A stretch of DNA of 60,119 bases from Clostridiaceae bacterium (GCA_012799695.1 JAAZKT010000006.1:1-60119); one strand, 5' to 3'. Shown: positions 1 to 60,119, counted from the stretch's first letter. Program-made: numbers and translations. The notes: generated from the letters alone by a model not told the origin.

Positions 1-149
1 CCTTTCTTTACAGCGAGGTAGATAAAAATGAGCGCGATCACCACCATGATCAGCTTCCCGGGAATCATCACGCCGAAGAGCTCCGTATCGAAACGGAAAA
101 GCTCCGTGACGCCAGTGCTCTTATAAAAATCTGCGAGTATGTCGAGCAT
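1..149 (-). CDS. mmdB: Na+-translocating decarboxylase beta subunit (OadB/MmdB/GcdB family), N-terminal fragment; the gene continues past the left edge
   Basis: Not in the ORF track, since only 49 codons lie in the window. Complement ATG at 147-149 with AGGAG 6 nt upstream. The translation MLDILADFYKSTGVTELFRFDTELFGVMIPGKLIMVVIALIFIYLAVKKG has the hydrophobic ...LIFxYLAxKK start typical of beta subunits. It lies 9 nt downstream of the biotin-carrier gene. Confidence 0.65.
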   Translation of the reverse strand, partial: MLDILADFYKSTGVTELFRFDTELFGVMIPGKLIMVVIALIFIYLAVKK

Positions 150-158
150 AGAAGACTC

Positions 159-548
159 CTATTTGAATGTGACAAGAAGATCGCCCGAGGAAACAACGAC
201 ACCTTTGCTGGTGTGAACTTTGGCAATTTCACCGTCATGCGGAGCGACGATTTCATTCTCCATCTTCATCGCTTCAATCACGACGAGAATGTCACCGGCT
301 TTCACCTTATCACCGGGCGCGACATCGACGCTTAGAATGGTGCCCTGCAACGGAGCTTTGACGATATCTCCGCCAGATGCTGCCACAGGAGGCGGGGTCG
401 CCTTCGGAGCCGATACGACGGGTGCCGCCGTGGGTATAGCCTTTACAGGTCGCGGCATCGACACTGCGCTCTCCGATTTGACTTCCTCTACTTCAACAAA
501 ATATTCATCTCCATCAATGACGATACGAAACGTCTTAACTGTGGACAT
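159..548 (-). CDS. mmdC: Biotin carboxyl carrier subunit of a membrane decarboxylase (MmdC/GcdC-like)
   Basis: 129 aa. The C-terminal biotinyl domain carries the biotinylation motif EAMKMENEI, preceded by an Ala/Pro-rich linker (PTAAPVVSAPKATPPPVAASG). Confidence 0.85.
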   Translation of the reverse strand: MSTVKTFRIVIDGDEYFVEVEEVKSESAVSMPRPVKAIPTAAPVVSAPKATPPPVAASGGDIVKAPLQGTILSVDVAPGDKVKAGDILVVIEAMKMENEIVAPHDGEIAKVHTSKGVVVSSGDLLVTFK

Positions 549-566
549 ACGATTAACCCTTTCTCT

Positions 567-932
567 TTATAACGAGCGCCTGAGCGACTCTTCCATCCCG
601 GCAGCTTCCCATCCTGAAAGCCCCGCAGATTCACGATAAACACGGCGGACGACCAGCTTGACATCATCGCCCGCATAGGCCTGAATCGCTGCAGATAGCG
701 CGGCGATTTTTTTCGGATTCATCTTCATATCAGAAGCGTCCGATATAGAAAATTCCGATACTTTCAGATCGGAAGAACTAGAATCTTCCTTACTCTTTCT
801 CTGTTTTCTTTTCAAAATGAATGCCGTGATATCCACTAAGTAAGAGATCACGAGCAACACGATGAAAACAAAAACCATATAGATGATCGACAAAACAACG
901 CTACCAACCAGTGTCATATTATCCGGCGTCAT
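567..932 (-). CDS. Small membrane-anchor subunit of a Na+ decarboxylase (OadG/MmdD-like)
   Basis: The ORF track gives 567-974. I prefer ATG at 932 (GAGGTG RBS, 10-nt gap after the carboxyltransferase stop) because the longer form would overlap the upstream gene. It has one N-terminal TM helix (LVGSVVLSIIYMVFVFIVLLVISYLV), then a charged/Ser-rich linker and an ...SGWEAAG... tail. Confidence 0.6.
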   Translation of the reverse strand: MTPDNMTLVGSVVLSIIYMVFVFIVLLVISYLVDITAFILKRKQRKSKEDSSSSDLKVSEFSISDASDMKMNPKKIAALSAAIQAYAGDDVKLVVRRVYRESAGLSGWEAAGMEESLRRSL

Positions 933-942
933 ACTCTCACCT

Positions 943-2490
943 CTACAAAGGGATATTGCCGTGTTTCTTGGCAATTGTCGTTATGCGCTTACCGCGCAAC
1001 GAGTCGAATGATGAGATCAGTCGCTGGCGCGTCTCCTCAGGCAAGATCACATCGTCGAGGTAGCCGCGTTCAGCAGCTACGAACGGGTTCATCATCGCCT
1101 CGGAGTATTCGGCAATCTTCTCATTGCGTTTTTCTTCCGGATCATCGGCGTTGCGAATCTCGCGCGAGAATATAATATTCGCCGCCCCTTCCGCGCCCAT
1201 GACGGCAATCTCAGCGGTTGGCCAACCGAGCACGATATCGCCTCCAAGATGCTTTGAACACATGCCGATATAGGCACCACCATAAGCTTTACGGGTGATC
1301 ACTGTCACTTTCGGCACGCTTGCTTCACTGTAAGCGTACAACATTTTCGCGCCGTGACGAATGATCCCGCCGTACTCCTGTTGCGTACCGGGGAGAAATC
1401 CCGGGACATCGACGAGCGTCAAAAGGGGCACGTTGAATGCGTCACACATACGGATGAATCTCGATGCTTTATCGGATGCGTTGATGTCGAGACAACCCGC
1501 CATCACACGCGGTTGATTGGCGATGACGCCGACGCTTTCACCGTTCAAGCGTATAAATCCAGTAATGATGTTTTGCGCATAATAAGGTTGAACCTCGAAC
1601 AGTGCACCGTCGTCCGCCAGTGCGTAAATCAATTCTTTCATGTCATACGGTGTACGGGGATCCTGCGGGATGAGCGTGTTCAGCTCCCTGATCATTTCAT
1701 TGGGATCGCGGAAACATTCAGTGCGCGCCGGTCTTTCGAGATTGTTTTGAGGCAAGAAGCTCAACAATTGTTTAATTTGGGCGAGACACTCCTCTTCGTT
1801 GGAAGCGCGAAAATGCGCGACGCCGCTCACGCTATTGTGCGTCATCGCACCACCGAGCGTCTGGGATGAGACTTCTTCTCCGGTAACGGCCAAAATGACC
1901 TGCGGTCCCGTGATAAACATCTCACTCGTTTCGTCGACCATAAACACAAAATCCGTGAGCGCCGGCGAATAGACGGCTCCACCGGCACAGGGTCCCATAA
2001 TGACGGAAATTTGCGGAATGACACCTGACGCCTTCGTGTTGTTGAAGAAGATGCGACCGTATCCCGCCAAGGAATCGACGCCTTCCTGAATACGCGCACC
2101 GCCGGAATCGTTGATGGCAATCATCGGAGCACCGACCTTGAGCGCCGCTTCCTGCGTACGCACGATCTTATCGGCGTGCATTTCGCCCAATGAGCCTCCG
2201 ATCACGGTGAAATCCTGAGCCGAGACAAAGACGAGCCTCCCGTCGATCGTACCGTAACCTGTTACGACGCCGTCACCAGGGGCGTTTTTCGTATCCATGC
2301 CGAAGTTTGTCGCCCTGTGTTTGACGAAAAGCCCCGTCTCGACGAAACTCTTTTCATCGAGAAGCTTTTCAATGCGTTCACGTGCCGTCATCTTTCCGCG
2401 TGCGTGCTGGCGTTCGATCGCCGCTTCACCGCCACCCGAAGAGAGAGTTTTCTTCATGTCAAGCAATGCATGTTGTTTATCATCAAGCAA
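943..2490 (-). CDS. mmdA: Acyl-CoA carboxyltransferase, methylmalonyl-CoA decarboxylase alpha subunit type (PccB/MmdA family)
   Basis: 515 aa, collinear from memory with Veillonella MmdA (GKMTARERI, DSGGARIQEGV, MGPCAGGAVYSPALTDF, RKAYGGAY, C-terminal KKHGNIPL). TTG start at 2490 with AAGGAGG 8 nt upstream. Confidence 0.9.
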   Translation of the reverse strand: MLDDKQHALLDMKKTLSSGGGEAAIERQHARGKMTARERIEKLLDEKSFVETGLFVKHRATNFGMDTKNAPGDGVVTGYGTIDGRLVFVSAQDFTVIGGSLGEMHADKIVRTQEAALKVGAPMIAINDSGGARIQEGVDSLAGYGRIFFNNTKASGVIPQISVIMGPCAGGAVYSPALTDFVFMVDETSEMFITGPQVILAVTGEEVSSQTLGGAMTHNSVSGVAHFRASNEEECLAQIKQLLSFLPQNNLERPARTECFRDPNEMIRELNTLIPQDPRTPYDMKELIYALADDGALFEVQPYYAQNIITGFIRLNGESVGVIANQPRVMAGCLDINASDKASRFIRMCDAFNVPLLTLVDVPGFLPGTQQEYGGIIRHGAKMLYAYSEASVPKVTVITRKAYGGAYIGMCSKHLGGDIVLGWPTAEIAVMGAEGAANIIFSREIRNADDPEEKRNEKIAEYSEAMMNPFVAAERGYLDDVILPEETRQRLISSFDSLRGKRITTIAKKHGNIPL

Positions 2491-2526
2491 GTCCGTATCC
2501 TCCTTTATCTTTCAAATCATTAATTG

Positions 2527-4158
2527 TCATTTCTTAAAACTGTCTGGGATCTCATAAAGACCTCCGGACCATTCAACAAGTTCATCGAGCGATTTCGCCG
2601 CGAGAAGGTCTTTCGTCGCGAGCGCGGGGTCGATATCCAGATCATCGGGAAGCGCCACTTTGCCGGCTTTTCTCAGCCTTTCAACCACGGCAGGACTCGC
2701 CATGTCGCCAATCGGCGTCCCTTGCGCAACGGCGCCCATCAGTGTCGTCCTCTCATCTTCACTTTCAGCGAGATAGAGGTACGCAATTCCCTGCTCCGTC
2801 ACGACGTGCGTCACATCTTCACCGTAAACCATGACCGGCACGCTGTCCAAACCGGCATTCCGTCCGATTTCGACAGCGTCGAGCTCCGGGACGAAATTGT
2901 TCCCGAACCGTCCGCTGCTCGACAACATCTGGACGATGAGCTTTTTCCCGCCTATGAGGGAACGACCGGGGTTCGCCATCATTTCTTTCCACGCCGGCGA
3001 TGAATGACGACGTCCTCGCGTGTTATGACCCATATTCGGCGCTCCGCCGAATCCGGAGAGCCTGCCGCTCGTCACCGTCGACGAGTTGCCAAGATAATCC
3101 ATCTGCAACGTCGCGCCAAGGAACAAATCGATGCCGTAAAGTCCCGCCAACTGTGCGTAAGCGCGATTGGAGCGGAGCGTCCCGTCATTCCCCGTAAAGA
3201 AGATATCGGAGCGAGCCTCCGTGTACTTTTCCATACCTTTTTCGCCGCCAAATGCATAGATGCTCTCCACCCAGCCTTTTTCAATCGCGGGAATCATCAT
3301 CGGATGCGGATTGAGTACCCAGTGACGGCAAATTTTTCCTTTCAAGCCGAGGCTTTCACCGTACGTCGGCAAAATGAGTTCGATCGCCGCCCCGTTATAT
3401 CCGATGCCGTGATTGAGCGACATCACGCCATGTTTGGCATAGATCCCCTTGATCGTCATCATCGCCATCAAAATATGCGATTCGCGAATCTTCGCAGGAT
3501 CTCTCGTAAAAAGCGCCTCCATCTGGTACGGCTCATCCGAGCGGACGACAATATCGACCCAGTCACCCGGGATATCAACACGCGGCAGTACGCCCTTTTC
3601 GACGATATCATTGACCTGCACAATGACAATGCCGTCCTTAAATGCGGTCGCTTCGACGAGGATAGGCGTATCTTCCGTACTGTATCCGGTGAAAAGGTTG
3701 CCGTCTTCATCTGCCATCTCCGCGGCGACAAGACAAACATTGGGAATGAGATCGACGAGCAGCCTCGCATACAATTCAAGATATGTGTGAATCGATCCGA
3801 TCTTCAACTGATTGTCTTCCAACATCTTTGCCAACCGCACACTCTGCATGCCTGCAAATGCGAAATTAAGTTCACGCGCGATACCCTTCTCAAAAAGGTC
3901 TAGGTGCTCTTCTCGGGAAACGGCAGGGATCAACATGGTCAGACCGTGCACGATCGCCGGGTCTACCGAAGCAAGCGCCTGTGAAAGAAACGTCGCCTGC
4001 TTCTGGTTGTCACCTTCGAGGACAACGCGATCGTTCGGATAGACAACTGATTCCAACACAGGGACAATATTCTCAGCTTGAATGATCTTCCCGCGCATCA
4101 TATGCGAAGCGCGCTGCAACCGTTCCTGCTTTTTCATCTTTTGCACATTCCATTCCAT
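2527..4158 (-). CDS. mdcA: Malonate decarboxylase alpha subunit family protein (MdcA/MadA-like acyl-carrier:malonate transferase)
   Basis: 543 aa. The N-terminal half matches remembered MdcA sequence blocks (VVLEGDNQKQAxFLS, HLDLFEKGIARxLxFxFAG, IHTYLELYARLLVDLIPNV, EATAFKDGIVIVQVN). AAGGAG RBS before ATG 4158. 36 nt upstream of mmdA. Confidence 0.85.
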   Translation of the reverse strand: MEWNVQKMKKQERLQRASHMMRGKIIQAENIVPVLESVVYPNDRVVLEGDNQKQATFLSQALASVDPAIVHGLTMLIPAVSREEHLDLFEKGIARELNFAFAGMQSVRLAKMLEDNQLKIGSIHTYLELYARLLVDLIPNVCLVAAEMADEDGNLFTGYSTEDTPILVEATAFKDGIVIVQVNDIVEKGVLPRVDIPGDWVDIVVRSDEPYQMEALFTRDPAKIRESHILMAMMTIKGIYAKHGVMSLNHGIGYNGAAIELILPTYGESLGLKGKICRHWVLNPHPMMIPAIEKGWVESIYAFGGEKGMEKYTEARSDIFFTGNDGTLRSNRAYAQLAGLYGIDLFLGATLQMDYLGNSSTVTSGRLSGFGGAPNMGHNTRGRRHSSPAWKEMMANPGRSLIGGKKLIVQMLSSSGRFGNNFVPELDAVEIGRNAGLDSVPVMVYGEDVTHVVTEQGIAYLYLAESEDERTTLMGAVAQGTPIGDMASPAVVERLRKAGKVALPDDLDIDPALATKDLLAAKSLDELVEWSGGLYEIPDSFKK

Positions 4159-4515
4159 CGTCGGGACTCCTTTATTTAATCATTTGCGGGGCAGTGAAAT
4201 AGATCGACACATCCTTTAATCAGATCGATTAACGACAGGTTTCCATGAACATTAGCGAGTAATTCAGCGATATAGCCACTGCCCTTTCTGACACACAAAC
4301 CTGCAATGCTAAACTCACCTTAAAGCTATCACTTGAGCTGTTGAACGTCAAACAATTATCGTACGAATCTTTACAGTTTATTCGTCTCTCAGCGGAAACA
4401 TTTTGTAAGTAAATTGACAAAACCAGCATACCCATCATCTAAAAAGGTTATGCCGATCGCTATAGGTCGGTTCCATGCCAGTTTGCCATCACCAGACAGG
4501 AGACCCTTATGAGTT

Positions 4516-5592
4516 TTATGCTTGAGTTTTCCTCCACGACATTGCCTTCTCGATAAATAGGAGCTTTCTTCTCGGATATTCCGATCCTGCGACAAAAGCC
4601 GAACAGGCGTGCTGTGCTCCCTCGACAACCCAATATTCTTTCAGCTCGGAAGAGCACGCTTCGATCAATTTCTCCGACATCCACGTCGGTACGAATTTAT
4701 CGTCACTACCGTGAATGATGAAGATCGGGACAGTCGCCCTCGCCACAGCGGAAAGTGCGGTCGGATCGTGCAACTTATAACCCATTACGAAATAGAAAAT
4801 TATTTTCGCAAAAAAGATGGCAGGGCCGCGCAGAATAAGATTCATACCGCGCGTAAGCCATTTGCCCTGCTCGACAAGCGATGTAAACCCGCAATCTGCG
4901 ATAACGGCGACCACGTTCTCAGGGAATCGATCATCGCCAGTCGCCGTTAAAACCGTAGCGGCGCCCATCGACAGTCCGTCGAACACGTACCATGCAGGAG
5001 CGTTTTCGCCCAATCGCTTATCTATCTCATCCATCCAAGCAAATAAATCATCATAGTGCTTGCATCCGACATCAATTCTCTTCCCATCACTCGGTTTATG
5101 CGCTCGAAGCGAAGGGAGGAAAACAGAGATGCCCGCCTCAAGATATGGTCGCGCATCGAGTATTCTCGTCCCGCCTACATCGCGCCAACCATGGACAATA
5201 ATGGCGCATCCGTTCTGGAACGCATGATCTCCCATTGATTCCGCAAATGCGGGAATATAGATACCTCTGAGTTTAAGGCCGTCTCGTTCAATTTCAAGTT
5301 CAATCTCATCGCCAGTCAAGAGTCCCTCTCTGACCTTCTGAGCAGTTTTGAAGTAGGCGACAGCTTCCTCAGAAACGTAAGATCTGCTACCTGTATCCTC
5401 CTGCCCTTCAGGAGGTTTCGTCGCATAACGAAACAAGACACGTCCGAGAGACAACTCGAACCATAAATAAACGAGTAGAATAGCGCCGACGGCAATCAAT
5501 ACGATCACCCACGGTTGCGCACTCGCACAGACAAATGGCAACGTTACCGGTTTAAGAAACATCGCCGAAAACTGAGAAATAACAGTCATCAT
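4516..5592 (-). CDS. Membrane-anchored alpha/beta hydrolase
   Basis: 358 aa. N-terminal TM segment (PWVIVLIAVGAILLVYLWF), nucleophile elbow GLSMG, HGSDDKFVP (Asp) and GAQHA (His) in the order expected for a Ser-Asp-His triad. Confidence 0.75.
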   Translation of the reverse strand: MMTVISQFSAMFLKPVTLPFVCASAQPWVIVLIAVGAILLVYLWFELSLGRVLFRYATKPPEGQEDTGSRSYVSEEAVAYFKTAQKVREGLLTGDEIELEIERDGLKLRGIYIPAFAESMGDHAFQNGCAIIVHGWRDVGGTRILDARPYLEAGISVFLPSLRAHKPSDGKRIDVGCKHYDDLFAWMDEIDKRLGENAPAWYVFDGLSMGAATVLTATGDDRFPENVVAVIADCGFTSLVEQGKWLTRGMNLILRGPAIFFAKIIFYFVMGYKLHDPTALSAVARATVPIFIIHGSDDKFVPTWMSEKLIEACSSELKEYWVVEGAQHACSAFVAGSEYPRRKLLFIEKAMSWRKTQA

Positions 5593-5776
5593 CTATACCT
5601 CATCTCCATCTGCCTAGAAATCTGATCATAGAGGGAACTTGTCTATGAGCACACCATCAAATCACTTCATCGCTTATTAATTATAAGTAATCGTGCGGAG
5701 AGGTGCATCGCTGAACGTTCCTTTATAAACAATCCGTTCTACACGTTCGATCTATACATGCCATGGCATACGACAG

Positions 5777-7204
5777 CTAATGGCGGACGATTGGATTCGT
5801 ATACCACTTGCCTTTCTTATAGAGAATGATACCCACAAGAATAATGAGAATATTTGAAGCAAGCATGGAAATCCACAAGCCGGTCGCTCCGAAATTGGTA
5901 AATGTTTTAAACAGGAAAATGAGCGGCAGACGAAAACCCCATAATCGCAAAATGGAAATAAAGGCGGCATACCGATGATACCCCGCCCCGCTGAAAATCC
6001 CGGAAAACGCGTTGAAATATCCCATCGCAGGAGTCATAAGCGCACTATAAATGACGTATTCCAGCGATTGCTCCCAAACGAGGTCGGCATGTACGCCCGT
6101 TTCGCGAATAAAAAGCGACAATATAGGATGGCGCAAAAACCACATCGCGGCACCGCCGATAAGAGTGAAATATGTGATATACCGGAAAGCGGCACGCGCG
6201 AAATCTCGAGCCCTCTCACGATTATCCGCGCCCATGTTCTGTCCGACAAGCGGCGTCAACGCGCCACCAATTCCGGACGCCGGCATCATGATAAAGCTGT
6301 TGACGCGGTTGACAGCGGCGTATGCGGTAATCGTCGCATCTCCGTAGGCAACAATAAGAGAATGCATGAGCGTAAACCCAAGCGCCGCACTTGATTGCCC
6401 CAATGCCGTGGGAAACCCAGTACGAGCGAGCCTTACAAATTGCATTGACGTCAGTTTGGTGTTTTTTAAACGCAGTCTCACTTCGTTGACATTTGATCGA
6501 ATTGCCACCGCCCCTAGTATCATGCGCACCACCTGCGAAATAACAGTCGCCCACGCGGCGCCCGCAATCCCCAACCCTAGTCCGAGAAGATTGATAAGGG
6601 GAATTCGGGTAAATATGAACAATGGGTCGAGAACAATATTCAACACCGCAGAAATCGCACTGATTCTTGTTGTCACGCGTGTCTTACCTTGAGCTCCCAA
6701 TATCGCGTAGAAGGACAGATAAACCATCTCAAACACAAAACCGGTCATCAAAATAGAAAAGTATTTTGTCGCCGATTCTCGCAAAGCTCCCGTTGCGCCC
6801 ATCCATCTGACAATCGAAGGCGATAAAAAATAACCGACAATGGAAAAGAATGCGCCTATGAAAAGACAAAAATAAAAGACATGCGTCGCATACGACTCTG
6901 CTCGTTCACGCTCACCCGCGCCGATCAGTTGCGAAATGATCGCCGTGCCTGCAATCGAAATGCCGATACCCAGTGAAATAAAAAGGTAATGTGGAGGCCA
7001 AATAAAGCTCGTTGCAGAAAACTCGACAAGCGAGAGCTGAGCGACCCAAAGCCCATCTGTCAGATTGTATACTGCATTGATAAAGTTCGTAACCATCAGC
7101 GGAACGGAAACAGAAAAAAGGACCGGGACAATCGGTCCTTCCAAAATAGTTCCCTTACCGGTTTTCTGAGCATTCAGTTGAATCTGTTTTTTGTCTTCGC
7201 CCAT
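5777..7204 (-). CDS. MATE family efflux transporter
   Basis: 475 aa, about 12 hydrophobic segments. The N-terminal block ILEGPIxPVLFSVSVPLMVTNFINAVYNLTDGLWV is typical of MATE/NorM proteins. Confidence 0.85.
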   Translation of the reverse strand: MGEDKKQIQLNAQKTGKGTILEGPIVPVLFSVSVPLMVTNFINAVYNLTDGLWVAQLSLVEFSATSFIWPPHYLFISLGIGISIAGTAIISQLIGAGERERAESYATHVFYFCLFIGAFFSIVGYFLSPSIVRWMGATGALRESATKYFSILMTGFVFEMVYLSFYAILGAQGKTRVTTRISAISAVLNIVLDPLFIFTRIPLINLLGLGLGIAGAAWATVISQVVRMILGAVAIRSNVNEVRLRLKNTKLTSMQFVRLARTGFPTALGQSSAALGFTLMHSLIVAYGDATITAYAAVNRVNSFIMMPASGIGGALTPLVGQNMGADNRERARDFARAAFRYITYFTLIGGAAMWFLRHPILSLFIRETGVHADLVWEQSLEYVIYSALMTPAMGYFNAFSGIFSGAGYHRYAAFISILRLWGFRLPLIFLFKTFTNFGATGLWISMLASNILIILVGIILYKKGKWYTNPIVRH

Positions 7205-7220
7205 AAGTATCTGTCTCTTG

Positions 7221-7868
7221 TCATTGTCGAAGTTCAGAGATTATCTTCTCTAAATACGTCGACTCATGAATTAATCCGTTCATTACATACAGATCACGCG
7301 CTTCGCAAAAAAGTTCGAGCGCCTTCGATACTTCGCCATCCGTCAAACAACAGCGCCCCTTCAATGTCAACAACGCCGCGTATGCCCTATCTGATGTACC
7401 TCTGTCGGCGTAATCATGCGCTAGCCTCAAATAGATGTCACATTCCGCCCGATCACCCAATTCAAGAAAGATCGTCCCCTGCGCGATGTAATTCTCGGCC
7501 AGTCTGGCGAAATAACGGGGCATGGATGACGACAGATAGAGCAATTCTTCACGGTAGTAAGCGATGGCACTCTGTTTATCGTCAAGAGTATGCGCTATTC
7601 TTGCCCGCTCATGCAAAAAATAGGGGCACAGATTCCGGTAGACTTTGCGTTCGCTTACGTCAAGCATTCGCTCAACCAAATGAAGTGCGTCATCAAGGTT
7701 GCCTAAACCAATCAAAGCACGTACCTCGGCCAAACGTGCAAGAGCTTTGAGAGAGGTTTTCGACGGAACTTCTTGAATTAGTTCCGACAAAAGTTCCAAC
7801 GCCTTCGCAAAATGCCCGGCATCGAGAAGGCGATTTGCTTCATCAAGTTTTACTGAGTGAGAATCCAT
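7221..7868 (-). CDS. Tetratricopeptide-repeat (TPR) protein
   Basis: 215 aa, all-helical, with repeated A-x-x-Y/L-x-x-A 34-residue-like units (AKALELLSE..., AIAYYREEL..., ALELFCEARDLY). Function unknown. Confidence 0.55.
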   Translation of the reverse strand: MDSHSVKLDEANRLLDAGHFAKALELLSELIQEVPSKTSLKALARLAEVRALIGLGNLDDALHLVERMLDVSERKVYRNLCPYFLHERARIAHTLDDKQSAIAYYREELLYLSSSMPRYFARLAENYIAQGTIFLELGDRAECDIYLRLAHDYADRGTSDRAYAALLTLKGRCCLTDGEVSKALELFCEARDLYVMNGLIHESTYLEKIISELRQ

Positions 7869-8145
7869 ATTAGTATTTTATCACCGTTGTAGTTTTTGCG
7901 CGCGACTAATTTGTTACATCGATGATCTCATTGTTCACAATTTGTTTGCCATCTTCCTGCACTTCTACTGTACAATATGAATAGTGACAAAGGAGGGGGG
8001 CTATATTTTTTCTTCGAACAACCACTTGAAGAAAATTGTTTTTGTTGTGCTCCTCTATCTTTCAACGTAAGACTATCTCGTTGTGGCGTCACTTCAAACG
8101 CACGCCGAGAACTTCTCCGGCGCGCAATAATTGAAAGGATCGGTA

Positions 8146-8676
8146 ATGATTGGACGTAATATCGGGAGATTTTTACTACAAGGTGAAGACTCGTTGATGA
8201 TTGATGCCGCTCAGTGTGCCACCGTTAGAACTGAAAACACACTCCTTCATGCATTATTGTTGCTCTCAAGTGTCGGCTTTACGTCGGTTCCCGTTTTAGA
8301 TGAATCGTCCCGCGTCGCGGGCATTATTACCATGCCGTCTATCATCAACGGTTTGCTCGATAACGAAGACTATAATTGGGATCTTCTGCCCGTTCGAAAA
8401 GTGAAAGAGGTCATGACGAATAATGTACCTCGCGTTTTCAGGGACTCCCCTTTCGAGGATGTTCTCCACGTTTTAGTCAACTCCAACTACCTGTGCGTCA
8501 CGGAACGAGATAACACTTTCCTCGGTATCATCGCAAGAAAACAGTTATTGAAGCGTGTGAACAGGTTGGCGCACGAGTTTGAACTTTTTTATGAGGTCAA
8601 AGAACGAACGAAAGACAAAGTTAAAGAAGCACCATCACATGATTTTGCGGAAGATGATATTCAATTCAAACTATAA
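8146..8676 (+). CDS. CBS-pair domain protein (CbpB/YkuL-like)
   Basis: The ORF track starts at TTG 8131. ATG 8146 has AAAGGA 6 nt upstream. Two CBS motifs (GFTSVPVLDESSRVAGIIT; NYLCVTERDNTFLGIIARKQLL). Size and layout resemble Bacillus YkuL / Listeria CbpB. Confidence 0.7.
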   Translation: MIGRNIGRFLLQGEDSLMIDAAQCATVRTENTLLHALLLLSSVGFTSVPVLDESSRVAGIITMPSIINGLLDNEDYNWDLLPVRKVKEVMTNNVPRVFRDSPFEDVLHVLVNSNYLCVTERDNTFLGIIARKQLLKRVNRLAHEFELFYEVKERTKDKVKEAPSHDFAEDDIQFKL

Positions 8677-8760
8677 AAAACGATCAGTTTCGGAAGTCTT
8701 ATTGAACATAATAGGTATAGCTACATAAAAATCGAGCGCTAACAAATAGTATGAACAAAG

Positions 8761-8800
8761 AAAGGGAGGTTGCTCACATGAAACGACCTCCCTTTTCCAT
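8761..8800. terminator. Bidirectional intrinsic terminator between the convergent CBS gene and rplL
   Basis: AAAGGGAGGT (8761-8770) pairs with ACCTCCCTTT (8786-8795). T-runs follow the stem on both strands. Confidence 0.55.
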
Positions 8801-8824
8801 TTGAATCGGTTATCAATCGAATCG

Positions 8825-9208
8825 TTACTCGATCTCGACTTCCGCACCGGCTTCCTTAAGCTTGTTGGCGGCATCTTCCGCTTCCTCGCGGCTAACCTTT
8901 TCTTTGATCGGCTTTGGTGCTTCGTCGACGAGAGCTTTAGCTTCTTTCAAGCCGAGTCCCGTAATCTCACGCACCGCTTTAATGACAGCGATTTTCGCCT
9001 GTCCTGCATTCTTGAGAACGACGTCGAATTCCGTCTTCTCTTCTTCTTCCGCTGCGCCTGCGGGACCGCCGGCTACAGGTGCCGCAACCGCCATCGCGGC
9101 AGCGGAAACACCAAATTCGTCTTCCATCATTTTCACGAGTTCATTCAGTTCAAGAATCGTCAGACCTTTTATGTCTTCAAGGATTCCGGCGAGTTTTTCG
9201 TTACCCAT
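8825..9208 (-). CDS. rplL: 50S ribosomal protein L7/L12
   Basis: Product is [34 protein letters not shown]...[13 protein letters not shown] 9208 is preceded by AGGAGG; the track ORF (to 9247) is an upstream in-frame extension. Confidence 0.95.
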
Positions 9209-9354
9209 ATTCAGTCTACCTCCTGATGTAGATCGAGTTCGCCTCATGCGAACCTCTGTTTGTTATTTTTTAGTATTACTGTCCATCATGTTCTATTAGG
9301 ACAGAGTAAGGAAGCAACATGCATACGACTGCTAGTGCTTCATTGGTTCCGGAG

Positions 9355-10032
9355 CTACGAAGACACTTCTTCTGCGTCTTTCTCCACTTCTTCACTTGCT
9401 TCGGCGGACGCTTCTTCCGTGGCTTTCTCGGCGTCGGCTTTTGCGTCTTTCTCAGCGGCATCTGCCTCTTTCGGCTCATCCTCAGTAACGGTTTTACCGT
9501 CCGTCGTCAATAAATCGGCAACTCTCTCGACACCGGTTTCGGCACCTTTTTCCGCGATTTGACCGGCAACTTGAGCTAACGCCGTCAACGGATAGAGCAT
9601 CATGAAAAGCAACTGACCGTACAAGTTTTCGCGCGACTCCACTCGTGACAGCGCCATAATGTAATCGATATCATGGACTTCTCCGCCGATCACGCCGCCC
9701 TTGATCTTAAGTCTTCTGAACTTCTCGGTAAACTCACGCACCATGCGCGGAGCGAGAACGACGTCTTCCGAGCTGTAAGCAATGGCAGTCGGTCCCTTAA
9801 GCGTCTCTTCCAGCCCTCTGATGCCGAGCTGTTCAAATGCTCGTTCCGAGATCGTGTTTTTGACGACACGATATGTGAGGCCTTTGTTCCTGAAAGCTGC
9901 ACGCATTTCAGTATCTTGCTTAACGGTTAGACCCTTAAAGTCCGCAAACACGATTGATTCTGCGTTTTTCAACTCGTCGACGAGCGATGTGACTTGTTTT
10001 CTCTTTCTCTCCAGTACTTTTTCACTGGGCAT
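9355..10032 (-). CDS. rplJ: 50S ribosomal protein L10 with a roughly 50-aa acidic C-terminal extension
   Basis: The N-terminal 170 aa are typical L10 (KQVTSLVDELKNAESIVFADFKGLTVKQDTEMR). GAAGGAGG RBS. The tail is TEDEPKEADAAEKDAKADAEKATEEASAEASEEVEKDAEEVSS. Confidence 0.9.
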   Translation of the reverse strand: MPSEKVLERKRKQVTSLVDELKNAESIVFADFKGLTVKQDTEMRAAFRNKGLTYRVVKNTISERAFEQLGIRGLEETLKGPTAIAYSSEDVVLAPRMVREFTEKFRRLKIKGGVIGGEVHDIDYIMALSRVESRENLYGQLLFMMLYPLTALAQVAGQIAEKGAETGVERVADLLTTDGKTVTEDEPKEADAAEKDAKADAEKATEEASAEASEEVEKDAEEVSS

Positions 10033-10214
10033 GCGACACTTACCTCCTTCTAAATATTTAACACCCCTCCGCGAATGGCAGAGGGGCGCACAAAAAGTTG
10101 GTCCATCTACCTCGGCGGGACAGCTTGACCTGTTTATATCGAAAACGATTCCTGCTTTCTTCGGCGTTGAAGGTATTATTCTGTTTTGCGCCCATTATAC
10201 GATGGGCGATCGTC
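10033..10214 (-). promoter_or_regulatory. Candidate L10 (rplJ) leader / attenuator
   Basis: 182-nt untranslated gap between rplA and rplJ. On the minus strand, the stem CCCCTC/GAGGGG (10064-10069 / 10081-10086) is followed by a U-rich stretch just before the rplJ RBS. A second hairpin CGCCCAT/ATGGGCG follows the rplA stop. L10-leader autoregulation is known in Firmicutes, but no covariance-model search was run. Confidence 0.45.
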
Positions 10215-10907
10215 TTACTTCGAGAGCTTCGGGTTCGTGCGAACACCGGGGCCCATCGTGCTCGCCAGCGTGCAGCGACGGATGTATTGTCCTTTCGCTG
10301 CGGCCGGTTTCGCTCTGATCACGGCATCGAGCAATGCGTCAAAGTTATCGCGCAACTTTTCCACGCCGAACGATACTTTGCCGATGACGCAGTGAATGAT
10401 GTTCTGTCTCTCGAGTCTATACTCAATACGACCGGCTTTCGCCTCACTGACGGCTTGCGCCACGTCAGGCGTCACCGTGCCGGATTTCGGGTTCGGCATC
10501 AGTCCGCGAGGTCCGAGCACGCGACCGAGGCGGCCGACGATACCCATCATATCCGGTGTCGCGATCGCAACGTCAAACTCGAGCCAACCTTCTTTTTGAA
10601 TCTTTTCTGCGAGATCTTCCGCCCCGACATAGTCGGCACCCGCTTCTTTTGCCTGGTCTGCCGCAGGGCCTTTGGCAAACACGAGCACTCTCATCTCTTT
10701 ACCCGTTCCGTGGGGAAGTACAACTGTTCCGCGAATCTGCTGATCGGCTCGGCGCGAGTCGACGCCCATGCGAAGATGGATCTCAACCGTCTCATCGAAC
10801 TTTGCCGTCGCACTCTTGATCACAAGTTCAAGAGCCTCATCCGGTTCGTACGTCTTCTGGGGATCAACCAGTTTCGCAGCTTCAATATAACGTTTACCGC
10901 GTTTCAT
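10215..10907 (-). CDS. rplA: 50S ribosomal protein L1
   Basis: 230 aa, [15 protein letters not shown]...[19 protein letters not shown]. Confidence 0.95.
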
Positions 10908-10925
10908 GACAGGTCCTCCCCTCTC

Positions 10926-11357
10926 TTATTTGTCGTAATCGACGACGATGCCCATGCTGCGGGCGGTCCCTGCCACCATGCGCGCGGCGGATTCCACGTC
11001 CGACGCATTCATGTCTTCCATCTTGATCTCGGCAATGCGTATGCATTCCGACCAAGGCACGGTCGCAACTTTTTTTGAATCGGGTTCGCCCGATCCCTTT
11101 TCCAAGTTACATGCTTTTTTGAGCAACACGGGGGCCGGCGGAGTTTTCGTAATGAATGAATACGTACGATCCTGATACACCGTAATCACGACGGGGATCA
11201 CAAGACCGATGTCTTTTTGTGTCCGTTCATTAAATTCTCTGACAAACTGGGCAATATTGAGCCCATGTTGTCCAAGAGCTGGTCCGACCGGCGGCGCCGG
11301 CGTCGCTTGTCCCGCCGGAATCTGAAGCTTCACATAGGCGGTAATCGGTTTAGCCAT
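10926..11357 (-). CDS. rplK: 50S ribosomal protein L11
   Basis: [35 protein letters not shown]... ATG 11357 is preceded by GGAGGTGG; the track ORF adds 5 upstream codons. Confidence 0.95.
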
Positions 11358-11491
11358 AGAGCCACCTCCCATTTCTTTTTGATCCTGTTAAGGATACTGA
11401 CTTAATTATGATCAAGGCAGAAATCTTCTGCCGTCTCATCATCTATATCTAAAAAACAGCAAGTCTTCCGCACTCGCGGCGAAGATGCCGC

Positions 11492-12046
11492 TTACGGCTG
11501 GCGGATGACCTGCGTCAACTCCAACTCGACAGGAGTCTCGCGGCCGAACATCGAGACGATGACGGTCACCTTCTTCTTGTCGATGTTGATCTCGTCAACT
11601 TTTCCGTCGAAACCTGCCAGGGGCCCGTTGATGATGCGCACTTCATCACCTACGTCATAATCCATGACGGGCTCCCAATCGGAATCAAGCCCCATCATGC
11701 CGAGCTCATCATCCGTCAGCGGTACGGGATTCGTGCTGGACGGGCCGACAAAACCTGTGACGCCGCGCGTATTGCGGACGATATACCAGATATCGTCGGT
11801 TAGAATCATTTTGACGAGAACGTATCCCGGATAAATCTTCCGTTCAAATGTACGACGTTTCCCGTCTTTGATCTCGAGAACAGTCTCGACAGGGATGAGG
11901 ACTTCCTGAATCATATCCTGAAGTCCGCGGTTCTCAATAATCATCTCAAGCGTCGCCTTGACGCGTTTCTCGTATCCGGAATACGTGTGGATGACGTACC
12001 AGAGCGCTTCTTGGCCGTTTTTGTCAGAAGTCTCCGCCATCATCAT
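11492..12046 (-). CDS. nusG: Transcription termination/antitermination factor NusG
   Basis: NGN block WYVIHTYSGYEKRVKATLE and KOW block GDEVRIINGPLAGFDGKVDEI. Overlaps the secE stop by 4 nt. Confidence 0.95.
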   Translation of the reverse strand: MMMAETSDKNGQEALWYVIHTYSGYEKRVKATLEMIIENRGLQDMIQEVLIPVETVLEIKDGKRRTFERKIYPGYVLVKMILTDDIWYIVRNTRGVTGFVGPSSTNPVPLTDDELGMMGLDSDWEPVMDYDVGDEVRIINGPLAGFDGKVDEINIDKKKVTVIVSMFGRETPVELELTQVIRQP

Positions 12047-12411
12047 ACTCCGATGTTCCGGACAGACTCGCCGGGATTCAATGTATCGGAAATCGCGGGA
12101 GGTTCCGTTATTTCAGGAGTAGTCGCAGGCTTCGATGAATAGAATCCCGTAGTGCGCAGAATGAATCCGATCAAAGAATCAAAAACGAGAATCATAATGG
12201 TCGAAAGCGCAATGATCAACAGGACCGTCAACGTGCTTTGCTTCAGTTTCTTTTTGTCGGGCCACATGACGCGCTTTAATTCCATGATGATATTGACAAA
12301 CCATTTTTTCAGACGTGCAAAAATTGACGGCTTAGCGTCTTTTTTCGTTACTGCGCGTTTCGTTCCTTTTTTGCCGCGGTCTACCGCACTTTTTCCCTTT
12401 TTGCTCGCCAT
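12043..12411 (-). CDS. secE: Preprotein translocase subunit SecE (extended at both termini)
   Basis: Core is FVNIIMELKRVMWPDKKKLKQSTLTVLLIIALSTIMILVFDSLIGF. Lys-rich N-terminus and a roughly 35-aa Pro/Thr-rich C-terminal tail. Sits in the conserved rpmG-secE-nusG position. Confidence 0.85.
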   Translation of the reverse strand: MASKKGKSAVDRGKKGTKRAVTKKDAKPSIFARLKKWFVNIIMELKRVMWPDKKKLKQSTLTVLLIIALSTIMILVFDSLIGFILRTTGFYSSKPATTPEITEPPAISDTLNPGESVRNIGV

Positions 12412-12435
12412 AAGATCACTCCCGTGAGTACACCA

Positions 12436-12600
12436 TTATTTCGTTTCGCGATGAATCGTATGCTTGTTGCAGAACTTGCAAAACTTACTCAACTCCACCT
12501 TTTCAGGCGTATGCATCTTATTCTTCTTTGTATTGTAATTACGCTGTTTGCATTCCGAGCATGCAAGCGTAATTCTCTCTCGTGCACCCGGTTTTGCCAT
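12436..12600 (-). CDS. rpmG: 50S ribosomal protein L33
   Basis: Absent from the ORF track (54 aa). My own translation gives [54 protein letters not shown] with the two CxxC pairs. GGAGGAAACCACC precedes ATG 12600. Confidence 0.9.
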
Positions 12601-12682
12601 GGTGGTTTCCTCCACTTATTTCATGTATCGAGACAGCTTGTCCGCGCAAAAAAAAAGACTCCGGCGTCCGACAAGCAGAAGT

Positions 12683-12712
12683 ATACTAACACGAAGCAAG
12701 CGACCGTGTCAA
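12683..12712 (-). promoter_or_regulatory. Candidate sigma-A promoter of the rpmG-secE-nusG unit
   Basis: On the minus strand: TTGACA (12707-12712), 18-nt spacer, then TAGTAT (12683-12688) with a TG two bases upstream. Confidence 0.45.
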
Positions 12713-12735
12713 ATGGGAGTTTTTTAGGAAAGCTG

Positions 12736-13332
12736 CTACCAGACGACCGCCCGGTCCTGTGCCTCGCGGATCGCACGCCCCAAGATAATCTCCGGCGGTT
12801 CGATCTGAAGATCGAGTCCGTCAGCCACCACGTAGTCGAATTCGTTAATGCCGAAGAATGTCGCGAGATTCCGCATCATCGGTATGCCCGTCTCAAGAGG
12901 CGATTGACTGTAATCTGATCCCCGCGTCGTCAGGAAAAACATCTTTTCGGCGCGACAGATCCCGAAAAGCCCCGCATTGTCGTCAACGTCAAAGGTAATT
13001 CCCTGCACGCTGACGTTTTCAATATAGATTTTCAAGAGAGCCGGCACACTCAAATCCCAAAATGGAGCGGCAATGACAATGCGGTCAGCTGAAGCGAATT
13101 GGTGCGCGTAGCGAAATCTAGGATGAGACAGCTCCCCGTTTGCGAGGAGTCGTTCGCGCTGCAAGAAGAAATCGCCTGTAAGAGGGACGAGAGGTTCTTC
13201 CATGAGCGTCAACCGTTCGACCGTAAAAGCCTCTCGGATTGCAAGACCGAAGAGAAAGGCCTCCCCCAATTGACGTGTACGAGATTCCTCTCCGCGAATA
13301 CAACAATCAATGTATAAGACATTTGTCGTCAT
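12736..13332 (-). CDS. Flavodoxin-fold NAD(P)H-dependent oxidoreductase (FMN azoreductase / quinone reductase-like)
   Basis: I prefer ATG 13332 (MTTNVLYIDCC...) to the track start 13380. The block IVIAAPFWDLSVPALLKIYIE resembles the AzoR/ACP-phosphodiesterase-type PxYNFxxPxxLKxxID region. Confidence 0.65.
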   Translation of the reverse strand: MTTNVLYIDCCIRGEESRTRQLGEAFLFGLAIREAFTVERLTLMEEPLVPLTGDFFLQRERLLANGELSHPRFRYAHQFASADRIVIAAPFWDLSVPALLKIYIENVSVQGITFDVDDNAGLFGICRAEKMFFLTTRGSDYSQSPLETGIPMMRNLATFFGINEFDYVVADGLDLQIEPPEIILGRAIREAQDRAVVW

Positions 13333-13425
13333 GTGTTTTCCCTCGAAACGACTCCATACGGTCGTTTTCCCCAAAATCATTTGTAAACGTATTATCCACC
13401 GGTACCACAGTCATTCATCGCTGCA

Positions 13426-14358
13426 TCAGCCGAAACGTGCGAACAGCTCGAAAAGGCGGTCTTTGAATGCGTCGCGATCGACGTTTATGACGGCGAGATG
13501 CTCTCGCATGTCATACTTTTTGTCGGAATAGAGATCGGTCACCGTTTTGCCGTACGTACACGACCCTTTCGTCTCGACGCGAACCCATGCCGGGCGCGCC
13601 TCAAACATCGCACCGTCGTCAGCATATAATACGGCGGCGGGATCATGGAGCGCGACACCCGGGAGCTGATACGATTCTCCGAACTTCAGCGCTCTTTGCA
13701 GACAGTCCCGCGCAAAGGTCGCCTGCGGTGTACCGAGCTGTGCCAAGTCATCGAGCTCCTCACGTGTGAGATACGCTTTCATCGTCATATCGAGTCCGCA
13801 CATCTCAACCTGAACGCCGCAATCGAAGAGCATCGCGGCGGCCTCAGGATCGGCGAGAATATTAAACTCGGCGGCGGGCGTTACGTTCCCGCCCACGGCA
13901 GCGCCGCCCATGATGACGATCCTCTTGATGAGGTTCGGAAAGTCTTTATATTTCGTGAGCGTCAGCCCGATATTCGTCATCGGGCCGACGGCGATCAGAA
14001 CGAGCTCGCCCGCGTGTTGTACAGCTGCCTGATAAAGCGCATCCCACGCTGGAAGTGTTTCCGGAAAGCGTTCCGACTCCGGTAAAATGACGCCGCCAAG
14101 ACCGTCCTCACCGTGTACATAGGACGCAGTAATCTGCTCACGCATCATCGGTTGCGCCGCGCCTCGATAAACGGGGTACGACACTCGGCAAAGATCGAGT
14201 ACTCGAAGCGTGTTATTGGTTGTCTTATCGACCCCGACATTACCGGCAACCGTTGAAACGCCGACAACGTCAAACGAATCGAGTTGACTTAAGAGTATAA
14301 GCGCGATGGCATCATCGACGCCGGTATCACAATCAAACCACACAGGTGTTTTCTTCAT
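13426..14358 (-). CDS. Nucleoside hydrolase (inosine/uridine-preferring family), paralog 2
   Basis: 310 aa. N-terminal Asp cluster FDCDTGVDDAIAL, then AEFNILADPEAA. 4-nt overlap with the upstream paralog. Confidence 0.85.
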   Translation of the reverse strand: MKKTPVWFDCDTGVDDAIALILLSQLDSFDVVGVSTVAGNVGVDKTTNNTLRVLDLCRVSYPVYRGAAQPMMREQITASYVHGEDGLGGVILPESERFPETLPAWDALYQAAVQHAGELVLIAVGPMTNIGLTLTKYKDFPNLIKRIVIMGGAAVGGNVTPAAEFNILADPEAAAMLFDCGVQVEMCGLDMTMKAYLTREELDDLAQLGTPQATFARDCLQRALKFGESYQLPGVALHDPAAVLYADDGAMFEARPAWVRVETKGSCTYGKTVTDLYSDKKYDMREHLAVINVDRDAFKDRLFELFARFG

Positions 14359-15299
14359 CCTAATGTTACCTCCCCGTAAGACGCGACGGATTCGACAAGA
14401 AGATCAATGAACGCTTCACGGTCAATGTCCATGATGCACGTTACGTTCGGTTTTCGTCCAAGATAACCGTAAATGTCACCCACCGTCGCCCCTCGCGTAT
14501 ATTCGCCTATAAGCTCGACCTCTACATACATCTCACACATCGTCAGAAGATCGGGTCGCACGATCGCCACGATCGCAACCGCATCGTGAACAGGAGCGCC
14601 TTCGTATCCCAGCGGTTGATGGAATTGGTAGAAAAACTCAAGCCAGCCGGCAACGATACGTGCGATTTCATTTCCCACCGACCTGATGCGTTCGATATCT
14701 TCCGGGTGGACAAGTGCCTTTTCCGTCACATCAAGCCCCGCCATCGTAATCGGCAACCCCGAGCGGAAGACGATATCGGCCGCTTCAGGGTCGACGAGAA
14801 TATTAAATTCCGCCGCGGCTGTCCAGTTACCTTTCGTAATACCGCCGCCCATCATGTAGATATGCTTGATCTTCTCTTTTAAATCGGGACGCAACAACAG
14901 AAGCGACGCGATATTCGTCAGAGGACCTGTCGGTACAAGAACGATCGGCTCATCGCTCGTCTCCAAGAGCCGTGCCATCAGCTCGACGGCTTCCTCCTCG
15001 ACAATATCGCGCGCAGGCTCGGGCAGCCCAGGTCCGTCGAGACCGGTCACTCCGTGGACGCCGGGTGCGACGATCAGGTCGCAGAGAAGCGGCTTGGCTC
15101 GCCCCGCCGCACGCGGCACATCCAGCCCGATCAGCGACATGACACGACCGGCGTTATACGTCGTCTTCGCGAGCGTCTGATTGCCGCCGACAGTCGTGAC
15201 CGCGAGAATAACGAGTTCCTGACGAGAGTTCGCGAGAACCCACGCGATCGCGTCGTCGTGACCGGGGTCACCGTCAAGAATTACGGGTATTTTCTTCAT
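14355..15299 (-). CDS. Nucleoside hydrolase (inosine/uridine-preferring family), paralog 1
   Basis: 314 aa. LDGDPGHDDAIA and AEFNILVDPEAA motifs. Confidence 0.85.
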   Translation of the reverse strand: MKKIPVILDGDPGHDDAIAWVLANSRQELVILAVTTVGGNQTLAKTTYNAGRVMSLIGLDVPRAAGRAKPLLCDLIVAPGVHGVTGLDGPGLPEPARDIVEEEAVELMARLLETSDEPIVLVPTGPLTNIASLLLLRPDLKEKIKHIYMMGGGITKGNWTAAAEFNILVDPEAADIVFRSGLPITMAGLDVTEKALVHPEDIERIRSVGNEIARIVAGWLEFFYQFHQPLGYEGAPVHDAVAIVAIVRPDLLTMCEMYVEVELIGEYTRGATVGDIYGYLGRKPNVTCIMDIDREAFIDLLVESVASYGEVTLG

Positions 15300-15311
15300 T
15301 TTGTCACTCCG

Positions 15312-16277
15312 TTATGACAGTTTTTCTTTAATCGGTTTTAGTTGGTGCCTACGGGCTTTCCGCTTGATGCTCATCGCGTAGAAAACGAGGCCGATGATCG
15401 TCACAACGTAAGGAATCATCTCGATCAAATAGTTGTAACTCGCCATCCCGCGCAATCCAGATACTTTCGTCTTCATCGCCTGTGCCAAACCGAAGAGAAG
15501 CGAAGAGAACATAGCGCCTACTGGTTCTCCTCTTCCCATGGCTTGAGCCGCAAGCGCAATAAAGCCTCGACCAGCGACCATCCCCTGATTCCATCCTTGC
15601 GAATAGTACATGGACATGAAGGCGCCGCCCAAACCGGCAAGCGCGCCGGACATGGCGATCGCAATGTATTTCATTCTCGTCACGCTGACACCGACACTGG
15701 AAGCAGCATTCGGGTTCTCGCCGACAGCGCGGATCTTGAGCCCGAGAGGCGTCCTGTAGAGAAAGATGCGCAGAATAAAGACGAAAATAAACGCCAGATA
15801 AGTCAAGATGGCATGTCCCGACAGAATTTCTCCAAGAACAGGTATTTTGTTGATTAAAGGAATGTCGATCGTGGGGATGAGTATATTAGGCGATACAAGT
15901 GCCCCCGTATTGCCTCGAAGACCGGTAAACATATAGAGCAGAAAAATCGTCCCCCCCGTCCCCAGCATGTTGACGGCAATACCGGAAAGAATAATGTCCG
16001 TCTTCAATTTGAATGAAAAGAACCCCATCATCAGACCCAGCAAGATGCCAACCAACATCGCTCCGAGAACTCCGACAACCCAACTCTGAGTCCAATAAGC
16101 AAACAGAAAACCGAATAGCGCCGTGATCATCATCATGCCTTCAAGACCGATGTTGGCGACACCCGCCTTTTCCGAAATGACGGCAGCCAGAGCGGCGAAG
16201 AGAATGGGGGCGGTGATCCTGATAATAATGAACAGAAAATCAGCTTGGAAAATCGTCTGGAAAAATTGTCCGAACAT
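15312..16277 (-). CDS. ABC transporter permease (BMP/nucleoside uptake system)
   Basis: 321 aa polytopic membrane protein, immediately downstream of the sister permease. Typical of the NupQ/Bmp-type four-gene layout. Confidence 0.8.
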   Translation of the reverse strand: MFGQFFQTIFQADFLFIIIRITAPILFAALAAVISEKAGVANIGLEGMMMITALFGFLFAYWTQSWVVGVLGAMLVGILLGLMMGFFSFKLKTDIILSGIAVNMLGTGGTIFLLYMFTGLRGNTGALVSPNILIPTIDIPLINKIPVLGEILSGHAILTYLAFIFVFILRIFLYRTPLGLKIRAVGENPNAASSVGVSVTRMKYIAIAMSGALAGLGGAFMSMYYSQGWNQGMVAGRGFIALAAQAMGRGEPVGAMFSSLLFGLAQAMKTKVSGLRGMASYNYLIEMIPYVVTIIGLVFYAMSIKRKARRHQLKPIKEKLS

Positions 16278-16281
16278 ATGA

Positions 16282-17403
16282 TCACTCTCCTTCCGTCGCC
16301 TTGAGCGACTCTGCTCTCATCAATTCCTCGCGCGTCGTCTTGACAACAAGTTTTTGTCTGTAACCTGACAGGAATTGCTCTGCCGCGAAGAACAGGAAAA
16401 TTGCCGCCTGAATAATGTCGATCATCTCGCTCGGGACATCGCTGTGGGTTGACATCAATTGACAGCCCTTATTCAAATAAGCTAGGAAGAACGCCGCGAG
16501 AGGTACGAGACCGGGATTATTTTTTGCTAAAATCGCGATCGTCACGCCCGTCCAACCGTAACCGGGAAGTTCCCGCCACACGAACGTGTTGTAACGTCCG
16601 AGCACCTCGAGACTTCCTCCCATCCCCGATAACATCCCACCGATCACCGAGGATAAAACGATCGTTCCTCCGACATTCATACCGGAATAGAGGGAAAACG
16701 ATTCGTTGATTCCGATCATCCTGATCGCGTATCCCCAGCGCGTCCGGTACATGAAGACCCAAATAACAAAAGAGATGACAAGTGCGATGACAAAGCCCCA
16801 TGTCAGTTTGCTGTTGCCCGGGACAATCGAAGATATCTTCGCCGAGTCCAAGAAAGGATACGTCATTGTCGCACCCTTTGACCGGTCGGCAAAATGGTAA
16901 TTGAGAAAATGGAGTACGATGTACAGCAACACGAAATTGAGCATCAGGCTCGTCACCATCTCGCTTGCCCCCAGCTTTACCTTGAGAATGGACGGAATCA
17001 ACATGATCAAGCCACAGACGACGGTCGCCGCGAGCACACAGATAACGGCGTGCCAACCTGTCGCCATATTCACGTAGATACCGACGAGCGCTCCGACAAA
17101 TCCGCCCACAAGCACACATCCCTCCGCCGCCAGATTGAATTGATTCGCGGAGAACATGACACAAACGGCGAGACCGGTGAAGATGGTCGGAATCATGGCG
17201 GCGAGAACTTGATAGAAATTCTGTGTATTGAACGCCGTGACACCGCCGTGAAAACTTACAAACGGTCCAATCAATAAGTACTTCAGCGCTGTAAACGGCT
17301 CATCCGAGCTGAGAAAGATAAAAATCGTTCCGACTGCAAGTGCAAGCGCGATTGCCGCGGCTCCGCGCACGAAGCCGAAAAGAACCATCCTTTTATCACG
17401 CAT
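16282..17403 (-). CDS. ABC transporter permease (BMP/nucleoside uptake system)
   Basis: Polytopic membrane protein. I prefer ATG 17403 (MRDKRMVLFG..., 8-nt overlap with the ATPase stop) to the track start 17427. Confidence 0.8.
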   Translation of the reverse strand: MRDKRMVLFGFVRGAAAIALALAVGTIFIFLSSDEPFTALKYLLIGPFVSFHGGVTAFNTQNFYQVLAAMIPTIFTGLAVCVMFSANQFNLAAEGCVLVGGFVGALVGIYVNMATGWHAVICVLAATVVCGLIMLIPSILKVKLGASEMVTSLMLNFVLLYIVLHFLNYHFADRSKGATMTYPFLDSAKISSIVPGNSKLTWGFVIALVISFVIWVFMYRTRWGYAIRMIGINESFSLYSGMNVGGTIVLSSVIGGMLSGMGGSLEVLGRYNTFVWRELPGYGWTGVTIAILAKNNPGLVPLAAFFLAYLNKGCQLMSTHSDVPSEMIDIIQAAIFLFFAAEQFLSGYRQKLVVKTTREELMRAESLKATEGE

Positions 17404-18955
17404 GACAAGCCCTCCTGATCTCTTCATCGCTCTGACGTTTTAGTCCGAGCATATACTCACCCATCATCAAATCGTCCCACTGTCCGTCGTCAAAGTAACC
17501 GGCAATTTGACCGTTATACATGACGATGAGATTGTCCGACAATTCCATGACTTCATTCAAATCTGCCGACACGAGAAGTACGGCAGCCCCTGCGCGTGAT
17601 AACTCAACAAGTTTATTTCTGATCAATTCCGTCGCACCCACATCGATACCGCGCGTTGGCTGATCGGCAATGATGAGAATGGGGTCACTTGAAAACTCTC
17701 GCGCGACGACGACCTTCTGGATGTTACCTCCGGAGAGCATGCCAACCTCTTGAGCGCGCGATTTGCAGAGTACGGCATAGTCCATGATGAGCTTATCGCT
17801 CTCGTCGTAGAGCGATTTCATATTGAACAGCGGACCTTTATTAAAACGCTTCTGACTATAGCGGTCAGAGACCATGTTCTCTTGAATATTCGCCGTCTGG
17901 GCGACTCCGAATGTCATGCGGTCTTCCGGGACATACGAGACACCGAGTGTCCTGATTCTCGCCTGTGGCAGACCGATAAGTGATTGACCGTCGATCGTCG
18001 CATCGCCGGAATCAGGCATTTTCAGCCCGAACAGAATATCGACAAGTTCGCGCTGCCCATTTCCCTCTACGCCCGCAATACCGACTATTTCGCCTTGACG
18101 GACGGAAAAAGAAATGCCGTCGAGCATTTTTTTATCCCACTCATTGATGTAATGCAAATCCTCAACGCAAAGCACTCGTTCACCGGGAACGGATTCAGGC
18201 TTGTCCATTTTCAACACGACATCGCGTCCGACCATCAATCGCGATATTTCCTGCTCCGAGATCGAATCTGTATCATAAACACCGACCGAGCGACCTGCGC
18301 GCATGATCGTAATGCGATCGGTCAACTCCTTTATCTCCTTCAGTTTATGTGAGATAAAAACGATCGTGAAACCTTGCTCTTTAAGATTTTTCAACTCTTG
18401 GAATAACTCAACCGTTTCCTGCGTTGTCAAGACGGCCGTCGGTTCGTCGAGAATCAGCACCTGCGCACCGCGCACCAGAGCTTTCAGTATCTCGACTTTT
18501 TGTTTCATGCCGACGGCGATATCGGCAACGCGTGCGTCAGGCTCAACGAACAAATTGTATCGCTCCGAATATTCGCGCGTCAGACGAACCGCCTCTTTAT
18601 AGTCAATAAAAAGCCCGCCCTTCTTCGGCGCCATACCGAGGACAATATTCTCGGCGACCGTCAAGCTAGAAACGAGCATAAAGTGTTGATGCACCATGCC
18701 GATACCCTTGCTGATCGCCTCGAGTGGTGATGAGAGGGTAACCCGTTCATCGTTCAGATAAATCGTGCCGTCGGTCGGTTGCTCAAGTCCGAAAAGAATT
18801 TTCATCAGAGTTGACTTCCCCGCGCCGTTCTCACCGATGAGGGCATGTATTTCACCTTTTCTGATGGTAAAATCGACGTCGCGGTTCGCGGCGATGCCGT
18901 TCGGATAGATCTTCGTGATCTTTTCCATGCGAACGACAAATTCATTTGCTTCCAT
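17396..18955 (-). CDS. ABC transporter ATP-binding protein with duplicated ATPase domains
   Basis: 519 aa. Walker A GENGAGKST. The second half has LSGGNIQKV (signature) and a LLVSADLNE-type region. RbsA/NupO-like architecture. Confidence 0.9.
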   Translation of the reverse strand: MEANEFVVRMEKITKIYPNGIAANRDVDFTIRKGEIHALIGENGAGKSTLMKILFGLEQPTDGTIYLNDERVTLSSPLEAISKGIGMVHQHFMLVSSLTVAENIVLGMAPKKGGLFIDYKEAVRLTREYSERYNLFVEPDARVADIAVGMKQKVEILKALVRGAQVLILDEPTAVLTTQETVELFQELKNLKEQGFTIVFISHKLKEIKELTDRITIMRAGRSVGVYDTDSISEQEISRLMVGRDVVLKMDKPESVPGERVLCVEDLHYINEWDKKMLDGISFSVRQGEIVGIAGVEGNGQRELVDILFGLKMPDSGDATIDGQSLIGLPQARIRTLGVSYVPEDRMTFGVAQTANIQENMVSDRYSQKRFNKGPLFNMKSLYDESDKLIMDYAVLCKSRAQEVGMLSGGNIQKVVVAREFSSDPILIIADQPTRGIDVGATELIRNKLVELSRAGAAVLLVSADLNEVMELSDNLIVMYNGQIAGYFDDGQWDDLMMGEYMLGLKRQSDEEIRRACHA

Positions 18956-19093
18956 GCGTTTCGCTCTCCTGTCTCCACAACTTTTTGCGAGCGCCCTTTA
19001 CGCACGCAAGGGGGATCCGCGCGCAGATCCCCCTTCTTTCGTTCAGATATCACACAGAGATATCACAACGTCTACAGACGACACTCGTCACAT

Positions 19094-20194
19094 TTACGGC
19101 TGCATTTCATCGCGCAGTGCAATGACCCCGTTCGTATCGTCGCCGATGGCGGAAGGAACTTCAATTTCCTTGTTGCGAATCGCTTTCTCCGCGGCGAGAA
19201 CGAGATCCTGAACGTCTTTTGGTGCAATGTTCTTGAAATTTTTGTCTGAAACGAAACCAACGCCGCCCTCAACGAGTCCGAGGTTAACTTCTTTACCCCA
19301 GTAAGTGCGACCGGCATCCCACTCGTCGAAAATCCAGACGATCGAATTGCCGACGTTTTTAAGTCCCGATGTCAAGGTAATCGCGGCAAGCTCGTCTGAA
19401 AGCGTGAGTTCTTGGTCGGAGTCGACACCGATGAACCAAGCTTTACCCGACTCGAGTGCCGCCTCGGCTCCGCCGTTGCCTGACAAACCGGCAACACCCC
19501 AAATGATATCGACTTTGTTGTCATTGATCATCGCGAGGCCGAACTCTTTCGCCGTCGCCGTATCGACGTAGCTGTTAACATAGCGCGTATCGACTTTCAC
19601 TTCCGGGTCCGTCGCTTTGACGCCTGTCAGAAAGCCGTACAGGAAGTCGTTGATGACGGGACTGTCAACGCCGCCGATAAATCCGACAACTTTTTCAGGG
19701 TTGATTTTGTCTACGTCTATTTTCGATGTCATCGCCGCCGCATAGACACCGATTAGATAACCCATGTCGTTCTGCCTGTAGCTGACGTTGACGACGTTGT
19801 CATTCTCACCGACGAACGTGGTGTCGTCGTAGATGAGGAATTTTTGATCGGGGTATGCAGTCGCCGTCTCTTTCAGGTATTCGGGCATCTGGTATGTACC
19901 GCAGATAACGAGATCATACGCTTTGCTATCCGCGACCTCATTCAAGGTCTCCTGCCATCTCGGCTGGTCAGCATCCGCTCCGCCCATCTCGATCGTTTTC
20001 AACGTGATGCGACCGTCCGCCTCCAATTTTTTGAGACCGGAGTCGGCGGAGTCAAAAAACGATTTGTCGCCGAGGTTGCCGTTGACCAAGTGGACTACAC
20101 TGTAGACATCGGCTTTATCCTCAGGCTTTTTGTCGCACGCGACGACGGAAAGGACCATCAGCGCGACAAGTAAGAATGCAAATAATCTTTTCAT
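19094..20194 (-). CDS. BMP-family (basic membrane protein) ABC substrate-binding lipoprotein, probably nucleoside-binding
   Basis: 366 aa. Signal peptide plus lipobox LSVVAC. BMP/PnrA-like body (VVGFIGGVDSPVINDF..., WGVAGLSGNG). Confidence 0.85.
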   Translation of the reverse strand: MKRLFAFLLVALMVLSVVACDKKPEDKADVYSVVHLVNGNLGDKSFFDSADSGLKKLEADGRITLKTIEMGGADADQPRWQETLNEVADSKAYDLVICGTYQMPEYLKETATAYPDQKFLIYDDTTFVGENDNVVNVSYRQNDMGYLIGVYAAAMTSKIDVDKINPEKVVGFIGGVDSPVINDFLYGFLTGVKATDPEVKVDTRYVNSYVDTATAKEFGLAMINDNKVDIIWGVAGLSGNGGAEAALESGKAWFIGVDSDQELTLSDELAAITLTSGLKNVGNSIVWIFDEWDAGRTYWGKEVNLGLVEGGVGFVSDKNFKNIAPKDVQDLVLAAEKAIRNKEIEVPSAIGDDTNGVIALRDEMQP

Positions 20195-20237
20195 CTTTTC
20201 GCTCCTTCATTTTTTGCAAGAAAAGTGGCGCCGGCAA

Positions 20238-20309
20238 AAAAGCGCACGACGCTTTTATATTTTTACTTGCTTTTAATCGTATTTTAACGACTGGACTGTG
20301 TAAAGTCAA
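20238..20309 (-). promoter_or_regulatory. Candidate promoter and leader hairpin of the nucleoside uptake/hydrolase operon
   Basis: On the minus strand: TTGACT (20304-20309), 17 nt, TAAAAT (20281-20286). In the leader, AAAGCG-tcgtg-CGCTTTTTT (about 20238-20256) is a terminator-like hairpin whose GCGC can alternatively pair with the downstream GCCGGCGC. Confidence 0.4.
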
Positions 20310-20433
20310 CAAAAACTTATGACAGACACGCCGTGTTTGTGATGGATTGAAACTGTAATAATGACTAAGGCGACATGCTTCAGCTTGGCGGCAAGTGTTC
20401 AATTATCGCTCATTCCGCTGTTTCAACGAAGAA

Positions 20434-21615
20434 CTAAGGTTGCAGTCGGCGGACGGCAGTGACGCGTAACGCCAGCTGCTGCGCCTGTTTTGATTCGATA
20501 TCGATTAGTTGAAGCGTTTGTCGATTCGGGAAAGCCACGAGCAACTGATCGTCGTCTACACGAACAGCGACGGACTCAAGCTCCGCGGGATCACTGAGTC
20601 TGTGAAAAAAAAGAAGGTCGCCTACGGAAAGCGCCTTTAGATCCTTATTCCCTTCGGCATCCGTTTTCAGAGCAACATTCTCACCCTTGCGAGCGAGCAT
20701 ATCCAGTGTACGCGGGAGCTCAACTCCATTTAGTCTCGCCGCAATGAAGATGGCGCCTTCAGGGCTGATGCCTTGCGTTGTCACACCTCCCGGCACGAGC
20801 GGCCGATTGTAGAATGCCATAAGCGCCGACGAGAATTGTTCGTAAAATTGATCAGGCGTGATCTCTTCGTGAGGCTCAAGTAGCATCAGACCCGCAGCAT
20901 TCACCCAGCCGACCTGATCATCGGGCAATTTGACACGTAGCAGATCTCCCTTTCGGTAATCAGCATAAAGGATAGCCCCCATTGGTGCCTCCACAAGCAA
21001 AGAACCGCTACGCGCGTGCGTCATCACTCGCTTAAACGGTGTACGAATCACCAGTTTCATGACGGCTCCCGACGCCGATATAGACTCTACGTCCGCACTC
21101 AACTGATCGCGCGAAACAAAGCCGACAGTCCCGTCCGATGTCCGTACTTTTATCATTTTGCGATGAGAGGTATCGAGCATGGTTACAGGCTCATTCAGGA
21201 GCAATTCCGCCACGCGAGCCGCACGCAATTCCGTCGAAGCGAAAAGCGGCGCAAACGATACCTTTACAACAGCAGTCAATTGTCCGGTAGGCTCAACAGG
21301 TTCCGTAGGCCCCGTCACTGTCGGCGCGACAACGGTTGGATGAATACGGTCCTGTTCCACAACTTTAGGCACAATAAGAAAGAGCCCCAACATCAACGTC
21401 ACAAAAACGGCTATCGCAACAGCCCAAGGGGGAACTCGTCGTTTCCTTGCACCGACGTAAATCGGTTTCTTTCGGTGAGTCTCCTCGGCAGGCTCAAGAA
21501 GCCCCGGGACGTAGCCGGGACCGCGACGGATCGTTATCCTCTCTTGCGATGTTTTCGCCTCCGACAGGTCACTTTTGGTGTCATTTTGTCCTGTCGATTT
21601 CTTCTCGTCATTCAT
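20434..21615 (-). CDS. Membrane-anchored SH3b plus NlpC/P60-like protein with degenerate catalytic residues
   Basis: 393 aa. Basic N-terminus, TM (PPWAVAIAVFVTLMLGLFLIV) and SH3-like segments (KMIKVRTSDGTVGFVSRDQL; DLLRVKLPDDQVGWVNAAGL). The C-terminal P60-like fold has GISPEG in place of DCSG and SVAVRV in place of HVxIY. Confidence 0.6.
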   Translation of the reverse strand: MNDEKKSTGQNDTKSDLSEAKTSQERITIRRGPGYVPGLLEPAEETHRKKPIYVGARKRRVPPWAVAIAVFVTLMLGLFLIVPKVVEQDRIHPTVVAPTVTGPTEPVEPTGQLTAVVKVSFAPLFASTELRAARVAELLLNEPVTMLDTSHRKMIKVRTSDGTVGFVSRDQLSADVESISASGAVMKLVIRTPFKRVMTHARSGSLLVEAPMGAILYADYRKGDLLRVKLPDDQVGWVNAAGLMLLEPHEEITPDQFYEQFSSALMAFYNRPLVPGGVTTQGISPEGAIFIAARLNGVELPRTLDMLARKGENVALKTDAEGNKDLKALSVGDLLFFHRLSDPAELESVAVRVDDDQLLVAFPNRQTLQLIDIESKQAQQLALRVTAVRRLQP

Positions 21616-22027
21616 CGAAAGGAACTCCTTCGTCCATGGCGGTTTTACGAGATTTCGATGCGTCTACTTCCACAACACAGAATGCCACGGCGTATTCGTC
21701 TTCATGAGAAATACTGATCGCAACGGACATGCCGCCCAACGCGGAAAATCTCGTTTTTGCCGCCCCGTGCAACACGACAAGAGGCATGCCCATATCGTCC
21801 GCGTCAATCTCTATGTCCTGAAAAGTAATGCCGAGACGCCCGATACCCGTTCCCAACGCTTTAGAAACTGCTTCCTTCGAGGCAAATCGTCCCGCAAGCC
21901 TACGGGCGTCGCCGGAACACAGAGTGCGTTCGCGCTCTGTAAAGACGCGCGCCGAAAAATGTTCACCATGGCGGTCAAACACTTTCCGAAACCTTTCGAC
22001 ACTGACGAGATCAACACCGATTCGCAT
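21608..22027 (-). CDS. acpS: Holo-[acyl-carrier-protein] synthase
   Basis: MRIGVDLVSVERF..., RFASKEAVSKALGTGIG, SISHEDEYAVAF. GAGGA RBS. Confidence 0.85.
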   Translation of the reverse strand: MRIGVDLVSVERFRKVFDRHGEHFSARVFTERERTLCSGDARRLAGRFASKEAVSKALGTGIGRLGITFQDIEIDADDMGMPLVVLHGAAKTRFSALGGMSVAISISHEDEYAVAFCVVEVDASKSRKTAMDEGVPFDE

Positions 22028-22037
22028 GATGCAGTCC

Positions 22038-23042
22038 TCAAACGTCAGCCTTCAAAGGTCGGAGTCTCAAGTCTCCGGGCGGGAAACTGTAGATCAGAAA
22101 ATTGCCCATCAGGCGGCTTGCGATTCGACTGTCGTACTGTTTCGCAAAATCGGGCACTTTGAGATTCGATGCGATAATCGTGGCGAGTTGACGGTTGTGC
22201 CTCGTGTCGAGCAATCCGAGCAACTGAGCGAACGTCTCCTGCGTAGCCATTTCCGTTCCCAGATCGTCAATAAGCAGTAGATCCCACGTCATCAGAGCGT
22301 TGTATAGCATCGTCGCCTCCTCCAGCTGGTCGGGATCGGGACGAAAAGAATGCTGCAAACGCCTGTAACGCGTCAAAAGATCGAACAAATTAGGCGCGGT
22401 GATATAGATGACAGCGACCCCTTCCTCCATCAGGCGATGCCCGATACACTGCATGAGAAAAGTTTTTCCCGTACCGGGATCACCGCTGAAAAACAGCTGT
22501 CGATCCTTCAGCTGAAAAAAATTAGATGTGTAGAATTGGGCGGCCTGAAGATTCTTTGCCATGACGTCGCGCGCAGATAAAGCGTGAAGTCGATTGGAAG
22601 GCGCGCTGTCGTAAAGATTGAGATTGAATTCGGCAAACGTATGATCAGAAGACATCGAATCGGGGAAATAGGCCGGTAGAATATCCTGCAGTATCTGTCT
22701 CCTGCAAAAACACCACTTGTCACGTATGCGCCCCGTGTCCTTACACGCACGACAGAAAAAGACAGGCTCGTCGTATCCGTCTTCGATGCCGTGCTCACGC
22801 ATAAACGCTTGGCGCTCCGACGCAACAAGATCAAAGCCGGCACTGTCATCGCCCTCAGAATTAAATGTGGAACAAAGACGTGCGATCCCTGCACTGCGTA
22901 ATTTCATATCAAATTCCTTCAACGCCGGATGACGCGCGTAAAGAGACGCAACCCGCGCATCCCTTGCGTTAAAAGCGTTATGTCGACGACTCTCGTAAAC
23001 ACTAATTATTTTGCCATTGATTTTGTCTGTTAGATTTGTCAT
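22038..23042 (-). CDS. dnaI: DnaI/DnaC-type helicase-loader ATPase
   Basis: I prefer ATG 23042 (MTNLTDKING...); the track ORF to 23189 would overlap the upstream gene. Cys-rich N-terminal module (CRACKDTGRIRDKWCFCRRQ), Walker A GDPGTGKTF, Walker B LLLIDDLGTE. Confidence 0.8.
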   Translation of the reverse strand: MTNLTDKINGKIISVYESRRHNAFNARDARVASLYARHPALKEFDMKLRSAGIARLCSTFNSEGDDSAGFDLVASERQAFMREHGIEDGYDEPVFFCRACKDTGRIRDKWCFCRRQILQDILPAYFPDSMSSDHTFAEFNLNLYDSAPSNRLHALSARDVMAKNLQAAQFYTSNFFQLKDRQLFFSGDPGTGKTFLMQCIGHRLMEEGVAVIYITAPNLFDLLTRYRRLQHSFRPDPDQLEEATMLYNALMTWDLLLIDDLGTEMATQETFAQLLGLLDTRHNRQLATIIASNLKVPDFAKQYDSRIASRLMGNFLIYSFPPGDLRLRPLKADV

Positions 23043-23073
23043 ATGTTCCGCTAACCCTCGATAAAAGCAAGAA

Positions 23074-24093
23074 TCAATCGGACTCCTCATCCGCCGTTTC
23101 AGACAAAAGGCGCGGCATCCTGACACCCGTACCGATATCCGAACCGCCACCCTGTGCCGAGTCAAGCGTAAAATTATCTCGATTATCACGCTTCAGCGAA
23201 GCGGATTTCCCTTGGAGAGCGCTTATCTCTGCCGCACGTTTTTCTTCATATGCTCGTATATCTTCAAGCGTTTTTAAGCAGCGATCGTACCAGTCCTTTA
23301 ATACAGCGCTCACGAAACGCACACTCGGGTTGGACGCGCCGCGCGTTTTCGAAAGAGCCTCCTCAATGATGTCCTCTCCGTATCCGTACTCGTCTACCCA
23401 CATGTCGACATCTTTGAGATCGTATTCCGTCATTTTTCGCCTCAAACGTTTGCCGACTAGAGCCTTCAGCTCATTCTTCTTCATGAAATGCGTGTAATAG
23501 CGAGAGAGCTGCTCGTACGTTCTGACACCTGCCGACGCCCAGTCTTCCGCTACACGCATGGCGAAACCGGGTCCATTCAAACGGTTATTGTTGGCAGCCT
23601 CCTGAAAGAGAACAAACATCACCTCGGGATCAAACCCGTAAACCTCAAACCACCGATCAATATGGTCGTACCAAGTAAACGTCATCATCCCTTGGAAAAA
23701 CGTCATGTTGATCTGATTGACGATCTCTTCGCGCTCCTTATGGACTTCTTCACGTCCGACGATCTCTTTTGGCGTCGAAGATGACACCGGACGATACCGT
23801 TTCTGCAATTCCTGCATCTTCAAGTCGTTGATCGAAATATCGTGATCGCCCACCGTAATGAGCTGCATGTTCTGCAATTCAAGAAGAGAATCGTTAACGG
23901 CCTCTTCGGAAATGCCCAAGCGATCGGCAAGATCGGCGCGCGTCGCCTTTCGAGAACCGTTTTGGAAGACGCTGTTAAGAAAGAGGTAGCTCTTGACAGC
24001 ATTCCCACTCAATTTCGGCATCATATCCTGAATGAAAAGATCAGGCACAGGCGTATCGCTGAAGATAATGGATCGACTGTCTTTGATTCTCAT
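23074..24093 (-). CDS. Replication initiation / primosome protein with two DnaD-like (DnaB_2) domains (Firmicute DnaB/DnaD family)
   Basis: 339 aa. N-terminal wHTH-like part, then two C-terminal repeats of the ...W...G(V/L)(R/K)T.E(Q/D)... type (AEDWASAGVRTYEQL; VLKDWYDRCLKTLEDI). Directly upstream of the dnaI-like gene, as in Bacillus dnaB-dnaI. Confidence 0.7.
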   Translation of the reverse strand: MRIKDSRSIIFSDTPVPDLFIQDMMPKLSGNAVKSYLFLNSVFQNGSRKATRADLADRLGISEEAVNDSLLELQNMQLITVGDHDISINDLKMQELQKRYRPVSSSTPKEIVGREEVHKEREEIVNQINMTFFQGMMTFTWYDHIDRWFEVYGFDPEVMFVLFQEAANNNRLNGPGFAMRVAEDWASAGVRTYEQLSRYYTHFMKKNELKALVGKRLRRKMTEYDLKDVDMWVDEYGYGEDIIEEALSKTRGASNPSVRFVSAVLKDWYDRCLKTLEDIRAYEEKRAAEISALQGKSASLKRDNRDNFTLDSAQGGGSDIGTGVRMPRLLSETADEESD

Positions 24094-24275
24094 GAGTCCC
24101 TCCCCTTTTGTCGTCTCATTTGATTGTAACAGGATTTACCGGACATTTATTGTCTCATAAAAACTGAAAATATTTCCACAGTGTCAAACGGGCGCCCATC
24201 CACATAAGGATAAGCGCCCGCTTTCTATTTTTTCTGCTCGTCTGACGAGGGACAAGCCATCTTCGCGGCATCGTA

Positions 24276-27200
24276 TCAGTCTTGTTCCGCTAGGCGGAGA
24301 TAGCTGTGATAACGCTCTTCTGCGGCTTTTCTCGCAAGTGCGAAAATCTCGTCGACTTCTTCCGCCGTGTATTTCTTATAAAGCGATGTATAACGGACTT
24401 CCTCTTTTAAGAACTCCGTGTAATCTCGTGTCGGCGGTTTCGAATCGAGTGTAAACGGATTCTTCGTATCGTCTTCCGCCATCACCTGCGGATTATAGCG
24501 CCACAGATGCCAATACCCGGTCTCCACGGCATCTTTCTCGCGACGTTGCGTCTCCGACATACCGCCGCGAATACCGTGATTGATACACGGGGCGTATGCG
24601 ATGACGAGTGAAGGACCGTTCCACGCTTCGGCTTCACGTAGAGCGCGGAGTGTCTGCGCTTGGTTGGCACCCATAGCAATCTGCGCGACGTAGACGTAAC
24701 CATATGACATCGCCATCATGCCGAGATCCTTCTTCTTGAGCCTTTTGCCGCCCGCGGCGAACTGAGCCACCGCACCGAGCTGCGTCGCTTTCGATGCTTG
24801 GCCGCCCGTATTGGAGTAGACTTCCGTGTCGAGAACAAGGACGTTGACATCTTCGCCGGACGCCAGCACGTGGTCAAGTCCGCCGTAGCCGATATCATAA
24901 GCCCAACCGTCGCCGCCGACGATCCACGTCGAACGGAGCATCAGGTAGTCTTGGAGTTCGAGAATCTTCTCGCGAAGATTCGCCGCCTCGCCAACGAGCT
25001 TCGCCTCGTTCAATGCGTTCAGGAACGCATCCGCGACTTCACGTGCAGGCTCTTTCTCGTCTTTGCGCTCGAACCAGACGCCAATGGCATCTTCAAGACC
25101 TTCGGGAATCTCTTTTTCATTCAATTGAGAGACGAACTCCGTCACGCGATTGCGCAACTGCTTGACGCCGAGATGCATGCCTAGACCGTACTCCGCATTG
25201 TCTTCAAATAGTGAATTGCCCCATGACGGACCAAAACCCTTTTCATTGACGCAGTACGGCATGGACGGTGCCGAACCGCCCCAAATTGACGAGCAGCCCG
25301 TCGCATTCGCGATCATCATGCGGTCGCCGAACAATTGTGTCGCAAGACGCACATAAGGCGTTTCACCGCAACCGGCACAAGCACCGGAGAACTCGAGTAA
25401 CGGACGCTCGAACTGACTTCCCTTGACAGATGTCTTATTCATAGGGTTCTCTTTCGCCGACAGTGTCTCTGCGAACTCCCAGTTTTTTGTTTCAGCGAGC
25501 TGGTCTTCAAGAGGCCTCATGACGAGCGCCTTCTCCTTGGCGGGACACGTCTGAGCACAGGAACCGCATCCCGTGCAGTCAAGTGCCGAAACCTGCATAC
25601 GGAAATCGTACGCATCGTAGGGGCGCATGCCCTTCAATGTTTCAAAAGATTCAGGCTTGTTCGCCTTCTCCTCTTCATCGAGCAAGAACGGACGAATGGC
25701 GGCGTGCGGACAGACATACGCACATTGGTTGCACTGAATGCAGTTCTCGGGAATCCATTTTGGAATGTTGACGGCAATGCCACGCTTCTCAAACTGAGAT
25801 GTACCCATCGGGAATGTGCCGTCCGCATAATCGGTAAACACGGATACGGGAAGTGAATCGCCTTCCTGACGATTCATGACATCGGCAATATTCAAAACGA
25901 ATTCCGGCGCTTCGCGGAACTTGACGTAATCTTCTTCCGCATTGCGCCACTCGACGGGCACTTCAACCTTCTGTACTTCAGCGATACCGGCATCGACAGC
26001 GCGGTAGTTCATGTTGACAATTTCATCGCCCTTATCGCCATATGAGCGAACGATCGCTGCCTTCATGTGCTTGACCGCTTCATCCACGGGAATGACTTCT
26101 GTAATCTTGAAGAATGCCGCCTGGCAAATGGTGTTAATACGGTTTCTGAGCCCGATCTCTTGCGCGAGACGTACGGCATCAATGATATAAAGATTAATGT
26201 CATTTTCTGCGATGTAGCGTTTAACCTGCCCCGGCAGAAACTCGCCGAGCTCTTCGGCGCTTCTGGTCGTGTTGAGCAGGAACGATCCGCCTTTTTTCAA
26301 CGCCTTGAGCATGTCATACAAATGTACGTACGCTTGGTTATGACATGCGACAAAGTCGGCGCTGCCGACGAGATAAGGTGCGCGAATCGGCGAGTGGCCG
26401 AAGCGCAGATCCGAGATCGTCACGCCGCCCGACTTCTTCGAGTCATAGGAAAAATAAGCTTGGGCATACATCGGCGTATGGTCACCGATGATTTTAATCG
26501 AGTTTTTATTTGCGCCGACCGTACCATCAGAACCGAGACCCCAAAAACGCGCGGCGACTGTTCCGGGTGGTGACACTTGAATATCATCACCGACAGGAAG
26601 CGAGAGGTTCGTCACGTCGTCGCGGATACCGATCGTAAAGCGCGGTTGAGGATTATCATCGGAGAGCAAATCGTAAACTGCAGCGATGTGAGCCGGTTTC
26701 GTATCTTTTGATCCGAGACCGTAACGACCGCCGACAACCGTGATGTCGCGCCCCGCCTCCGCAATCGCCGCAGCGACGTCGAGGAAGAGCGGATCACCGT
26801 ATGCGCCCGGTTCTTTCGTGCGATCGAGAACGGCGATCTTCTCAACTGTGTCCGGAATGGCAGCGAGAAGCCTCTTGACGGAGAACGGTCTGTATAGATG
26901 TACGTGAATGGCTCCCGTCTTTCTTCCGTTCGCATTCAGGTAGTCGGAAGTCTCGCAGACGGTGTCATAAACTGATCCCATACAAATAATTAGTTCTTTT
27001 GCGCCCGGATCACCATGATAAACGAACGGTTTATAGGGACGACCCGTCAGCTTTGTAATCTCGTCCATATAGTATTCGACGATATCCGGCAACGCGTTGT
27101 AATAGGGATTCGCCGCTTCTTTTTCTTGGAAGAAAATGTCGGGGTTTTGAGCCGTCCCTCGCAACGTGGGTTTGTTGGGCGTCAAACCGCGCTCGCGGAA

Positions 27201-27812
27201 AGCCTGAACGGCTTCCATATCGACAAGATCCTTTAAGTCGTCGTAATCGAGCACTTCAATCTTCTGAATTTCGTGCGATGTTCTGAATCCGTCAAAAAAA
27301 TGCAGAAACGGAACGCGCCCCTTGATCGCCGACAGATGTGCAACGGTCCCGAGGTCCATAGCGGACTGCACGCCGTTCGATGCGAGAATGGCAAACCCAG
27401 TTTGCCTTGCCGCCATCACGTCACTGTGATCACCAAAAATAGAAAGCGCATGCCCCGCAACGGCACGAGCCGTCACATGGAATACCGCGGGCAGGAGTTC
27501 GCCCGCCATTTTGTACATATTGGGAATCATCAGGAGCAAACCCTGCGACGCCGTATACGTCGTCGTCAAAGCGCCCGTCGCGAGAGAACCGTGCACGACG
27601 CCCGCCGCGCCGCCCTCCGACTGCATCTCCACCACGTGAACCGGCTGACCGAATATATTCTTCCTGCCTTGCTGCGCCCATTGGTCGACGCTATCCGCCA
27701 TACCGGAAGACGGCGTAATAGGATAAATCCCCGCCACCTCGGTAAAAGCGTAAGATGCGTGGGCAGCAGCCGTATTTCCATCCATCGTTACAAAGTTCTT
27801 TTTCTTTGCCAT
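24276..27812 (-). CDS. nifJ: Pyruvate:ferredoxin (flavodoxin) oxidoreductase, single-chain PFOR
   Basis: 1178 aa. Starts MAKKKNFVTMDGNTAAAHASYAFTEVAGIYPITPSS, has two 4Fe-4S motifs (CIQCNQCAYVCPHAAIRP; CTGCGSCAQTCP) and the TPP block GGDGWAYDIGYGGLDHV. Confidence 0.97.
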   Translation of the reverse strand: MAKKKNFVTMDGNTAAAHASYAFTEVAGIYPITPSSGMADSVDQWAQQGRKNIFGQPVHVVEMQSEGGAAGVVHGSLATGALTTTYTASQGLLLMIPNMYKMAGELLPAVFHVTARAVAGHALSIFGDHSDVMAARQTGFAILASNGVQSAMDLGTVAHLSAIKGRVPFLHFFDGFRTSHEIQKIEVLDYDDLKDLVDMEAVQAFRERGLTPNKPTLRGTAQNPDIFFQEKEAANPYYNALPDIVEYYMDEITKLTGRPYKPFVYHGDPGAKELIICMGSVYDTVCETSDYLNANGRKTGAIHVHLYRPFSVKRLLAAIPDTVEKIAVLDRTKEPGAYGDPLFLDVAAAIAEAGRDITVVGGRYGLGSKDTKPAHIAAVYDLLSDDNPQPRFTIGIRDDVTNLSLPVGDDIQVSPPGTVAARFWGLGSDGTVGANKNSIKIIGDHTPMYAQAYFSYDSKKSGGVTISDLRFGHSPIRAPYLVGSADFVACHNQAYVHLYDMLKALKKGGSFLLNTTRSAEELGEFLPGQVKRYIAENDINLYIIDAVRLAQEIGLRNRINTICQAAFFKITEVIPVDEAVKHMKAAIVRSYGDKGDEIVNMNYRAVDAGIAEVQKVEVPVEWRNAEEDYVKFREAPEFVLNIADVMNRQEGDSLPVSVFTDYADGTFPMGTSQFEKRGIAVNIPKWIPENCIQCNQCAYVCPHAAIRPFLLDEEEKANKPESFETLKGMRPYDAYDFRMQVSALDCTGCGSCAQTCPAKEKALVMRPLEDQLAETKNWEFAETLSAKENPMNKTSVKGSQFERPLLEFSGACAGCGETPYVRLATQLFGDRMMIANATGCSSIWGGSAPSMPYCVNEKGFGPSWGNSLFEDNAEYGLGMHLGVKQLRNRVTEFVSQLNEKEIPEGLEDAIGVWFERKDEKEPAREVADAFLNALNEAKLVGEAANLREKILELQDYLMLRSTWIVGGDGWAYDIGYGGLDHVLASGEDVNVLVLDTEVYSNTGGQASKATQLGAVAQFAAGGKRLKKKDLGMMAMSYGYVYVAQIAMGANQAQTLRALREAEAWNGPSLVIAYAPCINHGIRGGMSETQRREKDAVETGYWHLWRYNPQVMAEDDTKNPFTLDSKPPTRDYTEFLKEEVRYTSLYKKYTAEEVDEIFALARKAAEERYHSYLRLAEQD

Positions 27813-27908
27813 TGTTCTCCCCCATTAATCAATTCGAGCTGTTTTTTCACTCAAACAGTATAACATGCCGCTTCTGTCATAATCTTGAACACGTCGCGAC
27901 GTTCATTC

Positions 27909-29471
27909 CTAACATAAAAGAAGTGAGCGTCCGGTCATCCAGGGCGATCGCTCTAATCCTAAAAGCTCAAGCATCGTCGGCGCAAGATCCGCCAATCTTC
28001 CATCGGAAAGGTCGCATTGATCTAGCCCCGCTCCGATGAGCCAAACATCGTTTGTCGTATGAGCCGTGAATGGACCTCCGTTGACTAGATCGATCATCTC
28101 CTCAAGGTTGCCGTGATCTGCCGTGATGAGTGCCACGCCGCCTTTCGCCAGTATCGCGGGAACGACTCTAGAAAGGCACTTATCAACTGTTTCCATTGCG
28201 CGGCAAGCCGCGTCGTACACACCGGTGTGACCGACCATATCGCCGTTTGCGTAATTCAAGATGATGACATCCTGCGAATCGCCGTCGAGCGTCTCCAACA
28301 ACTTATCCGTCACTTCGGGCGCACTCATCTCGGGCTGAAGATCGTACGTTTCAACTTTCGGGGACGGGACGAGAATGCGCTCTTCCCCGCGATACGGTTC
28401 TTCTCTGCCACCGTTGAAGAAAAAAGTGACATGAGCGTATTTTTCCGTCTCCGCGATGCGGAGTTGATGCAGTCCGGCATCGGATACGACTTCACCGAAT
28501 GTTCCCGTTAATTCTTCCGGCGGATACGCTGTCGCATAGTCGGGAAACGTACTGAAATCCGCGCTGTACTCAGCCATGCCCACGTAATGAAGCCCTAGAG
28601 GAGATTTGATAACGGGAAATTTGTCGAACTCCGGTTGACAAAACGCCCTCGTCAGTTCGCGTGCGCGATCGGGTCTGAAGTTGATAAAGATGAAACTGTC
28701 ACCTTCTTGAATGGGAGCGATCGGATCGCCGCGCTCATCGACCATCAACACGGGCACGATAAACTCATCTGTAACTCCCTGCTCGTACGATGCGCGAATC
28801 GCTTCGACAGGGTCGCGTGCACGCACACCGTCGAAATCGACAGCCGTGAGACACCGGTATGCTTTCTCCACGCGATCCCATCGATTGTCACGATCCATGG
28901 CGTAGTAGCGACCGGAAAGAGTCGCGACGCGACCAACTCCAACTACATCAAGCCGGTCAAGCAGCGCGGTCATGTAATGGACCCCCGATTCGGGCGGTGT
29001 GTCGCGCCCGTCGAAGAATGCGTGGATCGCGACATCTTCCACACCTTCGCGCTTCGCCATGTCGACTAGTGCAAAAAGGTGCTCAAGGTGACTGTGGACA
29101 CCGCCGTCCGATAACAAACCCGCAAGATGGAGCGTCTTTTCATTTGACGAAGCGCGAGCCATCACGGAGCGCAATGCTTCGTTCTCGAAAAATGTCCCGT
29201 CTTCTATGGCATTGCTGATTCTCAGAAGATCCTGATAGACGATACGACCGGCTCCGATATTCATATGTCCGACTTCGGAGTTACCCATCTGACCGTCCGG
29301 CAAACCGACGTCGCTGCCGCTCGTCTTGATTCTAGCGACAGGCCACTCTGTCAACAAACGATCCAAGAACGGTGTATCGGCAGCTAATACTGCATTCCCG
29401 AAGGGGTCATCCGATATGCCCCATCCGTCTAGAATAATCAGTGCTACGGGGCGTCGATTTTTTAATTCCAT
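27909..29471 (-). CDS. gpmI: 2,3-bisphosphoglycerate-independent phosphoglycerate mutase
   Basis: I prefer ATG 29471 (MELKNRRPVALIILDGWG...) to the TTG at 29522, which would overlap the upstream gene. Motifs LSDGGVHSH and ITADHGN. Confidence 0.93.
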   Translation of the reverse strand: MELKNRRPVALIILDGWGISDDPFGNAVLAADTPFLDRLLTEWPVARIKTSGSDVGLPDGQMGNSEVGHMNIGAGRIVYQDLLRISNAIEDGTFFENEALRSVMARASSNEKTLHLAGLLSDGGVHSHLEHLFALVDMAKREGVEDVAIHAFFDGRDTPPESGVHYMTALLDRLDVVGVGRVATLSGRYYAMDRDNRWDRVEKAYRCLTAVDFDGVRARDPVEAIRASYEQGVTDEFIVPVLMVDERGDPIAPIQEGDSFIFINFRPDRARELTRAFCQPEFDKFPVIKSPLGLHYVGMAEYSADFSTFPDYATAYPPEELTGTFGEVVSDAGLHQLRIAETEKYAHVTFFFNGGREEPYRGEERILVPSPKVETYDLQPEMSAPEVTDKLLETLDGDSQDVIILNYANGDMVGHTGVYDAACRAMETVDKCLSRVVPAILAKGGVALITADHGNLEEMIDLVNGGPFTAHTTNDVWLIGAGLDQCDLSDGRLADLAPTMLELLGLERSPWMTGRSLLLC

Positions 29472-29490
29472 TCGTTCAATTACACTTTCA

Positions 29491-31434
29491 TTAAATGTTC
29501 GCAATAACCGCAAATTCGTCAAGTTTCAGGGAAGCGCCTCCGACGAGGCCACCGTCAACGGCTGATTGCGCGAACAACCCGGCGGCATTCTCGCTGTTAA
29601 TCGACCCGCCGTAGAGTATCTTCACGATCGAAGCCGTCTCGGGAGAATAAAGTTTTTTGAGGACCTCACGGATTAAAAGACACGCTTCTTGCGCCTGCTC
29701 TTCCGTCGCGACATCGCCGGTACCGATCGCCCAGATTGGCTCATACGCCACCATCACCTGGCAAAGCGAATTCTCCGGTACACCTTCAAAGGCTCGCTCA
29801 ATTTGCGAGACGAGGTGTTCCGTCGTCTCACCGGCACGACGCTGTTCCTTAGATTCTCCACAGCAGACGATCGGGCGTACGCCCCATTCAAGTGCCGCAA
29901 GCAACTTTTTGTTGACGAGTTCGTCCGTCTCACCCGCATAAGCGCGACGCTCGGAATGACCGATAATCACATACGGGACGTGCATGCGCGCGAGGGCATA
30001 CATCGACACTTCACCCGTATAGGCTCCGGCGTCATGATGACAGCCGTTTTGAGCGGCGATACGGATCGGCGTACCGCTACAAAATGACACTGCGGCATCG
30101 AGCGCCGTATACGGAACGCCGACGATCACTTTTGCCTTCGATTCGGTTACGAGCGGTAACAGTTTTTCAAGAAATGCTGTCGCTTCGGACGGCACTTCGC
30201 GATTCATTTTCCAATTCCCCGCCGCGACGAGTGAACGCGGGTCGCGGTCAAGCAAACAATCGATACCGGGCAGGACTTTGCCTTCCAAAAATTCAAGAGA
30301 GGCGCCACCGCCCGTGGATACGTGCGCCATCTTCGCAGACAGTCCGTATTTTTCTACGGCCGCCGCCGAATCGCCGCCACCGATGATGGACACGGCATTC
30401 GAGTCCGCTATAGCTTGTGCGATCGAACGTGTACCCTTACTGAACGCTTCAAATTCAAAGACGCCGAGAGGGCCGTTCCACACGATCGTTCCCGATTGGC
30501 GAATGGTCTCCACAAAACGCTGGACCGTCTCGGGTCCGATATCGAGTCCCATTGTATCGTCAGGAATCTCACTGACCGCGACGATTGTCGGCGTCGCATT
30601 TTCCCCAAAGTGATCGGCAACGACCGTATCGGTCGGCAACAACAACCGGACACCTTTCTCAGCAGCAAGTTCCAAGAGCTCTTTAGCAAGGTCGATTTTG
30701 TCCACTTCGCAAAGCGAGGTTCCGACCGAATGACCCTGTGCGGCAAGGAATGTGTAAGCCATTCCGCCGCCGATCAAGAGATTGTCGACATTGTTCATCA
30801 GGTGACGAATGACTCCGATTTTGTCAGAAACTTTCGATCCCCCGAGAATCGCCGTTAGCGGACGAACGGGGTCAGCGACAGCTTTGCCGAGCATTTCAAG
30901 CTCGCGGTTGATCGTATAACCTGCGACAGCAGGAAGGAATGAGGCGACTCCCGCAGTCGATGCGTGAGAGCGGTGAACAGCACCGAAAGCGTCACTCGCG
31001 TAAATCTCCGCCATCGAGGCAAGTTTCTTCGCAAAATCCGGATTGTTTTTCGTCTCTTCCTTGTGGAAACGCACGTTCTCGAGAAGCAGAATCTCGCCGT
31101 CTTTAAGCGCCGCCGCTTTGGCAATCGCATCGTCTCCGATAACATCTTCCGCCATCGTGACCTCACGGTTCAAAAGCTTCGACAACCGCACCGCGACGGG
31201 TTCAAGTGACAGTGCTTTGTCAAACCCTTTTGGACGACCGAGATGTGACACGATGATCAGACGCGCACCGCGTTCAACGAGAGCGCGGATTGTCGGAAGA
31301 GCGGCGCGAATGCGCCTATCGTCCGTAATTTCGTTTGTCTTTTTATCGAGTGGAACGTTAAATTCCGCACGCAACAATACGCGTTTACCCTTGACTTCCA
31401 CATCGTCAATTGTTTTTTTGTCGTAAATGATCAT
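29491..31434 (-). CDS. pgk: Bifunctional phosphoglycerate kinase / triosephosphate isomerase fusion protein
   Basis: Single 647-aa ORF. Residues 1 to about 397 are PGK (KRVLLRAEFNVPLD, SHLGRPKG, STGGGASLEFLEG). Residues from about 401 are TIM (VAAGNWKMN, IIGHSERR, AYEPIWAIGTG). The junction is near nt 30234, with no stop or Met at the junction. Confidence 0.92.
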   Translation of the reverse strand: MIIYDKKTIDDVEVKGKRVLLRAEFNVPLDKKTNEITDDRRIRAALPTIRALVERGARLIIVSHLGRPKGFDKALSLEPVAVRLSKLLNREVTMAEDVIGDDAIAKAAALKDGEILLLENVRFHKEETKNNPDFAKKLASMAEIYASDAFGAVHRSHASTAGVASFLPAVAGYTINRELEMLGKAVADPVRPLTAILGGSKVSDKIGVIRHLMNNVDNLLIGGGMAYTFLAAQGHSVGTSLCEVDKIDLAKELLELAAEKGVRLLLPTDTVVADHFGENATPTIVAVSEIPDDTMGLDIGPETVQRFVETIRQSGTIVWNGPLGVFEFEAFSKGTRSIAQAIADSNAVSIIGGGDSAAAVEKYGLSAKMAHVSTGGGASLEFLEGKVLPGIDCLLDRDPRSLVAAGNWKMNREVPSEATAFLEKLLPLVTESKAKVIVGVPYTALDAAVSFCSGTPIRIAAQNGCHHDAGAYTGEVSMYALARMHVPYVIIGHSERRAYAGETDELVNKKLLAALEWGVRPIVCCGESKEQRRAGETTEHLVSQIERAFEGVPENSLCQVMVAYEPIWAIGTGDVATEEQAQEACLLIREVLKKLYSPETASIVKILYGGSINSENAAGLFAQSAVDGGLVGGASLKLDEFAVIANI

Positions 31435-31582
31435 TATGCTATCCTCACTTTAAAAAGGTTTCACCGGCATCACCGGCTGATTATCAAATTATCGGCATAT
31501 CAATTGTTAAACCAACGCATTCAGTTTACCCTTATTGCGTACGGCTTGCAGTTATGTATTTGTACATTATTTTTTATTTGAA

Positions 31583-31599
31583 TTGACTTGTTTTGTCAA
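31583..31599 (-). promoter_or_regulatory. Inverted repeat overlapping a candidate -35 upstream of pgk-tpiA
   Basis: TTGAC (31583-31587) / GTCAA (31595-31599) palindrome. On the minus strand, TTGACA (complement of 31594-31599) sits 17 nt from TAAAAA. Confidence 0.3.
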
Positions 31600-31631
31600 A
31601 ATGACGGGAACAAACACTTTGGGCGCCGGTT

Positions 31632-32513
31632 TCAGATTAAATGCGTGAAAGAAGTATGACGATCGTACATCGGTGCGTGATGATCGGTTCGCCCGTGACA
31701 ATCCGATCCGGCAGTGCGAATCATCCCAAACTCTGAAGCGATATCGGCGAGAAGGCGTTGCTCTTCCGGGGTCGCCTTACCGTGAAAACACTCAATTCCG
31801 GTCAGGCCTTCTTCCGCCAATTGAACGATCCGTTCGCGGAGTTTCTTGCGCGTTGAAGGCAACCCCGGGTTATCAGTCCAACCGTAAAGATGGGGATGAG
31901 CAATTACGCTCAAGCCGCCGGCACGTGCGATTTCACGACATGTCTCCCTGACTGAGCGTCGCGTTCTGGGAATGAATGCCGGCTTACCATCGCCGAGCAA
32001 TTCTTGAAACGCATGGGTGACAGAGCGACAAAATCCGTGTTCAACGAGCCAAAGCGCCATGTGAACGCGTCCGGGGAGCGTATTCTCCTCGCCATAATGC
32101 ATAAGATCATCGAGTCGAATGTCATAACCGAGCGATCTCAATTTCTCAAGCATCGCATGATTACGACGCTCACGGCTCTTTGCCTGTTCTTCGATATATG
32201 CGGAAAGTCCGGGCGGATCGTATTCCGTGAAATAACCTAAAATATGAATTTCACAATCGTCCTGCATCACACTGAATTCAATGCCGGGAACGAATAAGGG
32301 CGGATAATTTACGGAGCTTCCACGATCTTCGCACTGTGACAACCGCCCGAGCTGTTTCAGTGATTCGACAATCTCTCCCGTCCCCGCCATCGTATCGTGA
32401 TCTGTCAGCGCAAACGCTTTCAATCCGTTCTTCACAACGTTCGCCACGACTTCAAACGGCGTCTCTGCTCCGTCGGAATACGTTGAGTGCAAGTGGAAGT
32501 CAACACCTCCCAT
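31632..32513 (-). CDS. PHP-domain metal-dependent phosphoesterase (TrpH/YciV-like)
   Basis: GVDFHLHSTYSDGA near the N-terminus, then LTDHDT, IAHP and GSDCHG His/Asp motifs. The start is uncertain: ATG 32513 (chosen) or GTG 32570 (track). Confidence 0.75.
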   Translation of the reverse strand: MGGVDFHLHSTYSDGAETPFEVVANVVKNGLKAFALTDHDTMAGTGEIVESLKQLGRLSQCEDRGSSVNYPPLFVPGIEFSVMQDDCEIHILGYFTEYDPPGLSAYIEEQAKSRERRNHAMLEKLRSLGYDIRLDDLMHYGEENTLPGRVHMALWLVEHGFCRSVTHAFQELLGDGKPAFIPRTRRSVRETCREIARAGGLSVIAHPHLYGWTDNPGLPSTRKKLRERIVQLAEEGLTGIECFHGKATPEEQRLLADIASEFGMIRTAGSDCHGRTDHHAPMYDRHTSFTHLI

Positions 32514-32584
32514 GATAGAGGAAGTATCAAGAAAATCAGCGAGAAGATCTCGATCTCGATGACATATCACCTTCAGGGCGTCCT

Positions 32585-33616
32585 TTACTCTTCAGAGCCT
32601 GTGTCAAGCTCCGGCTCTGTTTCAGAGTTCAAATCAGTTGTTTCCGCGATAAAAAACCGCGGACGCCCTTTGACTTCGCGGAAGAGACTCGCCACATAAA
32701 GACCCAAGAGTCCTAAACTGATCAGAACGATGCTACCTATAAGGAGTTGAAGTAAAATGACTGTTGTAAAACCGGTCGCCGCATTACCGCCGAAATACCG
32801 AACGAGTGTTTGAACGGCTAAAACGAAAAACATCACGAGGAAAATGACGCCCAAACCACTGATTAGTATGAGCGGACGCGACGAAAAGCTGATCACGGCG
32901 TTTAAAGACAGCCTAGCGAGCTTGAGAAAACCCCATTTACTCCCTCCGGCTTTACGTTCGTCGACCTCAAATGGGAACGTAATGCGTTTAAACCCCATCC
33001 AAGAGGACAAAGCGCGGAAAAATGTATCGCGCTCCGTAAATGTATTCCAGTAATCAACAACTTTTCGGTCGAGAAGTTTGAAATCGGATGCATCTTTCAA
33101 CCGGATACCTGATAATTTAGCAAAAATTCCGTAGAACAGATTGGCAGTAAAGCGCGAGAATCGCGACTCCTTCCCGCGCGATGTCTTGACACCTTCAACA
33201 ACCTCATAACCTTCACGCCAAAGAGCTATCATCTCGGGAATGTAGCGCGGAGGATGTTGCAAGTCTCCGTCCATCAAGATCACGGCATCGCCTTTTGCCT
33301 CGGCGAGACCGGCACAGATCGCGGCTTCCTTGCCAAAATTGCGGGACAAACGAATGGCTCTCACGTTTGAAGATTTCATTGAATACTTCGACAGCTCCTG
33401 CCATGTCGAGTCGACAGAGCCGTCATCAATGGCTACAATTTCATACGCTATATCGAGTGTTTGCAATACGCGCTCTGTCGTTTCGAGCGTCATAAATATT
33501 TGCTCTGATTCGTTGTAAAAGGGAATGACAACAGAGATAAAATCAACATCGCGTTTTTCAACGCGATGTTCCACCGAATCGTACTCGTTTGTTAATGTCG
33601 AACGTGGCATGTCCAC
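32585..33616 (-). CDS. Family 2 glycosyltransferase, polyprenyl-phosphate sugar transferase type (GtrB/ArnC-like)
   Basis: VVIPFYNE, AIDDGSVD and LMDGDLQHPP motifs, plus two C-terminal TM helices. Confidence 0.85.
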   Translation of the reverse strand: MDMPRSTLTNEYDSVEHRVEKRDVDFISVVIPFYNESEQIFMTLETTERVLQTLDIAYEIVAIDDGSVDSTWQELSKYSMKSSNVRAIRLSRNFGKEAAICAGLAEAKGDAVILMDGDLQHPPRYIPEMIALWREGYEVVEGVKTSRGKESRFSRFTANLFYGIFAKLSGIRLKDASDFKLLDRKVVDYWNTFTERDTFFRALSSWMGFKRITFPFEVDERKAGGSKWGFLKLARLSLNAVISFSSRPLILISGLGVIFLVMFFVLAVQTLVRYFGGNAATGFTTVILLQLLIGSIVLISLGLLGLYVASLFREVKGRPRFFIAETTDLNSETEPELDTGSEE

Positions 33617-33622
33617 AGTATT

Positions 33623-35413
33623 CTAATCAAGGGGAAGAACACGTTTGACGAGAGCGGGGGTCTCGGAGTACTTCATCAAATTGACGATATGTACGCCATT
33701 ACGACTTGTCGCGTGAATCATCTGATCGTTGCCAACGTAAATACCAACATGGTGGTAACCTGTCCCCTTGCTGAAAAAGATGAGGTCGCCCAGCAACAGC
33801 GGCGAGAAGTCACGCCCGGAGAACGACACTTTCGTACCATAATACTGCGCCTGTCCCGTAGCGCCGTGGAACATATTGTAGCCGACCGCACTGTAAGCGT
33901 ATTTGACGAGTCCGGAGCAATCGACGCCACGCGTTGTAGCGCCTCCTCGGATATAGGGTGTCCCCAAGAGCGAACGCGCAACTTCTACGACCTGCTTTCT
34001 TCGCGCCGCATTTTTGTCATTAGTAGGCGTCGTTGGCGAAGGCTCGTTCGTTCCTGAGCTTGTCGGCTTCGTGTTGATAATCAAATCAGAGCTGATATAC
34101 CCTCGCTTACCTTCCGAGTATTCGATAAAAGTCCATCCCGTCCCTACGGCAATTTTTTTCAATGAAGTGCCGAATCGGAGGACGGTCAAAATAGAGGAGT
34201 TCGTGTTCGGCTTTGAGCGTATGTTGGCGTATCCCGTATTGACATAAACGGTTCCAGATGCTTTCTTGAAGCCGCTCGGGGCAGGCTCAAGCGTTGTCAA
34301 GAGTTCGCCGTAAACGTAACCGATTGTGCCATCGCGCAGTTTCACCTTTGACCATGTGCCATTTGTCTCCAACTCCGTCAAACGCTCATCGAGACGCACT
34401 TGTCCGATGATGGCAGAGTCGGTCGTCGCCAACTCTCGCACATTTGCAACACCGGTGTTAACATAAATCGCTCGATTCGTTTTAACAAAAGGATCGACCG
34501 GGGGTGTCTCACGAATCAGATCGTTACGGATATAGGCGGTGATGCCTCCTTCCGTTTTGATACGCGACCAGCCGCCGTTCGTTGCTATTTGATAGACTTT
34601 CTCGTCTCTGTAAGCTACTGATATTCTCTCCGAATCTGTCGTCGGACCTTCCCGCAAGTTGGCGGCATCGGTATCGATGTACATATATCGCCCCATACCG
34701 ATCTCTTCGACGACATTGTCGGGTTGAACGGGACCGAACAGCTCATTCAACATATAGCCTTCGAGACTGTTTTCAGTCCTGATCATCGACCACTCCTCGC
34801 CCGGCTCAAGAACACGCAAAGACATGCCGCGCAGACCAAAACCCGCGATAGGATACTCCTTGCCCGGACCTTCTCTTACATACACTTGATGGTTGAGAAC
34901 GTATTGCGTGCTCCCCTTGACCGGCATACCGGTATCGGTCGTTGATGGCGACGCCTCCGAAGAACCCGATTCGTCGGGTGTCACAAGTACGATGTGGGGA
35001 TAAGGTTTCGTTGGAAGTGTAAACTCAACCGTTGATGGAGTTGATTGAGTAAACGTTGCACCGGTGCGCGGCGTCGTATCAAGCGTATACGATTCAACGG
35101 TTGCATTTTTCTCCGTTGCGTTCAAATCGGGAGAAGCGCCGCGGTCGATCTGGCCGCCTTGTTGATTCTCACCGTCCCTGAAATCTTGGAAAGGAACTTC
35201 GACGTGCTTAACGGTGGCAATGCTAACGACGAAAATCGAGACAATCAGCACGAACACTACGATCGGCAGACCGTAGAAAAGATAACGCCCGATCGATGAC
35301 TTGCCAAAGCGCTGTTTTCTTCGAACCTGCGGGCGACCGCGTCGCGATCTCAAGAAATGATCTTGCGTCGTATCATCCGGTGAGGATACTTTTTCAGAGT
35401 GAGACTCTGACAT
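33623..35413 (-). CDS. Membrane-anchored cell-wall hydrolase: four SH3b repeats plus a catalytic NlpC/P60 domain
   Basis: I prefer ATG 35413 (AAGGGA RBS) to GTG 35434. TM segment YLFYGLPIVVFVLIVSIFVVSIA. Repeated ...VNVRxGPxTxSxxI...W..V... units. The C-terminal YIRGGATTRGVDCSGLVKYAY ... GDLIFF ... YHHVGIYVG keeps the Cys/His catalytic residues. Confidence 0.85.
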   Translation of the reverse strand: MSESHSEKVSSPDDTTQDHFLRSRRGRPQVRRKQRFGKSSIGRYLFYGLPIVVFVLIVSIFVVSIATVKHVEVPFQDFRDGENQQGGQIDRGASPDLNATEKNATVESYTLDTTPRTGATFTQSTPSTVEFTLPTKPYPHIVLVTPDESGSSEASPSTTDTGMPVKGSTQYVLNHQVYVREGPGKEYPIAGFGLRGMSLRVLEPGEEWSMIRTENSLEGYMLNELFGPVQPDNVVEEIGMGRYMYIDTDAANLREGPTTDSERISVAYRDEKVYQIATNGGWSRIKTEGGITAYIRNDLIRETPPVDPFVKTNRAIYVNTGVANVRELATTDSAIIGQVRLDERLTELETNGTWSKVKLRDGTIGYVYGELLTTLEPAPSGFKKASGTVYVNTGYANIRSKPNTNSSILTVLRFGTSLKKIAVGTGWTFIEYSEGKRGYISSDLIINTKPTSSGTNEPSPTTPTNDKNAARRKQVVEVARSLLGTPYIRGGATTRGVDCSGLVKYAYSAVGYNMFHGATGQAQYYGTKVSFSGRDFSPLLLGDLIFFSKGTGYHHVGIYVGNDQMIHATSRNGVHIVNLMKYSETPALVKRVLPLD

Positions 35414-35467
35414 AATAATTCCCTTTCCAAGCACAATAACGCCGACAGACGTTGTCCGCTTGTCGCT

Positions 35468-35496
35468 ATTATAACAATAGAAAGTCAGACCATCAA
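35468..35496 (-). promoter_or_regulatory. Candidate sigma-A promoter of the SH3/NlpC-P60 hydrolase gene
   Basis: On the minus strand: TTGATG (35491-35496), 17 nt, TATAAT (35468-35473) with a TGn extended -10. Confidence 0.55.
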
Positions 35497-35539
35497 CTTA
35501 CCCATATGACAAATCTGTGACTCTATAACGGTCAACGGC

Positions 35540-37150
35540 TTATCGATACGCAAGTATTTTCTCAGTCACAAGACATAAATCAAGCGTTAAAAAGCTCCCG
35601 GCAAGCAGATCGGCAACGCCTCCGCAACTCAGACGAAACTCGAAAAAATACTCGGATAGAGCCCTGAGATGCTCATGAAGATCCTCTACAGTCAGATCAA
35701 GCACTGACCGGACAAGCTCCTCACAAGTCGGTTCACTTTCAAGACCGAGCGCCGTCAATATACGTTGACGCACGTTCGTAACAGCAAACTCCCCGCCACG
35801 CTTACCGAGCGTTGTATCTTCCGTTGACACCAACAACGCAAGAACAGTTCTCTGCCCTGCCAGATCTTCGCCCTCTCCGCATTTGAGCGATTGAGACAGA
35901 AGTGGTAAACCCACATGAAAAATACTCGGAAAACCGGAGATCGCTTCTTCGCGAATCCCTCGAAGGTGAGAGTACGATAAAGTTCGCTTTGCGCGCGGCG
36001 ATGTGTATACGCTATGGTCCGCCATGTTCCGACGCACATTTTCGAAAAGCGGTGATTCGAGCGAGCCCTCAAGTGCCTGTGCAATTGAAGAAACTGTATC
36101 GGACAATAAAGCTACCGCCTTGTCCGAACATTTCTCTGTGGGCGTGCCGCCCCCCGAGCGTAAACGCCCGTTTCCTCGTAGAACCGAGGCGCCGATCAGT
36201 CCGACTGCCGCCGCTAAAATCCCCGTTATATAGATCCAGCCGCGATGCGTATTGATACCGCCCGTTGCCTGAAACATTCGTCGTTCAGCCTTCATGCCCT
36301 TCAGTCGGAGATGAAAAAAACTCATCTCGTCCTCGATGTTTTCCCATCCGGCAAGAAAGGCGTCTTTATAGTACGAGAGAATGGACGCCTGACTCTTAGC
36401 GAAGGTGAACCGATCCATATCGGAGTGGGAGCCTGAATCCGAATATGTGACAAGCCCAGGTTTCAACGACACCATCAGCTCAAAAGACGACGCTTTGCTT
36501 GCCATCGCTACGATGTCGTCAACAAGCACATCGAAAACGGCTTGTTCGAGCATATGCGTTACTTTATCCCTCAGCTCATCAGGAGAGTGAGCACGTGAAG
36601 AGCTGCAAACGGATGCCGGTTGTTCGCACAGCAGACAGCGGCGCGGCACCGCACCGATTGATGCGCGTTTAACGGGAGTGCTTTCTTCGTCCAGAACGTC
36701 GAGATCCAACAGACGACCGGCGATGGAACGCTCTTCCATCGCTATCGCCAATTCCTTTAAAGAGCGAGAAGATAAATTCGAAACAGCAAGTAATGCCTCA
36801 TCGCCGGTACGTTCTGAGAAGACGAGTTCCTCCACGATCACTGCACCTATTGCCCGCAATTGCGCCTTAAATCGCATCAAACGATCATCAAAGAAAAATG
36901 AAGACAGAGGTGTCCGTTTCACGTTCCCGGGCATATTCAGCGTGAACGACAGGATCGGCGTGCGGTGCGAAGTGCTCAGATACGCCTGTCGTTCAGCGCG
37001 CCTATCGCGCGCATCGAGTATTTCATCAAGTGAAACTTCTATTCGTTGTTGTCCGGAAATCGTGCCGTCCTCCATACTGTCCCGCATAGCCCATTCACCG
37101 ACCGCCCGATCACGATGGGCAGCTTCAATTCGTTTCTCTTCGTAATTCAA
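35540..37150 (-). CDS. citXG: CitX-CitG fusion: holo-ACP synthase (phosphoribosyl-dephospho-CoA transferase) fused to triphosphoribosyl-dephospho-CoA synthase
   Basis: The N-terminal part matches remembered E. coli CitX ([32 protein letters not shown] versus [20 protein letters not shown]). The C-terminal part has the CitG/MdcB-like [11 protein letters not shown] block. The start is uncertain: TTG 37150 (track) or ATG 37087. Confidence 0.85.
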   Translation of the reverse strand: [536 protein letters not shown]

Positions 37151-37183
37151 TCACCTGCCTGTGCAACGGACCGTTCGTGGTGT

Positions 37184-38137
37184 TTATTTGCCGACGTCGG
37201 GCTTCGCAAACGTCATGAGCTTAAGCGAGTTGAGTTCGGAAAGCACTATCTCCTCGGGTATATTGACGACCCCAAGAATTTGCGAGTCTCTCGTAATCCG
37301 GTGTATCAAAAATTCGTGGTACAGTTGGAAATCCTTAATCTCTCCCGTTGAGCTGACGTGCATGCGCGGACCGGTACAGTAATGTCGCTGGTCACCGATC
37401 AGAATGTGTGTATTGTCGAGAAACGAAATCGGCAGATCTTGAGCAATCAGCTTTTTGACGTCGGCCTCCAATTCCCTAAGATCGATTTGAGGTCTCTCAT
37501 GAAACGAAAGGATAAAGCCGTTACGCACGTCGTAATGATCGAAGTGGTAGACGCGACGATCAATGAGACAATACTCCACGAGATCATCCGCTGTATGCGC
37601 CATGCGCCGGTTACCGATGGAAGCAAAGACAACCTCTTTGATATCGTCCGGTTCGGGTCCGAAAACACTCGGACGCGTCACTATTATTTCCTCGCCGATC
37701 CCAATCAACAAGTGCGCATTCATACCGAGATATGGGTAGATAAGATCGAAGTGTTCAATGACAACGCGCTTGCCGCGTTCGTCGGCAAGCCTGATCGCGT
37801 CGGCTAGCTCGTGTGGCTGGTAAAATGCCATCTCGAAGCGTATGTCGAGATGGTACGTGTGCGGTGTAAAAAAACCCGTATCGTCCTGATGCATGATCGG
37901 AAGCGGTCTGACATTGACGCCCTCATCATCATTCGTCAGTTCAAGACCGGGAAACATACCTTTTAGAAGAATGCTCTTGCCGGATCCGCTGTCACCGATC
38001 AACCCGATCAAGCGATCAAACGGCGAAAGATACTGCTGAGCGATCTGCATCCCCTGATCCACCATACGAGGCGCACCTCGTGGCGAAAGCAACACACTGT
38101 ACAAGTGATTTCTCTGCATTCTGTCTGAATATGACAT
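37184..38137 (-). CDS. Uncharacterised P-loop NTPase-like protein
   Basis: 317 aa. Strong RBS (GAAGGAG) before ATG 38137. Walker A-like GDSGSGKS and a possible Walker B KRVVIEHFD. I recognise no other family motif. 33 nt upstream of citXG. Confidence 0.5.
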   Translation of the reverse strand: MSYSDRMQRNHLYSVLLSPRGAPRMVDQGMQIAQQYLSPFDRLIGLIGDSGSGKSILLKGMFPGLELTNDDEGVNVRPLPIMHQDDTGFFTPHTYHLDIRFEMAFYQPHELADAIRLADERGKRVVIEHFDLIYPYLGMNAHLLIGIGEEIIVTRPSVFGPEPDDIKEVVFASIGNRRMAHTADDLVEYCLIDRRVYHFDHYDVRNGFILSFHERPQIDLRELEADVKKLIAQDLPISFLDNTHILIGDQRHYCTGPRMHVSSTGEIKDFQLYHEFLIHRITRDSQILGVVNIPEEIVLSELNSLKLMTFAKPDVGK

Positions 38138-38383
38138 AACAGTCTCCTTCTACATTCAAATCGCTGATACCGATTTGACCCCAAAGATTTGGAAATGCTA
38201 TTGACATTGTCTCACAATCTCCACACTACTGCTATCCTCGGTAACGCAACTCTCCACGCTACTTTGCCCCAAATGACACAATCTCGATCAATTGTTTCAC
38301 ATTCTTTGCACATAATACGGAACACTATTTGCTAACCTGAACTCAACGGTCGGCGGACGTCGGCGATGTAATTACTTTGCGGG

Positions 38384-39472
38384 ATGGTGAATTTCACTGA
38401 CATGGAACAGCTAAAAACAGAAACAATCTGGCTTGTAACGGGCGCATCGGGTCACTTGGGCACCAATGTCATTCGCGCGCTCAAGAGTATGGAACAGCGT
38501 GTGCGTGCGTTTATCATTGAGCAGGATACGCCGCCCTCGCTTGAAGGACTCGACATTGAATACGTGCGCGGCGACATTACTGATCGCAACTCAATCGAAC
38601 CCTTATTCGCTGACACGAATGATCTGGACGTCATCGTATTGCACCTTGCCGGTTACGTCACAATCTTCGGCAAGCCCGACGAACGCACTTACAACATCAA
38701 CGTCAACGGGACAAAAAACATGCTTCAGGTCGCCAAAACGCATCACGTCAAGCGTTTCGTGTATGCGAGTACCGTTCATGCGATTCCCGAGCTTGAAACA
38801 GGTAAACCTATCCGCGAGGTAGATCATTTTGACCCAGACGCAGTACACGGCTATTACGCGAAGACAAAGGCGATGGCGACACAACTTGTCATGAACGCCG
38901 CAAAGGAAGGGATGGATGCTCTCGTCGTCCATCCGAGCGGAATCATCGGCCCCTACGATTATCTCAACAGCCATACGACGCGTCTTTTCAGACGACTCGT
39001 CGACAAGAAACTTCCCGGTATGGTCAGCGGCGGCTACGACTTTGTCGATGTCCGCGATGTGGCGGACGGCATCATCAGAGCGGCGCTGAATGGCGAGGCG
39101 GGAGAAGCGTATATTTTATCAGGCGGGTACTATCCCATCTGCGACATTGTCAACATAGCTGCCAAGATGGCGGGGAGAAAACAATTTAAAATCACGGTCC
39201 CGCGTTTTCTGGCAAAGATTGCCGCTCCCTTCGTCGAATGGAGCAGCAAGGTGACGGGAACGCCGCCGATATTCACTTCCTATTCGCTTTATACTTTGAA
39301 CAGTTTCGGAAAGTTTTCAAATGAAAAAGCGCGTAAAGCGCTCGGATACACGACACGCCCAATACGTGAAACAGTTCGCGACACACTTGAATTTATGAGA
39401 AAAAACGAGCAATTCAGTACGTCATTCGTCTTCCAGAACGGCGCCGCGAAAACACAGACCGTGGCTCGCTGA
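38384..39472 (+). CDS. NAD(P)-dependent epimerase/dehydratase (extended SDR, dihydroflavonol-reductase-like)
   Basis: Rossmann motif VTGASGHLG, catalytic YxxxK (YAKTK). The start could be ATG 38384 or 38402. Confidence 0.8.
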   Translation: MVNFTDMEQLKTETIWLVTGASGHLGTNVIRALKSMEQRVRAFIIEQDTPPSLEGLDIEYVRGDITDRNSIEPLFADTNDLDVIVLHLAGYVTIFGKPDERTYNINVNGTKNMLQVAKTHHVKRFVYASTVHAIPELETGKPIREVDHFDPDAVHGYYAKTKAMATQLVMNAAKEGMDALVVHPSGIIGPYDYLNSHTTRLFRRLVDKKLPGMVSGGYDFVDVRDVADGIIRAALNGEAGEAYILSGGYYPICDIVNIAAKMAGRKQFKITVPRFLAKIAAPFVEWSSKVTGTPPIFTSYSLYTLNSFGKFSNEKARKALGYTTRPIRETVRDTLEFMRKNEQFSTSFVFQNGAAKTQTVAR

Positions 39473-39639
39473 CAGCAAAAAACAATCCGGACACATTTTA
39501 TTTTCGTGAAATCTTGCGGATCTGAAGATCCCTCTTTTAACAATGATTTCATCTTTGTCGAACGAGAATGCAAACGAGCAGTGTTAAAATTAGTGCGTCG
39601 CTCGTAGAGAGTCTGATTTTTTCGGTTTGAGGTCATTTT

Positions 39640-40818
39640 GTGCGTATTGGTTTGATGACGGATGCCTATTACCCGCAAATCGGCGGTGTTTCAACATCTA
39701 CATCTTTGCTTAAAAGGGGCTTGAATAGGCAAGGACATCATTCCATTATCGTAACGACGACAGACCCGGAACAACCGGATAACGAAGAGGATATCTTCCG
39801 CGTTGTCAGCACACCATTCTTCAGCGCTAAACGTATGACGCTCGCCTTTCATCCAATCCTTGAGCGCAAGATCGAAGAGATGGGACTCGATCTCGTCCAC
39901 ACGCAAACGGAATTCGGCATCGGAAACTTCGGGCGTCTCATCGCAAAGAAAAACGATCTCCCCCACGTTCACACGTTTCACACGCTCTATGAAGATTGGT
40001 TGAACGATCAGCTACACGCTAAAAGAGGCGGGCTCGGACAAAGACTGGTTCACTGGTACGTTCGCAAAGAGAGTCGCCGATTCTGTAATGCGGCACATGT
40101 GGTGATTGTGCCGACCGAGAAGACAAGGCGCATCCTCCGTACCTACGGCGTCGATGTTCCGATACGCGTGATTCCGACAGGCATCGACCTCTATCGATTC
40201 TACGAGGCAAAAGACAACATCGAAGCGAGGCGTAACTTGAGACAGCAATACGGAGTCGGTGACGATGATCGGCTACTGCTCTACGTCGGGCGTATCTCAC
40301 AAGAAAAGCAAATTGAAAAACTCACCGTCTATATCGAAAAAAGGATGTCTCGGTGGCCTCAAATTCATTTTATACTCGTCGGTGACGGTCCCGCAGCCGG
40401 CAAAGTGAAGAACATTATCGAAGAAAGCCCGCATAAGGATCGCATCCATTTTATCGGACCCGTCCGCATGGAAAACGTTCCGCAATACTACGCGGCTGCC
40501 GATCTGTTTTTAAGTGCTTCTCAGAGCGAGACACAAGGACTTACATACTTTGAGGCGCTCGCCTCAGGCGTACCTCTCCTCGTACAAGAGGATACTTGCC
40601 TAGATGGCGTCCTTAACGAGGAAAATGGCATCTCCTTCCACGACGAAACGTCGTTTGATCTCGGCTTGGCGACTCTGCTGACGGAGACGGACGAGAAAAG
40701 ATCTTTGCGAAGCCGGGCATCCGTAAAGAAAGCTCATGAATATGGTTTGACGTCGTTTGTCAATAAAGTTCTGGCTGTTTACGAGGAAGCATTTATATTA
40801 AAGGCAAGCAGACGATAA
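39640..40818 (+). CDS. Family 4 glycosyltransferase (diacylglycerol glycosyltransferase-like)
   Basis: GTG start with GAGGT RBS. MRIGLMTDAYYPQIGGVSTS N-terminus. C-terminal SQSETQGLTYFEALASGVP (E-x7-E type motif). Confidence 0.85.
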   Translation: MRIGLMTDAYYPQIGGVSTSTSLLKRGLNRQGHHSIIVTTTDPEQPDNEEDIFRVVSTPFFSAKRMTLAFHPILERKIEEMGLDLVHTQTEFGIGNFGRLIAKKNDLPHVHTFHTLYEDWLNDQLHAKRGGLGQRLVHWYVRKESRRFCNAAHVVIVPTEKTRRILRTYGVDVPIRVIPTGIDLYRFYEAKDNIEARRNLRQQYGVGDDDRLLLYVGRISQEKQIEKLTVYIEKRMSRWPQIHFILVGDGPAAGKVKNIIEESPHKDRIHFIGPVRMENVPQYYAAADLFLSASQSETQGLTYFEALASGVPLLVQEDTCLDGVLNEENGISFHDETSFDLGLATLLTETDEKRSLRSRASVKKAHEYGLTSFVNKVLAVYEEAFILKASRR

Positions 40819-40875
40819 ATTGCATTAAATACATGTATTAATATTCAAAATATGGCTAGTGCCGGGCCGTCCTTT

Positions 40876-40884
40876 TGCTATAAT
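40876..40884 (+). promoter_or_regulatory. Extended -10 promoter element upstream of the 5-TM gene / symporter pair
   Basis: TGCTATAAT (TGn + TATAAT) at 40876-40884. A 6-bp hairpin GTCCGT/ACGGAC (40908-40925) lies in the leader. Confidence 0.45.
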
Positions 40885-40947
40885 ACACATAGGTTGTTGT
40901 TTGTTTTGTCCGTATTTTCACGGACGGTATTTCGAGGAGGCATCTGT

Positions 40948-41487
40948 ATGGTTACGACATTACTTGTCGCGCTACTCACCGCACTTGCTTCGCTAGTGCA
41001 TATCCCCGTTGGCGATTCCGATTTCCGTGTCACCCTCGGCATGGTTGTCATGATGACCGGCTACCTGATCCTCAAGAAGAAAAAAGTGTTGAGGCTCGCC
41101 TTTTTTTCAGGTTTATTCGTCGGATTGTTGCGTATAGTCGTCTCCGCCATAAGCGGCATGGCGATCACGCCGAAGTTCGCCGGCTCGCTCTTGCTCGAAT
41201 TTTTCTTTTACATCGGGTACGGTATTCTTTACCGATACACAGTTGAGTTGAACAAGAGCATTTATAAAATACCTCTCGTCTTTTCACTCGTGATATGTGA
41301 TTTCGGAGGAAATGCACTTGAATACATCCTCCGCTTTCTCTATGCGGCAGAAGTATGGAAAGACACATCGCTTCTGACAATTCTTATCGCCGCATTTGTC
41401 CGATCTATCACAATCGTCTTGTGCGTCTTTTTGTACCGTCGCTTCATTGAGCCACATCTCTCGCTGAAGAAGGAGGAATCGCCATGA
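40948..41487 (+). CDS. Small polytopic membrane protein (about 5 TM), function unknown
   Basis: I prefer ATG 40948 (GAGGAGG RBS) to the track start 40852. 179 aa, five hydrophobic segments. Its stop overlaps the symporter start (ATGA at 41484-41487). Confidence 0.55.
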   Translation: MVTTLLVALLTALASLVHIPVGDSDFRVTLGMVVMMTGYLILKKKKVLRLAFFSGLFVGLLRIVVSAISGMAITPKFAGSLLLEFFFYIGYGILYRYTVELNKSIYKIPLVFSLVICDFGGNALEYILRFLYAAEVWKDTSLLTILIAAFVRSITIVLCVFLYRRFIEPHLSLKKEESP

Positions 41488-42881
41488 TGGATGTTTTAAC
41501 TACGATCAAAGATTACCTCTGGGACTACATCTTGCTATTCGGGCTGATAGGCATAGGCATCTATATGAGCATCAGGCTTCGATTTCCACAAGTTACGAGG
41601 CTATTCCCGAGCATCGGCAAGCTTTTCAGGGACATTAAGAACAAAGTCCCTGTACAGGAAGGCCGTATGACCCCGTTCCAATCCCTCGCGACAGCCATTG
41701 CCGCACAAGTGGGTACAGGCAATATTGTCGGCGTCGCGACGGCGATCGCGTCCGGCGGTCCGGGTGCCGCTTTCTGGATGATGTTATCGGCTTTTTTCGG
41801 CATGTCAACTATCTTTTCCGAGGCGGTGCTCGCCCAGTTTTATCGTGAGGAAAAGGATGGGCACCTCGTCGGAGGCCCCGCCTACTACATCAAAAAGGGA
41901 ATGAAATCGAAATGGCTTTCGATTGTGTTCGCCATCCTTACCATCATCGCGCTCGGGATTGTCGGCCTGATGGTGCAGTCGAATGCCATTGTCACCTCGC
42001 TCAGTGAATCATTTAAGCTCTCGGGAACGTGGATCACCATCGGATTGGCCGCAATCGTCGGTGTCATTTTGACAGGCGGTATGCAACGTATCGCCGGTTT
42101 CTCCGAAAAGGTTGTCCCCTTGATGGCATTTGCTTACATCTTAGGCAGTGTCATTATTATCTTCATGAATCTCGGCATGTTTCTCCCCGCCCTAAAGATG
42201 ATTTTCGTCGGTGCATTCACACCGAAAGCGATTGGCGGAGGAGTTCTCGGTATTACAATCCAAAAGGCAGTTCAACTTGGACTCGCACGCGGCCTCTTTT
42301 CAAACGAAGCCGGCATGGGTTCGACACCTCACTCACACGCCGTCGCAAGCACCGATCATCCCGCGGAGCAAGGCTTCATCGCGATGATCGGAGTCTTCAT
42401 CTCCACTTTTATGATCTGCCTCGCAACCGTTATGGTAAATCTAACATCGGGTAGTTACGATCCCTCGATCCCGGCAGCTGAGATGGCAAAAGAAGCCACA
42501 TTGATGACTCAGCGAGGTTTTACGAACGGATTCGGTACTTTTGGCGGCGCTTTCTTGTCCATTTCGCTGGCGTCGTTCGCCTTAACCACGATTATCGGTT
42601 GGTATTTCTTCGCCGAATCGAACGTCATTATGTTGGCGGGCGACAAAAAATCTATTGTCGGTATGTTCCGGATTATTGCGATCGGTTTTCTCGTCGTCGG
42701 CACACTTCTAGACGGTGAAATAATCTGGATGCTGGCAGACCTCTTCACCGGACTGATGGCTCTCCCCAACATTGTGGCGCTTCTGTTCCTTTCTGGAACT
42801 GCCAAGAAACTTCTCGACCATTACGACAAATGCAAAAAAGAAAAACTGCTGAAATGGCCAACTGAAGATGATTTAAAGTGA
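41484..42881 (+). CDS. Alanine/glycine:cation symporter (AGCS family)
   Basis: 465 aa. Starts LWDYILLFGLIGIGIYMSIRLRFPQV, then QSLATAIAAQVGTGNIVGVATAI and SNEAGMGSTPHSHA blocks. Confidence 0.9.
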   Translation: MMDVLTTIKDYLWDYILLFGLIGIGIYMSIRLRFPQVTRLFPSIGKLFRDIKNKVPVQEGRMTPFQSLATAIAAQVGTGNIVGVATAIASGGPGAAFWMMLSAFFGMSTIFSEAVLAQFYREEKDGHLVGGPAYYIKKGMKSKWLSIVFAILTIIALGIVGLMVQSNAIVTSLSESFKLSGTWITIGLAAIVGVILTGGMQRIAGFSEKVVPLMAFAYILGSVIIIFMNLGMFLPALKMIFVGAFTPKAIGGGVLGITIQKAVQLGLARGLFSNEAGMGSTPHSHAVASTDHPAEQGFIAMIGVFISTFMICLATVMVNLTSGSYDPSIPAAEMAKEATLMTQRGFTNGFGTFGGAFLSISLASFALTTIIGWYFFAESNVIMLAGDKKSIVGMFRIIAIGFLVVGTLLDGEIIWMLADLFTGLMALPNIVALLFLSGTAKKLLDHYDKCKKEKLLKWPTEDDLK

Positions 42882-42947
42882 AGTAGTAAGCAGGAACGCA
42901 AGGAGAGGTAACGGGCAGGGCGAACGGATAATCTAAAAGAAATAATC

Positions 42948-42990
42948 TAAGCGGTCGCTCAGGGCTATTCATCTGCGTGACCGCTTATTT
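42948..42990. terminator. Possible shared terminator between the convergent symporter and lyase alpha genes
   Basis: TAAGCGGTC (42948-42956) pairs with GACCGCTTA (42979-42987), followed by TTTCGCGTT. The loop is long, so this is only moderately convincing. Confidence 0.4.
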
Positions 42991-43005
42991 CGCGTTCAAT
43001 ATGAA

Positions 43006-44421
43006 TCAATCTTCGATCATGGCGATCGTATCAAGCAACATCCCGTCGCGGCTGATGACGCGCGCTATGGGGCGACCCTTGTGAGTAGAGCGTGTGGGAA
43101 CACCGGTGATCGATTCCGCTTTCGCTTTTAAATCGTGTATCGGGACGACGGGAAGTCCTGCACGCTCAAGCCTCGAGGCGAGCTCCGATCTTCTCGGATT
43201 GCACGCAAGTCCATACTGCGTAACGAGCAAATCGATATCTTCACCCGGCGTCGAGATCGTGCCGACGCGATCAACGATTAAGGGCATTCTGGCGCGCATG
43301 ATCGGCGCGACGATGATCGACAGTTTTGCACCGGCCGCCGTATCGCTGTGTCCTCCCGAACCGCCCATGATGACGCCATTCGAGTCTGTATGGACATTCA
43401 CATTAAAATCGGTATCGATTTCCGTCGCGCCCAAAATGACGACATCGAGGTGATCGACGACCGACGATTTGGCAGCGGGGCTCGCGTAACGTGTCGCGCT
43501 AATCTCACCATGTCGTGCGTCTTCACCGATCGACAGAACGGCCTCGCGATCAAAACATTGAACGTCGAGAAGCGTCTCGAACAAGCCTTCACGCAACAAA
43601 TTGACGAGCAGCCCCGTAATGCCGCCCGAGGCAAATCGACCCACGATACCCTGCTCCCTCATGATTTCGCCGAGATATTGGGCGACCGCAAGCGAGGTTC
43701 CGCCCGCGCCCGTCTGAAAAGTAAAACCGTCCCTGAGCAATCCCGACGCGCCGATCGCTTTTGCCGCCTGTTCTGCAATTAAAAGCCCGATCGGATCGCG
43801 CGTGACGCGTGTCGTTCCCGACATGATACGCAAGGGATCCCCGATCGAATCGATGACTACGACGGCATCGACCGACTCCTCGGAGATCGACGCGCCGATA
43901 AGCGGGTACTCGAACAGTTGATCCGTCACGACGACGACATATTGCGCGTGCTCGGCGTCGGGCATCGCATAACCGATCGATCCGAAGGCAGCATTCCCCT
44001 GTTTGCCGTTACAGTTGCCGGTGGCATCTGCCGCCGATGCCGCGATAAAGGCAACATCAATGCGCGATTCTCCGCGATCCATCGCCGCGGGACGGCCTCC
44101 GTGACTCCTGAAAACAACTTCCCTCTCAAGCGCGCCTCGAGATATCGCCTGCCCGATCTGCGCATGCATGAAGTTGCACTCAATGCCTGTGACCGTTCCG
44201 TCACGTACAAAGTCGAGAATCGATCGGTGACAACCCATGAGCGCCGACGCGTTGACGGTTAAATCCTTTAGACCCAACACCGAGCATTCGGCAAGAACGG
44301 AGTTGAGAACGCGATCGCCCTCGCGCAGATGGTGGTGAAAAGAGATTGTCATGCCGTCGCGAAGACCTGACTGACGAATCGCTTCTCCTAGCGAAGGCAT
44401 TACTTTTGTCTGACGTGTCAT
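43006..44421 (-). CDS. citF: Citrate-lyase-type alpha subunit (acyl-ACP:substrate CoA-transferase-like); probably citramalate lyase alpha in this context
   Basis: 471 aa. GLRDGMTISFHHHLREGD matches the CitF SFHHH block. ATGA overlap with the beta gene. Confidence 0.88.
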   Translation of the reverse strand: MTRQTKVMPSLGEAIRQSGLRDGMTISFHHHLREGDRVLNSVLAECSVLGLKDLTVNASALMGCHRSILDFVRDGTVTGIECNFMHAQIGQAISRGALEREVVFRSHGGRPAAMDRGESRIDVAFIAASAADATGNCNGKQGNAAFGSIGYAMPDAEHAQYVVVVTDQLFEYPLIGASISEESVDAVVVIDSIGDPLRIMSGTTRVTRDPIGLLIAEQAAKAIGASGLLRDGFTFQTGAGGTSLAVAQYLGEIMREQGIVGRFASGGITGLLVNLLREGLFETLLDVQCFDREAVLSIGEDARHGEISATRYASPAAKSSVVDHLDVVILGATEIDTDFNVNVHTDSNGVIMGGSGGHSDTAAGAKLSIIVAPIMRARMPLIVDRVGTISTPGEDIDLLVTQYGLACNPRRSELASRLERAGLPVVPIHDLKAKAESITGVPTRSTHKGRPIARVISRDGMLLDTIAMIED

Positions 44422-45311
44422 AAAGATGCTCCCTCCGTTTCAGCCGTGAGCATGCCACTCGCCCGAGCCAGCTCTAGTGTTCTCTCAGCCTGCCTCAAAA
44501 CAGGCAAATCGATCATTTTCCCGCGAAGTGAAACAGCCCCGCGCCCCTCGCGCTTCGCCCTCTCCATGGCGTCAACGACTTCTAAAGCGAAGGCAACCGC
44601 CTCTTCTGTCGGGGTGAAAGCTCGGTGAATCGGGCGCAAATGGTGGGGCGAGATCGAGAGTTTTCCGTCGAATCCAAGGTCACGTGCATAGACCGTATCG
44701 TCATAACAGCCTTCCTCATCACGCGCATCCGTAAAAGGAGTATCGACGGCATCGACCCCCGCTGCCCTCGCAGCGAGAAGAAGTCTGGAACGGCTGTAAA
44801 AAATCTCCGTTCCCTCCTTCGTACGCGGACAACCGAGATCGGCACACAGATCTTCGCCGCCGAGCGCCAACGCTTCGACACGCGGCGTTGACATTGCCGC
44901 CTCAAAGGCCTTCTCGATGCCAAGCGCCGTTTCGATCAGGGCGATAACCTTTGTGCGCCCTTTTTCGATGCCACACTCCTCTTCGATGAGGTCGAGCATC
45001 ACGGCGACGTGATGCAACGTCCGGGCGCCGTTGACTTTTGGCACCATGACGGAACGGGCGCCCGCCGTGACGACAGCTTCGAGATCCTTTTTAACGTACA
45101 GTTTCTCGAGATCGTTAATACGAACGGCGAGTCCACGTCTCCCGTAATCAATGGAACGGAGAGCCGACGCAACAAGCTCGCGCGCCGCATCCTTCTCCGC
45201 AGGAGCAACGGAATCTTCTAGGTCAAAAATAAGCACATCGGCAGGCAGCACGGCGCCATTTTGCAGCATGGTCGGCTGATTGCCGGGCAAGAAAAGGTAT
45301 GACCGTTTCAC
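44418..45311 (-). CDS. citE: Citrate-lyase-type beta subunit (citryl/citramalyl-ACP lyase, HpcH/CitE family)
   Basis: 297 aa. MKRSYLFLPGNQP...DVLIFDLEDSV. GTG start overlapping the gamma-subunit stop. Confidence 0.88.
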   Translation of the reverse strand: MKRSYLFLPGNQPTMLQNGAVLPADVLIFDLEDSVAPAEKDAARELVASALRSIDYGRRGLAVRINDLEKLYVKKDLEAVVTAGARSVMVPKVNGARTLHHVAVMLDLIEEECGIEKGRTKVIALIETALGIEKAFEAAMSTPRVEALALGGEDLCADLGCPRTKEGTEIFYSRSRLLLAARAAGVDAVDTPFTDARDEEGCYDDTVYARDLGFDGKLSISPHHLRPIHRAFTPTEEAVAFALEVVDAMERAKREGRGAVSLRGKMIDLPVLRQAERTLELARASGMLTAETEGASL

Positions 45312-45595
45312 GCATCGACTCCTTCCTCTTCTTCAAAAGAACGCCTGATCGCCGTGGCGAGCCTCGCACGTATCGTACAATCGAGTGCTCCTTGGTCTTC
45401 AAGCGATATCGTCCCGCTTGTCACGCCGAATGACTCAACCACTTCGCGAACTGATCGCATGATCGCATCGCCGAACTGATTGATGACGGGTGAATACAGC
45501 TTAATTTCGAGCGCGTCGGCAGGTTCGATCGTTACGAGCACATCGCCCGACTCCAGCGTGCCCGCTCTCGCTCTTTTCATCTGTTTACTGTTCAT
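45308..45595 (-). CDS. citD: Citrate-lyase-type acyl carrier protein (gamma subunit)
   Basis: 95 aa. AGTLESGDVLVTIEP contains the prosthetic-group Ser motif of CitD. ATGA overlap with the methylaspartase stop. Confidence 0.85.
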   Translation of the reverse strand: MNSKQMKRARAGTLESGDVLVTIEPADALEIKLYSPVINQFGDAIMRSVREVVESFGVTSGTISLEDQGALDCTIRARLATAIRRSFEEEEGVDA

Positions 45596-46836
45596 CGTTT
45601 TGCTCCGCGAAGTGCGAGAATGCGTTGCATCTCGTTATAGACGATCATGACGCCTTCATCGACGCCCATCCCCGGCTTGGCGAGGATTTGGTCCGGGTTC
45701 ATTGCCATCGCAACGTGAACGCAAGTTTCCGCCGATCTGTTCGTCTCGTTGCACGTTCCTCCCATGTACGCACCGACGCCCTTCTCTTTGCAGTATAGGA
45801 CGGCGTCCGCCGTGTTGTGGAGACTCCCGAGATCGGGTGTCTTGATCTGAATCATATGTCCGGCGCCGGCATCAACAAATGCGCGAACATCGTCGACCGT
45901 ATTGCACCACTCGTCGGCGACAAGCTCTACGTTGATCCCGCGTTCGTCCACGAGCCGCGTCAGTTTCGCAAGCCATTCGAGCTGACCTTCACGTGATCCC
46001 GCATCGATCGGACCTTCCACGCGAAGCGCAAATGGGCGAGCCGCTTTCTTGAGCCGCTCTAAATAGTCGGCGATGACTTCAATGTTCTCGTATCCGAACA
46101 ACAAGCCCACGGTACCGTAGACATCGATATGAAATACAGGATGATACGCGGGATCCTGCCGATGACGAAGAATCCGATCGCGAAGCCATGCCGTATATTC
46201 GACGAGCGTATCTCCGTTCGGTCCGAGTTTTTCAAGGTTATTGATCAGCGCATGCGGTAGCACATGCACGTGCTTGAGAATCATTTTATCCGCGTTGTCA
46301 TGTCGCGCATCGCCTGTTTGTGAAAAGATCGGGATCATCTTCTCACTGACGTTCGTCCCGTACTCCTCGGCAATCACCTCACACATGAGCTTGTTTTTCG
46401 TCTTGGCGACGCAATCGAGAATCGCTTGCGACAAGCCGTAACGAATCGCCGTGTGGAGGCGGTTGCCGTATCGATCAGTCATCCGTTCGAACTCTTCCAT
46501 CGTGTCACGGAAAGAATCGACGACTCTCCCCTCCAGTTTCGGTGCAATATCGCGCATGATCACGGGGATGAAGTCCTCCGCCAAAAACAACGGATCTCTT
46601 CCGCCAGCACCCGAGTATTGTACCGCCGCACAGTCACCCCATGCGATTGACCCGTCCTCCAGGACAAGCATGAGCGAGATCGATTCACCGGCCTGACGAA
46701 TGGCGGTAAACCCTGATGTTTCCGGCGCTCCGTCATAAAAGAATCCGTCCATCTTCGCTCCTTGCTTGATGGCCTTCTGGTCGTCAAAATAAAAACCAGT
46801 CCGACCCGGAGCACACACTACTTTTGCTATTTTCAT
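45592..46836 (-). CDS. mal: 3-Methylaspartate ammonia-lyase (beta-methylaspartase)
   Basis: 414 aa. MKIAKVVCAPGRTGFYFDDQKAIKQGAKMDGFFYDG closely parallels the clostridial enzyme start as I remember it. Enolase-superfamily size. Confidence 0.92.
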   Translation of the reverse strand: MKIAKVVCAPGRTGFYFDDQKAIKQGAKMDGFFYDGAPETSGFTAIRQAGESISLMLVLEDGSIAWGDCAAVQYSGAGGRDPLFLAEDFIPVIMRDIAPKLEGRVVDSFRDTMEEFERMTDRYGNRLHTAIRYGLSQAILDCVAKTKNKLMCEVIAEEYGTNVSEKMIPIFSQTGDARHDNADKMILKHVHVLPHALINNLEKLGPNGDTLVEYTAWLRDRILRHRQDPAYHPVFHIDVYGTVGLLFGYENIEVIADYLERLKKAARPFALRVEGPIDAGSREGQLEWLAKLTRLVDERGINVELVADEWCNTVDDVRAFVDAGAGHMIQIKTPDLGSLHNTADAVLYCKEKGVGAYMGGTCNETNRSAETCVHVAMAMNPDQILAKPGMGVDEGVMIVYNEMQRILALRGAKR

Positions 46837-46869
46837 ATGCTACCTCTTCCTCTCGCTTGTCCGTCATTG

Positions 46870-48324
46870 CTATTTAGTCGGACGACCGACAAGGCGTCCT
46901 TTGCTGATTGCGTACACGTCGTCGATGACCATCTGGAAGGACGGCTGACGATTCTCATATTTCGCGCGTTCCGCGATTTTCTCCTTATGGAAATCGAGAA
47001 GTTCCGGTGTCAACGGAACATTGCCCGCATGGAACAAGCGGATCGCTCCGTCATTATCGCGCGCAGGAAGCATCTTCCCGGCATTGTATCGGCTAGGCGC
47101 GAATGGGATATCGAGCACTCCCGAACGTATGGCACGTATGACTCCCTGAGCTAGGTCACCTTCACCCAACTCAAAACATTTATCCAGCACACAGCGAGTC
47201 TCCGCCGCGATGATGATTTTCTCATCTTTGAGGCTGTATGTATCGAGGCTCTGTTCACCCAGCATATTGATCATCTGGCGCGTGCAAAGCATCCCGTCGG
47301 CGTTGGCTTCTTTTGTCGGGACACCGATCGCTTCATGAGGCGTCTTGACAATAACCTTCGTCGCATGCGAAAGGGCAGCAACGGCACTCCCCCACGCGAT
47401 AACGGAATACGCCTTCGACTCCTCCTGAGGGAAACCGCCCATCCACTGGTGGAGAACAGTCGTCACGTTGACATCTCCATAGCCATATTTTCGCAGATAC
47501 TCATCCGTCAGGCTCTGCAAAACTTGTACAGCCGCGACATCTTGCGTCAAGTTGCCGCATTGTCCGTAACCGACCGTGATGTTTTTCACGCCTTGTTCGG
47601 CAGCGAGAAGGCTCTCGATGATCGCAACGCTATGTGAGATAAAAGGCGGGACGAGCGTGCCGGTCAAAGGTCCGTACGGCTCGCGATTGATCGGACAACC
47701 AGCCTCCTCATAAATACCCGTCAGGCGATCAACGTACTGCCAATCACGAATCGTCGCCTCGAGCGATACATTTTTCGCATAGGGAATATTGTAGGAGATT
47801 CCGCCTCCCTCGTAACTCGTATATCCGCCGGCGTACGCGATCTCCGTCAAGAGTCTCGCATCTGGAGTGCCGTGACGAATCTGGAGCGGCGTGTCGAGCG
47901 CGTCGATCAGCATTCGACATCCCGCAACGCCGTGGTTGACTGCCGGGAACCCGTTCAGCATCGCCTTGCCGGTACGTTCCGACTCTTTGATGCCGACTTC
48001 CGCCTCGTTGTAGCGGTTTTGTCTCGTGTAGCTGTCAATCGTCGTCGGCAGCAAGTCCGCCTCGCCGACATCCTGCAAATACGTCAAGAGCTCGATCATC
48101 TCAGGGATAAGCGGCACCCCCGCACGCGGTTGCACAAGTGTTTTGCCGTCCATTTTCGCTTTGTTCAGTTTGTAACTGAATACTTTGTGCTCCGGAAGAT
48201 TCTTGTGGTACGTGAAGGCTTCCTCCACATCGACATCTTTTCCGGTCGGCCATTGTGTCAGAATCTCGGACCGGACACTTTCAAATTCATCACGTGTCCA
48301 CTTCCTGTTTCTCACTTCATTCAT
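46870..48324 (-). CDS. glmE: Glutamate mutase (methylaspartate mutase) epsilon/E subunit
   Basis: 484 aa. [32 protein letters not shown] parallels the GlmE/MutE N-terminus. Sits between glmL and mal. Confidence 0.92.
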
Positions 48325-48367
48325 ATCGTTGCCCCTTCTTCAAGATCCCTATCGTTATCACACTTAT

Positions 48368-49777
48368 TTATGAATCATCGCCGGATGAAATATCTCCCGG
48401 CGACACAAGCTCGCGCTTGATGATACGTAATGCGATGTCTTTTTCGCGCTCGGCTAGAACACCCATAGCCGAGAGAATGTAACGGTCATCTTTTAAAACC
48501 GTTGCCTTCTTCGGGCGAAGCGACATCGGGTAACGCTCCGTATAGAGGGCGTGTCTCGCAATGTCGAGCGGATTCTGCGCATGGATGAACGATCCTCCCG
48601 TAAAGATGATCTGCCGTACGGAGCGGAGGTCTTTTCCCGTCTGGACGTAGACGAGTCCCGACGTGGTGAACGCTTCCTCAAGCACTCCTGCATGCCGTCT
48701 CGTCGCGATCTCGACAGCTCCAGATGCAAGTGCATGATCGAACCTCGCCATGGCATCGTCATTCGTAAGGGGAACCTTCGACTTGTCGTACAACAATTCG
48801 CTCATCAAGGCAGCGCAGTCATCCGACGTCAATCCGGAACACTCCGAAATCCATGGTTGACCGACTTCGGATACAATACCGGCGACACTGTACCGCATAC
48901 CGATATCACCTTCCACCGTCCGCTTCGCATAAGGTTCGTCGAGCCCTTTACAGATCACATTCATGTCGATCGGCTCCCCCCTTGCGACCGTATAGACGTC
49001 CGTCGTCGCGCCTCCCACGTCGATCCCCATCAGCTCGCCGATACCTGGTTCAGTCTCCGTACCGTCAGCCAATAACTTCATCGCGGAAAGAATGGCGGAA
49101 GGCGTAGGCATAAGGATGTCTGAGAGAATCTCTTTCGTTTTTGACAAACCGCGCGCATTCACGATATGTTTCAAAAAAAGATCGCGAATCTCGCGCTGAA
49201 CGGGTTCAATATTGAGCACGCCGAAAGAAGGCATGACATTCGGACAAACTGTAACAGGGAAATCTTCGAGTGCATCCTCGCAGGCGTCAATCGCTTGGCG
49301 GTTGCCGGCGAGAATGATAGGAAATCGAACAGAAAGCGACCGCAATTTCCCCGCATTCTTCTCCATGCAGGCGCGATTACCGCCGTCCGTCCCGCCAGTC
49401 ATCAAGAATATATCGGGGGGATCGGCTTCGATGTCCTTAAGATCGCGGCGCGTCAACTCATGAGTGAAGAGTCGCGTTATTCTCGCCCCTGCACCGAGTG
49501 CGGCGAGCCTAGCAGCTTCGGCGGTAAGCTCAGGCACAAGACCGGAAACCATCATGCGAAGTCCGCCCGCCGCCGAAGAGCACGCCGATTTGAAATCAAA
49601 GGCGATGTCGCCCGTCACCCGACGCAAGCGATCGAGCGCAACGTTCAATCCCGTTCCGATATCGGAATCGGCCGTCGTGAAAGCGGACGCCGTTCCGATG
49701 ATCTCCTCGGAGATGAGATCGACAGCAGTCACCTTTGTAAAAGTGCTTCCGAAATCGATCAGGAGGGCGTAACGCAT
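48368..49777 (-). CDS. glmL: Glutamate mutase accessory protein GlmL/MutL (ASKHA-fold putative reactivase/chaperone)
   Basis: 469 aa. MRYALLIDFGSTFTKVTAVDL and IDVGGATTDVY actin-fold ATPase motifs. Conserved position between glmS and glmE. Confidence 0.85.
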   Translation of the reverse strand: MRYALLIDFGSTFTKVTAVDLISEEIIGTASAFTTADSDIGTGLNVALDRLRRVTGDIAFDFKSACSSAAGGLRMMVSGLVPELTAEAARLAALGAGARITRLFTHELTRRDLKDIEADPPDIFLMTGGTDGGNRACMEKNAGKLRSLSVRFPIILAGNRQAIDACEDALEDFPVTVCPNVMPSFGVLNIEPVQREIRDLFLKHIVNARGLSKTKEILSDILMPTPSAILSAMKLLADGTETEPGIGELMGIDVGGATTDVYTVARGEPIDMNVICKGLDEPYAKRTVEGDIGMRYSVAGIVSEVGQPWISECSGLTSDDCAALMSELLYDKSKVPLTNDDAMARFDHALASGAVEIATRRHAGVLEEAFTTSGLVYVQTGKDLRSVRQIIFTGGSFIHAQNPLDIARHALYTERYPMSLRPKKATVLKDDRYILSAMGVLAEREKDIALRIIKRELVSPGDISSGDDS

Positions 49778-49778
49778 T

Positions 49779-50201
49779 TTACTCGACCTCGAGGTCCTTT
49801 TTCAGATAAAAAATCGTCTCTTCCGGCGGTGTACCGGGCGGAAAGACACGGTCGAATCCCATCTCATGGAAACGCTTCTCGACGTCAACAAAGTCCTGTT
49901 TTCCGACGACGATATTACCGCCGACATAGAGGAGAAGGCCATCGAGACCCGCCTCATCCATTTTGTCTCTCATGCCGCGACAGTCAAGTTCACCGTGTCC
50001 ATACAGCGAAGAGATGACGATCGCATCCGCAGCCGTCTCGAGTGCCGCACCGATGAATTCTTCCTGCGACACCATGACACCAAGGTTCGTTACGTCAAAA
50101 CCCGCCTCCCTGAAAGCATACTCGAGGATACGTATGCCTACCGCATGGACATCGGCGCCAATGACACCGATCACCAATTTCTTACCGTTCCCCTGTTCCA
50201 T
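49779..50201 (-). CDS. glmS: Glutamate mutase sigma/S subunit (B12-binding)
   Basis: I prefer ATG 50201 (AGGAGG RBS). [18 protein letters not shown] contains the DxHxxG cobalamin-ligand motif. Confidence 0.9.
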
Positions 50202-50253
50202 CTTTTCAGACCTCCTGCCGCGCATCTCGCGACATGATTTTCATGAATCCTCC

Positions 50254-51246
50254 CTACGAATGGAGCGATTCCCGTAAATCGCGATAATAATGCTCAATCG
50301 CATCATTGATATAGAGCATCGAACCCCTGTCACAGCCAAATTCCGTCCTGATAAAGACCTTACCTTTATCGGCAAATTCCTGAATAAGCACCATCTCTTT
50401 CGAATCGATCAAGTTTTCGTAGTCAGGTGCGAGAGCCACGACATCGAACTGTTCAATAAAACTGCGCGTTGAATCGGGGATACCGAATCGCGCGCGGCGA
50501 ATCTGCAAGGGCTCAAGAAGATAACGCTCACATGCAGATTGCATCACATCGGCAAATCCCATGCTGATAGTCAGAATGCCGAGCGTAACGCCCTTTGGGA
50601 GACTCATGAACTCAGCGATGGAAGCCCGCGAGAGCTGGAATGCGACAGGCATCAAAGGCATCTGCTCAGGAACGAGAAGTTTCAGTTCCTTGTAAAGTCG
50701 CTCAGGCGCGACGATCAGATCGTATCCGGATAACAGACGTCCGGGATGCGACAATACATCGTCGAACGGTATACGAAAAGTGCCGGCAATGCGAATTGCG
50801 TCGAGAGATTGCGCAATGATAGAGCGCTCTTCCGAAGTCGCCGCGACAACGGCAACACGTACGGGGCGCGTAATATCTTCCATCTGCCTCAACCGCAATT
50901 CAAAAAAGATCTGAGCTTCGCGCGTTGTAAATTCGAGGCGGGACATCTCCTCGATCATCCGGTCGATCGCCGCAAGTGCTTTATCTTTACGACTTCCATC
51001 ATCCAACTCCGCCGTGGAGGATGCAACAAACGTACCGCGACCTCGGCGCTGCTTGATGAGCCCATCACGCGACAACAAGGAGTATACGTGGCGGATCGTT
51101 CCGACAGACACACCGCGGTTCTCGGCACATTCACGAATAGACGGAAGCTTTGCCCCGGCAGGCAATGCGCCTGACTCGATGTCGTCGCGAAGATCGCAAT
51201 AAATCGTGCGATAAAGCGGATAATCTTCGTGATTAGAATTAGTCAT
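50254..51246 (-). CDS. GntR-family transcriptional regulator with a periplasmic-binding-protein-like effector domain
   Basis: 330 aa. wHTH block GAKLPSIRECAENRGVSVGTIRHVYSLLSRDGLIKQRRGRGTFV. 8-nt overlap with the upstream hydro-lyase beta gene. Confidence 0.8.
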   Translation of the reverse strand: MTNSNHEDYPLYRTIYCDLRDDIESGALPAGAKLPSIRECAENRGVSVGTIRHVYSLLSRDGLIKQRRGRGTFVASSTAELDDGSRKDKALAAIDRMIEEMSRLEFTTREAQIFFELRLRQMEDITRPVRVAVVAATSEERSIIAQSLDAIRIAGTFRIPFDDVLSHPGRLLSGYDLIVAPERLYKELKLLVPEQMPLMPVAFQLSRASIAEFMSLPKGVTLGILTISMGFADVMQSACERYLLEPLQIRRARFGIPDSTRSFIEQFDVVALAPDYENLIDSKEMVLIQEFADKGKVFIRTEFGCDRGSMLYINDAIEHYYRDLRESLHS

Positions 51247-51814
51247 GATGTCTTGTCAACCATATGTGTGGGCCGTCTCGGTAAAGATTGTTGCCTTCCG
51301 TATCGATGACGACTGTTACCGGCATATTCTCCACTGTAAGCCTGCGCAACGCCTCGGTGCCGAGGTCTTCCCATGCGATGACCTCGGCCTCCTTAATCGC
51401 TCGAGAAATCAGCGCGCCGGCACCGCCTATCGCGGCGAAGTACACGGCGCCGCACTCTTTCATCGCGGCGACTACTTCGTCACTGCGATACCCCTTCCCT
51501 ATCATGCCGCGCAGACCGTTTCTGATGAGGCACGGTGTATACGGATCCATTCTTGACGATGTCGTCGGTCCGGCGGAACCTAAGGCTCGTCCAGCCTTGG
51601 CGGGCGATGGACCGACATAGTAGAGAACGGCATTATCCAAAGGAAAGGGAGGCTCTTCTCCGCGCTTTAAAAGCTCTACCAAACGCTTATGACCTGCATC
51701 GCGCAATGAATAAATCACGCCCGAAAGCAGAATACGTTGACCGCTTTTCAATGCTCTCGCTTCACTTTCCGCAAAAGGCGCCTGAAGCCTGATAGTCTCA
51801 ACCTGATCCGACAT
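51239..51814 (-). CDS. Fe-S hydro-lyase beta subunit (class I fumarase / tartrate dehydratase family); candidate mesaconase beta
   Basis: I prefer ATG 51814 (MSDQVETIRL...), which shares one base with the alpha-subunit stop (TGATG). Blocks GVIYSLRDAGHKRL and GPTTSSRMD. Confidence 0.82.
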   Translation of the reverse strand: MSDQVETIRLQAPFAESEARALKSGQRILLSGVIYSLRDAGHKRLVELLKRGEEPPFPLDNAVLYYVGPSPAKAGRALGSAGPTTSSRMDPYTPCLIRNGLRGMIGKGYRSDEVVAAMKECGAVYFAAIGGAGALISRAIKEAEVIAWEDLGTEALRRLTVENMPVTVVIDTEGNNLYRDGPHIWLTRHHD

Positions 51815-52659
51815 CACAGCACCTCCTGAATATGACGAGCAGCATGGCAATTGATATTCACGGCGACAGGCAATCCGGCGATATGTGTCGGAAGCACCTC
51901 GATGGCGACGCCGAGGGCCGTCGCCCTGCCGCCGAACCCTTGCGGACCGATGCCCAGCTCATTAATCTCCGCGAGAAGTGACTGTTCCATCGCCGCATAG
52001 AAAGGATCTACATTCGACTCTGTCAAGGGTCTTGCCAGTGCACGTTTGGCTGCGAGAGCCACCTGGTCGAATGTGCCGCCGATACCGATGCCTATGACAA
52101 ACGGCGGGCAAGCATTAGGACCTGCCTTAGCGACCGTGTCAATCACGAATTTGCGCACGCCTTCCTCACCATCGGCAGGCAGGAGCATCGCAAGTCGGCT
52201 CATATTCTCGCTACCGAAACCCTTACACAACATAGTAATCGTCACGCGATCTCCCGGAACTAATCGTGTCGTCACCATCACGGGGGTGTTATCGCCCGTG
52301 TTGACCCGCCTCAGAGGATCAGAAACGACCGACATACGCAGAACGTGCTTCTTATAGCCACGACGAACGCCTTCATTGATCGCTTCATATGGGTCACCCA
52401 GAAAACTGACATCGAATCCGACATCCAAAAAAGCGACTACCATCCCCGTATCCTGACACATGGGAACGCTCTCTTCAGCAGCTATTTCACAATTTAACAG
52501 GAGATCTTCAAGAACTTGACGGGCAACCGTACTATCTTCCTGCTCCAACGCTTGCTCAATGGCATCGCGGATATCATCCGGCAACACGCAGGCAAGTTTG
52601 CAACATAGCTCCTCGACCGCATCACGCAAGATCGCTACATCAAATTCACGCACAGACAT
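51814..52659 (-). CDS. Fe-S hydro-lyase alpha subunit (class I fumarase / tartrate dehydratase family); candidate mesaconase alpha
   Basis: 281 aa. CQDTGMVVAF and IGIGIGGT blocks typical of the FumA N-terminal/TtdA family. GAGAGGTG RBS. Confidence 0.82.
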   Translation of the reverse strand: MSVREFDVAILRDAVEELCCKLACVLPDDIRDAIEQALEQEDSTVARQVLEDLLLNCEIAAEESVPMCQDTGMVVAFLDVGFDVSFLGDPYEAINEGVRRGYKKHVLRMSVVSDPLRRVNTGDNTPVMVTTRLVPGDRVTITMLCKGFGSENMSRLAMLLPADGEEGVRKFVIDTVAKAGPNACPPFVIGIGIGGTFDQVALAAKRALARPLTESNVDPFYAAMEQSLLAEINELGIGPQGFGGRATALGVAIEVLPTHIAGLPVAVNINCHAARHIQEVL

Positions 52660-52689
52660 CTGGCACCTCTCTCAGAACTGATGTGCATA

Positions 52690-52719
52690 CACAATACACT
52701 AGATTGTGCTATCATGCAA
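52690..52719 (-). promoter_or_regulatory. Candidate promoter of the methylaspartate-pathway operon with an embedded inverted repeat (possible operator)
   Basis: On the minus strand: TTGCAT (52714-52719), 17 nt, TATTGT (52691-52696). The inverted repeat CACAAT-N7-ATTGTG (52690-52708) covers the -10 and the spacer. Confidence 0.4.
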
Positions 52720-52827
52720 CTGTTTGTTGCTGATAAACCGCGATCTTTTTCATGACTCATTTCGTCATATCCTTCTGCAATGAATCTACAAAAACAACGT
52801 CGTTTGTCGTATGATTAACATGACATT

Positions 52828-52855
52828 ATGTTTAACGAAATTCTTCGTTAAACAT
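52828..52855. promoter_or_regulatory. Perfect 12-bp palindrome upstream of the mini P-loop gene
   Basis: ATGTTTAACGAA-attc-TTCGTTAAACAT, 45 nt before ATG 52901, with no T-run after it. Confidence 0.4.
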
Positions 52856-52900
52856 GCAAAGATTTGGAACACCTGATTGGTGAAATGCGTGGAGGTCATT

Positions 52901-53320
52901 ATGTTTGTAAAGGCGATTGTTGGGAGAAAAGGTTCCGGAAAAACTCCAATCATGCTTGATCAAGTGGAGTCATTGGCAATAGACAAAGATTCGAATATTG
53001 TTTTTATCGAGTACGGAAAAACGGTCGACCGGATTCTCCCCCATTCCGTCAGACTGATTGATATCACTGAATATCCCGTCCGCGGATATGGCCAGCTCAT
53101 CGCTTTTCTCGCCGGTATGAATGCGAAGGACTACGACATCTCACACATTTTTATTGATAGTCTCCTTTCGATTGCAGACGATTACGACAGAGATCACTTA
53201 GATGATTTTTTGCTCTCACTTGAAAAATTCGCACGGCGAGCCGATGTTGAAGTCACCGTCTCCATCAGCGCCGACCGTCAAGATATTACTGAAGGATCAC
53301 TACGCTTTCTCGAGCGTTGA
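52901..53320 (+). CDS. Small P-loop-containing protein, function unknown
   Basis: I prefer ATG 52901 (GGAGGT RBS) to TTG 52877. 139 aa. Walker A-like GRKGSGKT at residues 8-15 and a possible Walker B HIFIDSL. Confidence 0.5.
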   Translation: MFVKAIVGRKGSGKTPIMLDQVESLAIDKDSNIVFIEYGKTVDRILPHSVRLIDITEYPVRGYGQLIAFLAGMNAKDYDISHIFIDSLLSIADDYDRDHLDDFLLSLEKFARRADVEVTVSISADRQDITEGSLRFLER

Positions 53321-53489
53321 CGCTTCAGAGTATTTTTGATTATTTCTATTCATTGTTGAGTATTCTGATTGTGTTTACATATGCAATGAGAAAAAACAGT
53401 TAGTTTCACGCATGGGTTCTATCGATGTCTAAGGGAATCATCTGATATACTGAATACAATACCGATACGCTCCGGCGAGCACCCGGTGC

Positions 53490-53620
53490 GGCTGTTTGCT
53501 CTCTTCGTCTTTCTGTAAAAATGAAGCCGAGGAAGATGTGGAAGAAACTGCCGAATCTGAGACGGAGTTGCTGAAAGATATTCGCTATCTTCTCTTGAAA
53601 GAAGATAATAGGCGCCCTGC
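53490..53620 (+). pseudogene. Remnant of the 3' end of an mscL copy
   Basis: Translates to ...KNEAEEDVEETAESETELLKDIRYLLLKED, compared with ...KKETEEAVEETTESEVESEVVLLKEIRDILSKKE in the intact mscL. The TM-encoding 5' two-thirds is missing and the stop codon has been lost. Confidence 0.55.
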
Positions 53621-53654
53621 CTATAGCAAAAATCAAAAAGGAAGAGGAGTTATT

Positions 53655-54359
53655 ATGTACTGTAACAAATGTGGAGCTGAAAACAACGATCAAGCGAGAT
53701 TTTGCACTTCGTGCGGATCGCCGCTCGGATCGGGAGCAGTCGAACAAGCAGGCTCGTATTATGCTGCACCACAGCAACAAGTTGCACCACAGCAATATGC
53801 TGCACCACAGCAATACGCTGCACCACAACAATATGCTGCATCACAACAATATGCTGCACCACAGCAACAAGCGCCCGCTCAAGCACCTTATCCATACCCA
53901 TATGCGCCGCAAGCAGCACCGTACGGACAACCTGTACAACCACCCCCCAAAAAAAAGAAGACGGGATTGGTTGTCGGTATCGTCGCAATCTTGCTGGTCG
54001 CGATCATAGCCGTCGTCCTTATTGTATTTGTTCTCCCACCAGGTGGAGACGGCATTGTCGGCAGATGGGCCGTCACCGATACGGACACTAGTGACTTCCC
54101 CGTCGGCATAATTATGAACTTTAAAAAGAACGGTGAGTTAAAAGTCGAACTAACAAAAGACGCCCCCGATGATGTAAAAGCACAAATGGATTTACTTGAT
54201 ATGGTTAATATCACTTACGAGACGAAAGATGACACGCTCGTGATGACATTAGAAATGGGCGGATTGACACAAACAAATGAGGTGAAATTTGAAGTCAAAG
54301 ACAATACTCTTACCTTCTTCGACAACGGAGAGGAGACCGTTTTCAAGCGCGTCAGATAA
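53655..54359 (+). CDS. Zinc-ribbon / Gln-Pro repeat / single-TM protein with an extracytoplasmic domain paralogous to the 55134-55553 lipoprotein
   Basis: ATG 53655 with GGAAGAGGAG RBS. Starts MYCNKCGAENNDQARFCTSCGSPL (CxxC...CxxC), then (QQYAAP)n, KKKK, a TM helix, and a domain starting IVGRWAVTDTDTSDFPVGIIMNFKKNGELK. Confidence 0.7.
   Translation: MYCNKCGAENNDQARFCTSCGSPLGSGAVEQAGSYYAAPQQQVAPQQYAAPQQYAAPQQYAASQQYAAPQQQAPAQAPYPYPYAPQAAPYGQPVQPPPKKKKTGLVVGIVAILLVAIIAVVLIVFVLPPGGDGIVGRWAVTDTDTSDFPVGIIMNFKKNGELKVELTKDAPDDVKAQMDLLDMVNITYETKDDTLVMTLEMGGLTQTNEVKFEVKDNTLTFFDNGEETVFKRVR
53757..53882 (+). repeat. Seven tandem 18-nt units encoding (Q/Y)(Q/Y)(Y/V/A)A(P/S)Q
   Basis: CAATATGCTGCACCACAG and close variants occur at 53757, 53775, 53793, 53811, 53829, 53847 and 53865. 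They are in frame within the zinc-ribbon gene. Confidence 0.9.
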
Positions 54360-54418
54360 CTGATTCTGTAGTTGCGACTGTAGTGATCACGACATTATTA
54401 AAATGAGGAAATTCAAGA

Positions 54419-54458
54419 ACAGCCGTCGACTCGTCTTTGATCGACGGCTGTTCTTCTA
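54419..54458 (+). terminator. Intrinsic terminator after the zinc-ribbon gene (copy A)
   Basis: ACAGCCGTCGA (54419-54429) pairs with TCGACGGCTGT (54441-54451), followed by TCTTCT. Confidence 0.6.
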
Positions 54459-54552
54459 CATAGCCAGATCTTTTCGCGTTATACTTCGTGATTATCCGTC
54501 ACATGCTACATAGAATCATCTAGCCTTTTAGTTAAAAGTCTGTCAATTTCCA

Positions 54553-54582
54553 TTCAAATCGATGGGCATAACCTGATATACT
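54553..54582 (+). promoter_or_regulatory. Candidate mscL promoter
   Basis: TTCAAA (54553-54558), 18 nt, then TGaTATACT extended -10 (54574-54582). The same -10 string is present in copy A at 53443-53451. Confidence 0.45.
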
Positions 54583-54681
54583 GTTCTATATCATCAGTTA
54601 TGTTCTGGTGAGTAGCCGGTCTTGTTTGACCTGAGCGCCATCGGCAAAAACCGGCTGAGTAACGTAAGAGGAGAAAGAACG

Positions 54682-55092
54682 ATGATCAAAGAATTCAAGG
54701 AGTTCATTGCACAAGGAAGCGTCTTGGATGCCGCCGTGGGTTTTGTTATCGGTCTCACATTCAAGGCGATCGTCGATAGTGTAGTCAACGGCATCCTGAT
54801 GCCTGTCATCGGTTACGTCACTGCCGGTATCGACTTTTTATCGCTCAAAATCGTTCTGCGCAAAGCGACAGATACTGTCGAAGAAGTCGCCATCAGTTAT
54901 GGCCAAGTGATTCAGGCACTCGTGACCTTCATTCTCGTCGCCTTCTTCCTTTTTCTAGTCGTTCGAGTGGTGAACAAAGCTCGTCGCAAGAAAGAAACGG
55001 AAGAAGCTGTGGAAGAAACAACTGAGTCTGAAGTGGAGTCTGAAGTAGTACTTTTGAAAGAAATTCGCGATATTCTTTCGAAAAAAGAATAA
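54682..55092 (+). CDS. mscL: Large-conductance mechanosensitive channel
   Basis: ATG 54682 with AAGAGGAG RBS. MIKEFKEFIAQGSVLDAAVGFVIGLTFKAIVDSVVNGILMPVIG is the canonical MscL start. 136 aa with an acidic tail. Confidence 0.92.
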   Translation: MIKEFKEFIAQGSVLDAAVGFVIGLTFKAIVDSVVNGILMPVIGYVTAGIDFLSLKIVLRKATDTVEEVAISYGQVIQALVTFILVAFFLFLVVRVVNKARRKKETEEAVEETTESEVESEVVLLKEIRDILSKKE

Positions 55093-55133
55093 TGGACGTC
55101 CTTCCATAGAAAAAGGGTTTAAAGGAGATTTTT

Positions 55134-55553
55134 ATGTACAGTGAAAAACTTAAAGTTCAAGGATCAAAAACTGTCACCATCATTTTGGTTGCAGTCTTCG
55201 TTCTCTCTCTCGTCCTTGCCGTAGGCTGCGGCGGCGACAAAGGCATTGTCGGTAAGTGGACCGTCGTCAACGCGGATTCGGAGGAGTTTCCTCTCGGCTT
55301 GATTATGAACTTCCAAAAGAACGGAGAGCTGAAATATGAAATATCCGACGATGCCTCAGAGGATGCAAAATTAATGGTAGGTTTTATGCAACTTATTACA
55401 TTGAACTACGAGGTGAAGGGCGATACTCTCGAGCTGTCGATGGAAATGATGGGAGAAAAAGAAACCATGCAGTCTAAATTCAAGATTGAAGGAGACACGC
55501 TCACCATCATTGACGATGAAGACGGAACTATGACACTCAAACGTGCCAAATAA
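55134..55553 (+). CDS. Small lipoprotein (lipocalin-like beta domain), paralog of the C-terminal domain of 53655-54359
   Basis: Signal peptide plus lipobox LAVGC. IVGKWTVVNADSEEFPLGLIMNFQKNGELKYE... aligns by eye along its full length with the copy-A protein. AAAGGAG RBS. Confidence 0.7.
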   Translation: MYSEKLKVQGSKTVTIILVAVFVLSLVLAVGCGGDKGIVGKWTVVNADSEEFPLGLIMNFQKNGELKYEISDDASEDAKLMVGFMQLITLNYEVKGDTLELSMEMMGEKETMQSKFKIEGDTLTIIDDEDGTMTLKRAK

Positions 55554-55612
55554 TAGGTACTTAAATTGAGCCTGTAGCATCGGCCGCGTCGAGACAACAC
55601 GAATATTCAAAG

Positions 55613-55650
55613 ACAGCCGTCGACTCATCTTTAGTCGACGGCTGTTTCAT
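55613..55650. terminator. Intrinsic terminator (copy B), between convergent genes
   Basis: ACAGCCGTCGAC (55613-55624) pairs with GTCGACGGCTGT (55634-55645), followed by TTCAT. It is nearly identical to the copy-A terminator. Confidence 0.6.
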
Positions 55651-55675
55651 GACGGCAAAAGGCGAAACAAGTATC

Positions 55676-58015
55676 TTACTTCGCTTTGGGGGGGATCTCC
55701 TCCGTCATTAACACGAACTGAACACTTGCCACATCTTTGTTCTTATCCGACACGAAAGATCGAACTTCAATAGGTCCTCCGTACTCCTCCATCATGTCTC
55801 GAATGGCATCTTCAAACTTCTGCGGCAAATTGCTTGTTTCGTCTTTCAGCGTTTTCCCCCCGTCCTCGAACTGAACAAGCCCGTCATAATAGGGAATCAG
55901 TCCGTCAGAACGATATCGATCAAGACCTTTGCTGAGCGTAGAAACACCGGCAACATAATCGGCGATCCCCTTTCCTGCCTTATCAATACCTTTCACCAAC
56001 TCGGTACCTCCGGAAGTAATCTGACGACCGCTATTGGCGAGAACACCGAGTCCCTGTTTAATCTCTTTCGCACCCGCTAATAGGCCGGGTTGCCCTGAAC
56101 CGCCCTCATATCCGGCGAGCAATCCACCCACGCCCTGATCAAAGTAAGCTTTCAACCCGTTGTGGAATCCGATCATCGGTTTTCCGTCAGCACCTATAAC
56201 CGGCTGTCCGCTGGCGTCGTACTTCCCGGCATATCCCGTTCTCAGTTGTTGTAGTCCGTCAACGAGCTGAGGATATTGGTCAATAAGCGGTGAAAATTTA
56301 TCAGACAAACCGGCTAGCTCCAATACTCCGTCGACGAGCTCGACAAGACCGTCATGTATCCCGGGTATGCGCTCCGATCCTTCGAAATATCCATTGTATA
56401 AACGTGAAAGACCTTGGACAGTAGAAAGGATCGCATTGGCGCCGGTTTCTAAAGCAGAAATCTGTATGAGAAGTCCTTCGATGGCGCCCCGCAACATAAT
56501 GACGGCTGCCCTGTAGTCGGATGCGTACTTAGACATCTCGGCAAGCTGTGAATAGAACGTCTGGTCGGCTCCCGGCAATCCATTAAAAGTAAATCCCATC
56601 GCAGCCATGTAGGTTTGCCACTCATACGCTTCCCTAGAAACCACAGGCGTCATAGGGATGGGGAATTGAGCGGCCTGTGTCTTGAGAAAGTTCAATTGCT
56701 CTCGCACCTGTCCCAAACCAAAGACCAGCTGCGCTACGCCCCCGCCATCAGCCGCTAAGGCTATCAAGCCGGTACGCATTAATTCAGAGCCTTGCTTAAG
56801 CTTCTCGAGTTCATTCTCCATCTCAGGCGTAATCTCAGGAATTTCTACCCCATCGAAAGACTCGGGCGGAGGAAGCCGATCGACAATCTCGCTCAAACCT
56901 GCCAAGATACTCGATGAAGCATTTAAGAGCCGCGCACCTTCACCCTTCAGCTGTTGAGTCCCTTGGTACATCGCGAGGACACCGTGATCGAACGCCTGAT
57001 AACCGCTCGACAACTGCTGAACGCCCCGGACATAGCTATCGACACCCGATGTGTATTCGCCGACGCCCGCCTTGAGCTGATCGGCACCGCTTGTAAGTTC
57101 CTTACCGCCTGAGACCAACTTCCCGCCCCCATCGCGCATTTTATTGTATGCATCGAGAAGTTTCTTGTAGCCCTGACGCAATGTCGTCGCCCCGTCTGCA
57201 AATTCTGCAATCCCCGACTCCAACTCGTTGAGCGGTGTGAGCATGTCATCAAATTCGCCGAGCGCATCAATATCGATGTTTAGCACCAGCGGGACGCCTG
57301 CTATCGTTATCTGGCCCATTGCAAAGTCTTTCACATCGAAAATTGCTTTCACAGTCGTCTCCATACCGGGCAAAGCCATATACGTCATCTGCTGTTCCGT
57401 ACCGACGTAAGAGACTATGAACCCCTCACTTGCCGCCACGATCTGTGTGCGCTCGGGGTCGATCGGAATGCTGATCTGGAGAGCATAATGATCGAAGAAA
57501 CTGGCATCGACTTGATCATTTCTCTTCACGCTTATCTCCAACTCAAGCTCGCCCGAGACACCGGAAAGTCTCTCAGGATACATGATCTCCCCATCAAGTC
57601 TCCATGTCATCTCGAAGAACCACGGCAACTCGCGGGATCTCAGATTCCCCTGATAGTAATACGGCCCCTCCGCTTCGGCGATTGAGACGGTCGTCCCGCT
57701 AAGGACCGGTGGTACACTCCCCGTCAACTGAATGACCTCTTGGTAGTCGCCGTAATCCGTCAGAGAGCTCATTCTATCGGGATGAAAATGATTGACGACG
57801 TATACGTTGTCAACATCCCCCGTCGCTCTGAGACGTGCGAAGACAACTTCTCTCTTACTCTTATCCGATGTCGGCATGGTAACGAGTTTTGTCTCGCGTT
57901 CGGCTTGCACGAATCCCGGCATCATACCGACCATAAGCGCCAACAACAAGATGGCGACAATCGGTCTCGCCAAGGAACGGCTTCCGTTCCGTTTTCTTTT
58001 CTTAAGCGACTTCAT
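55676..58015 (-). CDS. Large N-terminally anchored/secreted protein with x-x-x-Leu-x-x-Gly heptad repeats (YhgE/Pip-like extracellular region, no C-terminal membrane domain)
   Basis: I prefer ATG 58015 (GGAGGA RBS; MKSLKKRKRNGSRSLARPIVAILLLALMVGMMPGFVQA). Two repeat-rich stretches, e.g. SGGKELTSGADQLKAGVGEYTSGVDSYVRGVQQLSSG. Overlaps the MMPL gene stop by 14 nt. Confidence 0.7.
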   Translation of the reverse strand: MKSLKKRKRNGSRSLARPIVAILLLALMVGMMPGFVQAERETKLVTMPTSDKSKREVVFARLRATGDVDNVYVVNHFHPDRMSSLTDYGDYQEVIQLTGSVPPVLSGTTVSIAEAEGPYYYQGNLRSRELPWFFEMTWRLDGEIMYPERLSGVSGELELEISVKRNDQVDASFFDHYALQISIPIDPERTQIVAASEGFIVSYVGTEQQMTYMALPGMETTVKAIFDVKDFAMGQITIAGVPLVLNIDIDALGEFDDMLTPLNELESGIAEFADGATTLRQGYKKLLDAYNKMRDGGGKLVSGGKELTSGADQLKAGVGEYTSGVDSYVRGVQQLSSGYQAFDHGVLAMYQGTQQLKGEGARLLNASSSILAGLSEIVDRLPPPESFDGVEIPEITPEMENELEKLKQGSELMRTGLIALAADGGGVAQLVFGLGQVREQLNFLKTQAAQFPIPMTPVVSREAYEWQTYMAAMGFTFNGLPGADQTFYSQLAEMSKYASDYRAAVIMLRGAIEGLLIQISALETGANAILSTVQGLSRLYNGYFEGSERIPGIHDGLVELVDGVLELAGLSDKFSPLIDQYPQLVDGLQQLRTGYAGKYDASGQPVIGADGKPMIGFHNGLKAYFDQGVGGLLAGYEGGSGQPGLLAGAKEIKQGLGVLANSGRQITSGGTELVKGIDKAGKGIADYVAGVSTLSKGLDRYRSDGLIPYYDGLVQFEDGGKTLKDETSNLPQKFEDAIRDMMEEYGGPIEVRSFVSDKNKDVASVQFVLMTEEIPPKAK

Positions 58016-60107
58016 TTTCAAATAATTCCTCCAGACTTGATAATGGCCTGTCCGGAAGCATGCGAAGCTTCCAAGTTGTTTTTTCAATCGCGCGATCGCA
58101 AACGTAAAGCAGGTTCGGCAATACGATAAGAACGATCAGAAGTGACAAAAGGGCGCCACGTCCGAGCACATGCCCAATCTCTTTGACGACTTGAAGACTC
58201 GATATGATGTAGAGCAAATAGCCGGCGACAGACAGAATGATCGCCGGCGGAATAATGGAACCTGCGACCGTCTGAATCGTCATGATTGATGCGTCTTTGC
58301 GACTCATCACTTTTCGGTGGTCAAGGTAGTGTTGTGTCATCAATATGCCGTAGTCGACCGTCGCCCCCAACTGCACCGTACTGATGACGAGGTAACCGAT
58401 AAAGACGAGCGGTGTCCCCGTGATGTAGGGTACAGACAGATTAATCCACACGGCAAGCTCAATGGTCAGAACGAGTACGATCGGAATGACAAGAGACCTG
58501 AACGTCGCCATAATCACGAGGAATATGGCGAGTATCGCGAGACCATTGACAACCGTCAGATCGTGCGTAATCGTTGTCTTCATGTCAAGCAGAACGACAT
58601 TGGCGCCGGCGAGATACGTGTCCCCTTCCGGATACGCGTTATCGATGATCGTTCGCAGTCTCTCCGCCAGCTCGAACGTCTCAGGGCTCTCTTCGGGTGA
58701 ATCGGCAATGAGCACGATTCGGCTGTAGTTCTCCGAAACAAGCGGTGAAATCACGCGTTCCGGCAACAGATCGATAGGCACCCCCGTTCCTACCGTGTTG
58801 ACGTAACCGATGACCGTCTTCATCTCGGGTTGCGCTTTCAATTCTTTTACGAGCTTCTGCTCCGTCGCCCACTCGCCTCTCGGGACGAGCAAAGCCATCT
58901 GCATGTTGTCTCCAAATGTATCTCTAAGGAAAGCGACATCGCTCCCCGCCCGCGATTCCTTCGGATACTTTCCTCCTCCGTAGAGGAAATCGTTCGATTT
59001 CTGTCCGAGATATGCCGGAACAGCGAGCAGTAACGCCAAGATGACAACGGGAATGGCGATGCGCGTCACGACGCGGCTGAAGCCTTTGAAAGACGGCAGC
59101 AGGGAACGATGTGTCGTCTTATCGATCAATTTATAGCTCAAAAGCGCAAACGCGGGCAACAGAAGAAAGACTGTAATCAGACTGATGACTACACCGCGCG
59201 CAAGTACGAGCCCCAGATCCTTACCGATGCTGAAACGCATGAAGATAAGCGCGAGAAATCCGAAAAGCGTCGTCAAGGCAGAAGCGCTGATAGGAGCGAA
59301 ACTCTTTACAATCGCCTGTCTCATCGCCTCCTTCGGCTCCATCCCCTCCTCGCGGTAGTCTCCGAATCGATGCAACAAGAAAATCGCGTAATCCATCGAA
59401 ACGGCAAGTTGCAGTACGGAACTGACCGCCTGCGTGATAAAAGAGACGTCCGTCGCGAAAGAGTTCAAGCCCATATTAATGAGTACGCCCGCGGAAATGA
59501 CAAGCAAGAAGAGAATCGGCTCCACCCATGAGCGCGTCAATAAAAGCAGAATAATCAAGGCGACAGGAACCATGAAAGCGATAATGGTTGTCATCTCTGA
59601 TGACACGGCACGCTGCATGAACGATTCTTCGACAACTTCCCCTCGTATATATCCTTCTTCACCGACGAGCTCTTCCAGCTCTGACAGCGCTTCCTGCACA
59701 TCGACATCGTCCGCAATCGTCAGCTGGAACAGTGCGATACCACCTTTCAGAAACCCTTCAACGAATTTCTTATCTTGAAGTTCAAGTGGAATGGCGAGAT
59801 CGAGCTGATCATCAATCCAAAGAACTTCATCGACAAAATCGAGCGATTGCAGTTTTTCCTTCATCGCGAGTCCTTCGGCAAGATTCCGGACGGGATAACC
59901 GACTTCCGTATTGGGTACCGCCTGCTCAAACTCCTCACCCATTTTTTCTATGGCGATTGTAGAAGAGACACTCTTCGGCAAATAAGACGAGAGATCGTAG
60001 TTTACTTTGACTTTAAAAGAAAGAAAGACACTTACGACCATAAGCGCCACAAACACAAAGAATATGATCACACGGAATTTGACGATATACTCCGCCAGTT
60101 TATTCAT
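58002..60107 (-). CDS. MMPL/RND-superfamily membrane transporter
   Basis: 701 aa. Two blocks of about 6 TM helices, each preceded by a soluble loop. The N-terminus MNKLAEYIVKFRVIIFFVFVALMVVSVFL is typical of Firmicute MMPL (YdfJ-like) proteins. Confidence 0.85.
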   Translation of the reverse strand: MNKLAEYIVKFRVIIFFVFVALMVVSVFLSFKVKVNYDLSSYLPKSVSSTIAIEKMGEEFEQAVPNTEVGYPVRNLAEGLAMKEKLQSLDFVDEVLWIDDQLDLAIPLELQDKKFVEGFLKGGIALFQLTIADDVDVQEALSELEELVGEEGYIRGEVVEESFMQRAVSSEMTTIIAFMVPVALIILLLLTRSWVEPILFLLVISAGVLINMGLNSFATDVSFITQAVSSVLQLAVSMDYAIFLLHRFGDYREEGMEPKEAMRQAIVKSFAPISASALTTLFGFLALIFMRFSIGKDLGLVLARGVVISLITVFLLLPAFALLSYKLIDKTTHRSLLPSFKGFSRVVTRIAIPVVILALLLAVPAYLGQKSNDFLYGGGKYPKESRAGSDVAFLRDTFGDNMQMALLVPRGEWATEQKLVKELKAQPEMKTVIGYVNTVGTGVPIDLLPERVISPLVSENYSRIVLIADSPEESPETFELAERLRTIIDNAYPEGDTYLAGANVVLLDMKTTITHDLTVVNGLAILAIFLVIMATFRSLVIPIVLVLTIELAVWINLSVPYITGTPLVFIGYLVISTVQLGATVDYGILMTQHYLDHRKVMSRKDASIMTIQTVAGSIIPPAIILSVAGYLLYIISSLQVVKEIGHVLGRGALLSLLIVLIVLPNLLYVCDRAIEKTTWKLRMLPDRPLSSLEELFENEVA

Positions 60108-60119
60108 TCTTTTCTGTCA

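What the first reader, a model, noticed from the sequence alone, without database searches (positions are those of the whole stretch)
1..4158. MdcA-type malonate transferase in one operon with an Mmd-type biotin/Na+ decarboxylase: candidate hybrid malonate-decarboxylating sodium pump
Seen in the sequence:
- Five co-directional ORFs (2527-4158, 943-2490, 567-932, 159-548, 1-149) are separated by only 9-36 nt, each with its own AGGAG-type RBS, behind a 357-nt non-coding region.
- The first product carries blocks I recognise from malonate decarboxylase alpha subunits.
- The other four are collinear with Veillonella/Propionigenium methylmalonyl-CoA decarboxylase: a single-chain 515-aa carboxyltransferase, an OadG-like anchor, an EAMKM biotin carrier and a membrane beta subunit.

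Established knowledge:
- In Klebsiella mdc and Malonomonas rubra mad systems, the alpha subunit loads malonate onto a dedicated ACP carrying 2'-(5''-phosphoribosyl)-3'-dephospho-CoA.
- Malonomonas uses a split MadC/MadD carboxyltransferase.
- Mmd-type enzymes act on CoA thioesters and can accept malonyl-CoA.

Inference:
- No ACP, MdcB/MdcG or MadC/D genes are in this operon, so this would be a third architecture. An MdcA homologue, acting as a malonate:acyl-CoA transferase or using a shared ACP, would feed a CoA-type Na+ pump.
- That would be a genetic basis for the malonate-via-malonyl-CoA route described physiologically in some anaerobes.
- The only prosthetic-group machinery in the window is citXG (35540-37150), and the only ACP is the citD-like gene (45308-45595).
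Basis: partly seen in the sequence, partly recalled or inferred. Interest (0 to 1): 0.7.

Follow-up and report, generated by a model that had tools for sequence, protein, structure and literature searches.

The report
CoA-type malonate-decarboxylating sodium pump operon
An anaerobic-digester bacterium has a malonate-activating enzyme in one operon with a biotin-dependent sodium-pumping decarboxylase and no carrier-protein genes, which points to an undescribed gene layout for gaining energy from malonate, possibly malonate made from pyrimidines.

Summary
Five tightly spaced minus-strand genes encode:
- a full-length MdcA (TIGR01110, 808 bits, cutoff 789);
- a single-chain PccB/MmdA-type acyl-CoA carboxyltransferase;
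- an OadG-like anchor;
- an EAMKM biotin carrier;
- the start of an OadB-type Na+ pump subunit.

An identical contig continues the operon with full oadB, an amidase, birA and bioY. No mdcC/D/E/B/G/H or madC/D genes occur in 415 kb of the window plus 21 related loci.

The mdcA–carboxyltransferase pair is conserved in Saccharofermentanales, Synergistaceae and Erysipelotrichaceae MAGs, where these MdcAs form one clade. All ten malonate-binding and catalytic residues of Pseudomonas MdcA are invariant in 119 relatives. The residues that dock the carrier protein MdcC (F424, E466) are never kept.

The window's citD/citXG genes belong to a citramalate-lyase/methylaspartate cluster.

Best reading: malonate + acetyl-CoA → malonyl-CoA → carboxybiotin → CO2, with Na+ export. 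This would be a third, ACP-independent malonate decarboxylase architecture. It is inferred, not assayed.

Neighbouring genes (XDH-like, AllFGH-like, cyclase-family hydrolase, amidase) recur with MdcA homologues in Spirochaetota. They suggest the malonate comes from pyrimidine breakdown.

I found no publication describing this arrangement.

The parts
2527..4158 (-). mdcA-type gene (543 aa). Proposed malonate:acetyl-CoA CoA-transferase.
   Evidence: PF16957, 852 bits; TIGR01110, 808 bits, cutoff 789. Matches P. aeruginosa MdcA (5vit_A) with E 3e-220. Residues N59, Y134, R228, N258, I261, N292, F312, R341, Q345 and G381 are all identical. MdcC-interface residues change: F424 to S, E466 to Q, I490 to G.
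943..2490 (-). Single-chain acyl-CoA:biotin carboxyltransferase (515 aa, TTG start), MmdA/PccB type. Proposed malonyl-CoA carboxyltransferase.
   Evidence: Carboxyl_trans, 672.7 bits, residues 27-513. TIGR01117 mmdA, 859 bits, below the 998.8 cutoff. Best PDB matches are propionyl-CoA carboxylase beta subunits at E about 1e-202. It is 80-97% identical in all MdcA-linked loci.
567..932 (-). OadG/MmdD-like membrane anchor (121 aa).
   Evidence: PF04277, 40.5 bits, cutoff 27. TIGR01195, 33.1 bits, just under its 36.05 cutoff. Conserved in position in the related loci.
159..548 (-). Biotin carboxyl carrier protein (129 aa) with an EAMKM biotinylation motif.
   Evidence: PF00364, 67.5 bits. MmdC model NF047903, 95.6 bits, below its cutoff. 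The motif is visible in the translation.
1..149 (-). First 49 codons of the oadB/mmdB-type Na+-translocating carboxybiotin decarboxylase. The gene runs off the left edge of the window.
   Evidence: In the identical contig L004 the gene is 387 aa. TIGR01109, 478.8 bits, cutoff 190.6. Equivalents of OadB D203, Y229, N373, G377, S382 and R389 are conserved against 6iva.
4159..4515 (-). 357-nt upstream non-coding region. It holds a conserved block of about 60 nt (4379-4318) that includes a TTGACG -35-like hexamer (4351-4346). Probable promoter/operator.
   Evidence: The block is conserved even in L010, whose flanking sequence has diverged. The 69-aa ORF in this region is not kept in relatives. No Rfam family matched.
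4516..5592 (-). Membrane-anchored alpha/beta-hydrolase (358 aa), co-directional and upstream. It is a conserved neighbour, but whether it belongs to the unit is uncertain.
   Evidence: Weak or faint Pfam Hydrolase_4 / Abhydrolase hits. Present upstream of mdcA at 43-89% identity in all Saccharofermentanales-type loci.

Best explanation
The operon encodes an ACP-independent, biotin-dependent, Na+-pumping malonate decarboxylase that works through free CoA thioesters.

Proposed steps:
1. The MdcA homologue transfers CoA from acetyl-CoA to malonate, giving malonyl-CoA and acetate.
2. The MmdA/PccB-type carboxyltransferase moves the free carboxyl group of malonyl-CoA onto the biotin of the carrier protein. 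This regenerates acetyl-CoA.
3. The OadB-type membrane subunit, held together with the others by the OadG-like anchor, decarboxylates carboxybiotin and exports Na+.

The net reaction is malonate + H+ → acetate + CO2, with a sodium gradient as the energy yield.

birA and bioY, downstream in the same gene string, supply the holo-biotin carrier. The amidase, the last gene before them, probably produces the malonate from an amide precursor.

What is shown: the gene content, the order, the conservation and the residue patterns. What is inferred: the CoA (rather than ACP) specificity, malonyl-CoA as the pump's substrate, and Na+ coupling.
For: Family membership and active sites
- MdcA scores above the curated cutoff.
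- All ten active-site residues defined in the Pseudomonas structure (PMC5534430) are invariant in the window protein and in 119 of 119 close homologues.
- The Na+-site and catalytic residues of OadB are conserved, and the carrier has the EAMKM motif.

No carrier-protein system
- The MdcC-docking residue F424 (the F424A mutation abolishes the holoenzyme; PMC5534430) is kept in 0 of 119 homologues, and so is E466.
- Both residues are kept in loci that carry mdcC/D/E/G/B/H.
- tblastn with MdcC, MdcE, MdcG and MdcH found nothing in 415 kb of the window plus 21 loci. The same approach finds these genes in the control locus L017.
- The carboxyltransferase is of the single-chain acyl-CoA type.

Conservation
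- The operon is conserved in 9 Saccharofermentanales-type MAG loci, a Synergistaceae MAG and an Erysipelotrichaceae MAG.
- The Mmd-linked MdcAs form one clade in a neighbour-joining tree.
- The Erysipelotrichaceae locus adds a divergent LysR regulator and an AEC-family (Mem_trans) carrier. From my own knowledge, these are the families of MdcR and MdcF in Klebsiella.

Feasibility
- Isolated MdcA has been used as an acetyl-CoA/malonate CoA-transfer catalyst in vitro (PMC8288269).
- Malonate decarboxylase of Pseudomonas ovalis is cited as having malonate CoA-transferase activity (PMC8307300).
Against: - No biochemical or transcript data exist.
- I could not search the whole genome, so an ACP and its modifying enzymes could be encoded elsewhere. 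The window does hold a CitD-type ACP and CitXG about 31-41 kb away.
- The carboxyltransferase falls below the mmdA trusted cutoff, and its acyl-CoA specificity cannot be read from sequence. The position equivalent to PccB D422 is Ile, which is not discriminating.
- One relative (L030) lacks oadB, and a gut MAG locus (L037) has only mdcA plus the carboxyltransferase. The pump is therefore not an obligatory partner.
- All carriers found are uncultured MAGs.
Confidence: 0.65

Rival explanations
1. It is a Malonomonas-like ACP-dependent system whose ACP and prosthetic-group enzymes are encoded in trans. MdcA would load malonate onto a shared ACP (for example the CitD-type ACP at 45308-45595, modified by CitXG at 35540-37150), and the carboxyltransferase would accept malonyl-S-ACP.
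For: MdcA is a family II ACP transferase in all characterised systems (PMC5534430). The window does encode a CitD-type ACP and a fused CitX-CitG. The whole genome could not be searched.
Against: - The ACP and CitXG sit with glutamate mutase, methylaspartase, a mesaconase-like fumarase and CitE/CitF homologues. That is a citramalate-lyase set which accounts for them.
- The MdcC-docking residues F424 and E466 are lost in 119 of 119 clade members.
- The Synergistaceae and Erysipelotrichaceae loci show no ACP within 8-10 kb on either side.
- The carboxyltransferase is of the acyl-CoA (PccB/MmdA) type, not the MadC/MadD or MdcD/E type.
Confidence: 0.1
2. The operon is an ordinary methylmalonyl-CoA decarboxylase of a succinate/propionate-type pathway. 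The MdcA homologue would serve as a CoA-transferase for methylmalonate, succinate or propionate rather than malonate.
For: Gene order and subunit set match mmdADCB-type operons, and TIGR01117 is the best model for the carboxyltransferase. From my own knowledge, Mmd enzymes act mainly on (S)-methylmalonyl-CoA.
Against: - The malonate pocket of MdcA (R341, N292, Q345, F312) is completely conserved.
- The carboxyltransferase scores below the mmdA trusted cutoff.
- No methylmalonyl-CoA mutase or epimerase appeared in the annotated parts of the window or in the related loci.
- LysR and AEC-carrier neighbours resemble malonate regulons.
- Methylmalonate (for example from thymine) as a second substrate is not excluded.
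Confidence: 0.1
3. The complex runs as a transcarboxylase, or in reverse, making malonyl-CoA or malonate (Na+-driven carboxylation of acetyl-CoA) rather than conserving energy from malonate.
For: Variants without oadB exist: L030, and L037 with only mdcA plus the carboxyltransferase. A carboxyltransferase plus carrier could pass CO2 to another acceptor.
Against: - The full pump set with intact Na+-site residues is the conserved state.
- The gene context is catabolic: amidase, permeases, XDH-like enzyme, LysR and PucR regulators.
- No second carboxyltransferase or acceptor-specific subunit is nearby.
Confidence: 0.05
4. The adjacency is incidental. mdcA and the decarboxylase genes would be functionally unrelated neighbours or separate transcription units.
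For: Co-transcription was not measured. The 36-nt gap could in principle hold a weak promoter.
Against: The adjacency persists from 97% down to 67% MdcA identity, across three bacterial families, while the surrounding genes change. No intergenic terminator-like site was found.
Confidence: 0.05

Closest known systems
Malonomonas rubra biotin-dependent malonate decarboxylase (mad cluster)
   Same: It has an MdcA/MadA-type transferase. It also has a biotin carrier and an OadB-type membrane decarboxylase that couple malonate decarboxylation to Na+ export (PMC5534430; PMC8085960).
   Different: Mad uses a dedicated ACP with a phosphoribosyl-dephospho-CoA group, its activating enzymes and a split MadC/MadD carboxyltransferase. 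Here no ACP or activation genes were found, and the carboxyltransferase is a single PccB/MmdA-type chain. The beta subunit scores only 184 bits on the MadB model against a cutoff of 597.
Klebsiella/Pseudomonas biotin-independent malonate decarboxylase (mdcABCDEGH)
   Same: The alpha subunit is a clear homologue. It matches 5vit_A with E 3e-220 and has an identical active site.
   Different: There is no MdcC, MdcD/E, MdcB, MdcG or MdcH, and the MdcC-docking residues are not conserved. Decarboxylation would be biotin- and membrane-dependent.
Veillonella/Propionigenium Na+-translocating methylmalonyl-CoA decarboxylase (mmdADCB)
   Same: Same subunit set and order (alpha carboxyltransferase, OadG-like delta, biotin carrier, beta pump). 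It acts on CoA thioesters and, from my own knowledge, can accept malonyl-CoA.
   Different: The alpha subunit falls below the curated mmdA cutoff (859 against 998.8). The operon is headed by mdcA and followed by an amidase, birA and bioY. No mutase or epimerase context was seen.
Sporomusa malonica malonate fermentation via malonyl-CoA (physiological description, Dehning and Schink; recalled from my own knowledge)
   Same: The proposed chemistry is the same: CoA transfer from acetyl-CoA to malonate, then a biotin-dependent malonyl-CoA decarboxylation.
   Different: To my knowledge no genes were assigned.
Glutaconate CoA-transferase plus glutaconyl-CoA decarboxylase of Acidaminococcus/Fusobacterium
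   Same: The logic is the same: a CoA-transferase activates a dicarboxylate, and a biotin-dependent Na+ pump decarboxylates the CoA ester (PMC8473912).
   Different: The transferase family differs (family I GctAB against family II MdcA-type), and so do the substrate and the carboxyltransferase clade.

Membership tests
MdcA / malonate decarboxylase alpha subunit (TIGR01110, PF16957) | Full-length match above the curated equivalog score | tested here: met
   TIGR01110, 808.2 bits, cutoff 789.15. PF16957, 852 bits, residues 2-542.
MdcA / malonate decarboxylase alpha subunit (TIGR01110, PF16957) | Malonate-binding and oxyanion residues of the P. aeruginosa structure (N59, Y134, R228, N258, I261, N292, F312, R341, Q345, G381) | tested here: met
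   All are identical in the window protein. They are invariant in 119 of 119 close homologues, apart from I261V in nine of them.
MdcA / malonate decarboxylase alpha subunit (TIGR01110, PF16957) | MdcC (ACP) docking surface, including F424, whose mutation abolishes the holoenzyme | tested here: not met
   F424 becomes S, Q, R, K or A. E466 becomes Q or H. I490 becomes mostly G. This holds in the whole Mmd-linked clade, while loci with mdcC keep F and E.
MdcA / malonate decarboxylase alpha subunit (TIGR01110, PF16957) | Encoded with mdcC, mdcD/E and mdcB/G/H | tested here: not met
   tblastn found no MdcC, MdcE, MdcG or MdcH in the window plus 21 loci (415 kb). The control locus L017 has all of them.
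MdcA / malonate decarboxylase alpha subunit (TIGR01110, PF16957) | Acetyl-S-ACP:malonate ACP-transferase activity | not testable with these tools
   This needs an enzyme assay.
Na+-translocating methylmalonyl-CoA decarboxylase (Mmd) | Alpha carboxyltransferase above the TIGR01117 trusted score | tested here: not met
   859.3 bits against a cutoff of 998.8. It is a full-length Carboxyl_trans protein.
Na+-translocating methylmalonyl-CoA decarboxylase (Mmd) | OadG-type anchor, biotin carrier with the AMKM motif, and gene order A-D-C-B | tested here: met
   PF04277, 40.5 bits, above 27. PF00364, 67.5 bits, with EAMKM. The order is seen in the window and in L004.
Na+-translocating methylmalonyl-CoA decarboxylase (Mmd) | Beta subunit of the Na+ pump decarboxylase family with the conserved Asp203, Tyr229, Asn373, Gly377, Ser382 and Arg389 equivalents | tested here: met
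   TIGR01109, 478.8 bits, above 190.6. The residues are conserved in the alignment to 6iva. The residue list comes from my own knowledge of OadB mutagenesis.
Na+-translocating methylmalonyl-CoA decarboxylase (Mmd) | Preference for (S)-methylmalonyl-CoA and a link to the mutase/epimerase pathway | tested here: inconclusive
   No mutase or epimerase appears in the annotated window parts or related loci. The whole genome was not searched, and specificity cannot be read from sequence.
Malonomonas-type biotin-dependent malonate decarboxylase (Mad) | Dedicated ACP (MadE) with MadG/MadH activation, and a split MadC/MadD carboxyltransferase | tested here: not met
   No ACP or activation genes are in or near the operon. 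The carboxyltransferase is a single 515-aa chain.
Malonomonas-type biotin-dependent malonate decarboxylase (Mad) | MadB-type beta subunit (TIGR03136) | tested here: not met
   184.1 bits against a cutoff of 596.9.

The most novel reading that the evidence does not exclude
The operon may be the last module of an undescribed anaerobic, energy-yielding oxidative pyrimidine pathway.

Proposed steps:
1. The neighbouring XDH-like molybdoenzyme oxidises uracil to barbiturate.
2. The cyclase-family (PF04199) hydrolase opens the ring to ureidomalonate.
3. The AllH/AllF/AllG homologues cleave ureidomalonate with phosphate into carbamoyl phosphate and malonamate. This is analogous to oxalurate → oxamate, and the carbamoyl phosphate could yield ATP.
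4. The operon's amidase gives malonate.
5. The MdcA-Mmd pump converts malonate to acetate + CO2 with Na+ export.

Comparative support:
- The AllH-AllF-57aa-AllG-cyclase-amidase-permease module lies next to an MdcA homologue in Spirochaetota.
- A Synergistaceae locus places an NCS1 permease, a cytosine-deaminase-like gene and an XDH-like enzyme directly upstream of the same mdcA operon.
- Alkaliphilus metalliredigens has the same module, with a CN-hydrolase and a family III CoA-transferase in place of the amidase and MdcA.
Probability: 0.3. Interest if true: 0.8.

Novelty: new variant of a known kind. Interest (0 to 1): 0.62.

Why it matters
Two malonate decarboxylase architectures are described: the soluble Mdc system and the membrane Mad system. 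Both depend on a special acyl carrier protein. One review table lists malonate CoA-transferase (EC 2.8.3.3) without a KEGG gene entry (PMC8307300).

If this operon works as proposed, it would:
- supply genes for the malonate-via-malonyl-CoA fermentation route, which I recall from Dehning and Schink and did not check in the paper library;
- add a fourth physiological substrate class to the Na+-pumping biotin decarboxylases;
- identify a natural MdcA clade that works with free CoA, which is useful for malonyl-CoA supply in biotechnology.

The clade is common in anaerobic-digester and gut metagenomes: more than 120 clusters at 90% identity, some seen on hundreds of contigs. It may therefore matter for carbon and nitrogen flow from nucleobases in those systems.

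Tried and rejected
- **PccB D422 specificity position.** The window protein has Ile (GGAYIGM). Bona fide PCC beta subunits 1vrg and 3n6r have I or V, so the position does not separate malonyl-CoA from methylmalonyl-CoA specificity.
- **A hidden ACP gene in the 357-nt upstream region.** The only ORF (69 aa, 4229-4438) is not conserved in relatives, so I reject it as a gene.
- **A riboswitch or leader RNA.** No Rfam match with E below 0.5 in 1-6000.
- **Promoter and terminator scans.** Hits were near chance and intragenic.
- **Amidase identity.** No curated NCBIfam model reaches its cutoff. The nearest structure is peptide amidase 1m21; malonamidase E2 and allophanate hydrolase are distant. The substrate stays open. 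A biotin-salvage role seems less likely, because in L038 and L012-L016 a divergent LysR gene separates the amidase from birA-bioY.
- **Cultured carriers of the mdcA-mmdA operon.** All ten cluster look-ups returned MAGs only.
- **Literature.** Seven full-text searches found no description of an MdcA-Mmd hybrid or of an anaerobic barbiturate route.
- **My first ORF calls in L028 and L029.** They missed AllH and put AllG on the wrong strand. I corrected this with Pfam-annotated contigs and tblastn.

Full report
**1. The observation**

The gaps between them are 36, 10, 18 and 9 nt. Each start is preceded by a purine-rich RBS-like motif. A 357-nt non-coding stretch (4159-4515) lies upstream.

Profile searches give these assignments:
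- MdcA: PF16957, 852 bits; TIGR01110, 808.2 bits, above the curated 789.15 cutoff.
- A full-length Carboxyl_trans protein whose best NCBIfam model is mmdA (TIGR01117). It scores 859 bits, below the 998.8 cutoff.
- An OAD_gamma protein.
- A biotinyl carrier with an EAMKM motif.

Pattern scans show no intergenic terminator-like site, and no Rfam family matches in 1-6000.

**2. Extension beyond the window**

The MdcA protein occurs on many contigs from anaerobic-digester metagenomes and MAGs. One of them, JAGONR010000002.1 (assembly GCA_017992945.1, locus L004), is 100% identical to window 1-14158 and continues to the left.

The fifth ORF there is a 387-aa OAD_beta protein (TIGR01109, 478.8 bits, cutoff 190.6). 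It scores only 184 bits on the Malonomonas MadB model, whose cutoff is 597. Aligned with the solved OadB (6iva), it keeps the equivalents of D203, Y229, N373, G377, S382 and R389. That residue list comes from my own knowledge of OadB mutagenesis.

After oadB come three more co-directional genes: a 492-aa amidase-signature enzyme, a biotin-protein ligase and BioY.

Further left lie:
- convergent XDH-family FAD, FeS and Mo subunits;
- a divergent string of PucR, AllH, AllF, a 57-aa ORF, AllG and a PF04199 "cyclase" hydrolase;
- then the housekeeping genes rimP-nusA-infB.

**3. Conservation**

A scan of one genome per species returned 21 loci with MdcA relatives. Eight of the nine closest (70-97% MdcA identity) carry mdcA followed by the carboxyltransferase; they are MAGs labelled Clostridiaceae, Mageeibacillus, Clostridia or Saccharofermentanales. 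Where the contigs reach far enough, oadG, BCCP, oadB, the amidase, birA and bioY follow. The ninth, L013, is a 3.4-kb contig that holds only mdcA. Some loci have a divergent LysR gene between the amidase and birA.

Other loci with the same core:
- A Synergistaceae MAG (L038) has the same operon.
- An Erysipelotrichaceae MAG (L039) has it without the amidase, but with a divergent LysR regulator and an AEC-family Mem_trans carrier. From my own knowledge, these are the families of Klebsiella MdcR and MdcF.
- A gut-type locus (L037) has only LysR-mdcA-carboxyltransferase.
- L040 has LysR-mdcA beside a biotin ligase.
- L030 lacks oadB.

The conserved core is therefore the mdcA-carboxyltransferase pair, usually with the full pump. 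In a neighbour-joining tree rooted on the window's CitF homologue, all Mmd-linked MdcAs form one clade, separate from the canonical ones. All carriers identified are uncultured MAGs.

**4. ACP or CoA?**

As a positive control, locus L017 shows the canonical set by Pfam: mdcA, ACP (PF06857), MdcD, MdcE, MdcG, CitG-type MdcB and MdcH. L026 shows mdcA-ACP-MdcD.

I then ran tblastn with these control proteins against the window plus 21 Mmd-linked or related loci (415 kb). MdcC, MdcE, MdcG and MdcH found nothing. MdcD hit only the N-terminal half of the carboxyltransferase. MdcB hit only the CitG half of the window's CitXG.

The Pseudomonas holoenzyme structure defines two sets of residues (PMC5534430):
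- the malonate pocket and oxyanion residues of MdcA;
- the residues that dock MdcC. Of the single-site mutations tested in that interface, only F424A abolished assembly.

In the window protein and 119 of 119 close homologues all ten active-site residues are kept. F424 and E466 are kept in none, and I490 is mostly Gly. The loci that encode MdcC keep F424 and E466.

The window's only ACP (45308-45595) lies within a string of mesaconase-like fumarase, GntR, GlmS, MutL, GlmE and methylaspartase genes, followed by the ACP, CitE-like and CitF-like genes. This is a methylaspartate-pathway cluster whose lyase is most simply read as citramalate lyase. CitXG at 35540-37150 serves it.

Together these results favour a free-CoA substrate over a shared ACP. 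The whole genome was not searched, so this remains an inference.

Feasibility has outside support. An isolated MdcA has been used to make malonyl-CoA by CoA transfer in vitro (PMC8288269). A CoA-transferase activity of malonate decarboxylase is cited in PMC8307300.

**5. Mechanism proposed**

1. Malonate + acetyl-CoA → malonyl-CoA + acetate (MdcA homologue).
2. Malonyl-CoA + biotin-BCCP → acetyl-CoA + carboxybiotin (carboxyltransferase).
3. Carboxybiotin + H+ → CO2, with Na+ export (OadB with OadG).

BirA and BioY provide the cofactor. The parts and their conservation are shown. Substrate specificities, Na+ coupling and co-transcription are inferred.

The sequence test for acyl-CoA specificity was uninformative. 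The position equivalent to PccB D422 is Ile here, and it is I or V in genuine PCC beta subunits.

**6. Where might the malonate come from?**

The amidase is the last gene of the mdcA transcription unit in loci where LysR separates it from birA-bioY. Its nearest structure is peptide amidase. No curated family claims it.

Three observations link the operon to N-heterocycle breakdown:
- The module AllH-AllF-small ORF-AllG-cyclase, followed by an amidase-signature enzyme, a 231-aa unknown and a xanthine/uracil-family permease, lies convergent to an MdcA homologue in Spirochaetota MAGs L028 and L027, and partly in L024.
- In cultured Alkaliphilus metalliredigens QYMF the order is XDH-like, permease, PucR, AllH, AllF, small ORF, AllG, cyclase. 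A CN-hydrolase and a family III CoA-transferase then follow in place of the amidase and MdcA.
- In the Synergistaceae locus, an NCS1 permease, a PreA-like protein, an XDH-like enzyme and a cytosine-deaminase-like protein (413 bits, cutoff 438) sit directly upstream of mdcA.

The only established nucleobase route to malonate that I know of is the oxidative pyrimidine pathway: uracil → barbiturate → ureidomalonate → malonate. Ureidomalonate is the one-carbon-longer homologue of oxalurate, the substrate of AllFGH.

I therefore propose, as a hypothesis only, that this island is an anaerobic version of that pathway, ending in the sodium pump. Seven literature searches found no description of either the hybrid decarboxylase or such a pathway.

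**7. Verdict**

The system combines known modules in a new way: an MdcA-type transferase and an Mmd-type pump, with no ACP system. I class it as a new variant of a known kind.

My confidence in the CoA-dependent malonate pump model is about 0.65. The pyrimidine-origin reading is more novel and less certain, at about 0.3.

Noticed in passing
window 43006-52659 (minus strand): A complete methylaspartate-pathway cluster for glutamate fermentation. It runs: class I fumarase-like (mesaconase) subunits, GntR, GlmS (B12-binding), MutL, GlmE, methylaspartate ammonia-lyase, then a CitD-type ACP, a CitE-like and a CitF-like gene (probable citramalate lyase).
   Followed up: partly
window 35540-37150 (minus strand): A fused CitX-CitG gene (536 aa) lies about 6-8 kb from the lyase genes. 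It is separated from them by glycosyltransferase, epimerase and Na+/alanine symporter genes.
   Followed up: partly
L004 18566-21632; L029 1-12415; L042 1-10804 (left of the window in the same or near-identical genomes): An island of XDH-family FAD, FeS and Mo subunits, PucR, AllH, AllF, a conserved 57-aa ORF, AllG and a PF04199 cyclase-family hydrolase. It ends at rimP-nusA-infB. None of the usual allantoin-pathway genes are present.
   Followed up: partly
L028 11750-20002; L027 10073-15025; L024 11748-13025: In Spirochaetota MAGs the AllH-AllF-small ORF-AllG-cyclase-amidase-231-aa unknown-Xan_ur permease string lies convergent to an MdcA homologue (51% identity; Q345 is replaced by H). No decarboxylase genes are nearby.
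   Followed up: partly
L043 (Alkaliphilus metalliredigens QYMF, CP000724, 722111-742914): A cultured organism has XDH-like, permease, PucR, AllH, AllF, a 56-aa ORF, AllG and cyclase, followed by a CN-hydrolase and a family III CoA-transferase. This looks like non-orthologous replacement of the amidase and MdcA, and it offers an experimental handle.
   Followed up: no
L038 1-8020 (Synergistaceae MAG JAAYGF010000023.1): An NCS1 cytosine/purine permease, LacI, a PreA-like dihydropyrimidine-dehydrogenase-type protein, XDH-like subunits and a cytosine-deaminase-like amidohydrolase lie directly upstream of the mdcA-mmd operon.
   Followed up: partly
L030 14230-19680 (MTKW01000478.1): A relative has mdcA, the carboxyltransferase, a truncated oadG remnant, BCCP and the amidase, but no oadB. 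It may be a pump-less variant or a rearrangement.
   Followed up: partly
L037 8966-13277; L040 42-3987: Reduced layouts occur in other metagenome contigs. L037 has LysR-mdcA-carboxyltransferase only, on a protein seen on 336 contigs. L040 has LysR-mdcA next to a biotin-protein ligase, in a protein cluster with 2690 member sequences.
   Followed up: no
window 4318-4379 (minus strand): A block of about 60 nt upstream of mdcA is conserved even where the flanking non-coding DNA has diverged (L010). It contains a TTGACG -35-like hexamer and may be a promoter/operator.
   Followed up: partly
window 4516-5592 (minus strand): An alpha/beta-hydrolase with an N-terminal hydrophobic stretch that looks membrane-spanning is conserved just upstream of mdcA in all Saccharofermentanales-type loci (43-89% identity). 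Its role is unknown.
   Followed up: no
L022 6465-11104 (Desulfocapsaceae MAG); L018 6968-11641: Other orphan MdcA homologues sit beside TRAP transporters. In L022 there is also a family III CoA-transferase, 41% identical to the Alkaliphilus one. No mdcC/D/E were found next to them.
   Followed up: no
window 29491-31434 (minus strand): A 647-aa gene carries both PGK and TIM Pfam domains, which suggests a fused phosphoglycerate kinase-triosephosphate isomerase. It is followed by iPGM and a 1178-aa pyruvate:ferredoxin oxidoreductase (24276-27812).
   Followed up: no
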